Shown piece after piece: positions 1 to 64,000 of a stretch of 64,000 bases of DNA. Below the pieces are notes generated by a model. That model made no database searches. It saw only the letters and a program-made list of their open reading frames with translations, and had not been told where the DNA came from. The position numbers and the translations under genes are program-made. Position 1 is the first letter of the stretch. Each line of letters begins with the position of its first letter. This stretch comes from Deltaproteobacteria bacterium (GTDB lineage: Bacteria; Desulfobacterota; Binatia; Bin18), in the NCBI GenBank assembly GCA_016874775.1, contig VGTJ01000005.1, positions 5,232-69,231 of the forward strand. Reading direction: 5' to 3'.

Positions 1-3000
1 TTCAAGCCCTGCAACGCTTGTGGCAGGGGAAGAGCCAGGCACTTGGTCTGATTCAATTGCCGGAAGGAGTGGTTGAAGAGGCGGCGCACTATCATATTCA
101 CCCGGTGTTACTTGACGCCTGCCTGCAAACCCTGCTGGTCACCTTCCCCGACAGCAGCAAGAACGAGACGTGGCTACCTATCGGATTGGAACGTTTCCAA
201 CTGTATCGCTCGCCCGGTACTCAGCTCTGGTGTCACGCGCGACTGCAGGTGGTCGAAGAAGCTGGTCAACCGCTCTTTCGGGCTGATCTGTGTCTGCTTG
301 ACGCGACTGGGGAGACAATTGCGGTGCTCGAGGGCCTCAGGGCGAAGAAGGCTGATCCAACGCTCCTCCTGGGCGACCAACCGGATCTTGAGAACTGGTT
401 GTACGGCGTTGAGTGGCGTCCGCAAGGACTGTGTCATCCGCGGGAAAACGCGCCCCGGTTGCCTGCTCCCTCTGAGCTGCAAGAGGAACTGCGGCGCGAG
501 ATGGCGGCATTGGCCAACCAATTCCAGCTCGACGACTACGGCAAAGCATTGGCTGAGCTCGACAAACTGTGTGTGCTTTACGTTGTAGCAGCGCTGGGCG
601 ACATGGGCCACGTGTTTCGTCTTCGTGAGCAGTTCTCGACCGCAGAGCTAGCGGCACGCCTTGGGGTCGTACCGACACATCAACAACTTTTTAACCGCCT
701 GTTAGCCATGTTAGTGGAGGAGGGGATCCTCCGTGCACACCAGACTGGTTGGGAAGTCCTTCGCGTGCCCGAAAGGCCTGCGCCGAAGCCCGTGTGGCAA
801 TCGTTACGTTCACGCTATCCACAGGTCGAGATAGAACTTGACCTTGTCCAGCGTTGCGCCGTTGCCCTGGCCGATGTCCTGCAGGGGCGCTGTGATCCGC
901 TGTCGCAATTGTTATTCCCTGGAGGGGACGGGTCGGCAGTGGCTGCATTATATCGGCAGACCCCTGCGGCTGAGGCCGTGCATGCCGTCCTGCGTCAAGG
1001 CCTGTTAACCGCGCTCAACCGGCTGCCTCAGCGAAGCGGTTTGCGGATTGTCGAAATCGGTGCGGGGACTGGGGGGACAACTGCAGCGTTGCTCCCGCAT
1101 CTGCCAGCGGCGCGGACTGAGTACGTCTTCACTGATATTTCCACCGCTTTTGCGACGCAAGCAGAAGCAACATTCGCAGACTATCCCTTCGTGCAGTACG
1201 CGACATTGGATATTGAAAAGGACCCGCACGCTCAAGGGTTTGCTCCCCAGGGTTACGACATCGTGGTCGCCGCCAACGTTCTCCATGCCACCGAGGATGT
1301 CGCGCAGACAGTGCAGCATATCCAGCGCTTACTCGCGCCTGGCGGCATGGTGCTCTTGCTCGAAGGAACAGCACCGCAGCGCTGGATCGACGTGGTGTTC
1401 GGCATGACGAGTGGCTGGTGGCGCTTTCGTGATACAGATCTGCGCCCCGCTCATCCTCTACTATCTGCGCCCCAGTGGTGCGAGGTCTTACGCACTCATG
1501 GTTTTCAACAAACTGTTAGCCTTGACTGTACGCCCATTCACCAGTCTGTGCTTGTGGCTCAGGCAGATAAGATACCCGACGAGCAACAGGAATCTGAGCA
1601 TTGGTTGATTTTCGCTGATGCGGGCGAGATAGGTCACGAACTGAGAGAGCAGGTACGTGCGCGCGGATCGAGGTGTACGCTTGTCCGTCCAGGAAGCCAC
1701 TACGAACCAACCACCGACGACGCCTTCACGATTGACCCCTATGAGCCTGCGCACTATCAGCAATTGTTCGCTGGTCTCGGCACTGCCACCTTACATCACT
1801 GTGTGTATCTCTGGGGTCTTGATACGACGCGGACCAGCGACACCACCGCTTCGCTGGTCGCTGCCGCGCGGATGGGCTGGGAGGGCACGCTACTTGTGGT
1901 GCAAGCCCTGGCGCACGCTCGTCTCGCTCCGCGACTCTCTATCGTTACTCGTGGAGCCATCTCGGTAGCAGGCGAAGCGCTGCCAGGAATAGCCCTGTCA
2001 CCTGTCTGGGGCATGGGCAAAAGTATCGCCTTGGAACACCCGGAGTTACATTGTCTACGCATCGATCTCGCTGCAGAGCCACAAGCGGATGAAGTCTCTG
2101 CACTCATGGCAGAGCTGTCGCAAGGTGTCTCACAACAGACAGAGGACCAAATCGCGTTGCGTGGTGAGTATCGCTATGTGGCTCGCCTCACGCGCTGCGA
2201 TGTTCCTACTGACAGGACCAATGCGGAGCTGCTCAAGCTGCCTCAGACCGAGTCGTATGGGTTAGGAATACCAGAGTGGGGCAAGATAGAAGCGGTTGAG
2301 TGGCGACCGACGCCGCAGCGTGCGCCAAAATCGGGAGAAGTAGAAATTATGGTGCGGGCTGCGGGGTTCAACTTCAAGGATGTGCTGATCGCGCTGGGCA
2401 TGGTGCCAGCATCTGGATCGATCCTGGGCGGCGAATGCGCTGGCGAAGTCATTCGCGTCGGGCCAGGCGTGACCAATGTGAAGGTCGGCGAAGCCGTGAT
2501 GGCGATGGCCCCAGGGAGTTTCGCCCGCTATGTGACAGTCCCGGCCACAGCGGTTGCACGGATCCCGATAGGGCTGAGTTTTGCTGCGGCGGCGACGCTG
2601 CCGATCGCGTTCTTAACCACGCTGTATGCCCTAGAAGAGATCGGACAGGTCCGCGCCGGAGAGCGCGTGTTGATCCATGCCGCATCAGGAGGCGTCGGAC
2701 AGGCAGCGATCCAGGTTGCACAGCGAGCTGGCGCGGAGGTGTGGGCAACCGCGAGTGAGACGAAGTGGGAGGCGCTGCGACGGTTAGGAGTCCGAGAGGT
2801 GCTGAACTCGCGGACGCCAGCCTTTGGCGCGGAGATTAAACGACGAACACACGGAGTGGGTGTCGATATCGTCCTCAACTCGTTACGCGGAGAGTTGACG
2901 ACGGAGAGTTTAAAACTCGTACGGGCAGGAGGGCGGTTTGTTGAGCTGGGGATACGAGATATTCGCTCGGCAGCAGAAGTCACAAGACTGGCACCAGGGG

Positions 3001-4430
3001 CACAATATACGACGCTCGATTTACTAGAGGAGTATACGAAACGCCCGCCGGTGATTGAACGGTTGATGAGCGAGATCGTGAGGCGAGTGGAGGCAGGAGA
3101 GCTTCATCCCTTACCGTACCGCGAGTATGGCGTGGAAGGGGTACGCGAGGCGTTACAGGTGTTGCTGCAAGCGACCCACACTGGCAAGCTCGTCCTCTCT
3201 TTCCCGCCACCCACTCGCCCGCAGTTTCGTAACGACGGGACCTATCTCATCACAGGCGGTTTAGGCGGGCTGGGCTTGTTGACGGCTGGCTGGATGGCCG
3301 AACACGGCGCAGGTCACCTGGTCTTGGCTAGTCGCCGCAGCCTCACGCCTGAAATTGAAGAACAGATTGCGACACTGAAACAGACTGGCACTGAGGTCAC
3401 TGTCTTCCAGACGGATGTGGCGAGTGGTAAGCAGGTTGGCCAACTCTTGACTACTATCGAACATTCACTGCCACCACTACGCGGTATTATTCATGCGGCG
3501 GGGATTCTCGACGACGGTATTCTCCTTGAACAAGATAGAGAACGGTTTAGAAAAGTGCTGGTGCCTAAGGTTGATGGGGCTTGGCATCTGCACCAGCAAA
3601 CGCACACCCTGCCTTTGGACTTCTTCCTGCTGTTCTCGTCAGCCACGTCATTGCTCGGAGCGGTTGGACAGTCGAACCACGTGAGTGCCAATGCGTTTCT
3701 TGACGCGCTCGCGTATCACCGCCGAGCCCAAGGCTTACCGGCTCTCAGCATCAATTGGGGCGCGTGGTCGGAAATTGGTTACGCTGCACAGGTGCAAGCA
3801 GAAGATTTTCTCAAAGCCCAGGGGGTGGGAAGTATCGCACCACGTTGGGGAGTGGCGGCGTTGGAGCGCATCTTCCATGCGAAACAAGCGCAGATCGGCG
3901 TTATTCAGATCGACTGGCCAACCTATCTGCAGCGGACAACGCCATCGTCCTATTTGTCTGATTTCCTGCCAGCGAAGTCCGTCCAACCAGAGCAGCGCGC
4001 GGAGTTCCGTCAGCTTCTTGAGACAACGCCAGCCGCGGAACAACGTGTGCTATTGGCTAACTACGTCACCTCCCAACTTGCAACCGTGTTACGATTCTCC
4101 GCTTCCACGCGTATCGATCCGAAACAGGGCTTTTCCGATATGGGGATGGATTCGCTGACTGCGGTCGAATTGCGCAACAGCCTGCAGACCGATTTAGGTT
4201 GTACGCTGCCATCGACCCTGATCTTCGACTTTCCTAACGTGGCAGCTGTCGTCGACTATGTCGCGACAGAAGTGCTGAAAATACATTCAATTGTCGGGTC
4301 TCCAACAGTGACAGAGAACGTTGGAATAACCGAAGACCTCCAGATACTGGAACGCCTCTCAGAAGCTGAGGCTGAGACCACTCTCCTCAGGGAACTAGAA
4401 GAGCTCGAGGAAAGGGGGTTGTCGTCATGA
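1..4430 (+). CDS. Type I PKS module, 5'-partial (runs off window start): DH(C-terminal half)-cMT-ER-KR-ACP with C-terminal docking tail
   Basis: The reading frame is open from nt 3; the ORF track's start at 18 is a TTG inside an open frame. The DH C-terminal half carries HPVLLDACLQ. The cMT carries the SAM motif VEIGAGTGGTT. The ER carries LIHAASGGVGQAAIQVAQ. The KR carries the Rossmann motif YLITGGLGGLGL and HAAG. The ACP carries GMDSLTAVEL. The tail ends LLRELEELEERGLSS, and the stop overlaps the next start (ATGA at 4427-4430). Confidence 0.93.
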   Translation, partial: QALQRLWQGKSQALGLIQLPEGVVEEAAHYHIHPVLLDACLQTLLVTFPDSSKNETWLPIGLERFQLYRSPGTQLWCHARLQVVEEAGQPLFRADLCLLDATGETIAVLEGLRAKKADPTLLLGDQPDLENWLYGVEWRPQGLCHPRENAPRLPAPSELQEELRREMAALANQFQLDDYGKALAELDKLCVLYVVAALGDMGHVFRLREQFSTAELAARLGVVPTHQQLFNRLLAMLVEEGILRAHQTGWEVLRVPERPAPKPVWQSLRSRYPQVEIELDLVQRCAVALADVLQGRCDPLSQLLFPGGDGSAVAALYRQTPAAEAVHAVLRQGLLTALNRLPQRSGLRIVEIGAGTGGTTAALLPHLPAARTEYVFTDISTAFATQAEATFADYPFVQYATLDIEKDPHAQGFAPQGYDIVVAANVLHATEDVAQTVQHIQRLLAPGGMVLLLEGTAPQRWIDVVFGMTSGWWRFRDTDLRPAHPLLSAPQWCEVLRTHGFQQTVSLDCTPIHQSVLVAQADKIPDEQQESEHWLIFADAGEIGHELREQVRARGSRCTLVRPGSHYEPTTDDAFTIDPYEPAHYQQLFAGLGTATLHHCVYLWGLDTTRTSDTTASLVAAARMGWEGTLLVVQALAHARLAPRLSIVTRGAISVAGEALPGIALSPVWGMGKSIALEHPELHCLRIDLAAEPQADEVSALMAELSQGVSQQTEDQIALRGEYRYVARLTRCDVPTDRTNAELLKLPQTESYGLGIPEWGKIEAVEWRPTPQRAPKSGEVEIMVRAAGFNFKDVLIALGMVPASGSILGGECAGEVIRVGPGVTNVKVGEAVMAMAPGSFARYVTVPATAVARIPIGLSFAAAATLPIAFLTTLYALEEIGQVRAGERVLIHAASGGVGQAAIQVAQRAGAEVWATASETKWEALRRLGVREVLNSRTPAFGAEIKRRTHGVGVDIVLNSLRGELTTESLKLVRAGGRFVELGIRDIRSAAEVTRLAPGAQYTTLDLLEEYTKRPPVIERLMSEIVRRVEAGELHPLPYREYGVEGVREALQVLLQATHTGKLVLSFPPPTRPQFRNDGTYLITGGLGGLGLLTAGWMAEHGAGHLVLASRRSLTPEIEEQIATLKQTGTEVTVFQTDVASGKQVGQLLTTIEHSLPPLRGIIHAAGILDDGILLEQDRERFRKVLVPKVDGAWHLHQQTHTLPLDFFLLFSSATSLLGAVGQSNHVSANAFLDALAYHRRAQGLPALSINWGAWSEIGYAAQVQAEDFLKAQGVGSIAPRWGVAALERIFHAKQAQIGVIQIDWPTYLQRTTPSSYLSDFLPAKSVQPEQRAEFRQLLETTPAAEQRVLLANYVTSQLATVLRFSASTRIDPKQGFSDMGMDSLTAVELRNSLQTDLGCTLPSTLIFDFPNVAAVVDYVATEVLKIHSIVGSPTVTENVGITEDLQILERLSEAEAETTLLRELEELEERGLSS
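405..1520 (+). other. C-methyltransferase (cMT) domain inside the reducing PKS module
   Basis: A domain of roughly 370 aa sits between the DH remnant and the ER. It carries the class I SAM glycine-rich motif IVEIGAGTGGTTAAL and an acidic motif II region (YDIVVAANVLHAT). Its position between DH and ER matches embedded PKS cMT domains. Confidence 0.7.
3240..3760 (+). other. KR domain in which the catalytic Tyr is replaced by His
   Basis: The Rossmann motif TYLITGGLGGLGLLTA, HAAGIL, the catalytic Lys (VPKVDGAWHL) and the Ser (LFSSATSL) are all present. The motif that normally reads N-Y-A-A-A-N-A-F-L-D reads N-H-V-S-A-N-A-F-L-D, with a CAC codon at 3678-3680. The two other intact KRs in the window have Tyr at this position. 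Confidence 0.8.
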
Positions 4431-7400
4431 GTGCTACCCCTTCCCAGCAACCTACACTGTCTCCCACCAAGAGAGCCTTACAGGCCCTACGGGCTGTACG
4501 CTCCAAGCTTGAAGCGCTTGAACAGGCACAAAAGGAGCCGATCGCTATCATTGGTATGGGGTGTCGTTTGCCCGGTGACATCGAGACCCCGGAAGCCTTC
4601 TGGGAACTGTTGCGCGAGGGGAGGGATGCCATTGCGGAGATTCCGGCGTCGCGCTGGGATGTGGGCCACTACTATGATCCCGATGTTGCCGTGCCGGGAA
4701 AGATGATCACACGCCAGGGCGGGTTCCTGCAGCGCATCGACGAATTCGACCCACATTTCTTTGGTATTGCGCCGCGTGAGGCGATGAGCATGGATCCTCA
4801 GCAACATCTGCTCTTGGAGGTGTGTTGGGAAGCGCTGGAAAATGCGGGCGTGGTTCCGGCTGACCTCAAAGGCAGTCGCACCGGTGTGTTTGTCGGAATT
4901 TGCAATCAGGATTATAGCACTCTCCTTATGTCCCGCGACGAAACCGCGATCGACGCCTATATGACCACCGGCCTGGCGCATAGTGTCGCCGCCGGACGGC
5001 TGGCCTACAGCCTGGGTTTGCAGGGGCCTTGTTTAGCAGTTGATACCGCCTGCTCTTCTTCCCTAGTGTCAGTGCACCTTGCCAGCCAAAGCCTGCGTAA
5101 CCGCGAGTGTGATTTTGCCATCGCCGGTGGAGTCAATCTGATTCTCTGTCCGGAGACCAGCATTAACTTCTCCAAGAATCGCATGCTCGCACCCGATGGC
5201 CGCTGTAAGACCTTTGCCGCTACAGCTAATGGCTTCGGCCGCGGTGAAGGGTGTGGTCTTATCGTGCTTAAGCGATTGTCGGACGTTGTGCCAAGTCAGG
5301 ATCAGGTGCTCGCTCTCATCCGTGGCTCAGCCATCAATCAAGATGGCGCGTCCAGCGGCCTGACGGTGCCCAATGGCCCGGCCCAGCAATCAGTCATTCG
5401 TGAGGCGCTGAAAAACGCGGGATTGAGTCCAGACCAGATCAACTACCTCGAAGCGCACGGGACAGGAACCAGTTTGGGCGACCCGATTGAAATGGGTGCG
5501 CTCAGTGCGGTCTTTGGGCCAACTCGTCAACCACAAGAGCCGTTGATTGTGGGGTCAGTGAAAACCAATCTTGGTCACCTGGAAGGAGCGGCGGGCATCA
5601 GTGGACTGATGAAGCTCGTCCTGGCGCTCAGGCATGAGGAGATTCCTGCTCACCTACATTTTACTGCGCCGAGTCCGCATATCCCGTGGGACACGATGCC
5701 GATCGTTGTCCCCAGTCAGGCACGGGCATGGCCCGCAGGCAGCAAGCCTCGCTTAGCCGGAGTGAGTTCGTTTGGCTTCAGTGGTACCAATGCGCATGTC
5801 ATCCTTGAAGAAGCACCGTGGGTGAGCAAGCGGGAGGCAAAGGCTGAACCTGTCGAGATCTACACCGAACCGGTGCTCGAACGCCCACTCCATATCCTCA
5901 CCCTCACTGCCCGTTCTCCTCAAGCGCTGCAAGCCCAGGCTGCGAGTTACGCTGCTCACCTTACCGACGCGACTCACGTGTCCCTCGCCGATGTTTGTTA
6001 TACCGCCAACACCACCCGCTCGGTGTTTGAGCAACGACTGGTTGTTGTTGCTAGTAACACTGAGGAGATGCGGAGCAAGCTCGAGCGCTTCAACGCGGGC
6101 CATCGCGAACAGTTAGTTGCCCAGGGTGATGTCCGTACCACTGAACAGCCGCGTGTGGCGTGGTTATTTAGTGGGCAAGGGTCACAATATCCTGGGATGG
6201 GCTCCAGTCTGTACCAGACACAACCAGTGTTCCGTCGGGCGTTTGATGAATGCGCCCGTATTCTTGACCCCTTGCTTGGCCGCTCTCTCTCCGCGCTGGT
6301 GTTTGACCAAACCTCGCCTGATCTACATCGGACAGCGTTTACCCAGCCGGCACTCTTTGCCCTCGAGTATGCCTTAGCCCAGATGTGGTTGTCATGGGGT
6401 GTTCGACCGGATGCGGTCATTGGCCATAGCGTGGGCGAGTACGTCGCCGCCTGTATCGCTGGGGTTTTCACTCTGGAAGATGCGCTCCGGTTGATTGCGA
6501 CACGTGGCCGTCTTATGCAGGCGCTCCCGCGCAATGGCGCGATGGTTGCCGTTTTTACTGGCCAGGAACAGGTCATTCGGGCCATCGTTACTCTCGGTAG
6601 TAATGTGTCGATCGCCGCTGTCAACAGCAGTACGGAAACGGTCGTTTCGGGCGAACGCACGGCTGTGCAAAGGCTGGTGGAGCACATAACAGCCATGGGG
6701 ATCCGCACGCAAGAACTGAGCGTGTCACATGCGTTCCACTCGGACCTAATGGAGCCGATGCTGGCTGAGTACGAACAGGTTGTTCGTGGCGTTTCGCTGT
6801 CTTTACCGCGCATCCGTCTGGTGTCTAATCTGACCGGAGAAGTTGTCTCGCAGCAGGTGACTGAGCCCACCTACTGGTGTCGTCATCTACGCAAGCCGGT
6901 GCTTTTCGCAGCAGGGCTCGCCACGCTCCGTCAACACGGCCTACAAGCGTTGGTGGAAATGGGGCCGCATCCCGTCCTGGTTGGCATGGCGCGATCACAG
7001 GTTCTCAACCAAGCATCTTCTCCAGCGTTGTATCTGCCGAGCCTGCGCAAGGGGCAGCAGGATTGGATGGTACTGGCACACAGCCTGACTGATCTCTATC
7101 TCGCTGGTGTACCAATTGACTGGACAGGTTTCGACGCGCCCTACCAACGACATCGCACAGCCCTGCCAACCTATCCTTTTCAGCGCAAACGCTATTGGTT
7201 TACTGAGAACGCAACCTCTCGACGGCAATCCTCTGTACCGACCTCTCCGCTGGTTTCTCTCCTGCAAGAAGGCGACGCCGAAGCTTTAGCCGGGCACCTG
7301 CAAGCTAGCGGAGAGCTAACGGCGGAAGAGGTGAAGTGTCTGCCAAAGCTGACCGAGCTGTTGATCCGCCAGCATCACCAGCAACCGCAGGAAGAACAGA

Positions 7401-9472
7401 ACGGCTTGTGCTACCGACTGACGTGGCAGAAAAAGGCGCGTAGCACCGAGCGGCGTGAGGACAAACGGTCTGCCGACCGTCGCACTGGTACTTGGTTGAT
7501 TGTAGCGCATCCTGACGCACTCGAACTCGCCGAGCCCCTGCGCGACGTCGGACGGTGTTCTTTCCGCGTTGTGCTGGGTAGTGCGGATCAACATGTGACT
7601 GCTAAGAAGCGGTTGATAAATTCCCTTGAGGCTGTTCCAACAGGCGAAACCGTGCTTCGACAAGCTCAGTACGAACGGGAAAAGCACAGCGACGGTGTAT
7701 CTTCTTCCGTTCACCCTGAGCTTGTCGAAGGGTGGATGGCGAATTTGTCAACAGCTTCTAACACCTGGATCATCGATGCGACCAACGAGGACGAGTATCA
7801 CCATGTGCTGGAAGAAGTCATGGCTAAGACCACGATTGAAGGCGTCGCTTACCTCTGGCCTGCAGAGGTCAGACCCGAGCAGCAATTGCACGGACTGGGG
7901 GAAGAGGGTCTCATGCCAGTGGTGCGACTCGCGCGCGCGCTTGCTCGGTTCACGTCTCCACCCCGCCTGTGGCTGATCACGCAAGCGGCCACCACGGCTG
8001 GGGATGCGGCGCCACTATCTCCCTTCCCGTCACTTCTGTGGGGCATGGGCCGGTCGCTCTTCCTGGAGCACCCCGCACTGAAGGGTGGGATCGTGGATGT
8101 GAGTTCACAGCCGAGTACAAGCGAAATTCAGGCGCTGTGCCAGGAGCTACTAGATTCACAAGGAGAGGACAACATTACGCTGCGCGCGGGCAAGCGCTAT
8201 GTCGCGCGTCTGCAAACATCACTTGATGTGACAACGACGATGCCCCGACTCAAGTCCGATGGTGCTTACCTTGTCACTGGTGGTTTGGGAGCACTAGGAC
8301 TACAGGTCGCCCGTTTCCTCGCGCAACACGGAGCTGGTCAGGTGGTGCTCATGGGTCGTCGCGAGGCAACCGCGCAGGCCAAAGAGCTCGTGGACTCCCT
8401 GCAAGACCTGAACACGCACGTGGTAGTGGCGCAAGCTGATTGTACCGCTGAAGCAGAGGTACATAGGGTTCTCGACGAGATCGCGGCCAGCGGGTTCACG
8501 CTCAAAGGGGTGATCCATGCCGCTGGGGTCCTAATCCCGCGATCCGTCAGTGAACTCGACCACGAGTGTTTGCGTACTGTGGTCGCTCCCAAAGTACAGG
8601 GAGCCTGGACGTTGCACCGCGTAACCCAACAACTCACGCTCGACTTTTTTGTCTGTTTCTCGTCGGTCTCCGCTGTTTTGGGTACGGCCTTTCAAGCGCA
8701 CTATACGGCAGCGAACGCCTTTTTAGACGGCTTGGCTGAGTACCGTCGCGGCCTTGGCTTGCCCGCCCTCAGTATCAACTGGGGGCTCTGGGAAGGACGG
8801 GGAATGGTAGATGACGAGTCGGCGCGACGTGTTACGGACACTGGTATTAAAGCACTGTCGTCGCATACGGCACTCGCTCTGTTTGGTCGCCTCCTCAGAA
8901 CAGATCAGTCTCGAGCCGTCGTGTTGAATGCAGATTGGCAGCGCCTCAAGAGCTTGTATGAAGTTCGCGGCAAGCAGCCTGTGCTCGAGTTTATGGGCAG
9001 CACGATGCAGGAGGAAACGACCGCAAAGGCCTCGGCTATCCTCGACCAATTACAAGCGATGACGGTCCGCGACCGGTTCGATTTCTTGGTTTCCTATCTG
9101 CAAGAGCAAGTCAGCGCGGTGCTGTATTTTGACGCGAATACTACGCCAGATTCTAAACACGGCTTCATTGATATCGGTCTCGATTCACTGACCGCCGTAG
9201 AACTGAAGGGTCGGGTTGAGACCGAATTAGGTTGTCCTCTGTCTCCGTCAGTGATGTTCGATTATCCCAATATCGAGGCGCTCACCAGCCATTTATTGGA
9301 GCAGCTTTCAGCGATGACGCCAGAGCGCGAGAGAAAAGCCCAGAACGATAAGGGAGCGGCGGTTGTTGTGGTAGAGGAAGCCGCCGTCCAGGCTGATGTC
9401 CGGCAACTTTCTGATACCGAAATCGCGGCGTTCATCGACAACGAGCTCGCGACGCTGACCGACGAAGGATAG
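4427..9472 (+). CDS. Type I PKS module: KS-AT-KR-ACP (malonyl-type AT, no DH, giving a beta-hydroxy unit)
   Basis: N-terminal docking coil, then EPIAIIGMGCRLPG. The KS carries DTACSSSLV and HGTGTSLGD. The AT carries GHSVGEY and VSHAFHSDLM (malonyl). The KR carries AYLVTGGLGALGL, HAAGVL and QAHYTAANAFLD with the catalytic Tyr intact. The ACP carries GLDSLTAVELK. The protein ends with a docking tail. Confidence 0.95.
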   Translation: MSATPSQQPTLSPTKRALQALRAVRSKLEALEQAQKEPIAIIGMGCRLPGDIETPEAFWELLREGRDAIAEIPASRWDVGHYYDPDVAVPGKMITRQGGFLQRIDEFDPHFFGIAPREAMSMDPQQHLLLEVCWEALENAGVVPADLKGSRTGVFVGICNQDYSTLLMSRDETAIDAYMTTGLAHSVAAGRLAYSLGLQGPCLAVDTACSSSLVSVHLASQSLRNRECDFAIAGGVNLILCPETSINFSKNRMLAPDGRCKTFAATANGFGRGEGCGLIVLKRLSDVVPSQDQVLALIRGSAINQDGASSGLTVPNGPAQQSVIREALKNAGLSPDQINYLEAHGTGTSLGDPIEMGALSAVFGPTRQPQEPLIVGSVKTNLGHLEGAAGISGLMKLVLALRHEEIPAHLHFTAPSPHIPWDTMPIVVPSQARAWPAGSKPRLAGVSSFGFSGTNAHVILEEAPWVSKREAKAEPVEIYTEPVLERPLHILTLTARSPQALQAQAASYAAHLTDATHVSLADVCYTANTTRSVFEQRLVVVASNTEEMRSKLERFNAGHREQLVAQGDVRTTEQPRVAWLFSGQGSQYPGMGSSLYQTQPVFRRAFDECARILDPLLGRSLSALVFDQTSPDLHRTAFTQPALFALEYALAQMWLSWGVRPDAVIGHSVGEYVAACIAGVFTLEDALRLIATRGRLMQALPRNGAMVAVFTGQEQVIRAIVTLGSNVSIAAVNSSTETVVSGERTAVQRLVEHITAMGIRTQELSVSHAFHSDLMEPMLAEYEQVVRGVSLSLPRIRLVSNLTGEVVSQQVTEPTYWCRHLRKPVLFAAGLATLRQHGLQALVEMGPHPVLVGMARSQVLNQASSPALYLPSLRKGQQDWMVLAHSLTDLYLAGVPIDWTGFDAPYQRHRTALPTYPFQRKRYWFTENATSRRQSSVPTSPLVSLLQEGDAEALAGHLQASGELTAEEVKCLPKLTELLIRQHHQQPQEEQNGLCYRLTWQKKARSTERREDKRSADRRTGTWLIVAHPDALELAEPLRDVGRCSFRVVLGSADQHVTAKKRLINSLEAVPTGETVLRQAQYEREKHSDGVSSSVHPELVEGWMANLSTASNTWIIDATNEDEYHHVLEEVMAKTTIEGVAYLWPAEVRPEQQLHGLGEEGLMPVVRLARALARFTSPPRLWLITQAATTAGDAAPLSPFPSLLWGMGRSLFLEHPALKGGIVDVSSQPSTSEIQALCQELLDSQGEDNITLRAGKRYVARLQTSLDVTTTMPRLKSDGAYLVTGGLGALGLQVARFLAQHGAGQVVLMGRREATAQAKELVDSLQDLNTHVVVAQADCTAEAEVHRVLDEIAASGFTLKGVIHAAGVLIPRSVSELDHECLRTVVAPKVQGAWTLHRVTQQLTLDFFVCFSSVSAVLGTAFQAHYTAANAFLDGLAEYRRGLGLPALSINWGLWEGRGMVDDESARRVTDTGIKALSSHTALALFGRLLRTDQSRAVVLNADWQRLKSLYEVRGKQPVLEFMGSTMQEETTAKASAILDQLQAMTVRDRFDFLVSYLQEQVSAVLYFDANTTPDSKHGFIDIGLDSLTAVELKGRVETELGCPLSPSVMFDYPNIEALTSHLLEQLSAMTPERERKAQNDKGAAVVVVEEAAVQADVRQLSDTEIAAFIDNELATLTDEG

Positions 9473-9476
9473 CAGC

Positions 9477-12400
9477 ATGGCAATGAAGGACTCTGGCGAA
9501 CTGACCCCCCTGCAGAAGGCGTTTGTTGCCATCAAGCAACTGCGTGGCAAGGTCGAACGTCTTGAACAGGCAGACACTGAGCCGATCGCGATTATCGGCA
9601 TGAGCTGTCGCGTGCCTGGGGCCAATGATCCAGAATCGTTTTGGCAGCTGATTCGCAACGGCGAGGATATGGTCACTACTGTCCCGCGTGAGCGCTGGGA
9701 TATTGAGGCCTATTATCACCCAGAACCCGGACGGCCTGGGAAGACATATACCCGGCATGGGGGATTCCTCAGTGGCGTGGACCGTTTCGATGCGGCGTTC
9801 TTTGGCATCTCCGCGCGCGAAGCTGAGGGCATGGACCCGCAACAACGCCTGCTCTTGGAAGTCGCCTGGGAAGCGCTCGAACATGCGGGATTGGTTCCCG
9901 CCCACCTCGCAGGAAGTGCCACAGGAGTCTTTGTTGGAGTCACTGCGGGCGACTACGCTATGCTGCAGGTCGAACAGGCAGATCAGAATCAGACCCATCC
10001 CTATTTCAATACCGGAACGCCCTTGAACGCTTGTGCAGGTCGGCTGTCCTATATCTTGGGTTTGCAGGGTCCCTGCATGGCGGTTGATACTGCCTGCTCT
10101 TCTTCGCTCTCCGCCATTCATCTGGCCTGTATGAGCCTACGCGCCGGGGAGTGCGATCAGGTGCTCGCCGGTGGGGTCAATCTCATCCTCACTCCCAGAG
10201 TCTTTGTCACGTTGTCAGCGGCTGGTATGATGGCGCCCGACGGGCGCTGCAAGACCTTCGACGCCACCGCCAACGGGTATGTCCGCGCTGAAGGCTGCGG
10301 TATTGTGGTGCTCAAGCGTTACAGCGATGCGCAAGCCGCAGGGGATCGTGTCCTCGCTTTGATTCGCGGTTCGGCGGTGAACCAGGATGGGGCGAGCAGC
10401 GGATTTACCGCGCCAAACGGCGTGGCCCAACAAAAATTGCTCTGCCAGGCTCTCGGCAAAGCGAAGGTCGCACCGGCAGAGATCGACTATGTGGAAGCGC
10501 ACGGGACGGGAACCGCGCTGGGTGATCTGATCGAGACCCAGGCATTGGGTACTGTCCTGGGACAAGCTGAAGCCAGACTGCACCCGCTGTTAGTGGGATC
10601 GGTCAAGTCTAATATCGGCCACCTGGAGTCGGCAGCGGGTGTCGCGGGCCTCATCAAACTGGTGCAGGCGTTGCGATATGAGGAGCTCCCGCCCACGCTT
10701 CATCTCACACAGCCAAACCCCGACGTCGCCTGGGAGACACTGCAGGTGAAGCCAGTGATTGAACTAACCCCGTGGCCTCGGGGTCAGAAACGCCGCGTGG
10801 CTGGGCTCAGTTCATTTGGTGCGACCGGCAGTAACGCACACCTGATTCTTGAAGAAGCCCCGCCGAGCCTGCCGCAGCGTCCAGAAGTCGACCGCCCCAT
10901 GCATATTTTGACGCTGTCAGCCAAGTCGCAATCGGCGTTGTTGGAGTTAGCCGGTGACTACGAACACTTGCTCGTGCAAGAGACATCGCCAGCGCTTGCC
11001 GATGTCTGTTTCACTGCCAATAGTAGTCGAACTCACTTTAAGTGGCGCGTCGCTCTGGGTGCTGCCGATAAGGAACAAGCACGCGCACAGCTTGCTGCCT
11101 TTAGTGCTGGCCGATCGGTTCCTGGACTGCTGCTTGGTGGTGAACCGCCAGCGAAACCTCTACGCCCTGCGTGGCTGTTCACCGGACAAGGTGCGCTCTA
11201 TCCCGGTATGGGACGTGAGCTATATGAAGTGCACTCTGGTTTTCGCCGCGCAATAGACGGCTGTGCGGAAATCCTCGAACCCCTGCTGGAAAAGCCGCTG
11301 CAGTCCGTTCTGTACCCAAGTGCGCATAGAGATGACAGCGCGGACCTCCTCCAGCAGGCGGTGTATGTCCAGCCTGCACTATTTGCGCTGCAATATGCTC
11401 TGGCCAGTTTGTGGCGCTCATGGGGTGTGGAACCCGAAGCGGTGGTCGGTCACAGTCTCGGTGAATACTGCGCGGCCTGTATCGCCGGGGTCTTCAGTCT
11501 TGAAGATGGCCTGAAGCTTGTGGTTGAGCGCGCCCGTCTGATGCAAACGCTGGCTGAGACCGGCAGTATGGTCGCCGTCATGACCAGCGAAGCCCGCGTG
11601 GCGCAGGCATTGGCTCCCCATCGTCAGGATGTGAGTATCGCGGCGGTGAATGGGCCGCAAAACGTGGTCGTGTCCGGTCGGACGCCGGTGGTGCAACAGC
11701 TTGTCAGTCAGTTTCGTACGGAAGGCATTGAGACCATCCCGCTACAGGTGACCCACGCGTTTCACTCGCCGGTCATGGATCCGCTGTTAGATGCGTTTGA
11801 ACGATTTGCTGAGCAGATCGATTTTCACGCGCCAACACTGCCCCTGATCTCAAACTTGACGGGCCAACCGCTAACGCCAGGAGTGGTTCCCGATGCTGAG
11901 TATTGGCGGCGGCACTGCCGTGAGCCCGTGCAGTTCATGCAGAGTCTGTCTACCCTATTGAATCGCAACCTCAGCCTCTTTATAGAAATCGGTCCTCACC
12001 CAGTGTTAAGTCATTTAGGCAAACGCCAAGAGCCGTCGGCTGTGTGGCTCCCGTCCCTGACACGCCACAAGAGCGATTGGTCGGTGTTGCTGAGCAGTGT
12101 CGCTGAAGCATACATCCGCGGGGCGAACATTGACTGGTCTGGCTTTGACGCGCCCTTCGCCCGCAATCGTGTGTCCGTGCCAACGTATGCCTTTCAACGC
12201 ACGCCCTATTGGATTGTCAGAAAAGAATCGATTATGAAAGACAGTCAAGCGAATTCCCAAACTCCCCAGTCTGCCCAAGATAATCGGCAAACTCAACGTG
12301 AAGCCATTTTGACGCATGCACTGCAGCTAATTGCCGGAATGCTCCACGTCCACCCCTCCGAGATTGATATTCATGCGTCGTTTCTGGAAATGGGGGCTGA

Positions 12401-15400
12401 CTCGCTCGTGTTAGTCGAAGGGGTACGCACGGTTGAAGATCATTTCGGCGTCAAACTTGAGATCCGCCAATTTTTTGAAGAGATTACCACGATCGCGACC
12501 CTGGTCGATTATCTGGTTGATCGCACAACCTTCGGACTCCCTCCGTCCTCACCGGCAGTGCAGCCGACACAAGTCGCACCTCAAGCTATCGCTCCCACCA
12601 TCATAGCTCCCATCAGCACAGCACCTGTCGTAGCGCATGGCGTGGCCGCGCTTCCTCAAGTCACAACGCGAACAGGTGGAACAGCCCTGGAGCAGATTGT
12701 CCTGGCGCAGATGCAGTTGATGAGCCAGCAATTGGCTGCCTTGCAGGGAACTGCACCTGCAGTTAGTGTGCCCGCGCAGATTGCCCACAGCAGCCTGGCA
12801 GAAAACGGCGACGCGCCTGAACGATCCGCTGTTGCAGTACTAGCGCCCGCGCAGCCCGCGGCTCCAACAGAACTGCGTCAGTCGCCGAAGGTTGCTGAAG
12901 ACCGTTCCTCGCCCTTGCGAGCACTGGCGAATCCGATCACCCCAGGCCCCAAAACCACGGACCCGCGCCAGAGTGCGCATCTGGCCGCGCTCATTGAACG
13001 CTACGAGAAAAAAACTCCGAAGTCCAAAGCCCTGGCGCAAGCGTGTCGTCCAGGGCTGGCCGACAGTCGCGCCAGCGTCGGCTTTCGCTTTTCCACCAAG
13101 GAGATCCTCTATCCAATCACCGGGAGTGAGTCGCTCGGTTCGCGCTTGCGTGATGTCGATGGCAACACCTATGTCGACTTGACCATGGGATTCGGCGTGC
13201 TGCTGTTTGGTAGCCGCCCCGAGTTTATGAACGGCGTCGTTGAAGCGGAAGTCCAGCGTGGGTTCCAACTCGGTCCACGGTCAGACGTGATGGCAGAGGT
13301 CACATCCCTGTTTACTGAGCTGACTGGGCACGACCGTGTCGCGTTTACCAACTCTGGCACTGAAGCCGTCATGATTGCCTTGCGACTGGCGCGCACTGCC
13401 ACTGGTCGCTCGAAGATTGCGTTGTTTGAGGGATCATACCATGGACACTCCGATGGCACCCTCGCCAAGACTGTGCGCGTGAACGGCGAACTGCGGTCCG
13501 AGCCGGTGGCACCCGGCATACCGCCCAACGTCGCCAAAGACGTTCTCGTGCTTGAATACGGTACGGCGGAAACGCTGGAGACTCTGCGCGCCCACGCCCA
13601 TGAACTCGCGGCGATTCTGGTGGAACCAGTGCAGAGTCGACGTCTGGACTTTCAACCGGTTGACTTCTTACGCCAACTGCGCGCGCTGACCGAGGAGTTG
13701 GGTACCGCGCTGATCTTTGACGAAATGATTTGCGGGTTCCGTGCCCACCAGGGCGGTGCTCAGGGTCTCTTTGGCATCCAGGCGGATATCGCGACCTACG
13801 GGAAGATCCTCGGCGGTGGCATGCCGATCGGCGCAGTGGCGGGAAAAGGTCGCTTCTTGGACGGCATCGATGGCGGCGTGTGGCAGTATGGTGATAACTC
13901 TTATCCACGCGCCACTCGCACCTATTTTGGTGGGACGTTCTGCCAGCATCCCTTTTCGATGGCAGCCTGCCGAGCCACACTGCGTTACCTCAAAGCGCAG
14001 GGCCCCGGCCTTCAAGAACGGCTCAATCAACGCACAGCCGAACTCGCTGAGACGCTCAATGCCTATTTCCTTACAGAGGAATTGCCCCTGCGCGTCTCTT
14101 ACTTTTCCTCTGCCTTTCGCTTTGAGTTTTCCGGTAACCTCGAATTGCTCTATTACCACCTGTTAGAGAAGGGAGTGTACATCTGGGAGTGGCGCAATTG
14201 TTTCCTGTCAACCGCTCACACCGATGAGGACATCGCACAGTTCATTCAGGCAGTGAAAGACAGCCTTGAGGAGATGCGGCACGGTGGGTTCCTACCTGAG
14301 CGACGTTCCAGGCATCAGCCTTCGGGGCCCGATGGCAATGGGCACCACGCGACGAACGGTGTAGGGGTGCGTCGGGGGCAGACAACACCGACCCCGCTCC
14401 ATAGCAAAACTGTACGTTCCGAAGACCCGCGCGGTTTCTGGTATCGACCCAATTCCAAACTGAGCCATCGTGAGACGGTTGTTGATCACCAACCGTTAGT
14501 GCGGCAAACTGGTCAACAGGGTCAACGAGCACTCACTTTTGGTATATCGTACTTCGGCCCGTACTCTGCATCCTTTAGCGACGATAAGTATGACCTGCTG
14601 CTGGAGAGCGCACGGTATGCGGACAGCGAGGGATTTGCTGCTCTCTGGGTGCCTGAGCGGCATTTCCACGAGTTTGGCGGCTTCTCGCCTAATCCTTCGG
14701 TGCTGGCCGCTGCGCTCGCTAGAGAAACCACACGTATCCACTTACGCGCGGGCAGCGTGGTGTTGCCGCTGCATCACCCGATTCGCGTGGCTGAGGAATG
14801 GGCACTAGTCGATAATCTGTCTGGCGGTCGCGCAGGCATCGCCTTCGCCTCTGGCTGGCATGCTAATGATTTTGTCTTTGCTCCCGAGGCGTATGGACAA
14901 CATCGCGAGTTGACGTTCCAGGGTGTAGAAACCGTGCGCCAGTTGTGGCGCGGAGAAACGATCACGCAGCGCGGCGGACAAGAAAGTAAAGTCGACGTCA
15001 GTATTTATCCCCGGCCCAAACAAGCCAGCCTCCCCGCTTGGCTCACCATCGTCAACAACCCCGATACCTATCGTAAAGCCGGTGAGCTGGGGGTTGGGGT
15101 GCTGACCAACCTGATGGGCCAATCGTTGGATGACCTGGCTGCCAATATCGCCGTGTACCGACGAGCCTTAGCCGAACATGGCCACGACCCAGCGGCAGGA
15201 CACGTGACTGTCCTGATCCATACCTATTTGGCGGCTGACGCTAGCGAGGCTATCGAGACCGCACGCCAGCCCATGTGTGACTATCTCTTGTCCAGTATCG
15301 GGCTCTTCCAGAAGATGGCACAGAGCGAGGGCAAGGCGCTCAATATCGACCGTTTGACCCAAGCGGACAAAACTTTCCTGGTACAAAGCGCGTATGAGAA

Positions 15401-18400
15401 ATACGTCGCATCGAGCGCACTTATCGGCTCGCCGCAAAGCTGCGCGCCGACTGTCGAGCGGCTCATTGATATCGGCGTCAACGAGCTCGCGTGCTTTGTC
15501 GATTTTGGCGTTGCGCGCGAAGCGGTGTTGGCAGGACTTCCGTATCTCAACACGCTCAGACAGCAGTACCAGACACACAGTGAGAGTTTATCCAAGCTCG
15601 CAGCCAACTCGCAGGAACCCGTCTCCATTCCCTTGAGTGAAGCCCAACAACAGTTGTGGATTTTGGCGCAGCTCAGTAAGGACGGGAGTCGTGCCTACAA
15701 CGACCCAGCGGCGTTGCTACTGCGCGGGTCGCTCGATCACGACGCCTTGCGGCATGCCTTGCAGCAGGTGGTTACCCGTCATGAGTCCCTGCGCACGACG
15801 TTCGACAAAAGCGGAGAACTGCAAGTGATTCATCCGCCGCAGGCGGTGGAATTAGCGTGTATTGATCTCTCGGCAGAGACAGAGCCTGAGGTTCGCCTTG
15901 GGGAATGGCTTGCAGAGCATACCCAGCAGGCTTTTGACTTTGAGAATGGGCCACTCTTTTCAGCTACTGTATTCAGGCTCGAAGCAGAACGACATGCGCT
16001 GGTCCTGTCAGCTCACCACATTGTCAGCGACGGTCCATCAATGGCGCTTATCCTCAACGAACTGCTGACGCTGTATGGCGCAGCGCGCGGTGGACAGGCT
16101 GCCGAACTGGCCACGCCGACTCAGTATCGCGATTTTCTTAGTTGGCAACAGGAACAAAGAGACACCGACGCTATGGCCGGACACGAGCGCTATTGGCACC
16201 AGCAATTCGCCAGTCCCATTCCAGCGTTGGATCTGCCGAGCGACCGCGTGCGTCCGCCGGTCATGACCTATAACGGTGCCCGTGCGTCGTGTGAGATCGA
16301 CTCCACCCTGCTGCAGGCGATACGAAAAGTGGGCGCTGCCCATGGCTGTACGCCGTACATGGTGTTTCTCGCTGCCTATTCTGCCCTCATGCACCGGCTC
16401 AGCGGTCAGGAACAAGTGGTGATTGGCGCGCCGTACACTGGCCGGGCATTGGCAGGAGGCAACTCGTTGGTCGGCTACTGCATTCACCTGCTGCCGATTG
16501 TCAGCACGGCAAATACGGAGGTCACGTTCGCCGACCACCTGCGCTATATCCGCGGTACCTTATTGAACGCGTACGAACATCAAGACTATCCCTTTGCGCG
16601 CTTGGTCAATACACTGAATATGAAGCGCGATAGCAGCCGTCCACCGCTGCTCAGCACTATTTTCAATCTCGAACGTCAGCCCGAGCTGCAAAAAACAGCC
16701 GGGCTGCAAGTTGAGGTCTATCCCCAGCCGATTAGCTTTACCCGTGTCGATCTCACCCTGACTGTCTTCTTGCAAGAGCGCAAGGCAAGGCTGGAATGCG
16801 ATTACAATACTGATTTGTTTGATGCAACGACGATTCAACGCTGGCTTGAGCACTATGTGACGTTACTAGCATCGGCTGCCGCTCAGCCGCAGCAAGCGGT
16901 GGCAACACTCCCGTTATTAACTGACGCGACACGTCGCCACCAGCTTGAGGAATGGAACGTCACTGACCCGGCGGCCTCAGCCGCCTGCTTCCACAAGCTG
17001 TGGGAAGCGCGGGTTGCCCAACATCCAGACCGAATCGCGCTCGAAGAGGACGGCGAACACGGCAGATGCTTCACTTATAGTGATCTGAACCAACGGGCCA
17101 ACCAACTGGCGCACTATCTGCGACGCATGGGAGTTGGACCCGATCAACGCGTCGGGGTGTGTCTGCAGCGCTCATGGCAACTCATGGTCGCGATGTTAGC
17201 CACGCTCAAAGCCGGTGGGGCTTATGTCCCGTTGGACCCCTCGTATCCGAGTGTACGTTTGAGCCTGATGCAGTCGGATGCGCGCATTACCGTTTTGCTC
17301 ACCCAAGAGACGTTCCTCGCGCAATTGACCGATCGCCCCAACCAGGTGTGTTGTCTCGATCGCGAGTGGGGGAAAATCGCGAGCGAATCAGCGGCCAATC
17401 CCGACATCAACGTCAGGCCCGCTAACCTCGCCTATGTGATCTACACCTCAGGTTCAACCGGCAAACCCAAGGGCGTGATGATTTCCCATCATGGCTTGGT
17501 GAACTACCTTACATGGGCCGTGCAGGCGTATGCGGTGCAAGAAGAAGAGGGTGCACCGGTGCTGGGTTCCATCGGCTTCGACGCCACAGTGACCAGTTTG
17601 TTCGTGCCGCTCCTGGCTGGCGGTAAGGTCATCTTGTTGACCGAGGGTGGAGAGCTTGAAGCGCTGGCCTCTCTGCACCGCTCGGCGCGTACGTTCAGTT
17701 TCATCAAACTCACTCCAGCTCATCTGGAGATTTTTAACACGATGGTACCAGGCCAACCGCCAGCCGATCTGACGCGCTTCTTAGTGCTTGGCGGCGAAGC
17801 CCTATCCGGGGCTGCCATACACCCGTGGCTTCAGCATGGCGCAACGCGGATCGTCAATGAATATGGTCCGACCGAAACAGTGGTGGGATGCTGCACGTAC
17901 GAGCCCGAACATCCTTGCTCCGGCATGGTGCCCATCGGTCGTCCGATCCGCGGCACCCGTTTGCATATTCTCGATAAACACTCACAGATCGTTCCTCCCG
18001 GAGTTCCTGGGGAACTCTACATCGGTGGGATCGGGTTGGCGCGTGGCTATCTCGACAAACCCGACCTCACCGCTGGTGTCTTTATACCGGACCCATTCGC
18101 CGGAACCGGCGACGGAGAGCCGGGCGCTCGTCTCTACAAAACCGGCGATCGCGCCTGTTACATGCCTGATGGTACCCTGGTCTTCCTGGGTCGCGTCGAC
18201 CGTCAGGTCAAACTCCACGGCTTTCGTATCGAGCTTGGAGAAATCGAGGCGACGCTGACCGCGCGACCGGAGGTGCACGAGGCTGTGGTGCTGCTCCGCG
18301 AGGACCAGCCTGGTCATCCGCGCTTGGTTGCCTATGTGCGTCCAGCCCATACTCCATCGGCGGAGAAGTTTGCCGTCGAGAAACTCCGCGCCGAACTCAA

Positions 18401-18878
18401 AAGTCTGCTGCCACACTATATGGTGCCAGCGGTCATTGTCCCTCTAGAGGAAATGCCGCTGACCACCAATGGTAAGATTGATCACCAGGCGTTACCGATC
18501 CCGGACCAGGTCCGCCCTGAGCAAGCAACCGCGTACGTAGCGCCGCGCACGAACGTTGAACAACAAATCGTTGGCGTCTGGCAAGAGGTGCTCAGTGTGG
18601 ACAAGGTGGGGATTCATGACAACTTTTTTGATCTGGGCGGTACCTCGCTTCTGTTGCTGCAAGCGGCAAACAAGCTTGAACGTCTCTTGCATCATGACGA
18701 TGGGGTGATCGAGATCTTCAAATACCCAACGATAGCATCCCTCGCTCACTACTTGAGCAGCGACAAGGGAGCAGCCCAACCCGAGTACAGCCAGATTCGC
18801 GACCGTATCGGCCAACAACAGGCGGCTGCTCGTATGCAGGCCCTGCGCAACAAAGCCCAACGTGGAATAGGGAGCTGA
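9477..18878 (+). CDS. Hybrid PKS/NRPS: KS-AT-ACP-aminotransferase(AMT)-luciferase-like monooxygenase(LLM)-C-A-PCP
   Basis: KS carries IAIIGMSCRVPG, DTACSSSLSAIHLA and HGTGTALGD. AT carries GHSLGEY and HAFHSPVM. ACP carries LEMGADSLVLVEG. The AMT is a class III PLP aminotransferase fold with YGKILGGGMPIGAVAG. The LLM carries FGISYFGP and ALWVPERHFHEFGG. The C domain carries HHIVSDG. The A domain carries YTSGSTGKPKGV, NEYGPTE, YKTGD and NGKIDHQAL. The PCP carries FFDLGGTSLL. Confidence 0.95.
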   Translation: MAMKDSGELTPLQKAFVAIKQLRGKVERLEQADTEPIAIIGMSCRVPGANDPESFWQLIRNGEDMVTTVPRERWDIEAYYHPEPGRPGKTYTRHGGFLSGVDRFDAAFFGISAREAEGMDPQQRLLLEVAWEALEHAGLVPAHLAGSATGVFVGVTAGDYAMLQVEQADQNQTHPYFNTGTPLNACAGRLSYILGLQGPCMAVDTACSSSLSAIHLACMSLRAGECDQVLAGGVNLILTPRVFVTLSAAGMMAPDGRCKTFDATANGYVRAEGCGIVVLKRYSDAQAAGDRVLALIRGSAVNQDGASSGFTAPNGVAQQKLLCQALGKAKVAPAEIDYVEAHGTGTALGDLIETQALGTVLGQAEARLHPLLVGSVKSNIGHLESAAGVAGLIKLVQALRYEELPPTLHLTQPNPDVAWETLQVKPVIELTPWPRGQKRRVAGLSSFGATGSNAHLILEEAPPSLPQRPEVDRPMHILTLSAKSQSALLELAGDYEHLLVQETSPALADVCFTANSSRTHFKWRVALGAADKEQARAQLAAFSAGRSVPGLLLGGEPPAKPLRPAWLFTGQGALYPGMGRELYEVHSGFRRAIDGCAEILEPLLEKPLQSVLYPSAHRDDSADLLQQAVYVQPALFALQYALASLWRSWGVEPEAVVGHSLGEYCAACIAGVFSLEDGLKLVVERARLMQTLAETGSMVAVMTSEARVAQALAPHRQDVSIAAVNGPQNVVVSGRTPVVQQLVSQFRTEGIETIPLQVTHAFHSPVMDPLLDAFERFAEQIDFHAPTLPLISNLTGQPLTPGVVPDAEYWRRHCREPVQFMQSLSTLLNRNLSLFIEIGPHPVLSHLGKRQEPSAVWLPSLTRHKSDWSVLLSSVAEAYIRGANIDWSGFDAPFARNRVSVPTYAFQRTPYWIVRKESIMKDSQANSQTPQSAQDNRQTQREAILTHALQLIAGMLHVHPSEIDIHASFLEMGADSLVLVEGVRTVEDHFGVKLEIRQFFEEITTIATLVDYLVDRTTFGLPPSSPAVQPTQVAPQAIAPTIIAPISTAPVVAHGVAALPQVTTRTGGTALEQIVLAQMQLMSQQLAALQGTAPAVSVPAQIAHSSLAENGDAPERSAVAVLAPAQPAAPTELRQSPKVAEDRSSPLRALANPITPGPKTTDPRQSAHLAALIERYEKKTPKSKALAQACRPGLADSRASVGFRFSTKEILYPITGSESLGSRLRDVDGNTYVDLTMGFGVLLFGSRPEFMNGVVEAEVQRGFQLGPRSDVMAEVTSLFTELTGHDRVAFTNSGTEAVMIALRLARTATGRSKIALFEGSYHGHSDGTLAKTVRVNGELRSEPVAPGIPPNVAKDVLVLEYGTAETLETLRAHAHELAAILVEPVQSRRLDFQPVDFLRQLRALTEELGTALIFDEMICGFRAHQGGAQGLFGIQADIATYGKILGGGMPIGAVAGKGRFLDGIDGGVWQYGDNSYPRATRTYFGGTFCQHPFSMAACRATLRYLKAQGPGLQERLNQRTAELAETLNAYFLTEELPLRVSYFSSAFRFEFSGNLELLYYHLLEKGVYIWEWRNCFLSTAHTDEDIAQFIQAVKDSLEEMRHGGFLPERRSRHQPSGPDGNGHHATNGVGVRRGQTTPTPLHSKTVRSEDPRGFWYRPNSKLSHRETVVDHQPLVRQTGQQGQRALTFGISYFGPYSASFSDDKYDLLLESARYADSEGFAALWVPERHFHEFGGFSPNPSVLAAALARETTRIHLRAGSVVLPLHHPIRVAEEWALVDNLSGGRAGIAFASGWHANDFVFAPEAYGQHRELTFQGVETVRQLWRGETITQRGGQESKVDVSIYPRPKQASLPAWLTIVNNPDTYRKAGELGVGVLTNLMGQSLDDLAANIAVYRRALAEHGHDPAAGHVTVLIHTYLAADASEAIETARQPMCDYLLSSIGLFQKMAQSEGKALNIDRLTQADKTFLVQSAYEKYVASSALIGSPQSCAPTVERLIDIGVNELACFVDFGVAREAVLAGLPYLNTLRQQYQTHSESLSKLAANSQEPVSIPLSEAQQQLWILAQLSKDGSRAYNDPAALLLRGSLDHDALRHALQQVVTRHESLRTTFDKSGELQVIHPPQAVELACIDLSAETEPEVRLGEWLAEHTQQAFDFENGPLFSATVFRLEAERHALVLSAHHIVSDGPSMALILNELLTLYGAARGGQAAELATPTQYRDFLSWQQEQRDTDAMAGHERYWHQQFASPIPALDLPSDRVRPPVMTYNGARASCEIDSTLLQAIRKVGAAHGCTPYMVFLAAYSALMHRLSGQEQVVIGAPYTGRALAGGNSLVGYCIHLLPIVSTANTEVTFADHLRYIRGTLLNAYEHQDYPFARLVNTLNMKRDSSRPPLLSTIFNLERQPELQKTAGLQVEVYPQPISFTRVDLTLTVFLQERKARLECDYNTDLFDATTIQRWLEHYVTLLASAAAQPQQAVATLPLLTDATRRHQLEEWNVTDPAASAACFHKLWEARVAQHPDRIALEEDGEHGRCFTYSDLNQRANQLAHYLRRMGVGPDQRVGVCLQRSWQLMVAMLATLKAGGAYVPLDPSYPSVRLSLMQSDARITVLLTQETFLAQLTDRPNQVCCLDREWGKIASESAANPDINVRPANLAYVIYTSGSTGKPKGVMISHHGLVNYLTWAVQAYAVQEEEGAPVLGSIGFDATVTSLFVPLLAGGKVILLTEGGELEALASLHRSARTFSFIKLTPAHLEIFNTMVPGQPPADLTRFLVLGGEALSGAAIHPWLQHGATRIVNEYGPTETVVGCCTYEPEHPCSGMVPIGRPIRGTRLHILDKHSQIVPPGVPGELYIGGIGLARGYLDKPDLTAGVFIPDPFAGTGDGEPGARLYKTGDRACYMPDGTLVFLGRVDRQVKLHGFRIELGEIEATLTARPEVHEAVVLLREDQPGHPRLVAYVRPAHTPSAEKFAVEKLRAELKSLLPHYMVPAVIVPLEEMPLTTNGKIDHQALPIPDQVRPEQATAYVAPRTNVEQQIVGVWQEVLSVDKVGIHDNFFDLGGTSLLLLQAANKLERLLHHDDGVIEIFKYPTIASLAHYLSSDKGAAQPEYSQIRDRIGQQQAAARMQALRNKAQRGIGS
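12530..12930 (+). other. Pro/Ala/Gln-rich low-complexity interdomain linker between the ACP and the AMT
   Basis: The translated stretch reads PPSSPAVQPTQVAPQAIAPTIIAPISTAPVVAHGVAALPQVTT...APAVSVPAQIAHSS...LAPAQPAAPTEL. It has no catalytic motifs. Confidence 0.5.
12950..14300 (+). other. Embedded PLP-dependent aminotransferase (AMT) domain, glutamate-1-semialdehyde aminomutase-like
   Basis: ILYPITGSESLGSRLRDVDGNTYVDLTMGFGVLLFG, FTNSGTEAVMIALRLAR and a PLP-lysine region DIATYGKILGGGMP. The domain sits directly after an ACP and before a C domain, as in the beta-amino-fatty-acid-forming modules of iturin/mycosubtilin and microginin-type synthetases. Confidence 0.85.
14520..15570 (+). other. Luciferase-like flavin monooxygenase (LLM) domain embedded between the AMT and the C domain
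   Basis: LTFGISYFGPYS...SEGFAALWVPERHFHEFGGFSPNP...GRAGIAFASGWHANDF are characteristic of the LLM / natural-product-associated luciferase-like monooxygenase fold. The domain is about 350 aa. Confidence 0.78.
15620..18760 (+). other. NRPS module C-A-PCP at the C-terminus of the hybrid protein (amino acid 1 of the peptide)
   Basis: The C domain carries PLSEAQQQLWIL and AHHIVSDGPS. The A domain carries LAYVIYTSGSTGKPKGV, FDATVTS (A4), NEYGPTE, GELYIGGIGLARGY, YKTGD, GRVDRQVKLHGFRIELGEIE and NGKIDHQALP. The PCP carries DNFFDLGGTSLL. Confidence 0.85.
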
Positions 18879-18882
18879 GGTT

Positions 18883-21800
18883 ATGAGTCATGAAGAGCCG
18901 CGAGTTGAACAAGACGCCATTGCCATTATCGGCATGGCCGCGCGTATGCCGGGCGCTGCGAACCTGGATGCCTTCTGGCGTAACCTGCGTGACGGCGTCG
19001 AATCGATCTCGCACTTCTCTGAAGAGGAGTTACTGGAATCGGGTCTCGACCTGGCGACGATCAGACAGCCCAATTTTATTCCAGCCAAAGGGATCATGGC
19101 GGACGTCGAGCAGTTCGATGCGTCGTTTTTTGGTATTGCTCCCAGGGAAGCTGAGATCATGGACCCACAGCACCGCTTACTCATGGAGTGTGCGTGGGAG
19201 GTGATGGAACACGCCGGGTATGATTCCGAGAGCTATGCTGGCCGCATCGCCGTCTATACCAGCACCGGCATGAATACCTATCTGCCGGTGAACATCCTCT
19301 CCAATCCAGGTCTGGCCGAGAGTGTCGGCGGCTTTCAACTGTCGATTTATAACGACAAGGATTTTGTTCCCACCCGCATCGCCTACAGCATGAATCTCAA
19401 AGGACCAGGGGTTGATATTGGCACCGCCTGTTCCTCGTCTCTGGTGAGCCTGCACTTTGCCTGTCAGAACCTGCTCACCTATCAGTGTGATATGGCGATT
19501 GTTGGTGCCGTGTCGGTCCATTTCCCCGTGAAGGTCGGGCATCTCTGTGAGGAAGGGGCAGCCTACTCGCCCGATGGTCACTGTCGTCCCTTCGACGCGA
19601 CCCGCAGTGGCTTGATTGATGGCAATGGCATGGGTGCGGTGGTACTCAAGCGCCTCTCGGACGCCCTTGCTGATGGCGACTATATTCACGCAGTGATTAA
19701 AGGGACAGCCATCAACAATGACGGCTCGTTGAAAGTCGGCTACGCGGCCCCCAGTATCGATGGACAAGCCAGAGTTATCATTGAGGCCCAGGCGCTGGCT
19801 GGGTGTCCGCCTGACACTATTAGTTATATCGAGGCCCATGGCACAGCCACACCGTTGGGTGATCCGATTGAAGTGAAAGCGTTGACCCAGGCGTTTCGCG
19901 TAGGCACGCAGCGCAAGGGATTCTGTGGCCTCGGTTCAGTCAAGTCCAATATTGGCCATGTCGATAAAGCCGCGGGGCTGGCCGGTCTGATCAAAACCAC
20001 GCTGGCACTTAAGCATGACGTGATTCCACCCAGTCTGCATTTCACCGCGCCGAATCCGAAGCTCAACCTGCCCGATAGCCCCTTCCACGTGGTCAACAAG
20101 TTGCAGCCCTGGCCCAAAAACGCCGACACGCCTCGGCGCGCGGGCATTAGTTCGTTTGGTGTCGGTGGCACCAATGCACATGCAGTGATAGAGGAAGCGC
20201 CGCCGGTGGCGCCGAGTTCGCCCTCCCGTCCGGTGCAGGTCCTGATGGTCTCAGCTAAAACCGAGGCCGCGGTGGAGGCTGCCACAGAGAATCTGGCAAC
20301 ATTCCTGGAACAAGCGCCGGACATGAACCTCAGCGATGTGTGCTACACCTTGCAGCAGGGCCGCCGCCCGTTTGTCTATCGACGAGCGGTCGTTTGCACC
20401 TCGGGGACCGAGGGTGTGAAGGCGCTGCGCGCAAGTCAATTCGCCCGTGTCGCCGATGCAACCAATCGCGGCGTGGTTTTTCTCTTCCCTGGTCAAGGCA
20501 GCCAGTATCCAGGCATGGGGCACGATCTCTACCGTCATGAGCCGGTCTTCCGCGACCAGGTGGATCAGTGTGCGCATTATCTAGAACCCGAGCTACAGTT
20601 GGATATCCGCACGCTGTTGTTCCCAGCCGCAGAAGAGTACGAAGAGGCGGCTACGCAATTAGCCCAGACCGCGTTGACGCAACCAGCCCTGTTCACCATT
20701 GAGTACGCCTTGGCGCAACTGTGGATGAGTTGGGGCGTGCAGCCGCGTGCGATGATCGGCCATAGCCTGGGAGAATATGTCGCCGCGTGCATCGCGGGCG
20801 TCTTTTCCTTGCAAGATGCGCTGACGTTGATTACCGCGCGCGGACGCATGATGCAGAAGCTACCATCGGGCGCGATGTTGGCGGTTCCCTTGGCCGAAAA
20901 AGAGCTACAGCCCTTGCTAGGAGCGAAAATTGACCTGGCCGCGGTGAACGGCCCACAACTCTGTGTCGTCTCTGGCCCCGAGCGAGAGATAGCTGCATTG
21001 GACGAGCGATTAACCAAGCAGGGACTCTCCTGTCGCCTTCTCCATACCTCCCATGCCTTTCATTCCGCCATGATGGAGCCGATGCTCCAACCCTTTACCA
21101 GCCTGGTGCGCAGCATCACGCTTAAGCCACCGCAAAGCCCCTATCTCTCGAATTTGACCGGGCAATGGATTACCGAAGCACAGGCCACCCAGCCAGAGTA
21201 TTGGGCCCAGCACCTGCGCCATACAGTGCGCTTCGCCGCTGGCATCTCTTGTCTACTCGATTCTGAGCCGTCGGTGCTGCTGGAGGTCGGGCCAGGACGC
21301 ACTTTGTGTGACCTGGCCTCTCAAGTGCAAAGCAAGCATCGTGCGCAGTGTTTGCCCAGCTTGCCGCACGCGCGGGAGAAACGCGGCGCGCAACAGTTCG
21401 TCTTGCAGGCTCTGGCCGAGTTATGGATGACCGGTGCGAATATGGATTGGGCAGGCTTTTACCAACACGAACGGCGTCAGCGCGTCCCCTTGCCGACCTA
21501 TCCTTTTCAGCGGCGCCGCTACTGGATTGATCCAGCCAAGCAGGTCACGATGGGAACGGCAGAAAGCACTGCAACCGGTAAGAAACCCGATGTCGCTGAC
21601 TGGTTCTACCTGCCCTCGTGGAAGGCAACGCTGACACCCGTGGCGCAGCTCGAAGCGATGCCCGCAGACACATGCTGGCTGGTCTTTGCTGACGAACATG
21701 GACTGGCTGCGGCGCTTGCGGCTGAACTGGTGCGTGTCGGTCACTCCGTGGTCAGCGTACGTAAGGGCGCTGGCTTTGCGCGCAAGGATGCACAGACCTA

Positions 21801-23568
21801 TACGGTGAACCCGACCGAGCCCGCTGATTTTGTGACTCTGTGTAAGGACCTGCACGATCGCCAAGTGCTGCCGCAACGGATTCTCTACTTGTGGGGCACC
21901 ACGAGCGACAACCGCACTGTGAGAGACCCGCACGATATCGGTGACTACTGTGGCGGTCTCTTGTCCATAGTCCAAGCGTTTACGCAGCAATCATCGGCGC
22001 AGCCGGTTGAGCTCCTCGTCGTCGCTAATCAGATGCGTGATGTCAGCGGGGAAACATCCATTGATCCAGCCAAGGCCGCCCTGCTTGGTCCGCTCAGCAC
22101 GATTCCTTGGGAGCATCCTGGTTTCACTTGTCGTGCGATCGACATTCCTTCGCCGGGCTTGCGAACCTGGCAGTTACCGAGTCTGGTCACTCGCCTGATG
22201 TCTGAACTCGGAGGACCTGCAGCGGAGCGGATTGTTGCTTTGCGGGCCGGTCAGCGTTGGATCGCCGATCTTGACCCGGTCCGCTTGGAAATCCCAAGCG
22301 CGGAAAAAAACCTACGAGGCTCCGGTCTGCTCCGCGACGGTGGGGTGTATGTGATTACTGGCGGTCTCTATACCATCGGGTTGCAGTTGGCCCGCCAGAT
22401 AGCGACTATGGTGCACGCCAAGCTGGTCCTGACCGCGTGCGGTCCAACGACCGGCAATGGATCGCAGCCGTCAGCCGCCGCGCTTGCTCCTATCGCGCCG
22501 CAGCTTCAGGAACTCGAATCGTTGGGCTGTGAGGTCCTACCGCTCCACCTTGAGCGCTTCGATACCCTTCACCTCGAAGACGCATTGCGTCACGCCGAAC
22601 GTCGCTTTGGCCGTATCTCTGGGGTGATTCATGCCGAGGACATGAGTAGTGCGCGCCTCTTCAGTTTCATTCAAGATCTCGATCCCACTGCCCGCGACCA
22701 CTACTGGAACGAGCAGCGCCAGACACTCGTCGCTCTCACAGAGTGTTTGCAAGAACGAGAGGTAAGTTTTTGCATGGTGATGTCTTCCCTCGCTTCTGAA
22801 GTCGGCGGGGTAGGGCAGGTCGCGCATACCACTGCCAGTGTGTATCTCGATGCGTTCACCCAGTGGCACCATCAACAGACGGCGTGCCCGTTGATGGTAG
22901 TGAACTGGGATATGTGGAACACCGAAGAAGACCGGGTACCGGCGCACTCGGGCCTCGCCACGCTCGCCATGACCCCCGCAGAAGGGGCTCACGCGTTCCA
23001 GCGCATGCTGTATGCCGGCACCTTCGCACGTATCCTTGTCTCCACCACCGATCCGCGCTTGCGCCACGAGGTGATCCGCACCATGCACGCAAAGCACGCG
23101 ACGCTCGGCCCGACGGAAGAGAGCAACGGACTGACTGGTGCCACGAGAGACCATGCACGTCCTGACCTACTGACTCCCTATGCGCAGCCGCGGAGCGACG
23201 ATGAGACCGTCATGGCTGAGCTGTGGCAAGAGTGTTTGGGCATAGACCGGATTGGCATTCACGACAATTTCTTTGATTTGGGCGGTCATTCCCTCCTAGC
23301 TACAAAACTTGTGTCACGCTTACAGCAGACCTTCCAGGTACGTATGGAATTGGACATTTTTTTCTCCAGTCCGACGATTGCCGAGTTGACCGAGGCGCTA
23401 CTGCATCAACAGTTAGAGCAGAATGGCGGAGATCAGATGACCCACTTACTCGACCGACTTGAAGAGCTAACCGAGGAAGAGGCCGAGGCTCTGCTGAACA
23501 GTAACAGCCTGCCCACGGACCTGCTTGCTGCTCTTGCCGACGAAATCAGTGACGACCGCAATCAGTAG
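18883..23568 (+). CDS. Type I PKS module accepting an aminoacyl chain from the upstream NRPS module: KS-AT-KR0(degenerate)-ACP
   Basis: The KS is a hybrid type (AIAIIGMAARMPGA, GTACSSSLVSLHFACQNL, HGTATPLGD). The AT carries GHSLGEY and HAFHSAMM. The KR-like region carries the Rossmann motif VYVITGGLYTIGLQLA but has lost its catalytic motifs. The ACP carries FFDLGGHSLLATKL. The protein ends with a docking tail. Confidence 0.93.
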   Translation: MSHEEPRVEQDAIAIIGMAARMPGAANLDAFWRNLRDGVESISHFSEEELLESGLDLATIRQPNFIPAKGIMADVEQFDASFFGIAPREAEIMDPQHRLLMECAWEVMEHAGYDSESYAGRIAVYTSTGMNTYLPVNILSNPGLAESVGGFQLSIYNDKDFVPTRIAYSMNLKGPGVDIGTACSSSLVSLHFACQNLLTYQCDMAIVGAVSVHFPVKVGHLCEEGAAYSPDGHCRPFDATRSGLIDGNGMGAVVLKRLSDALADGDYIHAVIKGTAINNDGSLKVGYAAPSIDGQARVIIEAQALAGCPPDTISYIEAHGTATPLGDPIEVKALTQAFRVGTQRKGFCGLGSVKSNIGHVDKAAGLAGLIKTTLALKHDVIPPSLHFTAPNPKLNLPDSPFHVVNKLQPWPKNADTPRRAGISSFGVGGTNAHAVIEEAPPVAPSSPSRPVQVLMVSAKTEAAVEAATENLATFLEQAPDMNLSDVCYTLQQGRRPFVYRRAVVCTSGTEGVKALRASQFARVADATNRGVVFLFPGQGSQYPGMGHDLYRHEPVFRDQVDQCAHYLEPELQLDIRTLLFPAAEEYEEAATQLAQTALTQPALFTIEYALAQLWMSWGVQPRAMIGHSLGEYVAACIAGVFSLQDALTLITARGRMMQKLPSGAMLAVPLAEKELQPLLGAKIDLAAVNGPQLCVVSGPEREIAALDERLTKQGLSCRLLHTSHAFHSAMMEPMLQPFTSLVRSITLKPPQSPYLSNLTGQWITEAQATQPEYWAQHLRHTVRFAAGISCLLDSEPSVLLEVGPGRTLCDLASQVQSKHRAQCLPSLPHAREKRGAQQFVLQALAELWMTGANMDWAGFYQHERRQRVPLPTYPFQRRRYWIDPAKQVTMGTAESTATGKKPDVADWFYLPSWKATLTPVAQLEAMPADTCWLVFADEHGLAAALAAELVRVGHSVVSVRKGAGFARKDAQTYTVNPTEPADFVTLCKDLHDRQVLPQRILYLWGTTSDNRTVRDPHDIGDYCGGLLSIVQAFTQQSSAQPVELLVVANQMRDVSGETSIDPAKAALLGPLSTIPWEHPGFTCRAIDIPSPGLRTWQLPSLVTRLMSELGGPAAERIVALRAGQRWIADLDPVRLEIPSAEKNLRGSGLLRDGGVYVITGGLYTIGLQLARQIATMVHAKLVLTACGPTTGNGSQPSAAALAPIAPQLQELESLGCEVLPLHLERFDTLHLEDALRHAERRFGRISGVIHAEDMSSARLFSFIQDLDPTARDHYWNEQRQTLVALTECLQEREVSFCMVMSSLASEVGGVGQVAHTTASVYLDAFTQWHHQQTACPLMVVNWDMWNTEEDRVPAHSGLATLAMTPAEGAHAFQRMLYAGTFARILVSTTDPRLRHEVIRTMHAKHATLGPTEESNGLTGATRDHARPDLLTPYAQPRSDDETVMAELWQECLGIDRIGIHDNFFDLGGHSLLATKLVSRLQQTFQVRMELDIFFSSPTIAELTEALLHQQLEQNGGDQMTHLLDRLEELTEEEAEALLNSNSLPTDLLAALADEISDDRNQ
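21560..22960 (+). other. Degenerate KR (KR0): structural fold retained, catalytic residues lost
   Basis: Compared with the intact homologous KR in the 36029-44842 protein (IHAAGS ... TAKVHGLYVL ... TAYSAANSFIDAF), this copy reads IHAEDMS ... NEQRQTLVAL ... VAHTTASVYLDAF. HAAG has become HAED, the Lys is Gln/Arg, the Tyr is His and the Asn is Ser. Confidence 0.7.
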
Positions 23569-23606
23569 GCCACAATGAACCTTGCTGCAAGAAGGAAGAC
23601 GAACAG

Positions 23607-26600
23607 ATGAAACACGTGGCAGAGCGTCTCGCTTCCCTGTCGCCCGCGAAACGGGCACTGCTAAAAAAGGTTCAACAGACCATCAGCCCTGAGTCCTTAG
23701 AGCAAGAACGCATTCCGCGCCGCACGTCAGGCGCAGCGCTGCCTCTCTCATTCCCGCAGCAGCGCTTGTGGTTCCTCGACCAGTTAGAAGGGCCGAGTGC
23801 AGTCTACAACATGCCTAATGGCATTCGCTTGGCGGGTCCGCTCAATTTCGCCGCTCTGCAGGCCGTCTTTCACGAGATCGTACGCCGCCACGAAGCCTTG
23901 CGCACTAATTTCATTGAGCAGAACGGTCGCCCCGTGCAAGTCATCCATCCAGAGGTTGCCTGTGCCCTCGCGGTTATCGATTTGCAACCATTGTCCGAGG
24001 CACCCCGGGAAGCCGAACTCCTTCGCCTGGCTACCCAAGAAGCCCGCCGCCCTTTTGATCTCGCCCGCGATCGTTTGTTACGGGTGAGTCTTGTCCGGCT
24101 TGCGCCCGACCTCCATGTGCTGCTCCTCAATCTGCATCATATAATTTCTGATGGCTGGTCGATTGGGAATGTGTTGCTGCGTGAAGTCACGACTCTCTAC
24201 CAGGCGTTCTCGCAGGGGAAGCCTTCGCCATTGCCTCCCCTGCCTGTCCAATATGCCGACTTCGCGTGTTGGCAGCGGGAATGGCTGAACGACCCACGCT
24301 TGACCAGTCAGTTAGCCTATTGGCAAAAGCACTTGGCTGATATTCCAGCGCTGCTCGAGCTGCCGACCGATCGCCCGCGACCCTCGGTGCGAACCTTTAC
24401 TGGCGCGACCCACTACTTCACCATTGAGCCTGCCCTCGTCGAGAGCCTCAAGACGCTGGGTCAGAGCTGTGGCGCGACCCTGTTCATGACGTTGTTGGCT
24501 GGCTATGGCGCCCTGCTTGCTCGCTATAGTCGGCAGGACACGGTGGTGGTGGGCTCGCCGATCGCTAACCGTCGCAGTAAAGAAGTCGAACCGCTGATCG
24601 GTTTTTTTGCCAACACGTTAGTACTGCGCTTGGACTTCGCCGAGAGCCCGAATGGGCGGGACCTGCTGGCTCAGGTGCGCCGCACCTGCTTGGATGCCTA
24701 CCGCCATCAAGACGCGCCGTTTGAACGCCTCGTCGAGCTTATTCACCCCGAACGTAACCTGAGCTTCTCTCCCCTCTTTCAGAGCATGTTCATTCTGCAA
24801 AATCAGAATGATCGTCGGGCTCATCTGCATCTTGGCGATCTGCAGATGTCAGCGATTCCACAAGACACAGCGGCCTCGATGTTTGATTTGACCCTCAAGC
24901 TGGAGGAAAGCGAGCAGGGACTCGCTGGGGAAGTTGAGTACAATACCGACTTGTTCGACGCTCCGACGATTGCACGCTTTGTGACCAGGTATCGGACGCT
25001 CTTAGCCGGATTGGCCGCTACGCCCGAGTGTCCGGTCGGACGTCTGCCGCTGCTTGATGATGCCGAACAGCAGCAATTACTGGTGGAGTGGAATGCGACG
25101 CAACGCACCTATCCTTTGGAGCAAACGGTCCACGCGCTCTTTACTCAACAGGCGCGACAATCCCCAGACAGGATCGCTCTGGTCCATGAAGACACCGTCA
25201 TCACTTACGGTGAGCTAGAGAGACGAGCGGCGCAGTTCGCGAGCTATTTGTCTGGCCTGGGAGTCGAGCCGGGCATGTTGGTTGGCCTGTGCGTCAACCG
25301 CTCGATTGAGATGGTCGTGAGCCTGCTGGGAATTCTCAAGGCAGGGGCAGCCTATGTGCCGCTTGATCCAGCCTATCCGAAGGACCGCTTGGCCTTCATG
25401 ATCGCGCATGCGCAGCTTTCGCTCGTCATTACGCAAGAGGCCACAGCCGAGGCGTTGCCAGAAGGGACGGTGCAGCGTATTTACCTCGACCGCGATTGGG
25501 CTACGATTGCGGAGACATCCCCGATTAGTCTTGCCGTCCCGTTGTACCCGACCTCTCTGGCCTATGTGATCTACACCTCTGGTTCGACCGGCACTCCTAA
25601 GGGCGTTGCTATTTCTCATGCGGCCTTGACCAATTTTCTGCTCGCCATGCGCGAGAAGCCAGGGCTCTCTGCCGACGAGACCCTGCTGGCGGTGACGACC
25701 ATCTCGTTTGATATCGCAGGGCTTGAGCTGTATTTACCGTTGATCGTGGGAGCGCGGATTGTCCTGGTTGCGCGGGACACGGCTGCAGACGGGTTCCAAT
25801 TGCTGGAAGTGCTGCGACAGACGGAAGCAACTGTCATGCAAGCCACGCCAGCGACGTGGCGACTGATGTTAGCTGCAGATTGGCATGGCCCACTGCCGCG
25901 CCGTATTTTTTGTGGTGGAGAGGCCTTGTCCGGAGACCTCGCCGCTCAGCTGCTAGCCACGAACGCTGAGGTCTGGAATCTCTATGGCCCGACTGAGACC
26001 ACGGTCTGGTCGACCGCAACGCAAGTTCACGCGCAGACCGACACACACGAAGTGAGAGACGGCAAGGAGTCGATCGGGCGGCCCATCAGTAATACCCACG
26101 TCTACATTCTCGACCGCTACTTCGAGCCAGTGCCAGGGGGCGTTCCTGGTGAGTTGTACATTGGTGGGACAGGGTTGAGCCAAGGGTATTTGCGCCAGCC
26201 AGCGATGACGGCTGAGCGTTTTCTACCTGATTCTTTTGGCACCGCGCCTGGTGCCCGTGTGTACAAAACTGGCGATGTGGCCCGCTTTCTTGCCGACGGA
26301 CAAATCGCCTTTCTCGGACGCGCTGATCACCAGGTCAAGATCCGCGGTTTTCGCATCGAGTTGGGAGAAATCGAGGCAGCCTTAGACCGTCACCCGGCGG
26401 TTCGCAATGCAGTCGTGGTCTGTCGCGAAGATCAGCCAGGACACCAACAGTTAGTGGCGTATCTAGAAGTTGATCCGTGCTGGCAAGGGAACGAGCACGA
26501 GTCTGCAGCCCTGGATGTGGCCCACACCGAGAAATGGCATACCGTCTGGGACCACACCTATCACGCGGCTGAGCCTGCGACCGACAGCGCTTTCGACACC

Positions 26601-29600
26601 AGCGGCTGGCTCAGCAGTTATACCGGGAAACCCATTCCCGCAGCGGAGATGCAGGCTTGGGTCGATGACACCGTCGCTCGTATCCTGGCGCTGCGGCCCA
26701 CGCGAATCTTGGAAATCGGCTGTGGAACCGGGTTGCTCCTTGCCCGTCTTGCGCCGCAGGTGCAGCACTATGTCGGCACTGACTTCTCGGCATCGGTCTT
26801 GGCCCGGTTGCAAAACCAGGTGGAACAGTCGGGAATGACTGGCGTTGAACTGTTCCGTCGCGCTGCCACTGAATTCGCGACTGAACATGTGCGCGCCTTT
26901 GACACCCTCATCTTGAATTCGGTCATTCAGTATTTCCCTGGGGTAGACTACTTCCTCGACGTGTTAGCAGGGGCGATCAATGCGGTGGCGGATGGCGGGC
27001 ATATCTTTTTGGGCGATCTGCGAGCATTGCCACTGCTCGAACTCCAACATGCGTCGGTCCAGTTCTACCAAGCTGCAGACGATTGTCCGCGCGAGGACCT
27101 GAGCCGTCGCGTGGCCAGTCAAACCGAGCGTGAAGAAGAGCTTGTCCTCGACCCACAGTTTTTTTCCACCCTGCAGGCACGCTTTCCCCGCATCAGCCAT
27201 ATCTCACTATTGGTGAAACGTGGACACTTCGCCAATGAAATGACTAAGTTTCGCTATGATGTGATCCTGCGCATCGGGTCCTCACCGCAGACTCCAGCGG
27301 TTGTGCCCGATGCCGCTTGTATTGACGCAAGCCACGCACTGACGCTGGAAGAGCTGCGGGAGCAAGTGACGCGCCGACTCGCCTCACAGCCTGACCTTTT
27401 CCTCATCCGCAATGTACTCAACCAGCGCGTCGCGGATGACATACGGGTGCTGGAATGGTTGGGAGGAGACTCGGGACCTCTCACTGTCGGGGACATGCGT
27501 GCGTGCCTGCGTGAAGAGCCGGGGGCAGGAATTGCGCCAGGGACGCTCTGGGCCCTGGGTGAATCTTTGGGCTACACGGTTGCGTGTGGTTGGGCAGCGC
27601 ACGAGCCTGGGCGCCGTTTTGACGCACTCTTCTATCGTAACAGTGAGGGTGGCAGTTGCACTGGAGTTCCCATCTGGCCCGCCAGCTCTGAAAGTGGCTT
27701 CTCTGCCACCCCGGCACAGTACGCCAACGACCCCGTCCAAAGCATTCGCACTCGTGTGCTGCTGAGCGAACTCCGCCCGCAGCTCGAAGCGCAGTTGCCT
27801 GTCTATATGCTTCCCTCAGCCTATATGTGCCTGGAGCAATTCCCGCTCACGCCCAACGGTAAAATCGACCGCCGCGCGTTACCCGCGCCCGCGATGGCTG
27901 GACGTGAGGTGCAGTACGAGGCTCCGCGTAACGCTACTGAGGAACGACTTTCCAAAGTGTGGGCTGAAATCCTCGGACTCGAAAATGTCGGTGTCAATGA
28001 TAATTTTTTCAACCTCGGCGGCCATTCCTTACTCGCCATCCAGCTTATTTCGCGGATTCGCGAGGCGTTCGCGGTCGAACTACCAATTAAGGCGCTCTTT
28101 GATGCGCCGACCATTCGCCGCCAGGCTGAGCGCCTCGCTGCACCTTCTGGGAACACCCGACCTGTGTTGCCTCCCGTCCCTGTGCTGTCCCCGCAGGAAC
28201 GGCAAACCGCGCTGTTATCCTTTGCCCAACAGCGACTGTGGTTCCTCGATCAACTCGAAGGCAATAGTGTCAACTATCATCTTTCCGGTGTGGTGCGCAT
28301 TGACGGACCTCTGGACGTCCCAGTCCTCACGCGCGTCTTGAGTGAAATCGTGCGGCGTCATGAAGTCCTGCGCACAACCTTTCCCGCACTGCACGGCGAT
28401 CCTTACCAAACGATCGCGCCAGCAACTCCGTTCCCCCTCCAGGTGCTGCGACTCGACACCTTGCCGCTCCACGCCCAGGAATACGAACTGCGTCATTGGC
28501 TCGCCACGGAAAACCAATGTCCCTTTCTTCTCGCTCGCGACCCGTCGATCCGCGCTACCTTGCTGCGTCTCGGGGAGGATTTGCATCTGTTGTCTGTGAC
28601 CCTGCACCACATCATCTCTGATGAATGGTCGATTGGACTGCTCTTCCAGGAAGTGACGGCTTTATATCGCGCCTTTAGCTACGGCCAGCCCTCGCCCTTG
28701 CCCGAACTGCCGATCCAATACGCGGATTATGCGCACTGGCAACGCCAGTGGCTGTCTGACGACGTGCTGCAAACGCAATTGCAGTACTGGACTGAGCAGC
28801 TAGCTGGTGCACCGGCAGTGTTGGAGTTGCCGGTCGACCGGCCCCGGCCACCAATGCAACGCTACCGCGGAAGCCGACAGTCTTTTCGCGTGGAGGCAGC
28901 GCTCACCTCCCAGGTCAAGCAGCTTGGCCAGAGCGCTGAGGCAACCCTGTTTATGACCTTGCTGGCTGCGTATGGCGTGTTGCTGGCGCGCTGCAGTCGG
29001 ACCAGCGATCTGGTGATTGGCTCACCGATCGCCAATCGCAACCAAGAGGCGCTGGAAGGGCTGATCGGGTTTTTCGTCAATACATTACCGCTACGGCTGG
29101 ATCTATCGAAAAACCTCACCGTGAGTGAATTACTCAGGCAGGTGCGACAAACAGCGCTGGCTGCCTATGACCATCAGGATGTTCCCTTCGAGCGCATCGT
29201 GGAAGAACTGCAGCCGGAACGTAGCCTGAGCTATGCGCCGCTCTTTCAGGTGATGTTTGTGCTGCAGAATGCGCCGGTGTCCGATCTGGAGATTGCAGGC
29301 CTGACGCTGGAGATGGTTGACCCCGAGTCTGTCACCGCCAAGTTCGATCTCACGCTCGTGATCGAGGAAAAGGACGGGGCACTCCTGGGCGTCATTGAGT
29401 ACAACACTGATCTGTTCGATGAGACGACGATCCTGCGCTTCATCGAACAGTACCGTGCTCTGCTGGCCAGCATGGTGGCCACCCCAGAAGCTCCAATCGT
29501 AGAGCTGCCGCTGTTGAGTGCCGTGGAACGACAGCAACTGCTGGTCACCTGGAACTCGACGACCGCCGCGGTTCCGCAACAGCGAACTATTGTCGAGCTG

Positions 29601-32600
29601 TTTGAGGCGCAAGTGGTGCAGTCGCCGGAGCATATTGCGCTCGTGCATGCGGGAGCGGCGCTCACGTATGCCGCCTTGAATCGCGAGGCGAATCGCGTCG
29701 CCCACCAACTGCGGAGGTTGGGTGTCGGCCCGGACGTGTTGGTCGGGCTCTATGTCGAGCCGTCCGTTGACATGCTGATTGGCCTCCTCGCCATTCTCAA
29801 GGCCGGTGGTGCGTATATTCCGCTGGTGCCACAGACGCCAGCCGCCCGCCTGGCGTTTATGCTGGAAGAGACCGCAGTCCCAATAGTCTTAACCCAAGAC
29901 TCATTGATCAATACCGTGCCAGCCACACGCGCACGGGTCTTGAGCATTGAGACGCTGCGGTGCGCAAGCGCACTAGAGAGCAATCTCGACCGGCAAACGC
30001 AGCCCGGCAATCTCGCCTATATCATCTACACCTCCGGTTCGACCGGCCAACCGAAGGGAGTGCAGGTGACGCATGAAAACTTGCTGTACTCGACTCATGC
30101 GCGGCTGACCCACTATCACGCGCCGTTCTCTGGTTTGCTCCTCCTCCAGCCCCTGGGCTTTGATGTTGCGACAGGCTGCATCTTTTGGACATTGTGTCAG
30201 GGGGCGTGTCTCTACGTAGAACCGCGCGACCTTGCCCAAGACCCACAGCAACTCTTGACTCGTATTGTCGAGAGCCAAATCTCTCACATTGTGCTGGTGC
30301 CGCTGTTGTATGGGCCCATGGTTGACCTGGCGACTGCCGAACAACTTGTGTCTCTCCAGGTGATCGTCATTGGTGGCGAACAGATGCCGGTGGAGTTGGC
30401 ACGGCAACACTGGGTCAAGGCGCCGCACGTTGCCTTGTTTAACGAGTATGGACCAACCGAAGCGACTATCTGGAGTAGTGTGTTTGCGGTTGAGAGCGAG
30501 ACGCAACGGCCGCTCATTCCCATTGGTAGACCGACACCGCACAGTCGCATCTATGCTCTCGATGAACGACGCAATCCGGTGCCAGTCGGCGTCGCGGCTG
30601 AGCTGTATATTGGCGGGAGACAAGTCACACGCGGTTATCTGTCCCATCCAGCCTTGACCGCCGAGAAATTTATTCCAGATCCGTTTGCCACTGAACCTGG
30701 TGCTCGGCTGTATCAAAGCGGTGACGTGGTTCGTTACCAGCGTGACGGCAATATTGACTTTCTCGGTCGGAGTGACCACCAAGTCAAGATTCGTGGCTTT
30801 CGCATTGAACTCGGGGAGATTGAGGCACTGCTCACGCAGCATCCCGCCATACGTGAGGCAGTCGTGATAGTGCACGAACGATCTGGTCGCACTGCAGGTG
30901 GGAAGCGCGTCGTCGCGTATGTCGTTCCCGCCACCGCTGCCGTACCCGCAAGCCAGGAATTGCGCGACTACCTGAAAGCTCAACTGCCCGACTATATGGT
31001 CCCGTCGGCGTTTATGTTCTTGCAAACGTTGCCGTTAACCGCCAATGGCAAGCTCGATAGACGCGCGTTGCCCGTACCGGACCGCGAGAGCCGAGAGTCG
31101 GCATACGTGGCGGCGCGCACACCGACGGAAACCCTGTTAGCTGCGATTTGGGAGGAAGTCTTAGGGATCGAGCAGGTCGGGGTTCACGACAATTTCTTCA
31201 CCTTGGGTGGCGATTCGATCCTCAGCATCCAAATCATCAGCCGGGCCAATCGGACCGGGTTCGGGCTGACGGTCAAACAGCTCTTCCAGCACCAGACCAT
31301 CGCCGAACTGGCTCAGGTTGCCCCTGAGCGACAAGTGGTCCATGCCGAGCAGGGGACACTCAGCGGTTCGGTGTCGCTAACCCCGATACAGACCTGGTTC
31401 TTTGACGGGTCACCAGCCGAGCCGTGGTATTTTAATCAGGCGGTGTTGTTGGAGATCATTGCTGGCCTCGATGCGGCGAAGGTGGAACGGGCAATCCATG
31501 CCCTGCTGATCCACCATGACATGCTGCGTGCCCGTTTCTCCTCGTGCAATGATCACGAAGGCGGGGTGGGGCGGTGGGCTGCTGAGGTGATTGGCAGCAG
31601 CGCCACGATTCCCTTCACTGTGCGTGACTACTCCACGCTGTCCGCCGCAGAGCGCAGTGCCGCGCTGTTGGCCGACGCCAAAGAGGCGCAGGCCAGTCTG
31701 AACTTGTCTGATGGGCCACTCCTACGGGTGGTGCTCTGCCGTATGGGCAGCGGCCAAGCGGATCGCCTCTTGTGGATCATTCACCATTTGGTCGTGGATG
31801 GCGTGTCGTGGCGTATCTTGCTGAGCGACCTTGCTACGGTCTTGACACAATTGCAACGCGCCACGCCGATCGCCTTACCGCCAAAAACCACCTCCTTTCA
31901 GTATTGGGCCGAGCGGCTGCAGACCTATGCCGGTTCGCCACAGGCTTCGGCTGAATTCGATTACTGGCTAGAACAGGCAGTGACTCCAACCAAGCGACTC
32001 TCTGTCGACCTCTCGTCTAGCATGGAGGAAAACACCCTGGCGTCTGCGGACCACGTCACCTTGTCGCTGTCCGCAGAGCTCACCCGCGCGCTGCTGCACG
32101 AGACCCCGCGCGCGTATCACACGCAAATCAATGACGTCTTACTGACCGCCCTGGTCCGCGCGTTCTCCGGCTGGACGGGTGATACCAGCTTGCGTGTCCT
32201 GTTAGAGGGCCACGGTCGCGAAGAATTGTTCTCTGAGGTTGACCTGTCGCGAACTGTGGGTTGGTTCACCACTGAGTTTCCGGTTGTCCTGCGCTGTGAC
32301 GATCAGGAAGGACCAGGCACGTCTCTCAAACGCATAAAAGAAACCCTACGGGCAATCCCCAACCGTGGTATTGGCTACGGACTGTTACGGTACCTCAGTC
32401 CAGATGCATCGCTACGCACGGCCTTGAGTGCAGCGCCCGAAGCCGAGGTTAGTTTCAACTATCTTGGCCGCTTTGACCAAGAAGCGCACAGTGAGATCCT
32501 TTTGGGGGAAGCGACGGAACCGACCGGTTCTGTGCAGAGCCCCGTGGGGAAGCGTCGTTTTGTCCTGGAGATCAATGGCCTGGTGCGCGACGGACAACTA

Positions 32601-35600
32601 CAGTTGACCTGGACTTATAGTGCCAACCTGCACACCCGGCGGACGGTCGAGCGCCTGGCTCAGGGGTTCTTTGCCGAGTTAGAAGACATTATTCGGCACT
32701 GCGGCTCAGCCGACGCTGGAGGATATACCGCTTCTGATTTTCCCCTGGCTACAGTGGATGATGCGACGTTGACTTCCCTGTTCCAACGCTGGGGGAACAA
32801 GATTGAGGATGCCTATCAGCTCTCGCCTATGCAGCAGGGCATGATGTTTCACAGTTTGTACGATCGTGGGTCTGGCGATTATGTGATCCAGATGGCGTGC
32901 ACGATGGACGGAGCATTTCAACCCGAGGCGTTTCGCCGCGCCTGGCAACGGGTCCTCGACCGGCATCCGAGCTTGCGTACGGTGTTTCTGCCCGAAGGCG
33001 GCATGGAGGCGCTGCAAGTTGTGCTCCCTGACGTCGCTCTCCCCTGGTACGAATTGGATTGGCGCGGACGCTCCTCTTCACGCGACCATCTCACAGAATT
33101 TCTCCGGGCAGACCGCAGGCAAGGGTTTGTGCTGGACACGTCGCCACTCATGCGTTGCACGCTGATTCGGCTGGAAGAACAGCGCTGGCAGTTTGTCTGG
33201 AGTCATCACCATCTGTTATCGGATGGATGGTGTCTGCCAATTCTGATGCGGGAAGTCTTGCACTGGTATACGGCCTTTATTGGCCATCAGGAGACAGATT
33301 TGCCGCGCCCACGCCCGTACCGCGATTACATAGCCTGGTTAGCGCAACAGGACGTGACGCAGGCCGAAGTCTTTTGGCGAGACACGCTGCGCGGCTTTCA
33401 CGCCCCCACTACCTTTGGCGTAGACCGACCGCCGACTCGCCAGGGGAGTGACACCACCGTACAAGTCGGCATTGGCGAGCCAGCGTCTGTCTATAAGGAG
33501 ATGACACTTGCCCTTGACCCGAGCCTTAGTCAGTCACTGCAGCAGCTCGCGCAGAGCCAACGACTAACACTCAGTGTGATTATTCAGGGAGTGTGGGCCG
33601 CACTCTTGAGTAGGTACAGTGGTGAGCATGACATCCTGTTCGGTGCGACGGTCTCAGGTCGCCCACCTGCGATTGCCGACGTTGACTCGATGGTCGGCTT
33701 GTTTATTAACACCCTGCCAGTGCGGGTGCAGCTCGATGTCACACACACCTGCCTGTCCTTTCTTGCAGCGTTGCAAGAGGCGCAAGTGGCGCGCGAGAGC
33801 TATACCTACACACCCTTGGTGGAGTTACATGCCTGGAGCGAGGTACCACCGCGCCAGCCCCTGTTCGAGAGCTTGGTGGTGTTCGAGAACTACCCAATGG
33901 ATGAGTCGTTGGAGGACCTGGCTGGGGTGCTGTCGATGCGCGACCTGCAACTCCGCGAGCAGACCAATTTTCCGCTCACCTTGACTGCTGCGGTCGCTCC
34001 CCGCATTCCACTCAAGATCGCTTATGACACCACGCGCTTTGATGAGACGGCCATCGCGCGGATGCTTGACCATCTCAAGAATATGCTCAGCGGCTTGGTC
34101 GCCGAGCCACAGCAAGCGCTTGCGACCTGGGCAGCGACGTCACTCATGGGCGAGAAAGAGCGGCTGCACGTGCTGGTGAGCCGCAACCAAACCCAGGTGA
34201 AACATCCCGACCATTGCAAGACGTTCCCAGAGTTGTTTGCGGTTCAGGTTGAGCGCACGCCGTCCCGCACTGCGGTGGTGTTCAGCGATCAGCACCTGAG
34301 CTATGAGCGGCTCAACCAACGGGCCAATCAGCTTGCGCATTACTTGCGTGCCTTAGGGATCGGCCCCGGCGTCTTGGTCGCCCTGTATATGGAGCGTTCT
34401 GTGGAAATGGTGATTGGCCTGCTGGGCATTCAAAAGGCGGGAGGCGCGTATGTGCCGCTGGATCCGACCTATCCGAGCGACCGCATCGCCTTCATGCTGG
34501 AGGATGCGCAGGTCGCGGTGGTCCTTACGCAACCGCAACTCCGTGACGCCTTACCCAAAACCGACGCACATCTAGTGTGCCTGAATGGCACTGGGGATGA
34601 AACAGTCGGTTACTGCGCAGAGAACCCTGTCCCGGTCTCGGGCCCCGATGACCTTGCCTATGTCCTCTACACCTCTGGTTCGACGGGAAGACCCAAGGGG
34701 GTACAAATTACGCAGCGTGCGTTGGTCAACTTTCTGCTATCGATGGCCAAAGCACCGGGACTCAGCGAGGCAGATGTCCTCCTCGGGGTGACAACGATCT
34801 CTTTCGACATTGCCGCGCTTGAACTGTATTTGCCCCTGTTGGTCGGGGCCAGGCTGGTGCTGGTGAGTCGCGACGTGGTCGCCGATGGTTTTCGCTTACT
34901 GACCGTTCTCGAAGAGGCTGGCGCTTCTGTCATGCAAGCCACGCCAGCGACGTGGCGCCTGTTACTAGAGGCAGGGTGGCAGGGGGCACCGCTGCGGCGG
35001 GCACTCTGCGGTGGAGAAAGTTTTGCCCGCGACCTGGCCGCGCAGATGGTAGACCGGCACGTCGAGGTCTGGAACATGTACGGTCCGACCGAGACCACGG
35101 TGTGGTCGTCGATCCATCCAGTCTCACGGCAAGTGAATGACGACGTATCCGAGCCGATTGGTCGTCCCATCGACAATACCCAACTGTACGTCGTCGATCG
35201 CTCTCAGCAACTGCTGCCGATCGGCGTACCTGGCGAATTGCTTATTGGTGGGACCGGCTTGGCCCTGGGCTATCTGGGCCGTCCCGCTCTGACGGCAGAT
35301 AAATTTGTTCCTGATCCATTTGCAACCACGCCCGGTGGTCGTGTGTATCGCACCGGAGATCTGGTCCGCTACCGCGACGATGGCCGCCTGATCTTCCTCA
35401 GTCGCCTTGACCACCAGGTCAAAATTCGCGGCTTCCGCATCGAACTGGGTGAAATAGAAGCAGTCCTCAACCAACGACCGGAAATCAAGCAGGCAGTGGT
35501 CACGACCTGGGAGGCGAGTGCCAACGATCAACGCCTGGCAGCCTACTTGCTCGCGGAGCCAGGCCACACGCTTGAGCAAGACACCGTCTGGACCTGGCTG

Positions 35601-36032
35601 CGGGCTAAGTTGCCAGCGTACATGGTTCCCTCGGAGTTGGTGTTTGTCGATACGCTTCCACTCACGCCGAACGGCAAGCTCGACCGTCGGGCGCTGCCTA
35701 CGCCTCATCGTCAGCAACAGATCGCTTATGTGGCCCCGCGTACGCCGACCGAGGAACACTTGACCCGCATTATGGCAGCGGTGCTGTCCGTGGAACGGGT
35801 CGGGATCACCGATGATTTCTTCGCGCTGGGTGGTCATTCACTCCTGGCCACGAAATTCATCGCGCGTATCAAACACGAGTTACGCATCACCGTGCCCTTG
35901 CCCTTGTTGTTTAGCGAACCGACGATCGACTGGCTGGCAAGTTATATTGACGTCACCCTGTGGGCCGCGCAGCAACACCGTATGGCGCCTGAGATCGCAT
36001 TACACGAAGATGAAGAGGAAATCCGCCTGTGA
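23607..36032 (+). CDS. Trimodular NRPS: C-A(embedded N-methyltransferase)-PCP / C-A-PCP-E / C(DCL)-A-PCP
   Basis: N-terminal docking helix. C1 carries [9 protein letters not shown]. A1 carries [19 protein letters not shown] and YKTGD, with an MT insertion between A8 and A9/A10. PCP1 carries [10 protein letters not shown]. C2 carries [9 protein letters not shown]. A2 carries [19 protein letters not shown] and YQSGD. PCP2 carries [10 protein letters not shown], the type that precedes an E domain. The E domain carries [10 protein letters not shown]. C3 begins [15 protein letters not shown] and carries [11 protein letters not shown], a DCL type. A3 carries [19 protein letters not shown] and YRTGD. 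PCP3 carries [10 protein letters not shown]. The stop overlaps the next start (GTGA). Confidence 0.95.
   Translation: [4141 protein letters not shown]
25831..25861 (+). repeat. 31-nt exact DNA repeat (copy 1) inside A domain 1
   Basis: ctgtcatgcaagccacgccagcgacgtggcg, encoding [10 protein letters not shown], is read identically at 34927-34957 in A domain 3. Confidence 0.8.
26460..27790 (+). other. N-methyltransferase domain inserted into A domain 1, between the A8 and A9/A10 motifs
   Basis: About 430 aa follow the A8 motif [20 protein letters not shown] and precede A10 [13 protein letters not shown]. The insert carries the SAM motif [20 protein letters not shown] and [15 protein letters not shown], matching the NELSxYRYxAV motif of NRPS N-MT domains. 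Confidence 0.8.
31340..32720 (+). other. Epimerisation (E) domain after module 2 PCP
   Basis: [23 protein letters not shown] (E-type HHxxxDG) and [10 protein letters not shown]. It is preceded by the GGDSI-type PCP and followed by a DCL-type C domain ([11 protein letters not shown]). Confidence 0.8.
34927..34957 (+). repeat. 31-nt exact DNA repeat (copy 2) inside A domain 3
   Basis: Identical to 25831-25861. A diverged version of the same block is in the A domain of the next gene (about 38341-38375). Confidence 0.8.
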
Positions 36033-39000
36033 GTTCCATTGACGCACTCATGTCTCAGTTGCGTGAGCTCAATATCACGCTCTGGGTCGACGGTGAGCAG
36101 TTGGGTTGTCGAGCTCCCAAGGGGACCTTGACCGCGCAGTTGACCAAAGAGTTATCCGCACGCAAGAGCGACATCGTGCGCTATCTGCAACAGGCGGAGG
36201 CGCTGACCGCAACCGCAGGCAGTAGCATCAAGCCTGTGCCGCGACATCAACCGCTCCTCCTCTCATTCGGACAACAACGCTTGTGGTTTCTCGATCGTCT
36301 TGAAGGCCCTTCACCAACCTATACGATGCCACTCGCTTTCCGACTCGACGGACCCGTGGATGCCAATGCGTTGCAGCGGGCATTGGTCGAGATCACCGCC
36401 CGCCATGAGGTGCTACGGACAAATTTCACTGTCCGTGATCAACACCCAATTGTGCAGATTCACCAGACGGCAGAAGGGTTCTTTACTGCTCGCGCATTGG
36501 ACGAGCCGTTATCGAGCGCTCGCGCTGAACAAGAGCTGGCGGTTCAGCGGCTGGTCCAGGAAGAAGCGCAGCGCTGTTTCGACCTCAGCGCGGATCGGCT
36601 GCTGCACGTGACTTTGGTGCGGCTGAGCGATAGCGCTCACCTGTTGTTACTCACCCTGCACCACATTGTTGCTGATGGCTGGTCTTTGGGGGTGTTCATC
36701 CGCGAACTTGCCAGTCTGTATGCGGCCTTCAGCCAAGGGCAGCCCTCTCCTCTGCCGCCACTGCCGCTTCAGTATGTCGATTATGCCCATTGGCAACGTG
36801 AGCGCTTACAAGGCGATTTCCTTGCTTCGCAACTCGCCTATTGGCGGACGCAACTGGCTGGAGTTCCCGAAGTGCTTGCGCTACCAACTGACCGCCCCCG
36901 GCCCCCGATCCAAACCTATCGCGGCTGCAGTCTGAGTGAGCTGCTGGACGCTGGATTAACGACTCGGCTGTACGCGCTCAGCCAGACTTCGGGAACAACG
37001 CTGTTCATGACCCTCGCTGCCGGGTTCGCGATCCTGTTGTCGCGCTACAGCAGCCAGCCCGATATTGTCATTGGTACGCCGATCGCAAATCGCAATCACC
37101 CAGACCTTGAGGGCTTGATTGGGCTGTTTATCAATACTCTGGTGCTGCGCTTCGATCTTTCCGGCGATCTGTCAATGCAGGATTTCCTCGCCCAAGTGCG
37201 GCAGACCTGTCTGCAAGCGTATGACCATCAGGATGTACCCTTCGAGCAACTCGTCGATGAACTGAAGCCACCCCGCACGCTCAGTCACTCGCCCCTCATC
37301 CAGGTCGCATTTGACCTGCAGAATACGCCGATGGACAAGGTCGAGATGGCTGGCTTGACCGTGCGATCTCTGACTCAGCCAGCGATTGCTTCAAAGTTCG
37401 ACCTGAGTTTGTCGATAGAGGAAACCGGTGCGCAACTCTCTGCACTGTTGACGTATAATCCCGATCTGTTCGATGAGGCGACCATCCGCCGCATGATGAG
37501 CCACTATCAGGTGCTCTTGGCAGGAATAGTCGCTGCTCCACAATCGCCTCTGTCCCACCTGCCCCTTTTGAGCGAGGAGGAACGACATCACAGTGTGTAT
37601 GCCTATAACGAGACAAAGACGACGTATCCGAGTGAGCAAACGGTGCTCACCCTGTTTGAAGCATGGGCAGGCCAGGTGCCGGACCGTGTGGCGCTGAGCT
37701 TTGCCGACCAGTCGCTGACTTATGGTCAGCTACGGCAACGGGTGAACCAAGTGGCCGCGTATTTACAGACTGTGGGTGTCGGTCCAGAAGTACTCGTAGC
37801 CTTATGCATGGAACGCTCACTGGACATGGTCATCGGGCTCTTAGGTATCCTAAAAGCCGGAGGAGCCTATATTCCGCTTGATCCAGCCTATCCGCAGGAA
37901 CGGCTCGCGCGCGTACTTGAGGACGCCCGCCCGGCGGTGATTCTCACCCAGGAATATCTGGAAAGCGGCTTACCGAGAAGCGCAGCCCAGGTGATTTGCC
38001 TCGACCGCGATTGGCCTGTCATTTCCGCTTTGGATCGAGGCTGTGTACGTCCGTCGCTCACACCCGACAACATCGCTTATGTGATCTATACCTCGGGCTC
38101 GACCGGGCGACCCAAGGGCGTGCAGGTCAACCATCGCGCCTTGCTGAACTTCCTCGTTTCCATGCGCGAGGAACCTGGGTTCACCGAACAAGATGTGATC
38201 CTCGCGATCACCACCATTTCCTTTGATATTGCTGCACTGGAAATCTATCTGCCCCTGACCGTGGGTGCGCATCTCGTCGTGGCCGGACGTGAGACTGTCC
38301 GCGATGGCCGACAGTTACAAGCTGTGCTGCAGAGCCGGAGTGTGACGTGCATGCAGGCGACGCCAGCTACGTGGCGCGTCCTGGTTGAAACAGGGTGGGA
38401 ACCGCTGTCGCCCTTCACTGCACTGTGCGGCGGGGAAGCATTACCTGTCGCGTTGGCTCAGCAACTCTTGCGCAAGGGCGTGCGACTGTGGAATCTCTAT
38501 GGTCCGACCGAGACCACGATCTGGTCGGCTGTCCGTGAGGTCAAAGACAAAGAGTCAGGGGACACTGATGGGCGTGTCACAGAGGGTGTCGAGCCGATCG
38601 GCCATCCGATTAACAATACGCAACTCTATATTGTAGATTTGCATACGCAGCCCCTGCCCATTGGTATCCCTGGAGAGTTGTATATCGGCGGCGACGGCCT
38701 TGCGCGTGGCTATCTGAACCAGCCCACACTGACAGCCACCAGCTATGTGCCAGACCCGTTCTCTACTGTTTCTGGGTCACGTCTGTATCGCACCGGCGAT
38801 CTCGTCCGCCGTGTCCCCGATGGGCGCATCGATTTTCTCGGACGGATCGACTTTCAAGTCAAGATTCGTGGCTACCGCATTGAATTGGGAGAGATTGAAA
38901 CGGGACTGAGCCAGCAGCCGGGTATCAAATATGCCGTTGTCTTAGCTCGGGAGGACACACCGGGTGACAAACGTTTGGTGGCCTATCTCCTTGCCTCGGA

Positions 39001-42000
39001 CGAGCCACCGCCTGCAATCGACCAACTCCGCGCGCGCCTGAAGGACATCCTCCCGGAATATATGGTTCCCGCCGCATTTGTCTTTCTCGACGCCATGCCG
39101 CTGACACCCAATGGCAAGGTTGATCGTAAAGCACTCCCTGCGCCAGACCAGGGTCGACCGGAGTTGCATGCGTCCTTTCTCGCGCCTCGCAGTGAGTTAG
39201 AACGGACGATCGCCGATATTTGGCGGCAGGTGCTCAAGGTCGAACACGTGGGTATTGACGATAACTTCTTTGATTTGGGCGGTCACTCGCTACGCATCAC
39301 CCAAGTGCATGAGGCCTTGCGTACGCAGGTCGCACAACCGTTGCCTTTGGTCACACTGTTTCAATACCCCACAATCCGCACTCTTGCCGGATGGTTGAGC
39401 CAAGAGGAGGCGAGCGCTCCTATTCACCTGCGACCGCGGGCACGCAGCATCAGCAACCAAACCCAGGAGATCGCCATTATTGGGCTTGCCGGTCGCTTTC
39501 CGGACGCAGACGATCTGCAGACCTACTGGCGCAACCTGCGTGAGGGCCGCGAGTCGATTCGCTTCTTCTCTGACCAGGAACTCCTTACTGCTGGTGTTGA
39601 ACCGGAGCTGATCTCCCAGCCGAATTACGTCCGTGCTAACGGCTGTTTGTCTGATATCGCCAGTTTTGATGCGGCCTTTTTTGGCTTCACGCCAGCCGAG
39701 GCCGAGGTGATGGACCCGCAGCATCGGCTCTTTCTGGAAAGCGCCTGGCATACCCTCGAACATGCCGGGTATGGGGTGACGCAGAACGGCACCAGGATCG
39801 GCGTTTTTGCCGGATGCAGCCATAACGGCTATCTGATACACAATCTGTTACCTCACCTATATTTGACTGAGCAACCCGGTATTTACCAGGTCATCCTCGG
39901 CAACGATAAAGACTTTCTCCCAACCCGCACCTCTTATGCCTTGGACCTGAAAGGACCGAGTGTCAACGTCCAGACTGCCTGCTCGACCTCACTGGTGGCT
40001 GTGCACTTGGCCTGCAAAAGCTTACTCGACGGCGAGTGCGAGATGGCGTTAGCTGGCGGCGTAGCGCTGAAGATTCCCCAAGTGTCTGGCTACGTCTATC
40101 AGGAGGGCATGATCCACTCACCCGATGGTCACTGTCGCGCCTTCGACGCCAACGCTCAGGGGACGACCTGGGGCAGTGGGGTCGGCATTGTCTTGTTGAA
40201 ACCACTTGCCGCCGCCCGTGCTGATCGTGACACCATTTATGCGGTGATCAAGGGCTCCGCGATCAATAACGATGGCGCAGTGAAAGTCGGGTTTACTGCG
40301 CCGGGAGTGCAAGGCCAGGCGGAAGTCATTGCCGAGGCGCAAGCGCGGGCTGGGGTAGACCCCGACAGTATCTCGTATATCGAAGCGCATGGCACCGGCA
40401 CGCCTATGGGCGATCCTATAGAAATCGCGGCCCTCACGCGGGCGTTTCAGGAGGGGACGCAGCAGCAACAGTTCTGCGCTGTGGGTACGGTCAAAACCAA
40501 TATCGGCCATCTCGACACGGCAGCCGGGATTGCCGGGCTGTGCAAAACCGTGCTGGCCCTCCAGCATCAGCAAATTCCCCCGACCCTCAACTTTCACCAC
40601 GCCAACCCGGAGATTGACTTCGCGCATAGCCCTTTTTACGTCAACGACCAGCTTCGCGCCTGGCCGGTCAATGGCACACCTCGACGGGCCGGCGTGAGTT
40701 CATTTGGCATCGGCGGAACCAATGCCCATCTGATCGTCGAGGAAGCTCCTGCACCGGAACCCTCTTCTTCCTCGCGACCGTGCCAGCTCCTCATCGTATC
40801 AGCGCGCAGCCAGACGGCAGAGAGCGATATGCGTAGCAATTTGTCGGCGCATCTTCGCAACCAACCTGGTCTGGCGATTGCCGACGTTGGTTACACCCTC
40901 GCAGTGGGGCGTCGGCAGTTCGCCCACCGGAGCGCAGTGGTGTGTCGTGATGGCGAAGATGCGGTGGTGGCTCTGCACGCGAGTGACCGCCTGCGGTCTG
41001 GCCAGGTACAAAAAGTAGGAACAGAACAAACGGTGATTTTCATGTTCCCCGGTCAAGGCGCGCAATATGCGGGCATGGGAGCGGAACTCTACCGTACGGA
41101 AGCGGTCTTCCGCCAGCAGATCGATCAGTGTGCAGAACTACTGCAGGAGGAGCTCGGGCTCGACCTCCGCCAGGTCCTGTATCCACAACCGCAAGACATG
41201 GCGGCTGCGACGGCGCAAATGGCACAAACGTGGCTGACCCAACCAGCGCTGTTTGTCACGGAGTACGCCTTGGCGCGTCTGTGGATAGCGTGGGGAGTGA
41301 CGCCACGCGCCATGATTGGCCACAGTCTGGGCGAGTACGTTGCTGCCTGTCTGGCTGGAGTGTTCGACTTGAAAACCGCGCTGCAGCTTGTCGCCCGCCG
41401 AGGGAGGCTGATGTGGGAACAACCACAAGGAGCGATGCTCGCGGTTTCCCTGTCAGCAGCGGATGTCCGCCCCTTACTCACAGACAGTGTCTCGATCGCT
41501 GCAGTCAACACACCTGGGGAGTGCGTGGTGTCCGGTCCGACTCCGGCGCTTGAGGCGCTGGCTGCGCGGCTCGAAAAGGACGGGGTTCCCTGCCGTTTCC
41601 TGCAGACCTCGCACGCTTTTCACTCGGCGATGATGGAGACGGTGGTCACGCCCTTCACCAAGATCTTGGAGAACGTACAACTAAATCCGCCGACATTGCC
41701 GTTTGTCTCCAACCTGACCGGCAGGTGGATTCGCGCCGATGAGGCCACTGACCCACACTATTGGGCACAGCACCTGCGCTGCACAGTCAACTTCGCAGCA
41801 GGGATCGCCACCATATTGGACCAGCCGAATCGACTCTTGCTGGAAGTTGGTCCGGGGACCACCCTGGGTGGCTTTGCGCGACGGCAACCCTTAGCCAAAA
41901 ATGGCCATACGGTACTCGCGTCTCTCCGGCGTCCGGACCCCAAGCGACACAGCGACGGACGTAGTGGAGAAACATGGACGCTCCTCGATAGTCTGGGGCA

Positions 42001-44842
42001 GTTGTGGACCGCAGGAGTCGAGGTTGATTGGTCGGCGTATTATGGGCACGAACGCCTGTCGCGCATTCCGTTGCCTGGCTATCCCTTTGAGCGACAGCGT
42101 TATTGGATCGACGCTCCTGATCTCGCAACGCTCACCCGTCAACACAACCCACACAAAAAGCAGCCGTTCGAGCAGTGGTTTTACCTCCCTGGTTGGAAGC
42201 CGACGCTCACTCCGCGTGCGATTGGCTCTGAAGATTTCGCGGGCGCGTCTCGCCTGTGGCTGGTACTGAGTGACAATACCGAACTGAGCCAGCGAACGAT
42301 CGCCAAACTGCAACACGAGGGCCAAGAGGTCATCACTGTTTTCCAGAGCAATCGTTGCGAGCGAAGCGGGCAGACGTTTTGGCTCCGACCCCTCGCGCCT
42401 GACGATTACGAGTTCATGATTCAAGCCATAGGTGAGCGCTCCATCTATAAGATCCTCCATTTGTGGAGTCTCTCGGTGAGTGATGAACAGGGGCCGGATT
42501 ATTTTGCCCGAGCTCAGGAAGGGGGCTATTACAGCCTCTTGTTCTTGGGGCGTGCCCTCGCCAAGCAGCAGTCGTGCCCAGGCACGACCATAGCGGTGAT
42601 TACCAACCATGTGCATGATGTGAACGGTCTTGGCGAAGTCTGTCCAGAGAAGGCGACGCTCCTCGGCCCGTGTTTGGTCATGCCCCAAGAAATGCCGCAA
42701 ATAACCTGTCGGTGCTTGGACATCGTACTTCCGCAGCAGGGGAGGGACGTACCAGCCAGTGATGTTGAGAGTCTCGTGGGTACTGTGCTCGCGGAACTTG
42801 AGGTTGGGCCTGGCGATCCGTTGGTTGCCTACCGAGGCCAGCGCCGACTGGTGCCGCGCTTCGACCGTGTGACGCTCGATGCCGAGGTGAGCCCTGTCAG
42901 ACGGCTGCGCCAGCAGGGAGTGTATGTCATCACTGGCGGTTTGGGAAATGTGAGCCTGAGGCTCGCGAGATATTTGGCTGAAACAGTACAGGCGCGGATT
43001 GTGCTTTTGGGCCGGTCATTTTTTCCCGCACCTTCGCAGTGGGATCCTTGGCTGCAATGTCATCCCGAGCACGATGAGCTCAGTTGCAAGATTCGCCTGA
43101 TGCGAGAGATTGAGGCGATGGGAGCTGAGGTACTCTTGGTGCGCGCTGATGTGGCCGACGAACAAGAGATGCGCGCCGCATTCGCAGAGGTGCACGACCG
43201 CTTTGGGGTGATTCATGGGGTTATTCATGCGGCTGGTAGTCTCGATGATTCCTCCTACGTCACCGCGTTCACGGACGTGGGGCAAAACGAATCGCAGGTG
43301 CAATTTACCGCCAAGGTGCACGGTCTGTATGTCCTGGAAAAGCTCTTGCAGGGACACGCCCTCGATTTTTGTCTGGTGACCTCGTCGAATTCCGCGGTGT
43401 TAGGCGGTGTGGGATTTACCGCGTATAGTGCCGCCAATAGTTTTATCGACGCCTTTGTTGCGAGACAGAACCGACAGGGAAGAACCCCGTGGCTCAGTGC
43501 CAACTGGGATGCCTGGCCTGCTGAGCAGCCTGCACAGATGTCGACTGCGACAGAGTTGTCCATGACACCGGTAGAATCCGTCAAGACGTTTCAGCGGCTG
43601 GTTTCTTGTGTCGCGGCTGGCCGCCTGATCATTGCCACCGGTGACCTCCAGGCGCGATTCGACTACTGGGTACGTCGTCAAGGTGATCTGGCAGGACACC
43701 GCACACCTGCGCCGGGTGCTGACCACGTACGGCCCGAACTGACCACGACCTACGCCGCCCCGACCGGCGAGGTGGCAAGTCAGCTCGCGGCGCTGTGGCA
43801 GCAGCTTTTGGGATTCGCCACCGTAGGCATCCACGACGACTTCTTTGAGTTGGGTGGCGACTCGTTGATGGCTATTCGACTCATGGCCATGATCAAAGAA
43901 CGCTTTGGCAAACGGTTACCGATTAGCGTGTTATTAGCGAACCCCACCATTCACCACTTGGTGGAAGTCTTGGAGGAGCCAGAAAGCGCATTTGCCTTCT
44001 CACCACTGGTGACGCTGCAAGCTAAAGGTACGCGCCAAGCGTTTTATTGTGTTCCCGGAACCGGGGGGAACGTCCTCTATTTTCATGAGTTCGCGCGCTG
44101 CCTGGCAGAATATGGCCATCCGTTTTACGGGTTCCAAGCCTTGGGACTTGACGGTCATATCCCACCACTGACCAGGATTGAGGAGATCGCCGCGCAAAAC
44201 ATCCACGCGCTGCAACAGGGGCAACCCCAAGGACCTTATTATCTGGGTGGACACTCGTTTGGCAGTTGGGTGGCGTTGGAGATGGCACGGCAATTACAAA
44301 CAAATGGTCACCAGGTCGCCATCGTCGCCATTCTCGACACCGGGGTGCCGTCGGTACGAGATCTCTCGGCGATGGGAGGATGGAATGACACGCGGTGGCT
44401 CATCGCGCTCGCCGATACGCTGAGCCGGATGTACGAAAACCCCGCCTCTTTGCACTATGACGACCTCGCTGCCCTGACCTGGACTGCGCAAATCGAAGTG
44501 CTCACTCGTACGATGGAAACGCTCGGTATTATCCAACCCGGGACTGACGCGAGCGAAATCCGTGGCTTTGTGGAAGTGTACAAAACCCAGGCGCAGATCC
44601 GCTATCATCCCGAACCCTCTCCTCGGGTCCGTGTGGCGTTGTTCCGCGCCCGCGAGCCGCACGCTGATTTTTTATCGGGCATGCCAGAATCCGTGAAGAA
44701 TGATGAAACCTGGGGCTGGCAGCGCTACAGCGACGGGCAACCGATCGTGGAATATGTTCCAGGCAATCATCTCACTATGATGAACCAGCCCCACGTGCGT
44801 CAGCTTGCGGAACGCTTACATGTGGTGTTGTCTGGGATATAG
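36029..44842 (+). CDS. Terminal hybrid NRPS-PKS: C-A-PCP-KS-AT-KR-ACP-TE
   Basis: GTG start overlapping the upstream stop; an alternative ATG lies at 36050. The C domain carries HHIVADGWS. The A domain carries YTSGSTGRPKGV, NLYGPTETT and YRTGD. The PCP carries GGHSLRITQV. The KS is a hybrid type (IAIIGLAGRFP, QTACSTSLVAVHLACKSL, HGTGTPMGD). The AT carries GHSLGEY and HAFHSAMM. The KR is intact (VYVITGGLGNVSL, HAAGSL, TAKVHG, TAYSAANSFIDAF). The ACP carries GGDSLMAIRL. The TE carries GGHSFG. Confidence 0.93.
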   Translation: MSSIDALMSQLRELNITLWVDGEQLGCRAPKGTLTAQLTKELSARKSDIVRYLQQAEALTATAGSSIKPVPRHQPLLLSFGQQRLWFLDRLEGPSPTYTMPLAFRLDGPVDANALQRALVEITARHEVLRTNFTVRDQHPIVQIHQTAEGFFTARALDEPLSSARAEQELAVQRLVQEEAQRCFDLSADRLLHVTLVRLSDSAHLLLLTLHHIVADGWSLGVFIRELASLYAAFSQGQPSPLPPLPLQYVDYAHWQRERLQGDFLASQLAYWRTQLAGVPEVLALPTDRPRPPIQTYRGCSLSELLDAGLTTRLYALSQTSGTTLFMTLAAGFAILLSRYSSQPDIVIGTPIANRNHPDLEGLIGLFINTLVLRFDLSGDLSMQDFLAQVRQTCLQAYDHQDVPFEQLVDELKPPRTLSHSPLIQVAFDLQNTPMDKVEMAGLTVRSLTQPAIASKFDLSLSIEETGAQLSALLTYNPDLFDEATIRRMMSHYQVLLAGIVAAPQSPLSHLPLLSEEERHHSVYAYNETKTTYPSEQTVLTLFEAWAGQVPDRVALSFADQSLTYGQLRQRVNQVAAYLQTVGVGPEVLVALCMERSLDMVIGLLGILKAGGAYIPLDPAYPQERLARVLEDARPAVILTQEYLESGLPRSAAQVICLDRDWPVISALDRGCVRPSLTPDNIAYVIYTSGSTGRPKGVQVNHRALLNFLVSMREEPGFTEQDVILAITTISFDIAALEIYLPLTVGAHLVVAGRETVRDGRQLQAVLQSRSVTCMQATPATWRVLVETGWEPLSPFTALCGGEALPVALAQQLLRKGVRLWNLYGPTETTIWSAVREVKDKESGDTDGRVTEGVEPIGHPINNTQLYIVDLHTQPLPIGIPGELYIGGDGLARGYLNQPTLTATSYVPDPFSTVSGSRLYRTGDLVRRVPDGRIDFLGRIDFQVKIRGYRIELGEIETGLSQQPGIKYAVVLAREDTPGDKRLVAYLLASDEPPPAIDQLRARLKDILPEYMVPAAFVFLDAMPLTPNGKVDRKALPAPDQGRPELHASFLAPRSELERTIADIWRQVLKVEHVGIDDNFFDLGGHSLRITQVHEALRTQVAQPLPLVTLFQYPTIRTLAGWLSQEEASAPIHLRPRARSISNQTQEIAIIGLAGRFPDADDLQTYWRNLREGRESIRFFSDQELLTAGVEPELISQPNYVRANGCLSDIASFDAAFFGFTPAEAEVMDPQHRLFLESAWHTLEHAGYGVTQNGTRIGVFAGCSHNGYLIHNLLPHLYLTEQPGIYQVILGNDKDFLPTRTSYALDLKGPSVNVQTACSTSLVAVHLACKSLLDGECEMALAGGVALKIPQVSGYVYQEGMIHSPDGHCRAFDANAQGTTWGSGVGIVLLKPLAAARADRDTIYAVIKGSAINNDGAVKVGFTAPGVQGQAEVIAEAQARAGVDPDSISYIEAHGTGTPMGDPIEIAALTRAFQEGTQQQQFCAVGTVKTNIGHLDTAAGIAGLCKTVLALQHQQIPPTLNFHHANPEIDFAHSPFYVNDQLRAWPVNGTPRRAGVSSFGIGGTNAHLIVEEAPAPEPSSSSRPCQLLIVSARSQTAESDMRSNLSAHLRNQPGLAIADVGYTLAVGRRQFAHRSAVVCRDGEDAVVALHASDRLRSGQVQKVGTEQTVIFMFPGQGAQYAGMGAELYRTEAVFRQQIDQCAELLQEELGLDLRQVLYPQPQDMAAATAQMAQTWLTQPALFVTEYALARLWIAWGVTPRAMIGHSLGEYVAACLAGVFDLKTALQLVARRGRLMWEQPQGAMLAVSLSAADVRPLLTDSVSIAAVNTPGECVVSGPTPALEALAARLEKDGVPCRFLQTSHAFHSAMMETVVTPFTKILENVQLNPPTLPFVSNLTGRWIRADEATDPHYWAQHLRCTVNFAAGIATILDQPNRLLLEVGPGTTLGGFARRQPLAKNGHTVLASLRRPDPKRHSDGRSGETWTLLDSLGQLWTAGVEVDWSAYYGHERLSRIPLPGYPFERQRYWIDAPDLATLTRQHNPHKKQPFEQWFYLPGWKPTLTPRAIGSEDFAGASRLWLVLSDNTELSQRTIAKLQHEGQEVITVFQSNRCERSGQTFWLRPLAPDDYEFMIQAIGERSIYKILHLWSLSVSDEQGPDYFARAQEGGYYSLLFLGRALAKQQSCPGTTIAVITNHVHDVNGLGEVCPEKATLLGPCLVMPQEMPQITCRCLDIVLPQQGRDVPASDVESLVGTVLAELEVGPGDPLVAYRGQRRLVPRFDRVTLDAEVSPVRRLRQQGVYVITGGLGNVSLRLARYLAETVQARIVLLGRSFFPAPSQWDPWLQCHPEHDELSCKIRLMREIEAMGAEVLLVRADVADEQEMRAAFAEVHDRFGVIHGVIHAAGSLDDSSYVTAFTDVGQNESQVQFTAKVHGLYVLEKLLQGHALDFCLVTSSNSAVLGGVGFTAYSAANSFIDAFVARQNRQGRTPWLSANWDAWPAEQPAQMSTATELSMTPVESVKTFQRLVSCVAAGRLIIATGDLQARFDYWVRRQGDLAGHRTPAPGADHVRPELTTTYAAPTGEVASQLAALWQQLLGFATVGIHDDFFELGGDSLMAIRLMAMIKERFGKRLPISVLLANPTIHHLVEVLEEPESAFAFSPLVTLQAKGTRQAFYCVPGTGGNVLYFHEFARCLAEYGHPFYGFQALGLDGHIPPLTRIEEIAAQNIHALQQGQPQGPYYLGGHSFGSWVALEMARQLQTNGHQVAIVAILDTGVPSVRDLSAMGGWNDTRWLIALADTLSRMYENPASLHYDDLAALTWTAQIEVLTRTMETLGIIQPGTDASEIRGFVEVYKTQAQIRYHPEPSPRVRVALFRAREPHADFLSGMPESVKNDETWGWQRYSDGQPIVEYVPGNHLTMMNQPHVRQLAERLHVVLSGI
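43985..44842 (+). other. C-terminal type I thioesterase (chain release / macrocyclisation) domain
   Basis: AFYCVPGTGGNVLYFHEF is an alpha/beta-hydrolase lid start. YYLGGHSFGSWVALEMA is the GxSxG nucleophile motif. This is the last domain before the convergent junction. Confidence 0.85.
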
Positions 44843-44930
44843 AGGGGCGCAGAATTCCCTACACTATTGTAGTATTAGGAGAGACGTGGATACCCTATCC
44901 CCGCTCCACGCCGGTCTTTTTCACATAGAG
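44843..44930. terminator. Convergent intergenic junction between the plus-strand and minus-strand operons; possible bidirectional terminator
   Basis: 88 nt lie between the stop of the TE-containing gene and the stop of the minus-strand MbtH-like gene. It contains a GC-rich segment followed by a T-run (ccgctccacgccggtcttttt) and is AT-richer than its flanks. No clean hairpin was verified by eye. Confidence 0.2.
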
Positions 44931-45542
44931 TTACTGCAATGGTAATCGCTCTTCCTCAACTACCTCAAGGTGCCCCTGTCCAGTCAGCGTGGTCAGATCG
45001 ATGTCGGCGATGCAGCGCACTTTCACGAAATTGAGGGTGACCCCGCCGACGAGGCGAGCTATGCCAGTTTGCTTGTCAAAGTCAGCGCGACTCAGATCAC
45101 TCGCCTGGGGATCAAGTCTCACTCCGAACTCTGTTCCCCCTTTGGTTGCGGGAAACTTTATTTGTACATATCCTCTGTCGATACATTGTTGCAGGATCTT
45201 GGCTGTTTTCTGCGGACGAAGACTCACTTCGACTGGGTGGCTTCCTGCAGCTAAGCGTTGCACCAGGTCATCCTTGGTACTTTCTTCGGTCGCCTTCCCA
45301 CCAGCATGGGGCTCGGGGCGGGGGGCGCGCGCGGCCTCTGCCATTTGTTTGCGCAGACTCAGTGGTCGCATGTCGGTCCATACAGTTTCGATGTGAGCCA
45401 AACATTCGGCTTTAAGCCCGCTTTTCCCGGCGTCTTTCCAACCTAGCGGGTTCTCACGATCGGCGGGAAGGATGGAGTATTGCTCTTCGTGATTCACTAC
45501 GACCTTGTAGATGGTGGTATCTTCTTGTTCTTCTCTTGGCAT
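44931..45542 (-). CDS. MbtH-like protein fused to a roughly 130-aa C-terminal domain of unknown function
   Basis: The N-terminal 70 aa read [58 protein letters not shown], matching the MbtH signature (N-x-E-x-Q-x-S-x-W-P ... P-x-G-W ... W-T-D-x-R-P). The remainder (GGKATEEST...[26 protein letters not shown]) has no motif I recognise. Confidence 0.85.
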
Positions 45543-45663
45543 GTGCTCCTCCTACTTGCTTGATCAAGGATGATGTGGATGGCAATCACTAACTGTTTAT
45601 GAGTTCTCTGAGTGTGACGAGTTGCGCTATGTCATATTTTCAGTCCGGCTGATACATCTCATT

Positions 45664-46485
45664 CTACGCCAATACGCTCGCAATCGATCGTAGCAGCACG
45701 TCGCGGTCTGAACGTAGGAAGAAATGATCTCCGGGAAACAGATGCAGTCTCGCGACTCCCGTCGTATGTTCTCTCCAGACCTCAACTTCTTGTGGCAACA
45801 CCTCGATATCTTGGCGACCGGCGTACAATATGAGGGGGCAATTGAGTGGTGATTCAGGAACAAAGCTGTAACGGTCGCACATGGTAAAATCCGCACGCAA
45901 CACCGGCAATGCGAGCTTGCGCAGTTCTGGATGTTCAAATACCCCGTCGGGAGTGCCGCCAAGACGACGCACTGCTCGGATGAATTCTCCATCAGGCAGA
46001 CCAGAGAGGGGTTGTCGACGTAACGGTAAATGCGCGGCCCGGTGAGCTGAGAGGAAGAGAGCGCGCGGCAAGGGACCGTCGTGTCGCCGCAAAGCCCTGG
46101 TCAGTTCGAACGCCAATAGCGCACCCATGCTGTGGCCGAACAGGGCGAATGGTTTCTCAGCGTAGGCGAGGATCTCGTGAGCAAGGCGCTCGGCTAACAC
46201 TCCGACATTGGTGTAGAGCGGTTCGCTCAGGCGATTCTCCCGTCCGGGAAGTTGTATTGGGCATACTTCGACCATCTGGGGAAGTGCTGGTCCCCAGGTG
46301 CGATAGATCGACGCAGCGCCCCCAGCAAAGGGGAGACAAAACAGCCGCACTTGAGCCGTTGGCTTGGGGAATGGACAGGTAATCCAAGCGTTGAATTTCG
46401 TCTGTCCCGGTGGTGAAGAGGTCCCTATAGTACGACCAAAAGAGGAATCGGGTAACAAGCGCGGATTTCGTGTGTGCTCTCCCAT
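45664..46485 (-). CDS. Type II (editing) thioesterase
   Basis: RLFCLPFAGGAASIYRTW and FALFGHSMGALLAFEL (GxSxG) are the alpha/beta-hydrolase TE-II pattern. The start is placed at the ATG at 46485-46483, 4 nt after the TGA of the upstream megasynthase (TGAACCGATG). The ORF track's longer 332-aa version would overlap the upstream gene. Confidence 0.85.
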   Translation of the reverse strand: MGEHTRNPRLLPDSSFGRTIGTSSPPGQTKFNAWITCPFPKPTAQVRLFCLPFAGGAASIYRTWGPALPQMVEVCPIQLPGRENRLSEPLYTNVGVLAERLAHEILAYAEKPFALFGHSMGALLAFELTRALRRHDGPLPRALFLSAHRAAHLPLRRQPLSGLPDGEFIRAVRRLGGTPDGVFEHPELRKLALPVLRADFTMCDRYSFVPESPLNCPLILYAGRQDIEVLPQEVEVWREHTTGVARLHLFPGDHFFLRSDRDVLLRSIASVLA

Positions 46486-46489
46486 CGGT

Positions 46490-49400
46490 TCAGGCCTCGT
46501 CACTGAGAAGTTCGTTGAGCTCCGCCAACAGCGCTTGCGCAGTAGCGAGCGGAGAGTTGTTACTGGGTTCGGGTTGCACGGGATTGCGCGGCGGTGAGGT
46601 CGCTGGCTCAATGTCGGCGAAGAATTCACCCAATTGTGTCTCGACGTAATTGACGATGTCATTCACAGTTGGATAGTTAAACACCAGACTCACCGGCAAA
46701 GGCCGTTGCAGGTCGCTGGCAATGGCATTGCGCATTTGTACTGCCATCAAGGAGTCCAAGCCTTGATCGATCAGCGGTTTAGTGAGATCCAACGGCTGGG
46801 AGTCAGAGACACCCAGAACCCGCCGTACGGTATTGTGCACGAAAGTGCTCAGAATATGTTTGCGGTTTTCTGGCAGGGCGAACCTGAGAGGGCCCAGTAT
46901 GTCTGGTGAGCCGGTGCCATTGGTCGTAACCGTCGCTGATACGACGGTACTCAAGCTATGATGGCGATTTTCTGGCAGGGGGTGCTTGAGCTGGCCGAGT
47001 ATCTCCGGTGAGCCGTTTCCGTTGGTTTCGCTCACGACTAATCGAGACGTGCGCATCAGCTCTGCAAACAGGCTGTGTGGCTCAGTGAGTTGACTGAGAT
47101 AGGTTTGCCAATTCCAATTCATGGCGATGACCTGCGTCACGTCACCGGTTACAATCTTCCCCAACAGCGCAAGCCCATCACCAGGTTTGATACCAACAAA
47201 GCCCTGGCGGCTCATGCGCTGCTGAATAGCGGGGTCAGACATCGCTATGCCGATCTGAGCCCACGGTCCCCAGTTGATACTGGTGGCGACCAATCCTTTT
47301 GATCTCCGATAGTGGGCTAGCTCATCGAGAAACGCGTTGGCAGCGGCATAGTTTCCCTGGCCCTGATTGCCCAGCACGGAAGCAGCCGATGAAAACAAGA
47401 CAAAAAAATCTAAGTCAAGGTTCTGAGTATGCTCGTGGAGCAACCAGGCCCCATCGACTTTCGCCGGCAGGACGCGCTGGAAGCGTTGCCAGCTTTGTTC
47501 GATGAGCATACCGTCTTCAATGCCTCCGGCACAGTGAATGACTCCACGTAAACTTGGCAGGCTCTTATGGATCTTGCCGAAGACCTCGGTCATGGCATCG
47601 CGATCGGAGACGTCAGCCTGAACGACATGGACCTTAACCCCCGTCTGTTCCATATCCTTGATGGCTTCTCTCGCTATTTGTGAAATCTGGCGACGAGCCA
47701 CGAGGATCAGGTTTCGCGCCCCCTGTGTTACCAGCCATCCCGCTGTGCGGAGTCCTAAGCCACCCGTACCACCGGTGATGAGGTAACTGGCATCCGCGCG
47801 GACAACTGTCTGATTGCCGCTCGCGAGTTCAGGCTGCTGGAGCAAGCGGGTGACATAGCGAACGCCCTGGCGCCACGCTATCTGCGCCCCTTCATCAGCA
47901 GCGTTGAGGGTTGCCAACAGGTCAGTAGCATCAGGTGCACTCGCTGTCGGGTCGAGGTCGACACAGGTGCACTGTAGTTCAGGGTGTTCAAGCCTCACAA
48001 CTTGACCGAGTCCCCATAACGGTGCCTGCTGCAGGTGGGGGAGGGCAGGTTCAGTGCCCACCGACTGTCCACCACGGGAGATCAACCACAGCCGTGGTTG
48101 GTGAGCCCAGTTCGCCTTGACTAGAGCTTGGACCAGATACAAGGTGCTTGCACACGTGAGAGTTTGGCCTTGGAAGCGCCAATCCTCACACTCGAGGCTC
48201 GATTCGTCTACGCTCCACAAATGCACCACGCCGTCATACGCCCTCGCCTTGCCAACACTCTCTACGAGTAATCGCGTAAAATCCTGCGGCTGCGTTGGGT
48301 TAATACAATAGTCATCGAGCGCATTCACGGAATAGATCTGGCCTGGAGCCACAAGCACGCAACGTGCGCCTTGCGCTCGCAACTGTTGCGCCAGCTGATA
48401 AGCGGTTCCCTGCTGGTCCGCGAAAATCAACCACTGCCCTGGCTTATCAGTAAGTCGGCGTGGATGGTCAACGGCTATCGGCAGCCAGGATCTCTGGTAC
48501 AAGCGGTCATCGGCCGTGACAGGCAGATGTCGCAGGACGGCGTCATGCTTGGCAGGCCGTGCTTCCAAGCCAACGAACTCCAGCGTCGCCTGCCCATGCT
48601 GATCGTATATCCGCACATCGGCAACGAGACGGCGTGTTTCTCCGGCATCACGCAAAGTGACGTGCGCCCACGATTGCGTAGGATCCGGCTCTTGGTGCAC
48701 GCGCACTTCCTCAATGCGGAAGGGGAGCCAGGTCTCACCCTCTGCCAGATCCGCAGTGACCAGTGCTAAGCTCAAGCAAGCATCGAGAAAACCTGGATGG
48801 AGCAGCTTCGCATCGAGCCCTCCCAATGATTCGGGAACGCGGAGCCTGCAGACCGCCTCTCGCTCTCCCCGTCGCAGGCCCTCGAACCAGCGATAACTCG
48901 GGCCTAGGTCGATATGACGAGCGGCCTGGGTAGCGAAGAACGTGTCAACCGAGACATCTTGCTGACAGCGTTGCCAGACGACCTGCTGCGCCTCGACATT
49001 GGCGCGAGTGACTTGATGTCCCCAATGGACGACAGCTTCGACGTGGGTGGACACGCTGGGCTCGGCTTCATATGTTGCCTCGGCAAAGCTCACGAGTTGC
49101 AAGGTCGTGGTTTCTCCTGCTGGCGTGAGTATCACTTGCACAGTCCGTGACTGCCCTTCAGGAATAATGAGCGGTTGCAGGAAGTAGATATCTTTCACCG
49201 CATACGCGCCGTGACCGCGGGTTTGTGAGATGGCCGCCAGGAGCATTGCAATATAGCTGGTGCCAGACACGAGCGTTTTACCGAACACACGGTGATCTTG
49301 CAAGAAAGGTAAAGCCTGTGTACTGAAGTGATTTTCGTAAATCGTGATCTTCAGTGTTGGCAGATGCAGCTTCGTACCCAGGAGTGAGTTTGTGCTGATG

Positions 49401-52400
49401 TGGCTCTGGGAAGAGATATGTACTTCACGGTCTGCGCTGGCCGGTCGATCAAGCCAGTAGCGCTGGCGCTCGAATGGATAGGTCGGTAGTGGGACCCGAC
49501 GGCGCTGATAATCACTGTCGAAACCTGTCCAGTCTACCGGGGCGCACACGGCCAAGCGGCCCAAGCTAAACAAAAGTTGCTGCCAATCCGACTGTCCCTG
49601 ACGCAGACTCGGAAGCCAGACAGCCGTATCCGACTCTACACAGCGCGCCCCCATGCCGAGTAACGTGGGCTTTGGTCCAATCTCGATAAACGTTTGGTAT
49701 CCCCGTTGAGCAAGAGTCTCCATACCAGACCGGAATTGGACAGGCTGCCGGATATGGCGACACCAGTACTCAGGGGAGGCAATCTCGTCGGCTATGACCT
49801 CACCAGTGAGGTTGGACACGATCTCGATCTGTGGCGCCGCATATGCGATCTGTGCAGCAACGCGAGCGAAGTCATTGAGCATGGGCGCCATTAGCGGCGA
49901 GTGGAAGGCATGCGAAGTATTCACTTTCTGTGTTGTAACCCCGGCCTCATGCAATCGACTGCGAATGCTTGCCACTGCCTCGGTGCGACCGGAAATCACA
50001 GTATGGTCAGGACCGTTCTCGGCGGCAATGGCAACCTGACTGCTAAAAGGAGCGAGACATGGCTGAACCTGGGCTTTACTTGCAAACACAACGAGCATCT
50101 CGCCGTCGTGCGGCAATGCCTGCATCAGGCGAGCTCGGTGCGTCACCAACGTGAGTCCGTTCTCCAGGCTGAATACTCCAGCAATACAGGCGGCAACATA
50201 TTCACCGAGACTGTGTCCCATAACGATGGAGGGGGTAATGCCCCACGACTTCCATAGTTGGGCCAGCGCATATTCCAGCGCGAAGAGTGCGGGTTGGGTG
50301 TAGGCAGTTTCGTTGAGGGGTGAGGTACTGGGGTCCGCCGGATACAAGACGTCGAGTAACTGCACGTCGAGCATGGGCCGCAAGATTTCCGCACAGTGGT
50401 CGAGGTGTTGGCGAAAGATGGGCTGGGTCTCATAGAGTTGGCGTCCCATTCCCACACACTGTGATCCCTGGCCGGTAAAGAGAAACGCGATCCGATCGTG
50501 CGCTTGGGTGGTTGCCTGGCCTCGTATCGCGCGGCTCTCGCCGCTGGCTAGTCGGCTGAGGTCGTCGCGCAGTTGTGCAACGGACTCGGCAACCACTGCC
50601 AAACGGTGCTCAAAGAGCTTGCGACCGGTATTGGCGGTGAAACAGATATCCGCCAGTGAGGTTTCGGGGTGATCCGTGAGAAACCGAACGTAGCGGCTGG
50701 CCAACTCCGACAAGGCCGTCTCCGTACGTGCGGACAGCACCAGGATGTGCTGCGGACGTTCTACCGTATTTTCCACCGCCGCCATGGGTGGCGCTTCCTC
50801 AAGAATGACGTGGCTGTTGGTGCCACCAATACCCAACGAGTTCACCCCAGCACGCCGCGGGGAACTTGTCGCTTTCCATGGCGTGGGCGTCGTGGCAACG
50901 TAAAATGGACTGTTCTCGAAGTCGATGCCAGGATTGGGTTTTTGAAAGTGGAGGGTTGGCGGGATCATCTGGTGTTGGAGCGCAAGGACAGTCTTAATGA
51001 AACCGACCATTCCTGACGCGATCTGCAGATGGCCGACATTGGTTTTGACTGAGCCAAGGGCGCAAAATCCGCTTTCCGTGGTGTGCGCGCGAAACGCCTG
51101 GGCCAGAGCATTCACTTCGATCGGGTCGCCCATCTCAGTGCCAGTACCGTGAGCCTCAACAAAGCCTATGGTATCGGGGGCGACATCAGCGATTGCCATC
51201 GCCTCGGCGACAACAGTCGCCTGCCCCTCGGCGCTGGGCGCCATATACCCGACCTTCATCCCACCATCATTGTTGACGGCAGAACCTTTGATGACCGCAA
51301 AGATGTGGTCGCGGTCGCGCACCGCATCTTCTAATCTTTTGAGTAACACCACGCCAACACCACTGCCGAAGATCGTTCCTTTGGCCTGTGCGTCAAAGGC
51401 GCGACAGTGGCCGTCGGGAGAAACAATCATGCCGTCCTGAAACAGATGGCCTGCGCGATGCGGCACTTGCACAGACGATCCAGCCGCGAGGAACATATCG
51501 CCTTCGCCACTGAGGAGCGACTGGCAGGCAAGGTGGATCGCGACCAAGCCGGTGGAACAAGCAGTTTGCACATTGATGCTCGGACCGCGCAGATTGAGTT
51601 TGTAGGAGAGTCGCGTTGTCAGGTAGTCCTTGTCATTGGCGACCATGAGTTGGAAGCCGCCCATCGAGTCCAGGGTCGTTACCCGCAGGCTATCGTGTGT
51701 ATCCAGGGTGTCGCGGTTGGGGTAGACATTGTTGAGTAGGTAGGTGTTCATGCTCGCCCCGGCGTACACACCAATTGCTCCTGGATAGGTAAGCGGGTTG
51801 TAGCCTGCAGTTTCGAGCGTTTCCCAGGCGCACTCAAGTAACAGTCGGTGCTGTGGGTCCATCAATGTGGCTTCGCGGGCGGTATAGCCAAAAAAACCAG
51901 CGTCAAAGCTTTCGACATCCGACAAGAGGGGACTCGCCGGCACATAGTTCGGATGGCGGGCGACGGCCGGATCAATTCCTGAGCCGAGGAGTTCATCCTC
52001 GCTAAAGAACGTAATCGACTCGACTCCTGTAGCGAGATTACGCCAGAAGTCATCCAGGGTGTCGGCTCCGGGAAAGCGACAAGCCATGCCAACCACCGCG
52101 ATCATGCCTTTGTCCTCGGAGACGCGGAAGCGGTTGCGCGCTTGCGCGCGTTCCATCCCGCGTTGTGGTGCTGTGTCTTGAGAGCCGCCATTGCTCAGCA
52201 GTTGGACGAGTGAGTGGATGGTCGGACATTTGAAGAGATCGACCAACGTGAGTTGCGAGCCAAACATCTGCGTGAGCCGAGTGTGGGCCTGGACCAGAAG
52301 CAGCGAATGGCCGCCGAGTTCAAAAAAGTTGTCATGGACCCCAACCTCGGGCACCTCCAGAATGTCCTGCCATACCTTAGCGATCTGCAGCTCCATCTCA

Positions 52401-55400
52401 GACACCGGCACCTGGCGCGCTGCCGCTTCCGGCTCCTGCCCCTGTGCAAGTCTCTGCAACCGATGCACATCGATCTGGCCGGCTGCGGTGAGCGGCATCT
52501 CAGGCAGATGCTGTAGCGCACTATCAGGACGACAGCCGGGATGACGTCCGAACTCGTCCTCGCTAAACAGGCGCTCGTAAAAGGGGTGCTGTTTGTAACG
52601 CTGCTGATGGTGGTACGAACCATGAGTAAAGTCGCGGCGCTCACCGTTGGTGCGGACGAGGGTGCCGTTGATGACAAAGTCGGGATTGAGCCCATTGTCG
52701 CACACCGTCCGCGTAATCTTCGCCGTGATGCGGTCACCCGGAGTGACGTCGATGCCAGGACAGAACACGGGCATATACACTGGCAGCCAACTGTACTCAT
52801 GTTCAATGATGTCGATGACTTCGCAGTCGATGGTCTGCAGGTTCAACCACACGAGGAACCCGTCAAATCGCGACGCCTGATCAATGACCAACTCAATCTC
52901 GTGCTGTTGCGCAAGCGGAATCGTCTGACTGAAGTCCAAATCCTCGAAGACTGCCGAGTTAGAGAGCAGATGGGTGTGCGGGAACTTCTTGATACAGACC
53001 CTGAGATCGAAGGGATAGCCGATCTGGGCAAAGATCTTTTCGGTGTACGTTCCCGGCACCCGATAGAAGCCCGGGTGGGACAACAAAGCATCGGGCAAAC
53101 TGACCGCGGCGATGCGTGTGACACTGCGACTCGGAATCATAACTCCGCCGGGGCGCAGGAAGCGCTGGGCGTCGTTAATCACCACAGCGGCACCTTCGCA
53201 ACCGCCAATCGGTCCGACGATTTCTGAGACACACACATCAACCAACTCGGGCAGTTCGACTGCAGCCGAGTTGCCGTGGAGCATGGTTATGCGATCATCA
53301 AGACCCAATTGTTGAATATAGCTTGAGGCTTGGGCGAACGCCTCGTCGCCCATTTCTATGGCGTAGACCTTGCGCGCTCCGGTCTCAACAGCGAGCCTGG
53401 CTAAAATCGCCTCCTTGCCAGTGCCGATGTCGAGCACGACTTTATCCCGCACGGTTTTTTCCAGCGCGACGCGATATTTACGATTGCGGCGTTCGTCATT
53501 GGCCAAGGCATAGTAGATAAGATCGTCGTAGACATAGTACTCCGCTACTGATGGCCACAGCTCGATCTGCTCACTGCCCGCGCTCTCAGGTTCGCGCATC
53601 TGCACGTACTCATAGTGAGCAACTGCACCGTAGCGATCGACCAGCGGGAGTGCACCCAACTGCTCGCGGGAGACTGATCGATGAGCGGTAAAGAAGAGCG
53701 AGGTCTTCCGTAGCTCCAGCGGACCAGCGAACATCCGAGCCCGGAGGAGTGGGCTGTCGCCATCGAGACCAACCACCAACCGCGCTTCACCGAGTTGCAG
53801 GCCAACGATAATGGAATTGACAATGCGACGTACTGCAACAGGAAGCTGCGCATGGGCAGAGTCGTGCGTATGTGCGGGAGCATTAACGAGGTCGTCCAAC
53901 GCGGCCACGCTCAACCCGTAGACGTGTAGATTACCGCGTTTCTCAAGATGTGAGATGAGTCGATCTTGGAACGCAGAGCTAGCCGCCACCGCGCACCGTC
54001 CACCGGCGTCGAGTACGTGGGCGGCTGAGGACACGGTAATGAATACGCTGCCCCGCTGCTTCCGCAGAAGCTCGACAAGCGACCACACACCTGCCACTTC
54101 TGGAACGAACGTGGTGGCGAGAGTGTCCTTACTCTCCTCGAGCAGCGACCGTTGGGATGGACTTGCCGCGAGGTGAATGGCCCCGTCCAGCGTGGCTCCC
54201 CACTGAGCCAGAGGGCCGTCAAGCGCGCGCTGTAGCGCCTCTGCATCTTGGATGTCGACCGCAGCATAGACACAGTTGCCCGACAGTTGTCGCAGGCGGT
54301 GATATATCGCCTGCCGCTCGTCGGTTGTGCCCTGGTCAGCATGCTCGTCCGTCGGCAACGGCTCTTTTCCTAAGAGGACGAGGCGAGCCTTGAACCGTGT
54401 GAGTAGAAACTCTGCGACATGCGGTCCGATTCCTTCTAGGCCATTGTTCACGAGATAAACACCATGCCGTTGGAAGGGGAGATCGCGGCTCTGTTGGTTT
54501 GTTGACGTAGCGACGGGGACTTGTTGCAGACCCGACACCCAACGTTGGTTTCCTCGATAGGCAACTTCGCGATCGGCTAGCGCTCCCAGGACCTCCCGGG
54601 TAATGGCCGGCGCGTAGGTGTCATACGCTTCTGCAGGACAGTCAATGTGCAGGCAACGTAACCATGAGAGTTCCTCACTCACGGTGTGAAGGAGGCCCGG
54701 AAGTGTCGCCTTGGCGTAGGCGCTCGCCTCGTGAGCCAGGATGGCTTGAGCATTACTGGAAACCGCTAGCAATCGCACGGGCGTATGGGACGCGAGGGCG
54801 GCGAGAGCCTGCACCAAGAAGAGCATGCTGTAGAAGCCCTGCTGCTGTGTGCGCTCAATTCCCTCCCGACTTTCGCTCATTTGCAGATCGGCGTCATAGC
54901 TGAAGAGGTGGACAACGGAGCCTATCTGGACCCCTGAGTCTCTCAGTGTCTCTAACACGATGTGATAGTGCCGTGGGTCCTCGGGTCGGATGGAAAAGTG
55001 AGTTGCGCCGCGCTGGGCAAAGGTCTCGCTAGCCTCAACGACCACGCACGTAACGCCGCGGGCGGTGAGTTCCGCAACCATCTGCTGTCCAAGGCCAAGA
55101 CGATCAAGCAAGACTAGACAGGCTCCTTGCTGCTTCTGCGGTGCTCCCACCAGGTCCTTGCGGTGCCATACCTGCTTGTAGAACCACTCAGGAAGAGTGT
55201 GCTCATTCGCCGCGAACAGATCGAGGCGCTCAAGAATGTCCTGAAACACACCCTGATAGAACTGCTCGACGAGTTTTTTGCGCTGGAGTTTGCCGATCGC
55301 CGTCTTGGGGATGGCATCGCGGTCAAGCGGGATCAAGAAATCCGCTTTGATGCCAAGCTGCTTTGTCAATCGCAACTGAATGGCGCGTAGAAGCTTGCGC

Positions 55401-57514
55401 AGGAACCCGTCGTCCCCATACGGCGTATGGAAGAACACGGCCAACTTCTGCGCGTCACTGTCTGGCGGCCGTACTGCGCAGGCCACGGTAAACGATGCAG
55501 CGACACCGTCGACTTGCTCAACCACCGCTTCAATCTCGTTATTGTAGAAGTTCGCGCCGTTGATAATGATGCCAGCATCCGCTCGTCCGGTGAGCATCAA
55601 CTCGCCACCGGAAATAAAGCCCACGTCCCCTGTGTCGAACCATCCGTTAGCCAGGAACACTTTGTTCGCCTCGGGGTTGTTGTAGTAGCCGGACGATAGG
55701 GCGTCGCCTTTGAGCTGCAGGCGTCCAGTCGTCCCCTCGGGAACGACGCGTTGCTCCTCGTCAACAATGCGCATGGAGACCCCTGGGATGACCGGCCCCA
55801 AGCTGGCAAAGGCGACGCACGTGCTTGCCTCGGGATCGGCGGGTTGGAGCGCGCCACCGAGGGTGTTGCGGTCAATATAATGAAAGGTCAAAGACTTCCC
55901 AGCAGCCGGTTGATGATACGTCACCCCAGAGCCAACCTCGGCCATGCCAAAAGCGGTCTGCAGCACCGAGAGTTGCAGGCCATACGGCGCGAGACTGTCG
56001 AGAAATTCGCTGGTCGTGGTCCGCGTGATTGATTCACCAGCAGTGAGGAGCATTTTGACGCAGGACAGATCCCACTCGCGTTGCCGCTCACCCTTGAGGG
56101 CAGCGCTGACCAGCGAATAGGCAAAATTCGGCGCCCAACTATGCGTGATGCGGTGACGATGGATGAGATCCAGCCAGCGCAGCGGGCTCCCCAACACATA
56201 TTCTTTTGGCGCATAGATCAGCGTGCAACCGAGTACGATACAGCGCAGATGCCAGTCGGAGATGCTGCCAATGTGGTCGAACGGCAGCCAATTGAAGATC
56301 ACCGCTTCGGCAGACTGCTGACACAACAGATTGGTCCCACGCGCGCGCGCCAGGATGCTGCGGTGCGTGAGCATGACTGCCTTTGGTAGCCCGGTGCTGC
56401 CCGAAGACAGGGTGTAAAAAGCAATATCATCGGGCACGGCGCTGTGGATGTTCATATCCGGCGGGTTGTCGCGCAGTTCCTCAAGTGCAGCGAGGCGGGC
56501 GTGAGCCCGTAGGGGAGGTGGCAGCGCCTTGCGGATATCTTCGACTCGGTCCCGAACGGTAAGGAGTAGGGGGCGGTCGAACAGGGTCCAAATGTGATTG
56601 AGATGGTCAAGTGCTCGGCTCTCGCCGTCGTAGGTGAGTGGCATTGGGACAATGACGGGCTCGAATCCCCCAAGCAAACAGCCCCAGAACGCAGGCAGGA
56701 TGTCGTCGTTGCAGTCGAGCTGAAAGATAACTTTGTCGCCAGGCTTGAGGCCATGCTGGCGCAGCCCGCCAAGAACGCGCCGCGCTTCCTGGAGCAACGC
56801 GCCGTAGCTCGTGACCCGCTCGGAACCCTCGCGGTCAATGTAAATGATACAGGCGCTTTCCGGCGCTGCGCACAGCACGGCAGGAAGGACCTGGGGCGCA
56901 TCCGCATGTTGCGGTATGGATTGCCCGTGGCAGAGGGCGGCAGGAACATCGCCTGCACTCTGTGTTATCACAGGAGTCACCGCGAACGCTGCTTCTGCGC
57001 GCTGCGGGACTGGTGCAGGAGGGGACGACTCACGCAACAGCTTGGCAATGTGAACATGTCGCGGCGTATCCGCCCAGTAGCCTGAGACACTAACTACTCG
57101 GTCGATCTCTGGGAGAGCAGCAACCTGTGCTTCCCATGCCGATGCCAGGTCCGCTGACCAAACGGGAACGCGCGCTAGCGCCGCTGCATCGATCGCTCCG
57201 TCCTCAGTCACCGGCAGGTACGCAACTGGCACAACCGCCGAGATGAGTTCTCCAGCGCGCTCGCGAAGCCGAGGCTCAATCTGGTCGAAGTTCTGCTCAG
57301 TCACGATAACGTAGGCCACCAGGTCCCACGTGCCTGGTTGTACCTCTCGCTTGACGACTACGCATTCCTTGACTGATGAGTCACTGAGCAGCGCGGTGGT
57401 AATGGCCTCCAGGTCAACACCGTCACCGGTGACTGGCAGGGCCTCTACTGTTGTCGTTCTCTCCATCTGTACTTGGACGGGCTTGTTGGTATTGACCGAC
57501 TCACGCATCTTCAT
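46490..57514 (-). CDS. Initiation megasynthase: [A-subdomain-like remnant]-FAAL-like acyl-activating domain-KR0-like-PRMT-fold MT-A10-like+carrier protein-KS-AT-DH-KR-ACP
   Basis: ATG at 57514 with GAAGGA just upstream. The acyl-activating domain carries [24 protein letters not shown] and [20 protein letters not shown] (FAAL/FACL type). The carrier protein carries [10 protein letters not shown]. The KS carries [26 protein letters not shown] and HGTGTEMGD. The AT carries GHSLGEY and HAFHSPLM. The DH carries [14 protein letters not shown]. The KR is intact ([29 protein letters not shown]). The ACP carries [10 protein letters not shown]. The protein ends with a docking tail. Confidence 0.93.
   Translation of the reverse strand: [3674 protein letters not shown]
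46610..52108 (-). other. First extension module KS-AT-DH-KR-ACP (KS about 50780-52108; AT about 49535-50497; DH about 48515-49417; KR about 47255-48427; ACP about 46610-46822)
   Basis: The motifs are listed under the CDS. The AT carries the malonyl-type HAFHS. The DH carries HxxxGxxxxS. The KR is fully intact. There is no ER, so the predicted output is an alpha,beta-unsaturated acyl intermediate. Confidence 0.85.
46820..47023 (-). repeat. In-frame tandem duplication (2 x 102 nt, 2 x 34 aa) in the linker just upstream of the module-1 ACP
   Basis: The protein copies are [34 protein letters not shown] and [34 protein letters not shown]. The DNA reads gcgattttctggcag at 46964-46978 and gcggttttctggcag at 46862-46876, 102 nt apart. 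The second copy runs into the ACP helix-I region. Confidence 0.8.
52190..52417 (-). other. A10-like motif plus carrier protein (PCP/ACP) of the loading region
   Basis: [20 protein letters not shown] resembles A10 [14 protein letters not shown]. It is followed by [35 protein letters not shown], a PCP of the kind that follows an A domain. Confidence 0.8.
52535..53617 (-). other. Protein-arginine-methyltransferase (PRMT)-fold SAM methyltransferase domain embedded in the loading region
   Basis: [30 protein letters not shown]...[84 protein letters not shown]. Class I PRMTs read H..ML.D..R...Y ... VLDVGCGTGILS.FAA.AGA.KVYAVE ... V.LP.KVDIIISEWMGY. The layout of the post-I motif, the D/E-rich second motif and the SE..G double-E-like loop matches. 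About 200 aa follow with the size of a beta-barrel subdomain. Confidence 0.65.
53885..55192 (-). other. KR-like (psi-KR plus Rossmann) domain lacking catalytic Lys/Tyr, inserted after the FAAL core
   Basis: It begins [14 protein letters not shown], homologous to WFYLPSWK / WFYLPGWK at the start of the KR regions in the 18883 and 36029 proteins. The Rossmann motif reads [21 protein letters not shown]. At the positions of the catalytic K and Y of the intact paralogue it reads VAGVWSL and [12 protein letters not shown], so neither K nor Y is present. Confidence 0.6.
55280..56917 (-). other. Fatty-acyl-AMP/CoA-ligase-like (FAAL-type) starter-activating domain
   Basis: [40 protein letters not shown] (FAAL LPxxHDMGL-like) and [20 protein letters not shown] (FAAL GRxKDxIIxxGxNxYPxDIE-like) are present. 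NRPS-type A8 would be GRxDxQVKIRGxRIE. The domain lacks the aa-activating A4/A5 patterns. Confidence 0.8.
57155..57397 (-). other. N-terminal extension resembling an adenylation-domain C-terminal subdomain (A8-A10 region) with no preceding A core
   Basis: [26 protein letters not shown] resembles the post-A8 pattern [30 protein letters not shown] resembles A9/A10 (MVPxxFVxLxxLPLTxNGKxDRxAL). It lies upstream of the FAAL-like core. Its translation is supported by the RBS at the ATG at 57514. Confidence 0.45.
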
Positions 57515-57624
57515 ATCCTTCAGACAGGTGTACTTTCGTCACGTGTTGTAAAACCGCCGACGCAAGAAGAGGAGCGAGCGGAGGGGGGACGGCGTTGACG
57601 TTCGCAAACAAAAAGTGCCAAGAG
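57515..57624 (-). promoter_or_regulatory. Short intergenic region with a ribosome-binding site for the initiation megasynthase; possibly an internal promoter
   Basis: 110 nt lie between the amidohydrolase stop and the ATG at 57514. GAAGGA lies immediately 5' of the ATG on the minus strand. No -35/-10 was confidently identified. Confidence 0.3.
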
Positions 57625-58785
57625 CTAATGCTGCGCGGGCAGTAACCACTCAGCATTGGTTACAAAAAATTTCTCTGCAGCCGTTTCCCCAAGCCGACTA
57701 ATATGTTCAACAAATTCTTGGAGAGGCCTAGTCCCTCCCTCGGGGTGAGGAAAGTCGCTGGAATAGCAGTAGCATTCTTCGAATCCGTACCGATCAATGT
57801 AGTCGGCAACCGGTTCAAAGCGATAGGGCGTGACACGGACGTTACGGCGGACATAGTCAGAAGGCTTCAGGGAGAGCACTGGAGCCAGACGACCCTTGTA
57901 AATGGCTGCGGTTTGATCGAGGCGTTCGGCCATTGGAGCTAACCAGATAGCTCCCAACTCGATAACCCCGAAGCGAAGTCGAGGAAAACGCTCAAAGACT
58001 CCACCCAGAATAACAGTGGAAAGAAAATTCTGCGGAGCATAGTGAAAAGAGGAGAAGATGTACGTGTTGACCTGCTCGCTTTCTGAGGTCATGTCCATCG
58101 GTTGAAAATTGAGATGATCGACGCCTATCGCCCAGGACTCACTCCCCAGGAAACCCCTTTCTCCTCCGGCGTGCAGGAGGGCAGCGGCGTTCGCTTCCTG
58201 GAGCAAACTCCACAACCTATCCATCTTTTTATGCGCCGGGGACATATTGCCCGGGGGAACTGCGCTGGCCATGACAAAAGCACGGCCACCGGCTTTGAGC
58301 ACCCGCTCTGCCTCGGCTGTGGCGATGTCTATGTCATGGGTATTCAGCAACGCGGCTGCACGGAGGCGCTTTGGATTGTGTTTGCCAAAACCGACCACAA
58401 AGTCATTCCAGTGACGCATCGTTCTGAGTCCGAGCTCATCGTTGGCAAACGTCGCCGCCTGAATCCCTGGGTCGGCGAAGATCAAAGCACGCTCGACCCC
58501 CATGTGGTCAAGGGTTTTCAAGCGGCCGTCGGGACTAAACGCACCTGGAGCGATGCAGCCCTTCAACTGCCATACCGTTTCGTCGGTAAAGACTGAAGAC
58601 TCTCCAGCAGTGAGTTCACTGACTTTTTTTGCTTCTGCTTCGGTCATGGTCTCCATCATCTGATGGAGCATGTTGGTAAAGTGCTTACCCACCTCTCCAG
58701 CCGCGATCTCATACGTTCGTGGACAAGGTTGGATGTGAGAATCGAGATCGTTCAAACGCCCATGAAATCGGCTCATGTCCAGCAT
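57625..58785 (-). CDS. Amidohydrolase-2 family metal-dependent hydrolase/decarboxylase (ACMSD / LigW-like fold)
   Basis: 386 aa. The N-terminal motif is NDLDSHIQ; the second His of the canonical HxH is Gln here. The C-terminal motif YCYSSDFPHPEG matches the family DxPH.E signature. The overall length is right for a TIM-barrel. Confidence 0.7.
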   Translation of the reverse strand: MLDMSRFHGRLNDLDSHIQPCPRTYEIAAGEVGKHFTNMLHQMMETMTEAEAKKVSELTAGESSVFTDETVWQLKGCIAPGAFSPDGRLKTLDHMGVERALIFADPGIQAATFANDELGLRTMRHWNDFVVGFGKHNPKRLRAAALLNTHDIDIATAEAERVLKAGGRAFVMASAVPPGNMSPAHKKMDRLWSLLQEANAAALLHAGGERGFLGSESWAIGVDHLNFQPMDMTSESEQVNTYIFSSFHYAPQNFLSTVILGGVFERFPRLRFGVIELGAIWLAPMAERLDQTAAIYKGRLAPVLSLKPSDYVRRNVRVTPYRFEPVADYIDRYGFEECYCYSSDFPHPEGGTRPLQEFVEHISRLGETAAEKFFVTNAEWLLPAQH

Positions 58786-58806
58786 TGGTTGGCTCTCCGT
58801 TGTGAA

Positions 58807-59850
58807 CTACTGCGTTCGTGGTACAGACCCCAAACCGCGACTTTCATCCACTTGATATTCAAAATTTTTCAGGATGCTCGGATCTCTCTTCTGTAATTCC
58901 TGCACCGTCGCTTCAGCGAGTGGAGGAACGACCACGCCTCCAGCGTTGCCAGTGTCCCCAGCAGGAGTACTGAGAATCAATGGCAGCCCGGAGCCATTGC
59001 CCATGACAACCACTTTACTGTTTGCTGACTTGGCCAACTCCAGAGTTGCCTCAATCCCTTTGAACTTCAGGTAGTTCTCGGAAAGTCTTGCTCCGAGAAT
59101 GTCTTGGAACGCTTTAATGCCTTGTGCTTCAATGCGTTTTCTTTCCACTTCTTTTCGTTCACGCTCGATGCGAAAGTCATAGAGGAGCACCATTTGTTCC
59201 TCTTGGTGCTTCTGTTGGACAACCTGCTGCACCCGTTCGGGGAGTATGAGCCGCATGATGCTCAGATCTGCGACTTCGATATAGTGTCGACCAATGTCGT
59301 CTTTGGCACGCTCGAACAAACTGCGCTCAAAGAGATCGGTCTCTCCTACATTGAGCGAATGCTGAGCATACATTGTTTCTGCGTCGAGGGCACTGAGAAT
59401 ATTTCGCGCCGCAGCATCGAGCGTTGGCACAATGAGTGTCTCGATATATTTCGGACCAACTTGTTGGTGCAACGCGCCAACATGATCCTTGCGCACGCGG
59501 TACATCAACCCCATATCCGCCTGGATCTCTAGACCACCGCGGGTGAGGGCGCTGACGCGCCGGGTCAGAATTTGATACCGCAGATTATAAATATACATGA
59601 TGTCGACCGGGAGAATGACGTGAAGGCCTTCGAAATACACATCGCTCGCAGCAGTCATGGTGCCAGAAAATCGCTTCCAGCGTACACCTGCCTGGCCTGA
59701 ATGAATCGAGATAAAAATACGAGGAGCAAAATAGACGAGGAAAAATGCCAGTATTAGTACGGCAAACGTCAGGCCAAAGGAGTGATACGTCAGCCAATCA
59801 CGTATCCAGATCCACGGTCTGCGCCCCCACTGTCTCAGCTTTGCGAACAT
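58807..59850 (-). CDS. SPFH / band-7 (prohibitin/HflC-like) membrane protein
   Basis: An N-terminal TM helix (FGLTFAVLILAFFLVYF) is followed by GQAGVRWKRFSG...YFEGLHVILPVD...YNLRYQILT, the SPFH core. A long charged coiled-coil follows (QKHQEEQMVLLYDFRIERERKEVERKRIEAQ). Confidence 0.8.
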   Translation of the reverse strand: MFAKLRQWGRRPWIWIRDWLTYHSFGLTFAVLILAFFLVYFAPRIFISIHSGQAGVRWKRFSGTMTAASDVYFEGLHVILPVDIMYIYNLRYQILTRRVSALTRGGLEIQADMGLMYRVRKDHVGALHQQVGPKYIETLIVPTLDAAARNILSALDAETMYAQHSLNVGETDLFERSLFERAKDDIGRHYIEVADLSIMRLILPERVQQVVQQKHQEEQMVLLYDFRIERERKEVERKRIEAQGIKAFQDILGARLSENYLKFKGIEATLELAKSANSKVVVMGNGSGLPLILSTPAGDTGNAGGVVVPPLAEATVQELQKRDPSILKNFEYQVDESRGLGSVPRTQ

Positions 59851-59894
59851 GTAAACCTATCTCTTTTCCTTTGATTCGTTGCTCAGTTTGACCG

Positions 59895-61523
59895 CTACAT
59901 GGTGACGAATTTCCCACTTTCCATTTTCAAAACGCGATCCGCGACATGAAAATAGCGATCATCATGAGTGGCCACGATAATCGTTTTACCTTGCCGCTTC
60001 ATATCCAACAAAATGTGCTCATAAAAATAGCGACGAAAGATCGGATCTTGATCGGCAGCCCATTCGTCGAATACTTGAATAGGCCGATCTTCAAGGAGCG
60101 TCACCAGCAACGCCAGTCGTTTCCGCTGGCCGCTGGATAGTTCCTGATTGACGAATCGACCATCAACGAAGCTCGTCTTGTCCTGAATCTCCAGGAACTG
60201 GAGGAGGTGCTCCACGCGCGTCGGGTCCACATCCGGTAAACCATAGAGTCGATCAAAAAGATGAAAATCGGAAAAGATAATCGAAAAGAGGTTGCGATAC
60301 CGGGCATAGGTGTCCGTAGTCAGTGGAGCCCCGTCGAGTTGGATCTGTCCGGCAGGCGGATAGTACAGGGTGGTCAGAAGTTTTAAGAAGGTGGACTTTC
60401 CGCTGCCGTTACCGCCAACAATAAAAACCGTTTCACCGGACTGAATGTGAAGATCCAACGGACCTACGGTAAATAATGGAAATCCCTGCCGATCCGTATA
60501 TTGAAACGTCACCCCCGAGAAGTCGATGCACTCAAACGCTTTTACCAAACTCACAGCTGGAGACTCCCCATTCTGGCCTGCTCGTGCATCGACATACGAG
60601 TCAAGTTGTCTCTCTAATTCGTAAATGCGTTCAATCGCCACGCCCGCCTGCCCAAACAGCGGGAGGGTGCCGATCAAATTGGTCAACGGACCAATGATAA
60701 ATAGTATCGTGGCGGTGGCTTTCATAACCACGCTCGAGTACGTGGCACTGAGCTGTGGCACGAGGAACACAATTCCTCCCACGACCAGGTAAAAGATCGT
60801 TTGCGATATAGCAAAGTCATTCGCAAAGCGGGTACCTATGGAAATCTTGAGATCTGCGACTGCGGCAGAGGCGTCTTGCACGTGAAGAGCGAGGTCGCGA
60901 CTGCGCGACTCATGCATTTTCACTTCCTTGAACCCATCGAGGATATGTGTGAGCGCTTCAAAGAAACGATTATCTCGGACGAACGCTTCCTTCAGGGAAT
61001 CCGACATCTCTCGCATTCTGTGAAAGTGAATCGACAAACCAACCGCGGTTAACACCAGCATCAACAGCAACGCAATCAGTGATATGTAGCCAAGATACAC
61101 AAGACTAAACAACACGAGACACGCAGCCTGACACGCATGAATCATTGGTTGCGTTGTCTGAGAGATTGCTTGAATTTCCGTGTTGACGCTGGCATAGATT
61201 CGCGCTCTGCCAATACCTTCCAATGGCAGCAGCTCAGCATAGCGAATTTTATTGGTGAGCCGCTCGCGAAGATCCTTGAGAATGGTTTCCACTAAGGTTG
61301 TAGAGGACACCAACAGTGATTTCTCCGCTAATATATACATTGCGAGTGCAATAGCGAAGAGGAACAGAAACCGAGTGGTACTTTGCTGATCCTCCACGCT
61401 GGCAGCAGCGACATTAATAATCGCAAGCAGTACAACACTCATTATTCCCGAAAGGACCGCCATGCCTCCCAAACTGTAAAGAGAGGCGTTCGATTCTTTC
61501 AAGAGAAAACGAATCAGCACCAT
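59895..61523 (-). CDS. ABC exporter, fused permease-ATPase, cyclic-peptide-transporter type (SyrD / SbmA-BacA-like)
   Basis: An N-terminal transmembrane domain of about 300 aa is followed by a nucleotide-binding domain with Walker A GGNGSGKST, signature LSSGQRKRLALL, Walker B IQVFDEW and H-loop ATHD. The LSSGQ and DEW variants are typical of the NRPS-associated cyclic peptide transporter family. Confidence 0.88.
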   Translation of the reverse strand: MVLIRFLLKESNASLYSLGGMAVLSGIMSVVLLAIINVAAASVEDQQSTTRFLFLFAIALAMYILAEKSLLVSSTTLVETILKDLRERLTNKIRYAELLPLEGIGRARIYASVNTEIQAISQTTQPMIHACQAACLVLFSLVYLGYISLIALLLMLVLTAVGLSIHFHRMREMSDSLKEAFVRDNRFFEALTHILDGFKEVKMHESRSRDLALHVQDASAAVADLKISIGTRFANDFAISQTIFYLVVGGIVFLVPQLSATYSSVVMKATATILFIIGPLTNLIGTLPLFGQAGVAIERIYELERQLDSYVDARAGQNGESPAVSLVKAFECIDFSGVTFQYTDRQGFPLFTVGPLDLHIQSGETVFIVGGNGSGKSTFLKLLTTLYYPPAGQIQLDGAPLTTDTYARYRNLFSIIFSDFHLFDRLYGLPDVDPTRVEHLLQFLEIQDKTSFVDGRFVNQELSSGQRKRLALLVTLLEDRPIQVFDEWAADQDPIFRRYFYEHILLDMKRQGKTIIVATHDDRYFHVADRVLKMESGKFVTM

Positions 61524-61735
61524 AGCGGATACTTATCGGCGGCGCAGAGCATGTTCTACAGCTTCCACCACAGAGGTTGATACGCCCGATGGAAAGCGTC
61601 GGCGAACTTCCCCTCTCGACTCTTCCATCAGTCGTCGTAACATCCCGTCACTTACGCATCGAACGAGGCAAGAGATTTCATAGCACATCCCCTCTATGTT
61701 GCCACTGCAATTGGAAGAACGGGCATACCAGCAAC

Positions 61736-62239
61736 TCACGCTTTCGCGGCGTTTGCTTCAGCCTCTGGCTTTTCGGGACTTCTGTTTTTCATCTGCGCGG
61801 CCAGCGTTTTTCCCGCCTCAAACTCTTGCTTGAAATGTGCGCGCATTTTCGCAGGTTCGAAATCAAGCAGCGTGCCGCCTGACTCAAAATGCTGGATAAA
61901 CACTTTCCCTACGGCGTAGGTCGAAGCGCCAGCAAAAATCGGCAGCCCTACCATGCCAGCGAACTGTCCCACACCAGGGATAACCTTCAACAACGATCCT
62001 ATGGGCCCGTAAGCGAACGCGCCGGGCGCAACAGAACCTATCAATGTACTAACAATTAATTTCACTCGGTTCTTCGCAAATGGAATAGCATAGTGATCGG
62101 CGAGATCTTTGGCCATTTTCAGCTGTATCCCGGTGAGCAGGACAAGATCCCACACCGGCACGGGAACCAGTCCTGCTCCCATGGACAACCACATATACTT
62201 CGTGACCATGCGCCGGGCTGCACTTTCTTTCTCTTCCAT
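61736..62239 (-). CDS. Small membrane protein, DUF697 (YcjF C-terminal domain)-like
   Basis: 167 aa. GAGLVPVPVWDLVLLTGIQLKMAKDLADHYAIP...IGSVAPGAFAYGPIGSLLKVIPGVG resembles the DUF697 hydrophobic hairpin region. The C-terminus is charged and Lys/Glu-rich. The family assignment is tentative. Confidence 0.5.
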   Translation of the reverse strand: MEEKESAARRMVTKYMWLSMGAGLVPVPVWDLVLLTGIQLKMAKDLADHYAIPFAKNRVKLIVSTLIGSVAPGAFAYGPIGSLLKVIPGVGQFAGMVGLPIFAGASTYAVGKVFIQHFESGGTLLDFEPAKMRAHFKQEFEAGKTLAAQMKNRSPEKPEAEANAAKA

Positions 62240-62538
62240 AGTCGTTATGGTCTCCCTTCCTTAACCTTGTTAGTCTGGGCACTTTCATGAGCAAGTTGAC
62301 CCATTTCCCCTTCCTGCTCACGACGACGAACAGGTCGCAAGATCGTCTGGTTGGATGGATTAGGAATACCTGGCCGGGACGGTAACTCCACAGGTAGCCC
62401 CCTTCTGTGAAGACCGGAGTACAGTTGCATCTATAAGATTGTAGAAAATTGTACCATTCACTATTTGTTTATGTCAAGTCACAGTCTTTCACGTTGAGTT
62501 TTCTCTTTGCTGAATCTTCACGCGTCGTGCCTTTTGAC

Positions 62539-63765
62539 TTACCGGGCAGGAACCGTAATGGGTATGTCATTATTGGAGATATCAGTCACTGTCATTTGGT
62601 ACAGGCCGGAGAGCAAGATGAAGGCGAGCGTATCCCAGGGGTTATTGGGAATAGAGTAGTATTTCCCTTCATAGGTAATGCTGAGCGCTGCATCCGAGGG
62701 GCGAGAATTGGTGACGTTAACCGCGAGCGTTCGTGCGGGATTTTGTAAGGCACCGCCCGTCTGCGGATCTTTTCCGACCTGATTGTCTGGATTCTGACTC
62801 ATCATAGCGGCAATAGAATGGAGGATTGCTTGAAAACTGCGGAATTTGATCGCCCCAAAGATCGGGAGCTCTCCACCAGGATGATTAGGGCGAACATCAA
62901 TCAGGAGATAATTGATTGCATTGGCCTCGGCAAGCGCATTTAAAGTTTTACGCTCCTCATTCGCAAGCGCCCGGGCTTGATAATTAGAGAGCAGCGCTCG
63001 ACCAGTTTTCGCGAAAGTAAATTCATCCTTGTCACCCAGGTGTCGCTGCTGATAGCCTTTTTCTGCTGCGGCTGCCATTTCCATCACCGAGAACGGCGTA
63101 GCCGCTGGTCGCTGAAATGTCTCGTTGTAGGAAAGAGTCTCGATAAACAGATTAGGCTCCGCCGGATTATACAAGCCGGCCAGGTGCGCCGCTATGCGAC
63201 GAAACTCCTCATAGTCTTGGGGGTCGGCGGGAGAGTTTAAGATAAATCTTTGGGGTTTTCCGGTGCTACGATCCTGAACCTCAATTCCGTCAACCATCAT
63301 ATGAAGAACCATGTCCATGGGCAGGCGTTGGAACACGAGAAAAGTAAATTTGCTGACATCCATAGGCGTCAAGATTCTTCGAGTAAACTCCTCTCCCTGA
63401 ATGGGCACGATACTGAGCGTTGGGAGTTCCGCGACCGTGGCTCCCACTCCAAAAGTATAAGTATTACTTGCAGGGAAGGCTTTTCTGAATGTGGTTTCGA
63501 AGATGTTCCCTCCAAAGCTTGCCGTAGCGCCATAATTAAAAGCCGCCACGATACTTGACGTCCCAGTAAAGTGCGTCGGTCGATTTAGATGCACACGAGC
63601 GATATTGGTTAAGATGATCTCTCGATCCAGTTGACTGATCGTTTCATCATAGCTCAACACCGCTTTATGAAGCGCCAAGGGGCCAAAACAGCCAGGCAAA
63701 AGACAGGAGCATAGGACCAATAGTAAAAGCGCTAATGCGCGCATAGTTTTTCCCCATAAAGACAT
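62539..63765 (-). CDS. Putative secreted lipoprotein of unknown function
   Basis: The preferred start is the ATG at 63765, giving MSLWGKTMRALALLLLVLCSCLLPGCFG, a signal peptide plus a lipobox-like LLPGC. The ORF track's 63948 start would add 61 aa with no features. The mature protein is Asn/Thr/Phe-rich and I do not recognise a family. Confidence 0.6.
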   Translation of the reverse strand: MSLWGKTMRALALLLLVLCSCLLPGCFGPLALHKAVLSYDETISQLDREIILTNIARVHLNRPTHFTGTSSIVAAFNYGATASFGGNIFETTFRKAFPASNTYTFGVGATVAELPTLSIVPIQGEEFTRRILTPMDVSKFTFLVFQRLPMDMVLHMMVDGIEVQDRSTGKPQRFILNSPADPQDYEEFRRIAAHLAGLYNPAEPNLFIETLSYNETFQRPAATPFSVMEMAAAAEKGYQQRHLGDKDEFTFAKTGRALLSNYQARALANEERKTLNALAEANAINYLLIDVRPNHPGGELPIFGAIKFRSFQAILHSIAAMMSQNPDNQVGKDPQTGGALQNPARTLAVNVTNSRPSDAALSITYEGKYYSIPNNPWDTLAFILLSGLYQMTVTDISNNDIPITVPAR

Positions 63766-64000
63766 TGTCTCTTGACCTCTATAGATTTCGTCATGCTGCC
63801 CCCGCCGTCCGCAGGCGTACCCACCCAGGCTAAAACCACAGGGTGCGTATTCCCAAGAATGGCCATGACAGTCTTGGGCATTTAGGAACCTGAAGACTAT
63901 CCTATTAACTTTGTGAGGTCGCTTTCTCGGATTTTGTTTCTGACCCACCCCTACACACTTTTCTTCCTTGGCGCATGTGAGCGGAAGGATCCTCCACGGT

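Follow-up and report, generated by a model that had tools for sequence, protein, structure and literature searches.

An intact keto-acid ligase, a dead ketoreductase and a PRMT-fold methyltransferase in the loading region of a putative microsclerodermin-like PKS/NRPS

The gene and its neighbours

The stretch of DNA analysed here (the window) comprises 64,000 nucleotides of contig VGTJ01000005.1 from a Deltaproteobacteria bacterium (assembly GCA_016874775.1), and all positions are those of this stretch. One minus-strand gene (46490..57514), delineated from the ORF list, its translation and Pfam, encodes a protein of 3674 aa in which a loading region (residues 1-1775) is followed by a PKS module with the order KS-AT-DH-KR-ACP. 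The loading region occupies 52190-57514 of this single open reading frame, as a preliminary description had placed it, and the order given there (Asub-like remnant, ligase, ketoreductase (KR), methyltransferase (MT), A10-like motif, PCP) was borne out by Pfam, HMM searches and alignments. This domain order is shared by eleven near-full-length orthologues (3520-3634 aa); loci L001-L011 span Proteobacteria, Acidobacteriota, Acidimicrobiia and Thiomargarita. The first extension module (46595..52117, minus strand; residues 1800-3640; Pfam) carries the KS cysteine in TACST together with HGTGT, the AT motif HAFH and the ACP motif GLDSL, all read from the sequence, with HAFH presumably denoting malonyl specificity.

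Upstream of the PKS gene and conserved beside it lies an MscE-like amidohydrolase-fold gene (57625..58785, minus strand; Pfam Amidohydro_2), whose best PDB match is PtmU3 (E=1.9e-19) and whose orthologues (64-72% identical) immediately precede the PKS in L001 and L005, with another farther upstream in L003. Downstream, a stand-alone thioesterase resembling type II TEs and MscJ (45664..46485, minus strand; Pfam Thioesterase E=1.4e-46) probably starts at the ATG at 46485 and not at 46662, judging from a start-codon scan, and its orthologues come after the PKS in L001, L002, L003 and L005. The remaining genes of the window match, by Pfam and domain maps, the msc set listed in PMC6163206, with part of the PKS lying outside the window. 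That set comprises a PKS loader, an AMT-MOX module then Asn, KS-AT-KR, Sar, Trp with E, Gly and a terminal Gly-PKS-TE (PMC6163206); the domains of the present cluster read KS-AT-ACP-AMT-MOX-C-A(Asn-like)-PCP, KS-AT-KR-CP, a Gly-A with NMT, an E domain, Gly, and Gly-A-PCP-KS-AT-KR-ACP-TE, together with the amidohydrolase and the type II TE. Among the A-domain codes of the cluster are one Asn-like code (..EVG) and three of Gly type (DIL...(I/V)W), and an msc-type Trp code was not recognised among them. Microsclerodermins of the B type carry a 4-methoxyphenyl terminus. The use of 4-methoxystyrene in a microsclerodermin synthesis also indicates this terminus for the B type (PMC12559470), and feeding experiments found only C-alpha and C-beta of Phe to be incorporated, with an arylacetate-level starter being required (PMC6163206). 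By analogy with these systems, the cluster most likely directs the synthesis of a microsclerodermin-like peptide with a 4-methoxyphenyl starter, and the orthologous clusters of Methylobacter tundripaludum SV96 and other non-myxobacterial hosts would be predicted to yield microsclerodermin-like peptides with a 4-methoxyphenyl terminus.

Domains of the loading region

Judged by PDB and NCBIfam comparisons, the adenylating domain (55220..56929, minus strand; residues 196-765) is an intact keto-acid ligase (KAL) that resembles FAALs at the superfamily level only. Its AMP-ligase core spans residues 218-611 (Pfam E=1.8e-46), with A3 at SSGSTGLPK (370-378) and A7 at GWFDTGD (624-630), and by its motifs it has the features of StsA-type ligases, namely a hydrophobic residue at the Asp235 position (Ile415), Gly-Met (in AFGMAE, 521-526) and an Asub of its own with the A10 lysine. 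This C-terminal subdomain (55271..55588, minus strand; residues 643-748) contains A8, GRADAGIIINGANFYNNEIE (643-662), and A10, PKTAIGK742LQR with Lys742 as the A10 lysine; it is conserved in all orthologues and covers positions 1-99 of 99 (i-E 1.3e-4) in a custom Asub HMM for which 54 canonical A domains served as input. The isolated StsA A domain (6ULX) aligns with the KAL end to end (residues 206-757, E=5e-124), as does McyG (4R0M; residues 221-772, E=5e-134), whereas the FAAL structure 3PBK gives a far weaker match (7e-48). The best NCBIfam models are those of FAAL and fatty-acid ligase, yet the scores fall far under the cut-offs (PRK09192, 250 bits against 600; PRK07768, 273 against 572). 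Identification as a FAAL loading domain was rejected, as the curated FAAL thresholds are not reached and solved FAALs are not the closest structures. The pocket residues (I-G-S-W-L-A-A-S-G) are conserved among orthologues and are closer to those of McyG (phenylpropanoid or Phe) than to those of StsA or L037 (aliphatic); eight of the nine positions are identical in L026, which has Val for Leu at 299. The serine at position 239 parallels a Phe-to-Tyr code change. L026 itself combines a KAL with an active KR and an MT of the same family as the one described below.

Directly after the ligase comes a pseudo-ketoreductase with structural and catalytic subdomains (53870..55147, minus strand; residues 790-1215; Pfam and alignments), its fold recognised by Pfam KR (E=2.7e-26) and its structural subdomain by Beta-ketacyl_N (E=1.8e-13). 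The catalytic Lys and Tyr are replaced by Glu1139 and Val1176, and the NADPH motif TGGxGGxG has degenerated to NNGLEGIG (1023-1030), which sets the domain apart from the competent KR of the StsA type. The same Lys, Tyr and Gly-rich motif are lost in 11 of 11 orthologues and are intact in L026 and L037, so that the earlier reading of a dead KR is upheld. Identity to L001 is 45-53% for the KR and 39-53% for the KR and the pseudo-Asub pieces together, compared with 71-72% for KAL, MT and PCP. On this evidence the KR is most likely a conserved pseudo-enzyme retained as a scaffold, and a dead KR held for architecture across several phyla would provide a clean natural example of this kind.

The Asub HMM located three Asub-like units, each where a published model expects it (PMC13643306). 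The N-terminal one (57176..57430, minus strand; residues 29-113), delimited by the Asub HMM, Pfam and orthologue alignment, is a degenerate but near-complete canonical Asub remnant that matches profile positions 10-99 of 99 (i-E 1.7e-9), gives a weak hit to Pfam AMP-binding_C (E=0.029) and ends in an A10-like LPVTEDGAIDAAAL in which Ala replaces Lys. It is followed by a helix-hairpin segment (57020..57163, minus strand; residues 118-165; ..PEIDRVVSVSGYWADTPRHVHIAKLL), the N-terminal piece of a split pseudo-Asub, which is conserved in the orthologues and in L026 and L037; the alignment with 6ULW begins within it, at query residue 136 (chain residue 31), and its part in the pseudo-Asub fold would be that given in the published description of StsA (PMC13643306). 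The post-KR part (53579..53797, minus strand; residues 1240-1312) ends in an A9-like strand (..DRYGAVAHYEYVQMRE) and, taken alone, is modelled by AlphaFold with low confidence (pLDDT 38-60). In L026 and L037, which lack the MT, this stretch corresponds to Asub HMM positions 41-99 and the alignment continues directly into the A10-like motif. The A10-like loop (LPEMPLTAAGQID; 52460..52519, minus strand; residues 1666-1685) has Gln1680 in place of the catalytic Lys and matches HMM positions 79-98, weakly when alone (i-E 0.3). The stretch LPEMPLTAAGQIDVHRL (1670-1686) lines up with the authentic A10 motifs of PvdL and LgrA in an alignment that continues unbroken through the PCP, and the identical column recurs in 12 proteins and in the two MT-less comparators (L026 and L037), in none of which it holds Lys; the ancestry of this stretch in an A domain, as first proposed, is thus genuine and not a chance similarity. 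The carrier protein that follows (52196..52384, minus strand; residues 1711-1773; Pfam PP-binding E=7e-16) bears the motif GGHS1737L, read from the sequence.

By homology, a degenerate canonical A domain has left two remnants here, the Asub-like piece at the N terminus and the A10-like motif, and both pieces of the split pseudo-Asub, one ahead of the ligase and one behind the KR, are present and homologous in sequence; together they may form a single Asub-like fold. In modules of the StsA type the A and KR domains are intact and the pseudo-Asub is completed from the N terminus, decaying Ax remnants keep the A6-A10 motifs, and a keto-acid ligase is proposed to have been recruited into a canonical A domain that later decayed (PMC13643306). 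An origin by recombination, as suggested in the preliminary description, is plausible and agrees with this recruitment model (PMC13643306).

The pseudo-Asub has an insertion after its A9-like strand and before its A10-like loop, a site defined against L026 and L037; the inserted domain is a SAM methyltransferase (52556..53569, minus strand; residues 1316-1653) with Rossmann and beta-barrel parts and the motifs LDIGTG (1361-1366), YAIE (1384-1387), a double-E loop SEIVGPIGGCEG (1430-1441) and YSW (1574-1576). Its PRMT fold, already noted from the sequence, was confirmed by Pfam (PRMT5, E=7.8e-7), by sequence alignment with PRMT6 (E=1e-15) and by an AlphaFold model (pLDDT >94) whose top Foldseek matches are PRMT6, CARM1 and PRMT2 (E~1e-23 over ~335 columns). 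Both glutamates of the double-E loop align with those of PRMT6 (HMMER), and these, the Trp and the SAM-site residues are invariant in a 23-sequence family alignment (A1).

Relatives of the MT are encoded at 468 genomic loci. The commonest host code for those lying in canonical A domains is the Tyr/Phe-type D-A-x-.-[I/V]-A-A-V-C (32 of 57 loci), in which Ser predominates at position 239 (the Tyr-type DAS.[IV]AAVC) and the other residues there are Trp, Ala or Glu; some hosts have codes that look non-aromatic (DVE.., DAF.LGVTF). The MTs of PKS loaders group together in a single clade, which lies within those that have Tyr-type A domains as hosts. Cyanobacterial NRPS modules for Tyr or homoTyr contain embedded domains to which the present MT is 54-61% identical, and the products of these modules contain O-methyl-Tyr or O-methyl-homoTyr (PMC10127204, PMC10949194, PMC13252402). 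The architectures C-A-MT-NMT-PCP and C-A-MT-PCP found in the family match the published N,O-diMe-Tyr modules LynB3, HcaA and VatN (PMC10127204, PMC10949194): in LynB3 a PRMT-like MT embedded in the A domain is the presumed Tyr O-methyltransferase (PMC10127204), and HcaA and VatN share the A-OMT-NMT layout with an embedded Tyr O-MT domain whose fold is not given there (PMC10949194). Five Floridaenema/Phormidium LEGE 05292 loci (L047, L053, L056, L057 and L063) match the O-methyl-homotyrosine module of floridanemamide, a residue established by NMR despite a software prediction of N-methylation (PMC13252402). No assayed enzyme of this PRMT-like MT family was found in the literature.

Starter unit, methylation and competing readings

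Taken together, these features suggest that the loading region probably initiates a hybrid PKS/NRPS line of the microsclerodermin kind and descends from keto-acid A-KR-T modules. In the cycle proposed here, the KAL would adenylate a 4-hydroxyphenyl acid, possibly 4-hydroxyphenylpyruvate or 4-hydroxyphenylacetate, and thioesterify it onto Ser1737 of the PCP, where the MT, using SAM, may convert the para-hydroxyl of the bound acyl group to a methyl ether; this role of the MT is suggested by the codes of the host A domains and by the product structures in the literature. Ketoreduction would be absent from the loading cycle, and the 4-methoxyphenyl starter would pass to the first KS for malonate extension, then reduction and dehydration, before the chain moves to the downstream PKS/NRPS genes. 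The ligase family and the Gly-Met motif point to an alpha-keto acid, and the dead KR and the msc feeding data point to the arylacetate level.

A variant of this cycle, which appears unlikely but is the strongest of the competing readings, is that 4-hydroxyphenylpyruvate is loaded and the KR is dead because the alpha-keto group is deliberately kept, either to place a 1,2-dicarbonyl in the chain or as a handle for the removal of one carbon to give an arylacetyl starter, perhaps with PtmU3-like help. The membership of the ligase in the KAL family, its Gly-Met motif and its Ile in place of Asp235 are all consistent with such a substrate, as is the near-identical pocket of L026, in which an active KR implies a keto acid. 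Loading of phenylpropanoids by McyG, although Adda needs a phenylacetate-level starter, speaks in the same direction. So does the restriction of incorporation into microsclerodermin to C-alpha and C-beta of Phe (PMC6163206), and the amidohydrolase-fold neighbour, conserved beside the PKS, resembles the diiron monooxygenase PtmU3. However, removal of the thioester carbon after loading is without established chemistry, the proposed role of MscE is pyrrolidone cyclisation (PMC6163206), and direct loading of 4-hydroxyphenylacetate is a simpler account of the dead KR. The more specific version, in which the kept keto group serves one-carbon excision, possibly by the conserved PtmU3-like neighbour, must be regarded as quite improbable; if true, it would give direct access to the phenylpropanoid-to-phenylacetate puzzle in Adda, microsclerodermin and related beta-amino acids. 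The module is widely distributed and experimentally accessible, and offers a route to studying the origin of arylacetate starters.

O-methylation of the phenol may likewise be weighed against methylation at nitrogen, on the guanidino or amino group of an arginine-derived keto acid, or at carbon beside the alpha-keto group. The domain has the type I PRMT fold, and in PRMTs the double-E loop serves guanidinium N-methylation; neither that loop nor the Trp of the THW-like loop varies within the family alignment. Some relatives have host A domains with Glu at 239 or an Ile-like code, and, on chemical reasoning, an alpha-keto thioester would carry acidic beta-protons. However, the KAL pocket has no acidic residue for a guanidinium and resembles that of McyG, the MT clades closest to the present one have A domains of the Tyr type as hosts, modules with the same MT yield O-methyl-Tyr or O-methyl-homoTyr (PMC10127204, PMC10949194, PMC13252402), and microsclerodermin-type side chains have a para-methoxy group and not an N-methylguanidine, so that neither alternative seems at all likely. 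The context of the MT, embedded in a synthase with Tyr-type hosts among its relatives, would also argue against arginine N-methylation in proteins.

The preliminary description had instead proposed a FAAL core interrupted before its A10, that is, a single FAAL split between its A8 and A10 by the dead KR and the MT, whose C-terminal subdomain the A10-like loop would complete. The true homology of that loop to A10, its position directly before the PCP and the top NCBIfam scores of the ligase speak for this reading, but it is very improbable: the C-terminal subdomain of the ligase is already complete, from A8 through Lys742, the alignments of the ligase with the stand-alone A domain of StsA and with McyG extend from end to end, the A10-like motif is without the catalytic Lys in every orthologue, and the structure solved for the MT-less version of the layout shows an intact A domain with a pseudo-Asub (6ULW; PMC13643306). 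The interrupted domain is not the FAAL-like ligase, which is intact and itself an insert within what is left of the C-terminal subdomain of a canonical A domain. Such a misreading is likely to recur in annotation pipelines and among human readers when a keto-acid ligase lies inside an A domain that has decayed.

It is equally hard to credit that the entire loading region is a relic in decay, with the PKS primed otherwise, for although degeneration is plain in the KR and the Asub remnants, the KAL, MT and PCP retain all catalytic motifs and are conserved like KS and AT (identity in L001-L011 of 48-71% for the KAL core, 61-72% for the MT and 54-71% for the PCP; L041, the orthologue from Limisphaerales, has diverged further and has a KAL core of 39%).

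Comparison with known systems

The arrangement, which had at first gone unrecognised, belongs in large part to a known family: the best PDB match of the protein is the StsA A-KR-T structure 6ULW (E=3.6e-188, query residues 136-1210 and 1698-1786), StsA is a homologue of cereulide synthetase, and the KR insert of cereulide and valinomycin synthetases, cited in the preliminary description as a known case, is of this same family; a PRMT-like MT inside an A domain had also been described, for LynB3 (PMC10127204). With the StsA/CesA/Vlm1 type (KAL-KR-T, C-Ax-KAL-KR-T; 6ULW, PMC13643306) the window protein shares an intact KAL with a hydrophobic residue for Asp235 and Gly-Met, a PKS-type KR right after the ligase, and Asub-like pieces before the ligase and between KR and PCP. 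It differs in a KR without Lys, Tyr and NADPH motif, in a 338-aa MT in the post-KR pseudo-Asub, in a longer N-terminal remnant amounting to nearly a whole Asub, in feeding a KS and not a C domain, and in its predicted aromatic substrate.

The MT-interrupted A domains of LynB3, HcaA, VatN and the floridanemamide module have an MT of the same family, Asub-embedded upstream of the carrier protein, with the SAM and double-E motifs. Their host, however, is an active canonical A domain in which the MT lies between A8 and A9 (between the post-A8 hairpin and A9 in P0005, P0033, P0040 and P0053), whereas in the window the host is a pseudo-Asub without A core or A10 Lys, the MT follows the A9-like strand and precedes A10, and activation falls to a separate KAL. 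The PRMT-like putative O-MT may thus be viewed as a mobile cassette occupying at least three sites, namely A8/A9 of active A domains, a position before the KAL (L026) and A9/A10 of a pseudo-Asub, a mobility that could be useful in megasynthase engineering. Type I PRMTs (PRMT6, CARM1, PRMT1) share the two-domain fold (Foldseek TM 0.70-0.77 on target) and the aligned double-E glutamates, but identity is ~20%, THW has become YSW, and the window MT is embedded in a megasynthase, where its substrate would be a carrier-bound phenol and not protein arginine.

McyG, the microcystin loader (A-PCP-KS-AT-CM-DH-KR-ACP; 4R0M), has a ligase about as close as that of StsA, a similar pocket, an aromatic starter and the same fusion of loader to first PKS module; in its solved A-PCP didomain the A domain leads directly to the PCP, whereas the dead KR, the MT and the pseudo-Asub pieces intervene in the window protein. 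MscA, compared by its description in PMC6163206, is a loader with an 'ACL' domain and a phenylacetate starter, and its cluster shares with the present one the AMT-MOX module, Asn with C2, Sar, E, Gly, the GABOB-forming terminal module, the amidohydrolase and the type II TE. The myxobacterial msc products bear an unsubstituted phenyl, and the embedded MT of the window would account for the para-methoxy variant. No description was found in the literature of a dead KR, an MT at A9/A10 of a pseudo-Asub and use as a PKS loader in combination. What is new is the presence of a dead KR together with a PRMT-fold MT in a pseudo-Asub, and the system is one built of known parts and not a new kind.

Domain order and completeness of the ligase

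The loading region (residues 1-1775) is part of a single minus-strand ORF (46490..57514) of 3674 aa. Because Pfam, applied to segments of the protein, recovers each of them in sequence, the segment order proposed in the preliminary description is real: a weak AMP-binding_C match (residues 40-96, E=0.029), AMP-binding (residues 218-611, E=1.8e-46) followed at ~650-757 by weak matches to its C-terminal subdomain, a KR structural subdomain and KR domain after the ligase (E=1.8e-13 and 2.7e-26), a PRMT5/class-I methyltransferase match (residues 1325-1460) and PP-binding (residues 1711-1773), followed by KS-AT-DH-KR-ACP. We hold this architecture with high confidence. Overlapping ORFs on the opposite strand or in other frames (52195..52806, 52541..53227, 56452..56958 and 56594..57085) lie wholly inside the conserved coding frame and were not taken as genes.

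The proposal that a FAAL-type core is interrupted before its A10 motif does not hold. A 99-position profile spanning A8 to A10 of the C-terminal subdomain (Asub) of canonical A domains, built from 54 uninterrupted examples, matches the protein three times, at residues 29-113 (i-E 1.7e-9, profile positions 10-99), 643-748 (i-E 1.3e-4, positions 1-99) and 1666-1685 (i-E 0.3, positions 79-98). The second match falls on the subdomain that belongs to the ligase itself; it contains A8 GRADAGIIINGANFYNNEIE (643-662) and A10 PKTAIGK742LQR and is kept in all orthologues, and the core is therefore complete. Among solved structures, residues 1-1800 most resemble 6ULW, the A-KR-T keto-acid initiation module of StsA (E=3.6e-188; aligned residues 136-1210 and 1698-1786), followed by the McyG A-PCP (4R0M, E=5e-134, residues 221-772); the isolated StsA A domain (6ULX) aligns over residues 206-757 (E=5e-124), and true FAALs are far weaker matches to the ligase in the PDB search (3PBK, E=7e-48). 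By NCBIfam the ligase is more FAAL-like than amino-acid-A-like, yet far under every curated cut-off. The clade to which it belongs was given the name keto-acid AMP ligases (KALs) in a 2026 paper, which separates it from FAALs as well as from canonical A domains (PMC13643306).

The remaining Asub-like pieces can be placed by reference to StsA, in which A and KR are intact, a small pseudo-Asub is appended to the KR, and N-terminal elements complete it (PMC13643306; review PMC11253843). In related C-Ax-KAL-KR-T modules, Ax is a canonical A domain at varied stages of decay, often with A6-A10 alone retained (PMC13643306). Judged by sequence, the present protein appears to fit this description: residues 29-113 are a degenerate, almost whole Asub with a C-terminal LPVTEDGAIDAAAL and Ala in place of Lys, residues 118-165 form a helix-hairpin where the StsA alignment begins, the post-KR A9-like strand ends in DRYGAVAHYEYVQMRE at about residue 1310, and an A10-like LPEMPLTAAGQID lies downstream of the methyltransferase (MT). 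This last segment aligns contiguously with the genuine A10 and PCP of PvdL and LgrA and occupies the same column in 12/12 proteins, the catalytic Lys being present in none, and so is a real A10 homologue rather than a chance similarity. It would belong to the pseudo-Asub, not to the ligase. An AlphaFold2 model of residues 1197-1790 resolved the MT and PCP alone. The suggested ancestry among A-domain-containing modules thus stands in part, and the identity of the interrupted domain has to be revised.

An inactive ketoreductase and an embedded methyltransferase

The loader KR was set against the KR of the extension module in the same polypeptide and against two active KRs, those of L026 and L037, relatives that lack an MT in the post-KR pseudo-Asub. 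In the loader KR the catalytic Lys is replaced by Glu1139 and the Tyr by Val1176, and the Gly-rich NADPH motif reads NNGLEGIG. Equivalent losses occur in 11/11 orthologues, bearing out the earlier reading of a KR without catalytic K/Y, and the domain can be regarded as a conserved pseudo-enzyme (KR0). Identity to L001, the closest orthologue, is 45-53% for KR0 and 39-48% for the pseudo-Asub pieces, and 71-72% for KAL, MT and PCP; the lower values follow the pattern that would be expected of a scaffold rather than a catalyst.

In L037 (Hyella) and L026, the post-KR region runs uninterrupted as CDFVPI-AQMLLTEMGEIDR and CDLIKL-DAMPLTETGEIDR, respectively; it is exactly at this junction of A9-like strand and A10-like loop that the window protein, like its orthologues, carries the 338-residue MT with short linkers. 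Where the same MT family is hosted by canonical NRPS modules (P0005, P0033, P0040, P0053), the insert is found between the post-A8 hairpin and A9, and L026 has its MT between the N-terminal helix-hairpin and the KAL. Three or more insertion sites are therefore represented for the MT cassette. The L026 module (3931-9261, uncultured bacterium, CAXUIG010000082.1) consists of an Asub remnant and helix-hairpin, MT, KAL, KR, A10-like motif and PCP, and its KR retains Lys, Tyr and the NADPH motif; its product is probably an O-methyl-4-hydroxyphenyllactate unit.

The PRMT fold of the MT was confirmed by sequence matches to PRMT6, PRMT8, CARM1 and PRMT1 (E down to 1e-15), in which both double-E-loop glutamates align with those of the PRMTs (SEIVGPIGGCEG), by the AlphaFold2 model (residues 1197-1790; MT pLDDT >94) and by Foldseek against the PDB, which returned type I PRMTs over ~335 columns (E~1e-23, target TM 0.70-0.77). 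A protein database search with the MT returned short or fragmentary proteins only (<=732 aa) and no full-length orthologues. A genome scan gave 468 loci, of which the best 80 were used, with architectures taken from our own domain mapping. Across these 80 loci and the protein search, the family occurs in C-A-[MT]-PCP or C-A-[MT]-[NMT]-PCP modules, mostly cyanobacterial, in stand-alone TubC-docking-MT proteins of Nostocales, and in PKS loaders such as the present one. The stand-alone proteins (L031, L064, L066, L067, L069, L072, L077) are ~440 aa long with an N-terminal TubC-type docking domain, which suggests that they may be trans-acting MTs docking onto NRPSs. Stand-alone actinobacterial homologues (P0086, P0092, P0096, P0099, P0104; Actinoplanes, Streptomyces, Nocardia) show 33-38% identity and are annotated as L11 methyltransferase or PRMT; the three included in the 23-sequence MT alignment (P0086, P0092, P0096) keep both double-E glutamates.

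Phenol O-methylation is the best-supported predicted function of the MT, because host A-domain codes, published O-methylated products and tree position all point to it. Among the matches listed, the commonest canonical-host code is the Tyr/Phe-type D-A-x-.-[I/V]-A-A-V-C (32/57 loci), with position 239 mostly Ser and otherwise Trp, Ala or Glu. The first MT of LynB3 has been described as showing "about 30% similarity to arginine methyltransferases", with presumed Tyr O-methylation (PMC10127204), and in HcaA and VatN the first MT, of unstated fold and followed by an NMT, was assigned as a Tyr O-methyltransferase (PMC10949194); their A-MT-NMT layout is that of loci such as L023. A Floridanema module was predicted to contain an N-MT, and NMR identified O-methyl-homotyrosine in its product (PMC13252402); the ..[A-MT-PCP-E]-[C-A-PCP-TE] end of L047, L053, L056, L057 and L063 (Floridaenema, Phormidium LEGE 05292) matches this module. 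By neighbour-joining, the MTs of the loaders group in a single clade nested among MTs of Tyr-type A-domain hosts. However, the double-E loop is invariant across the aligned MTs, and a few host A domains have other codes, both of which weigh against a phenol substrate. Codes unlike Tyr are found in L046, L048, L051 and L078 (Tolypothrix, Nostoc, Scytonema), L027 and L062, and L039, L075 and L079, and include DVE.LGCIS (after a FAAL-like loader), DAF.LGVTF and DVE..AIT.

The starter unit

KAL pocket positions were anchored on published StsA residues, with Ile306 at the Asp235 position and Gly414-Met415 at the Gly-Pro of A5 (PMC11253843). The resulting pocket, I-G-S-W-L-A-A-S-G, is kept in the orthologues and is closer to that of McyG (V-G-V-W-V-A-A-S-G) than to those of StsA or L037; L026, with an active KR and the same MT, has a near-identical pocket that differs by Val instead of Leu at position 299. 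In canonical A domains, Ser at position 239 sets the code for Tyr apart from that for Phe, and taken with the rest of the pocket it makes a 4-hydroxyphenyl acid the likely substrate. The loaded acid may be the pyruvate or the acetate. A keto acid (4-hydroxyphenylpyruvate) would accord with the KAL family, the Gly-Met motif and L026, whereas an arylacetate-level starter (4-hydroxyphenylacetate) is favoured by the dead KR and by microsclerodermin data in which only the C-alpha and C-beta of Phe were incorporated (PMC6163206). That the loader supplies a 4-methoxyphenyl starter is, on balance, the reading we lean towards.

Orthologues and the surrounding cluster

The search for proteins sharing the FAAL-KR-MT-PCP order, as the preliminary description had proposed, was productive: in the genome scan, the full order (Asub remnant, KAL, KR0, pseudo-Asub, MT, A10-like, PCP, KS, AT, DH, KR, ACP) was found in at least 11 near-full-length genes, to which one fragment, L010 from a second record of Thiomargarita, can be added. 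The MT and KAL of Methylobacter tundripaludum SV96 (L001) are 72% and 71% identical, respectively, to those of the window; other hosts are Niveispirillum, Rhodospirillum, a Proteobacteria MAG, Pyrinomonadaceae, Acidobacterium, Vicinamibacterales, Acidimicrobiia, Thiomargarita and Limisphaerales. In L001 and L005 the gene immediately upstream of the PKS encodes an amidohydrolase fold, and L003 has such a gene at a greater distance upstream; a stand-alone TE lies downstream in L001, L002, L003 and L005. In the window, the product of the amidohydrolase-fold gene (57625-58785, minus strand; MscE-like) finds its closest structural match in PtmU3 of the platensimycin pathway (6OMP, E=1.9e-19), with ACMSD-type decarboxylases ranking behind. 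The TE ORF as listed (45664-46662, minus strand) overlaps the PKS end by 173 nt; an ATG at 46485, 5 nt past the PKS stop codon, agrees better with orthologue alignments and would make the protein 273 aa long. Upstream of the loader operon (58807-62239 and 62539-63948, minus strand) lie SPFH/Band7, ABC (cyclic-peptide-exporter type) and DUF697 genes, which also occur near the orthologous PKS in L002, L003, L005, L007, L009 and L011; the 469-aa ORF at 62539-63948 has no Pfam match. The contig is also present in a JGI metagenome (sample 3300020193).

The L001 locus is an orthologous cluster with rearranged gene order: its upstream gene is a 65%-identical orthologue, over 1646 aa, of the window's last NRPS/PKS gene (g36029), and MbtH, PPTase and further PKS genes lie downstream. 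A stand-alone amidohydrolase-PKS-TE pathway to a 4-oxo-2-enoic acid or butenolide was rejected on these neighbours. A tundrenone pathway for this orthologue was likewise dismissed, given the structure of tundrenone and a cluster content that matches microsclerodermin instead. The kasumigamide paper names Methylobacter for a transporter match only.

The whole window (18-63948, both strands) looks like a microsclerodermin-type hybrid PKS/NRPS cluster. Its plus-strand products read ..DH-CMT-ER-KR-ACP; KS-AT-KR-ACP; KS-AT-ACP-aminotransferase-luciferase-like monooxygenase-C-A(Asn-like)-PCP; KS-AT-KR-CP; C-A(Gly)-NMT-PCP-C-A-PCP-(E)-C-A(Gly)-PCP; and C-A(Gly)-PCP-KS-AT-KR-ACP-TE. The first of these (18-4430) starts mid-DH, its residue 1 matching position 43 of the Pfam PS-DH profile, and goes on to CMT-ER-KR-ACP; the gene, with KS-AT, probably extends past the window's left edge or is disrupted there. 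At 12102-15635, in ORF 9477..18878, the AT and C domains flank a tri-domain of ACP, class-III aminotransferase and luciferase-like monooxygenase, a cassette associated with 3-amino-2-hydroxy acids in microsclerodermin and the cyanobacterial Athmu/Atpoa pathways. At 26487-27806, in ORF 23607..36032, a Methyltransf_12-type N-MT interrupts a Gly-type A domain (sarcosine module); together with the loader MT, this gives the cluster both kinds of A-domain-embedded MT.

Microsclerodermin logic comprises a beta-amino-alpha-hydroxy acid, Asn-derived pyrrolidone, Sar, D-Trp, Gly and GABOB, with the amidohydrolase MscE and the type II TE MscJ (PMC6163206; PMC12559470). The window matches this gene set and biosynthetic logic, with an AMT-MOX module, Asn plus C2, Sar, an E domain, Gly, a GABOB-forming terminal module with TE, an amidohydrolase and a type II TE. 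Microsclerodermin B-type compounds carry a terminal 4-methoxyphenyl group, and a phenol O-MT embedded in the loader would supply exactly this group.

The combination of dead KR, A9/A10 MT and PKS loader has no description in the literature searched, which covered StsA and microsclerodermin through secondary descriptions; the impression of an unrecognised arrangement holds to that extent, although both component arrangements are documented. The loading region is a variant of the two, namely KAL-KR-T with a split pseudo-Asub and a PRMT-like O-MT embedded in an Asub, and is set apart from them by three features: its dead KR is conserved, its MT is inserted between A9 and A10, and it serves as a PKS loader.
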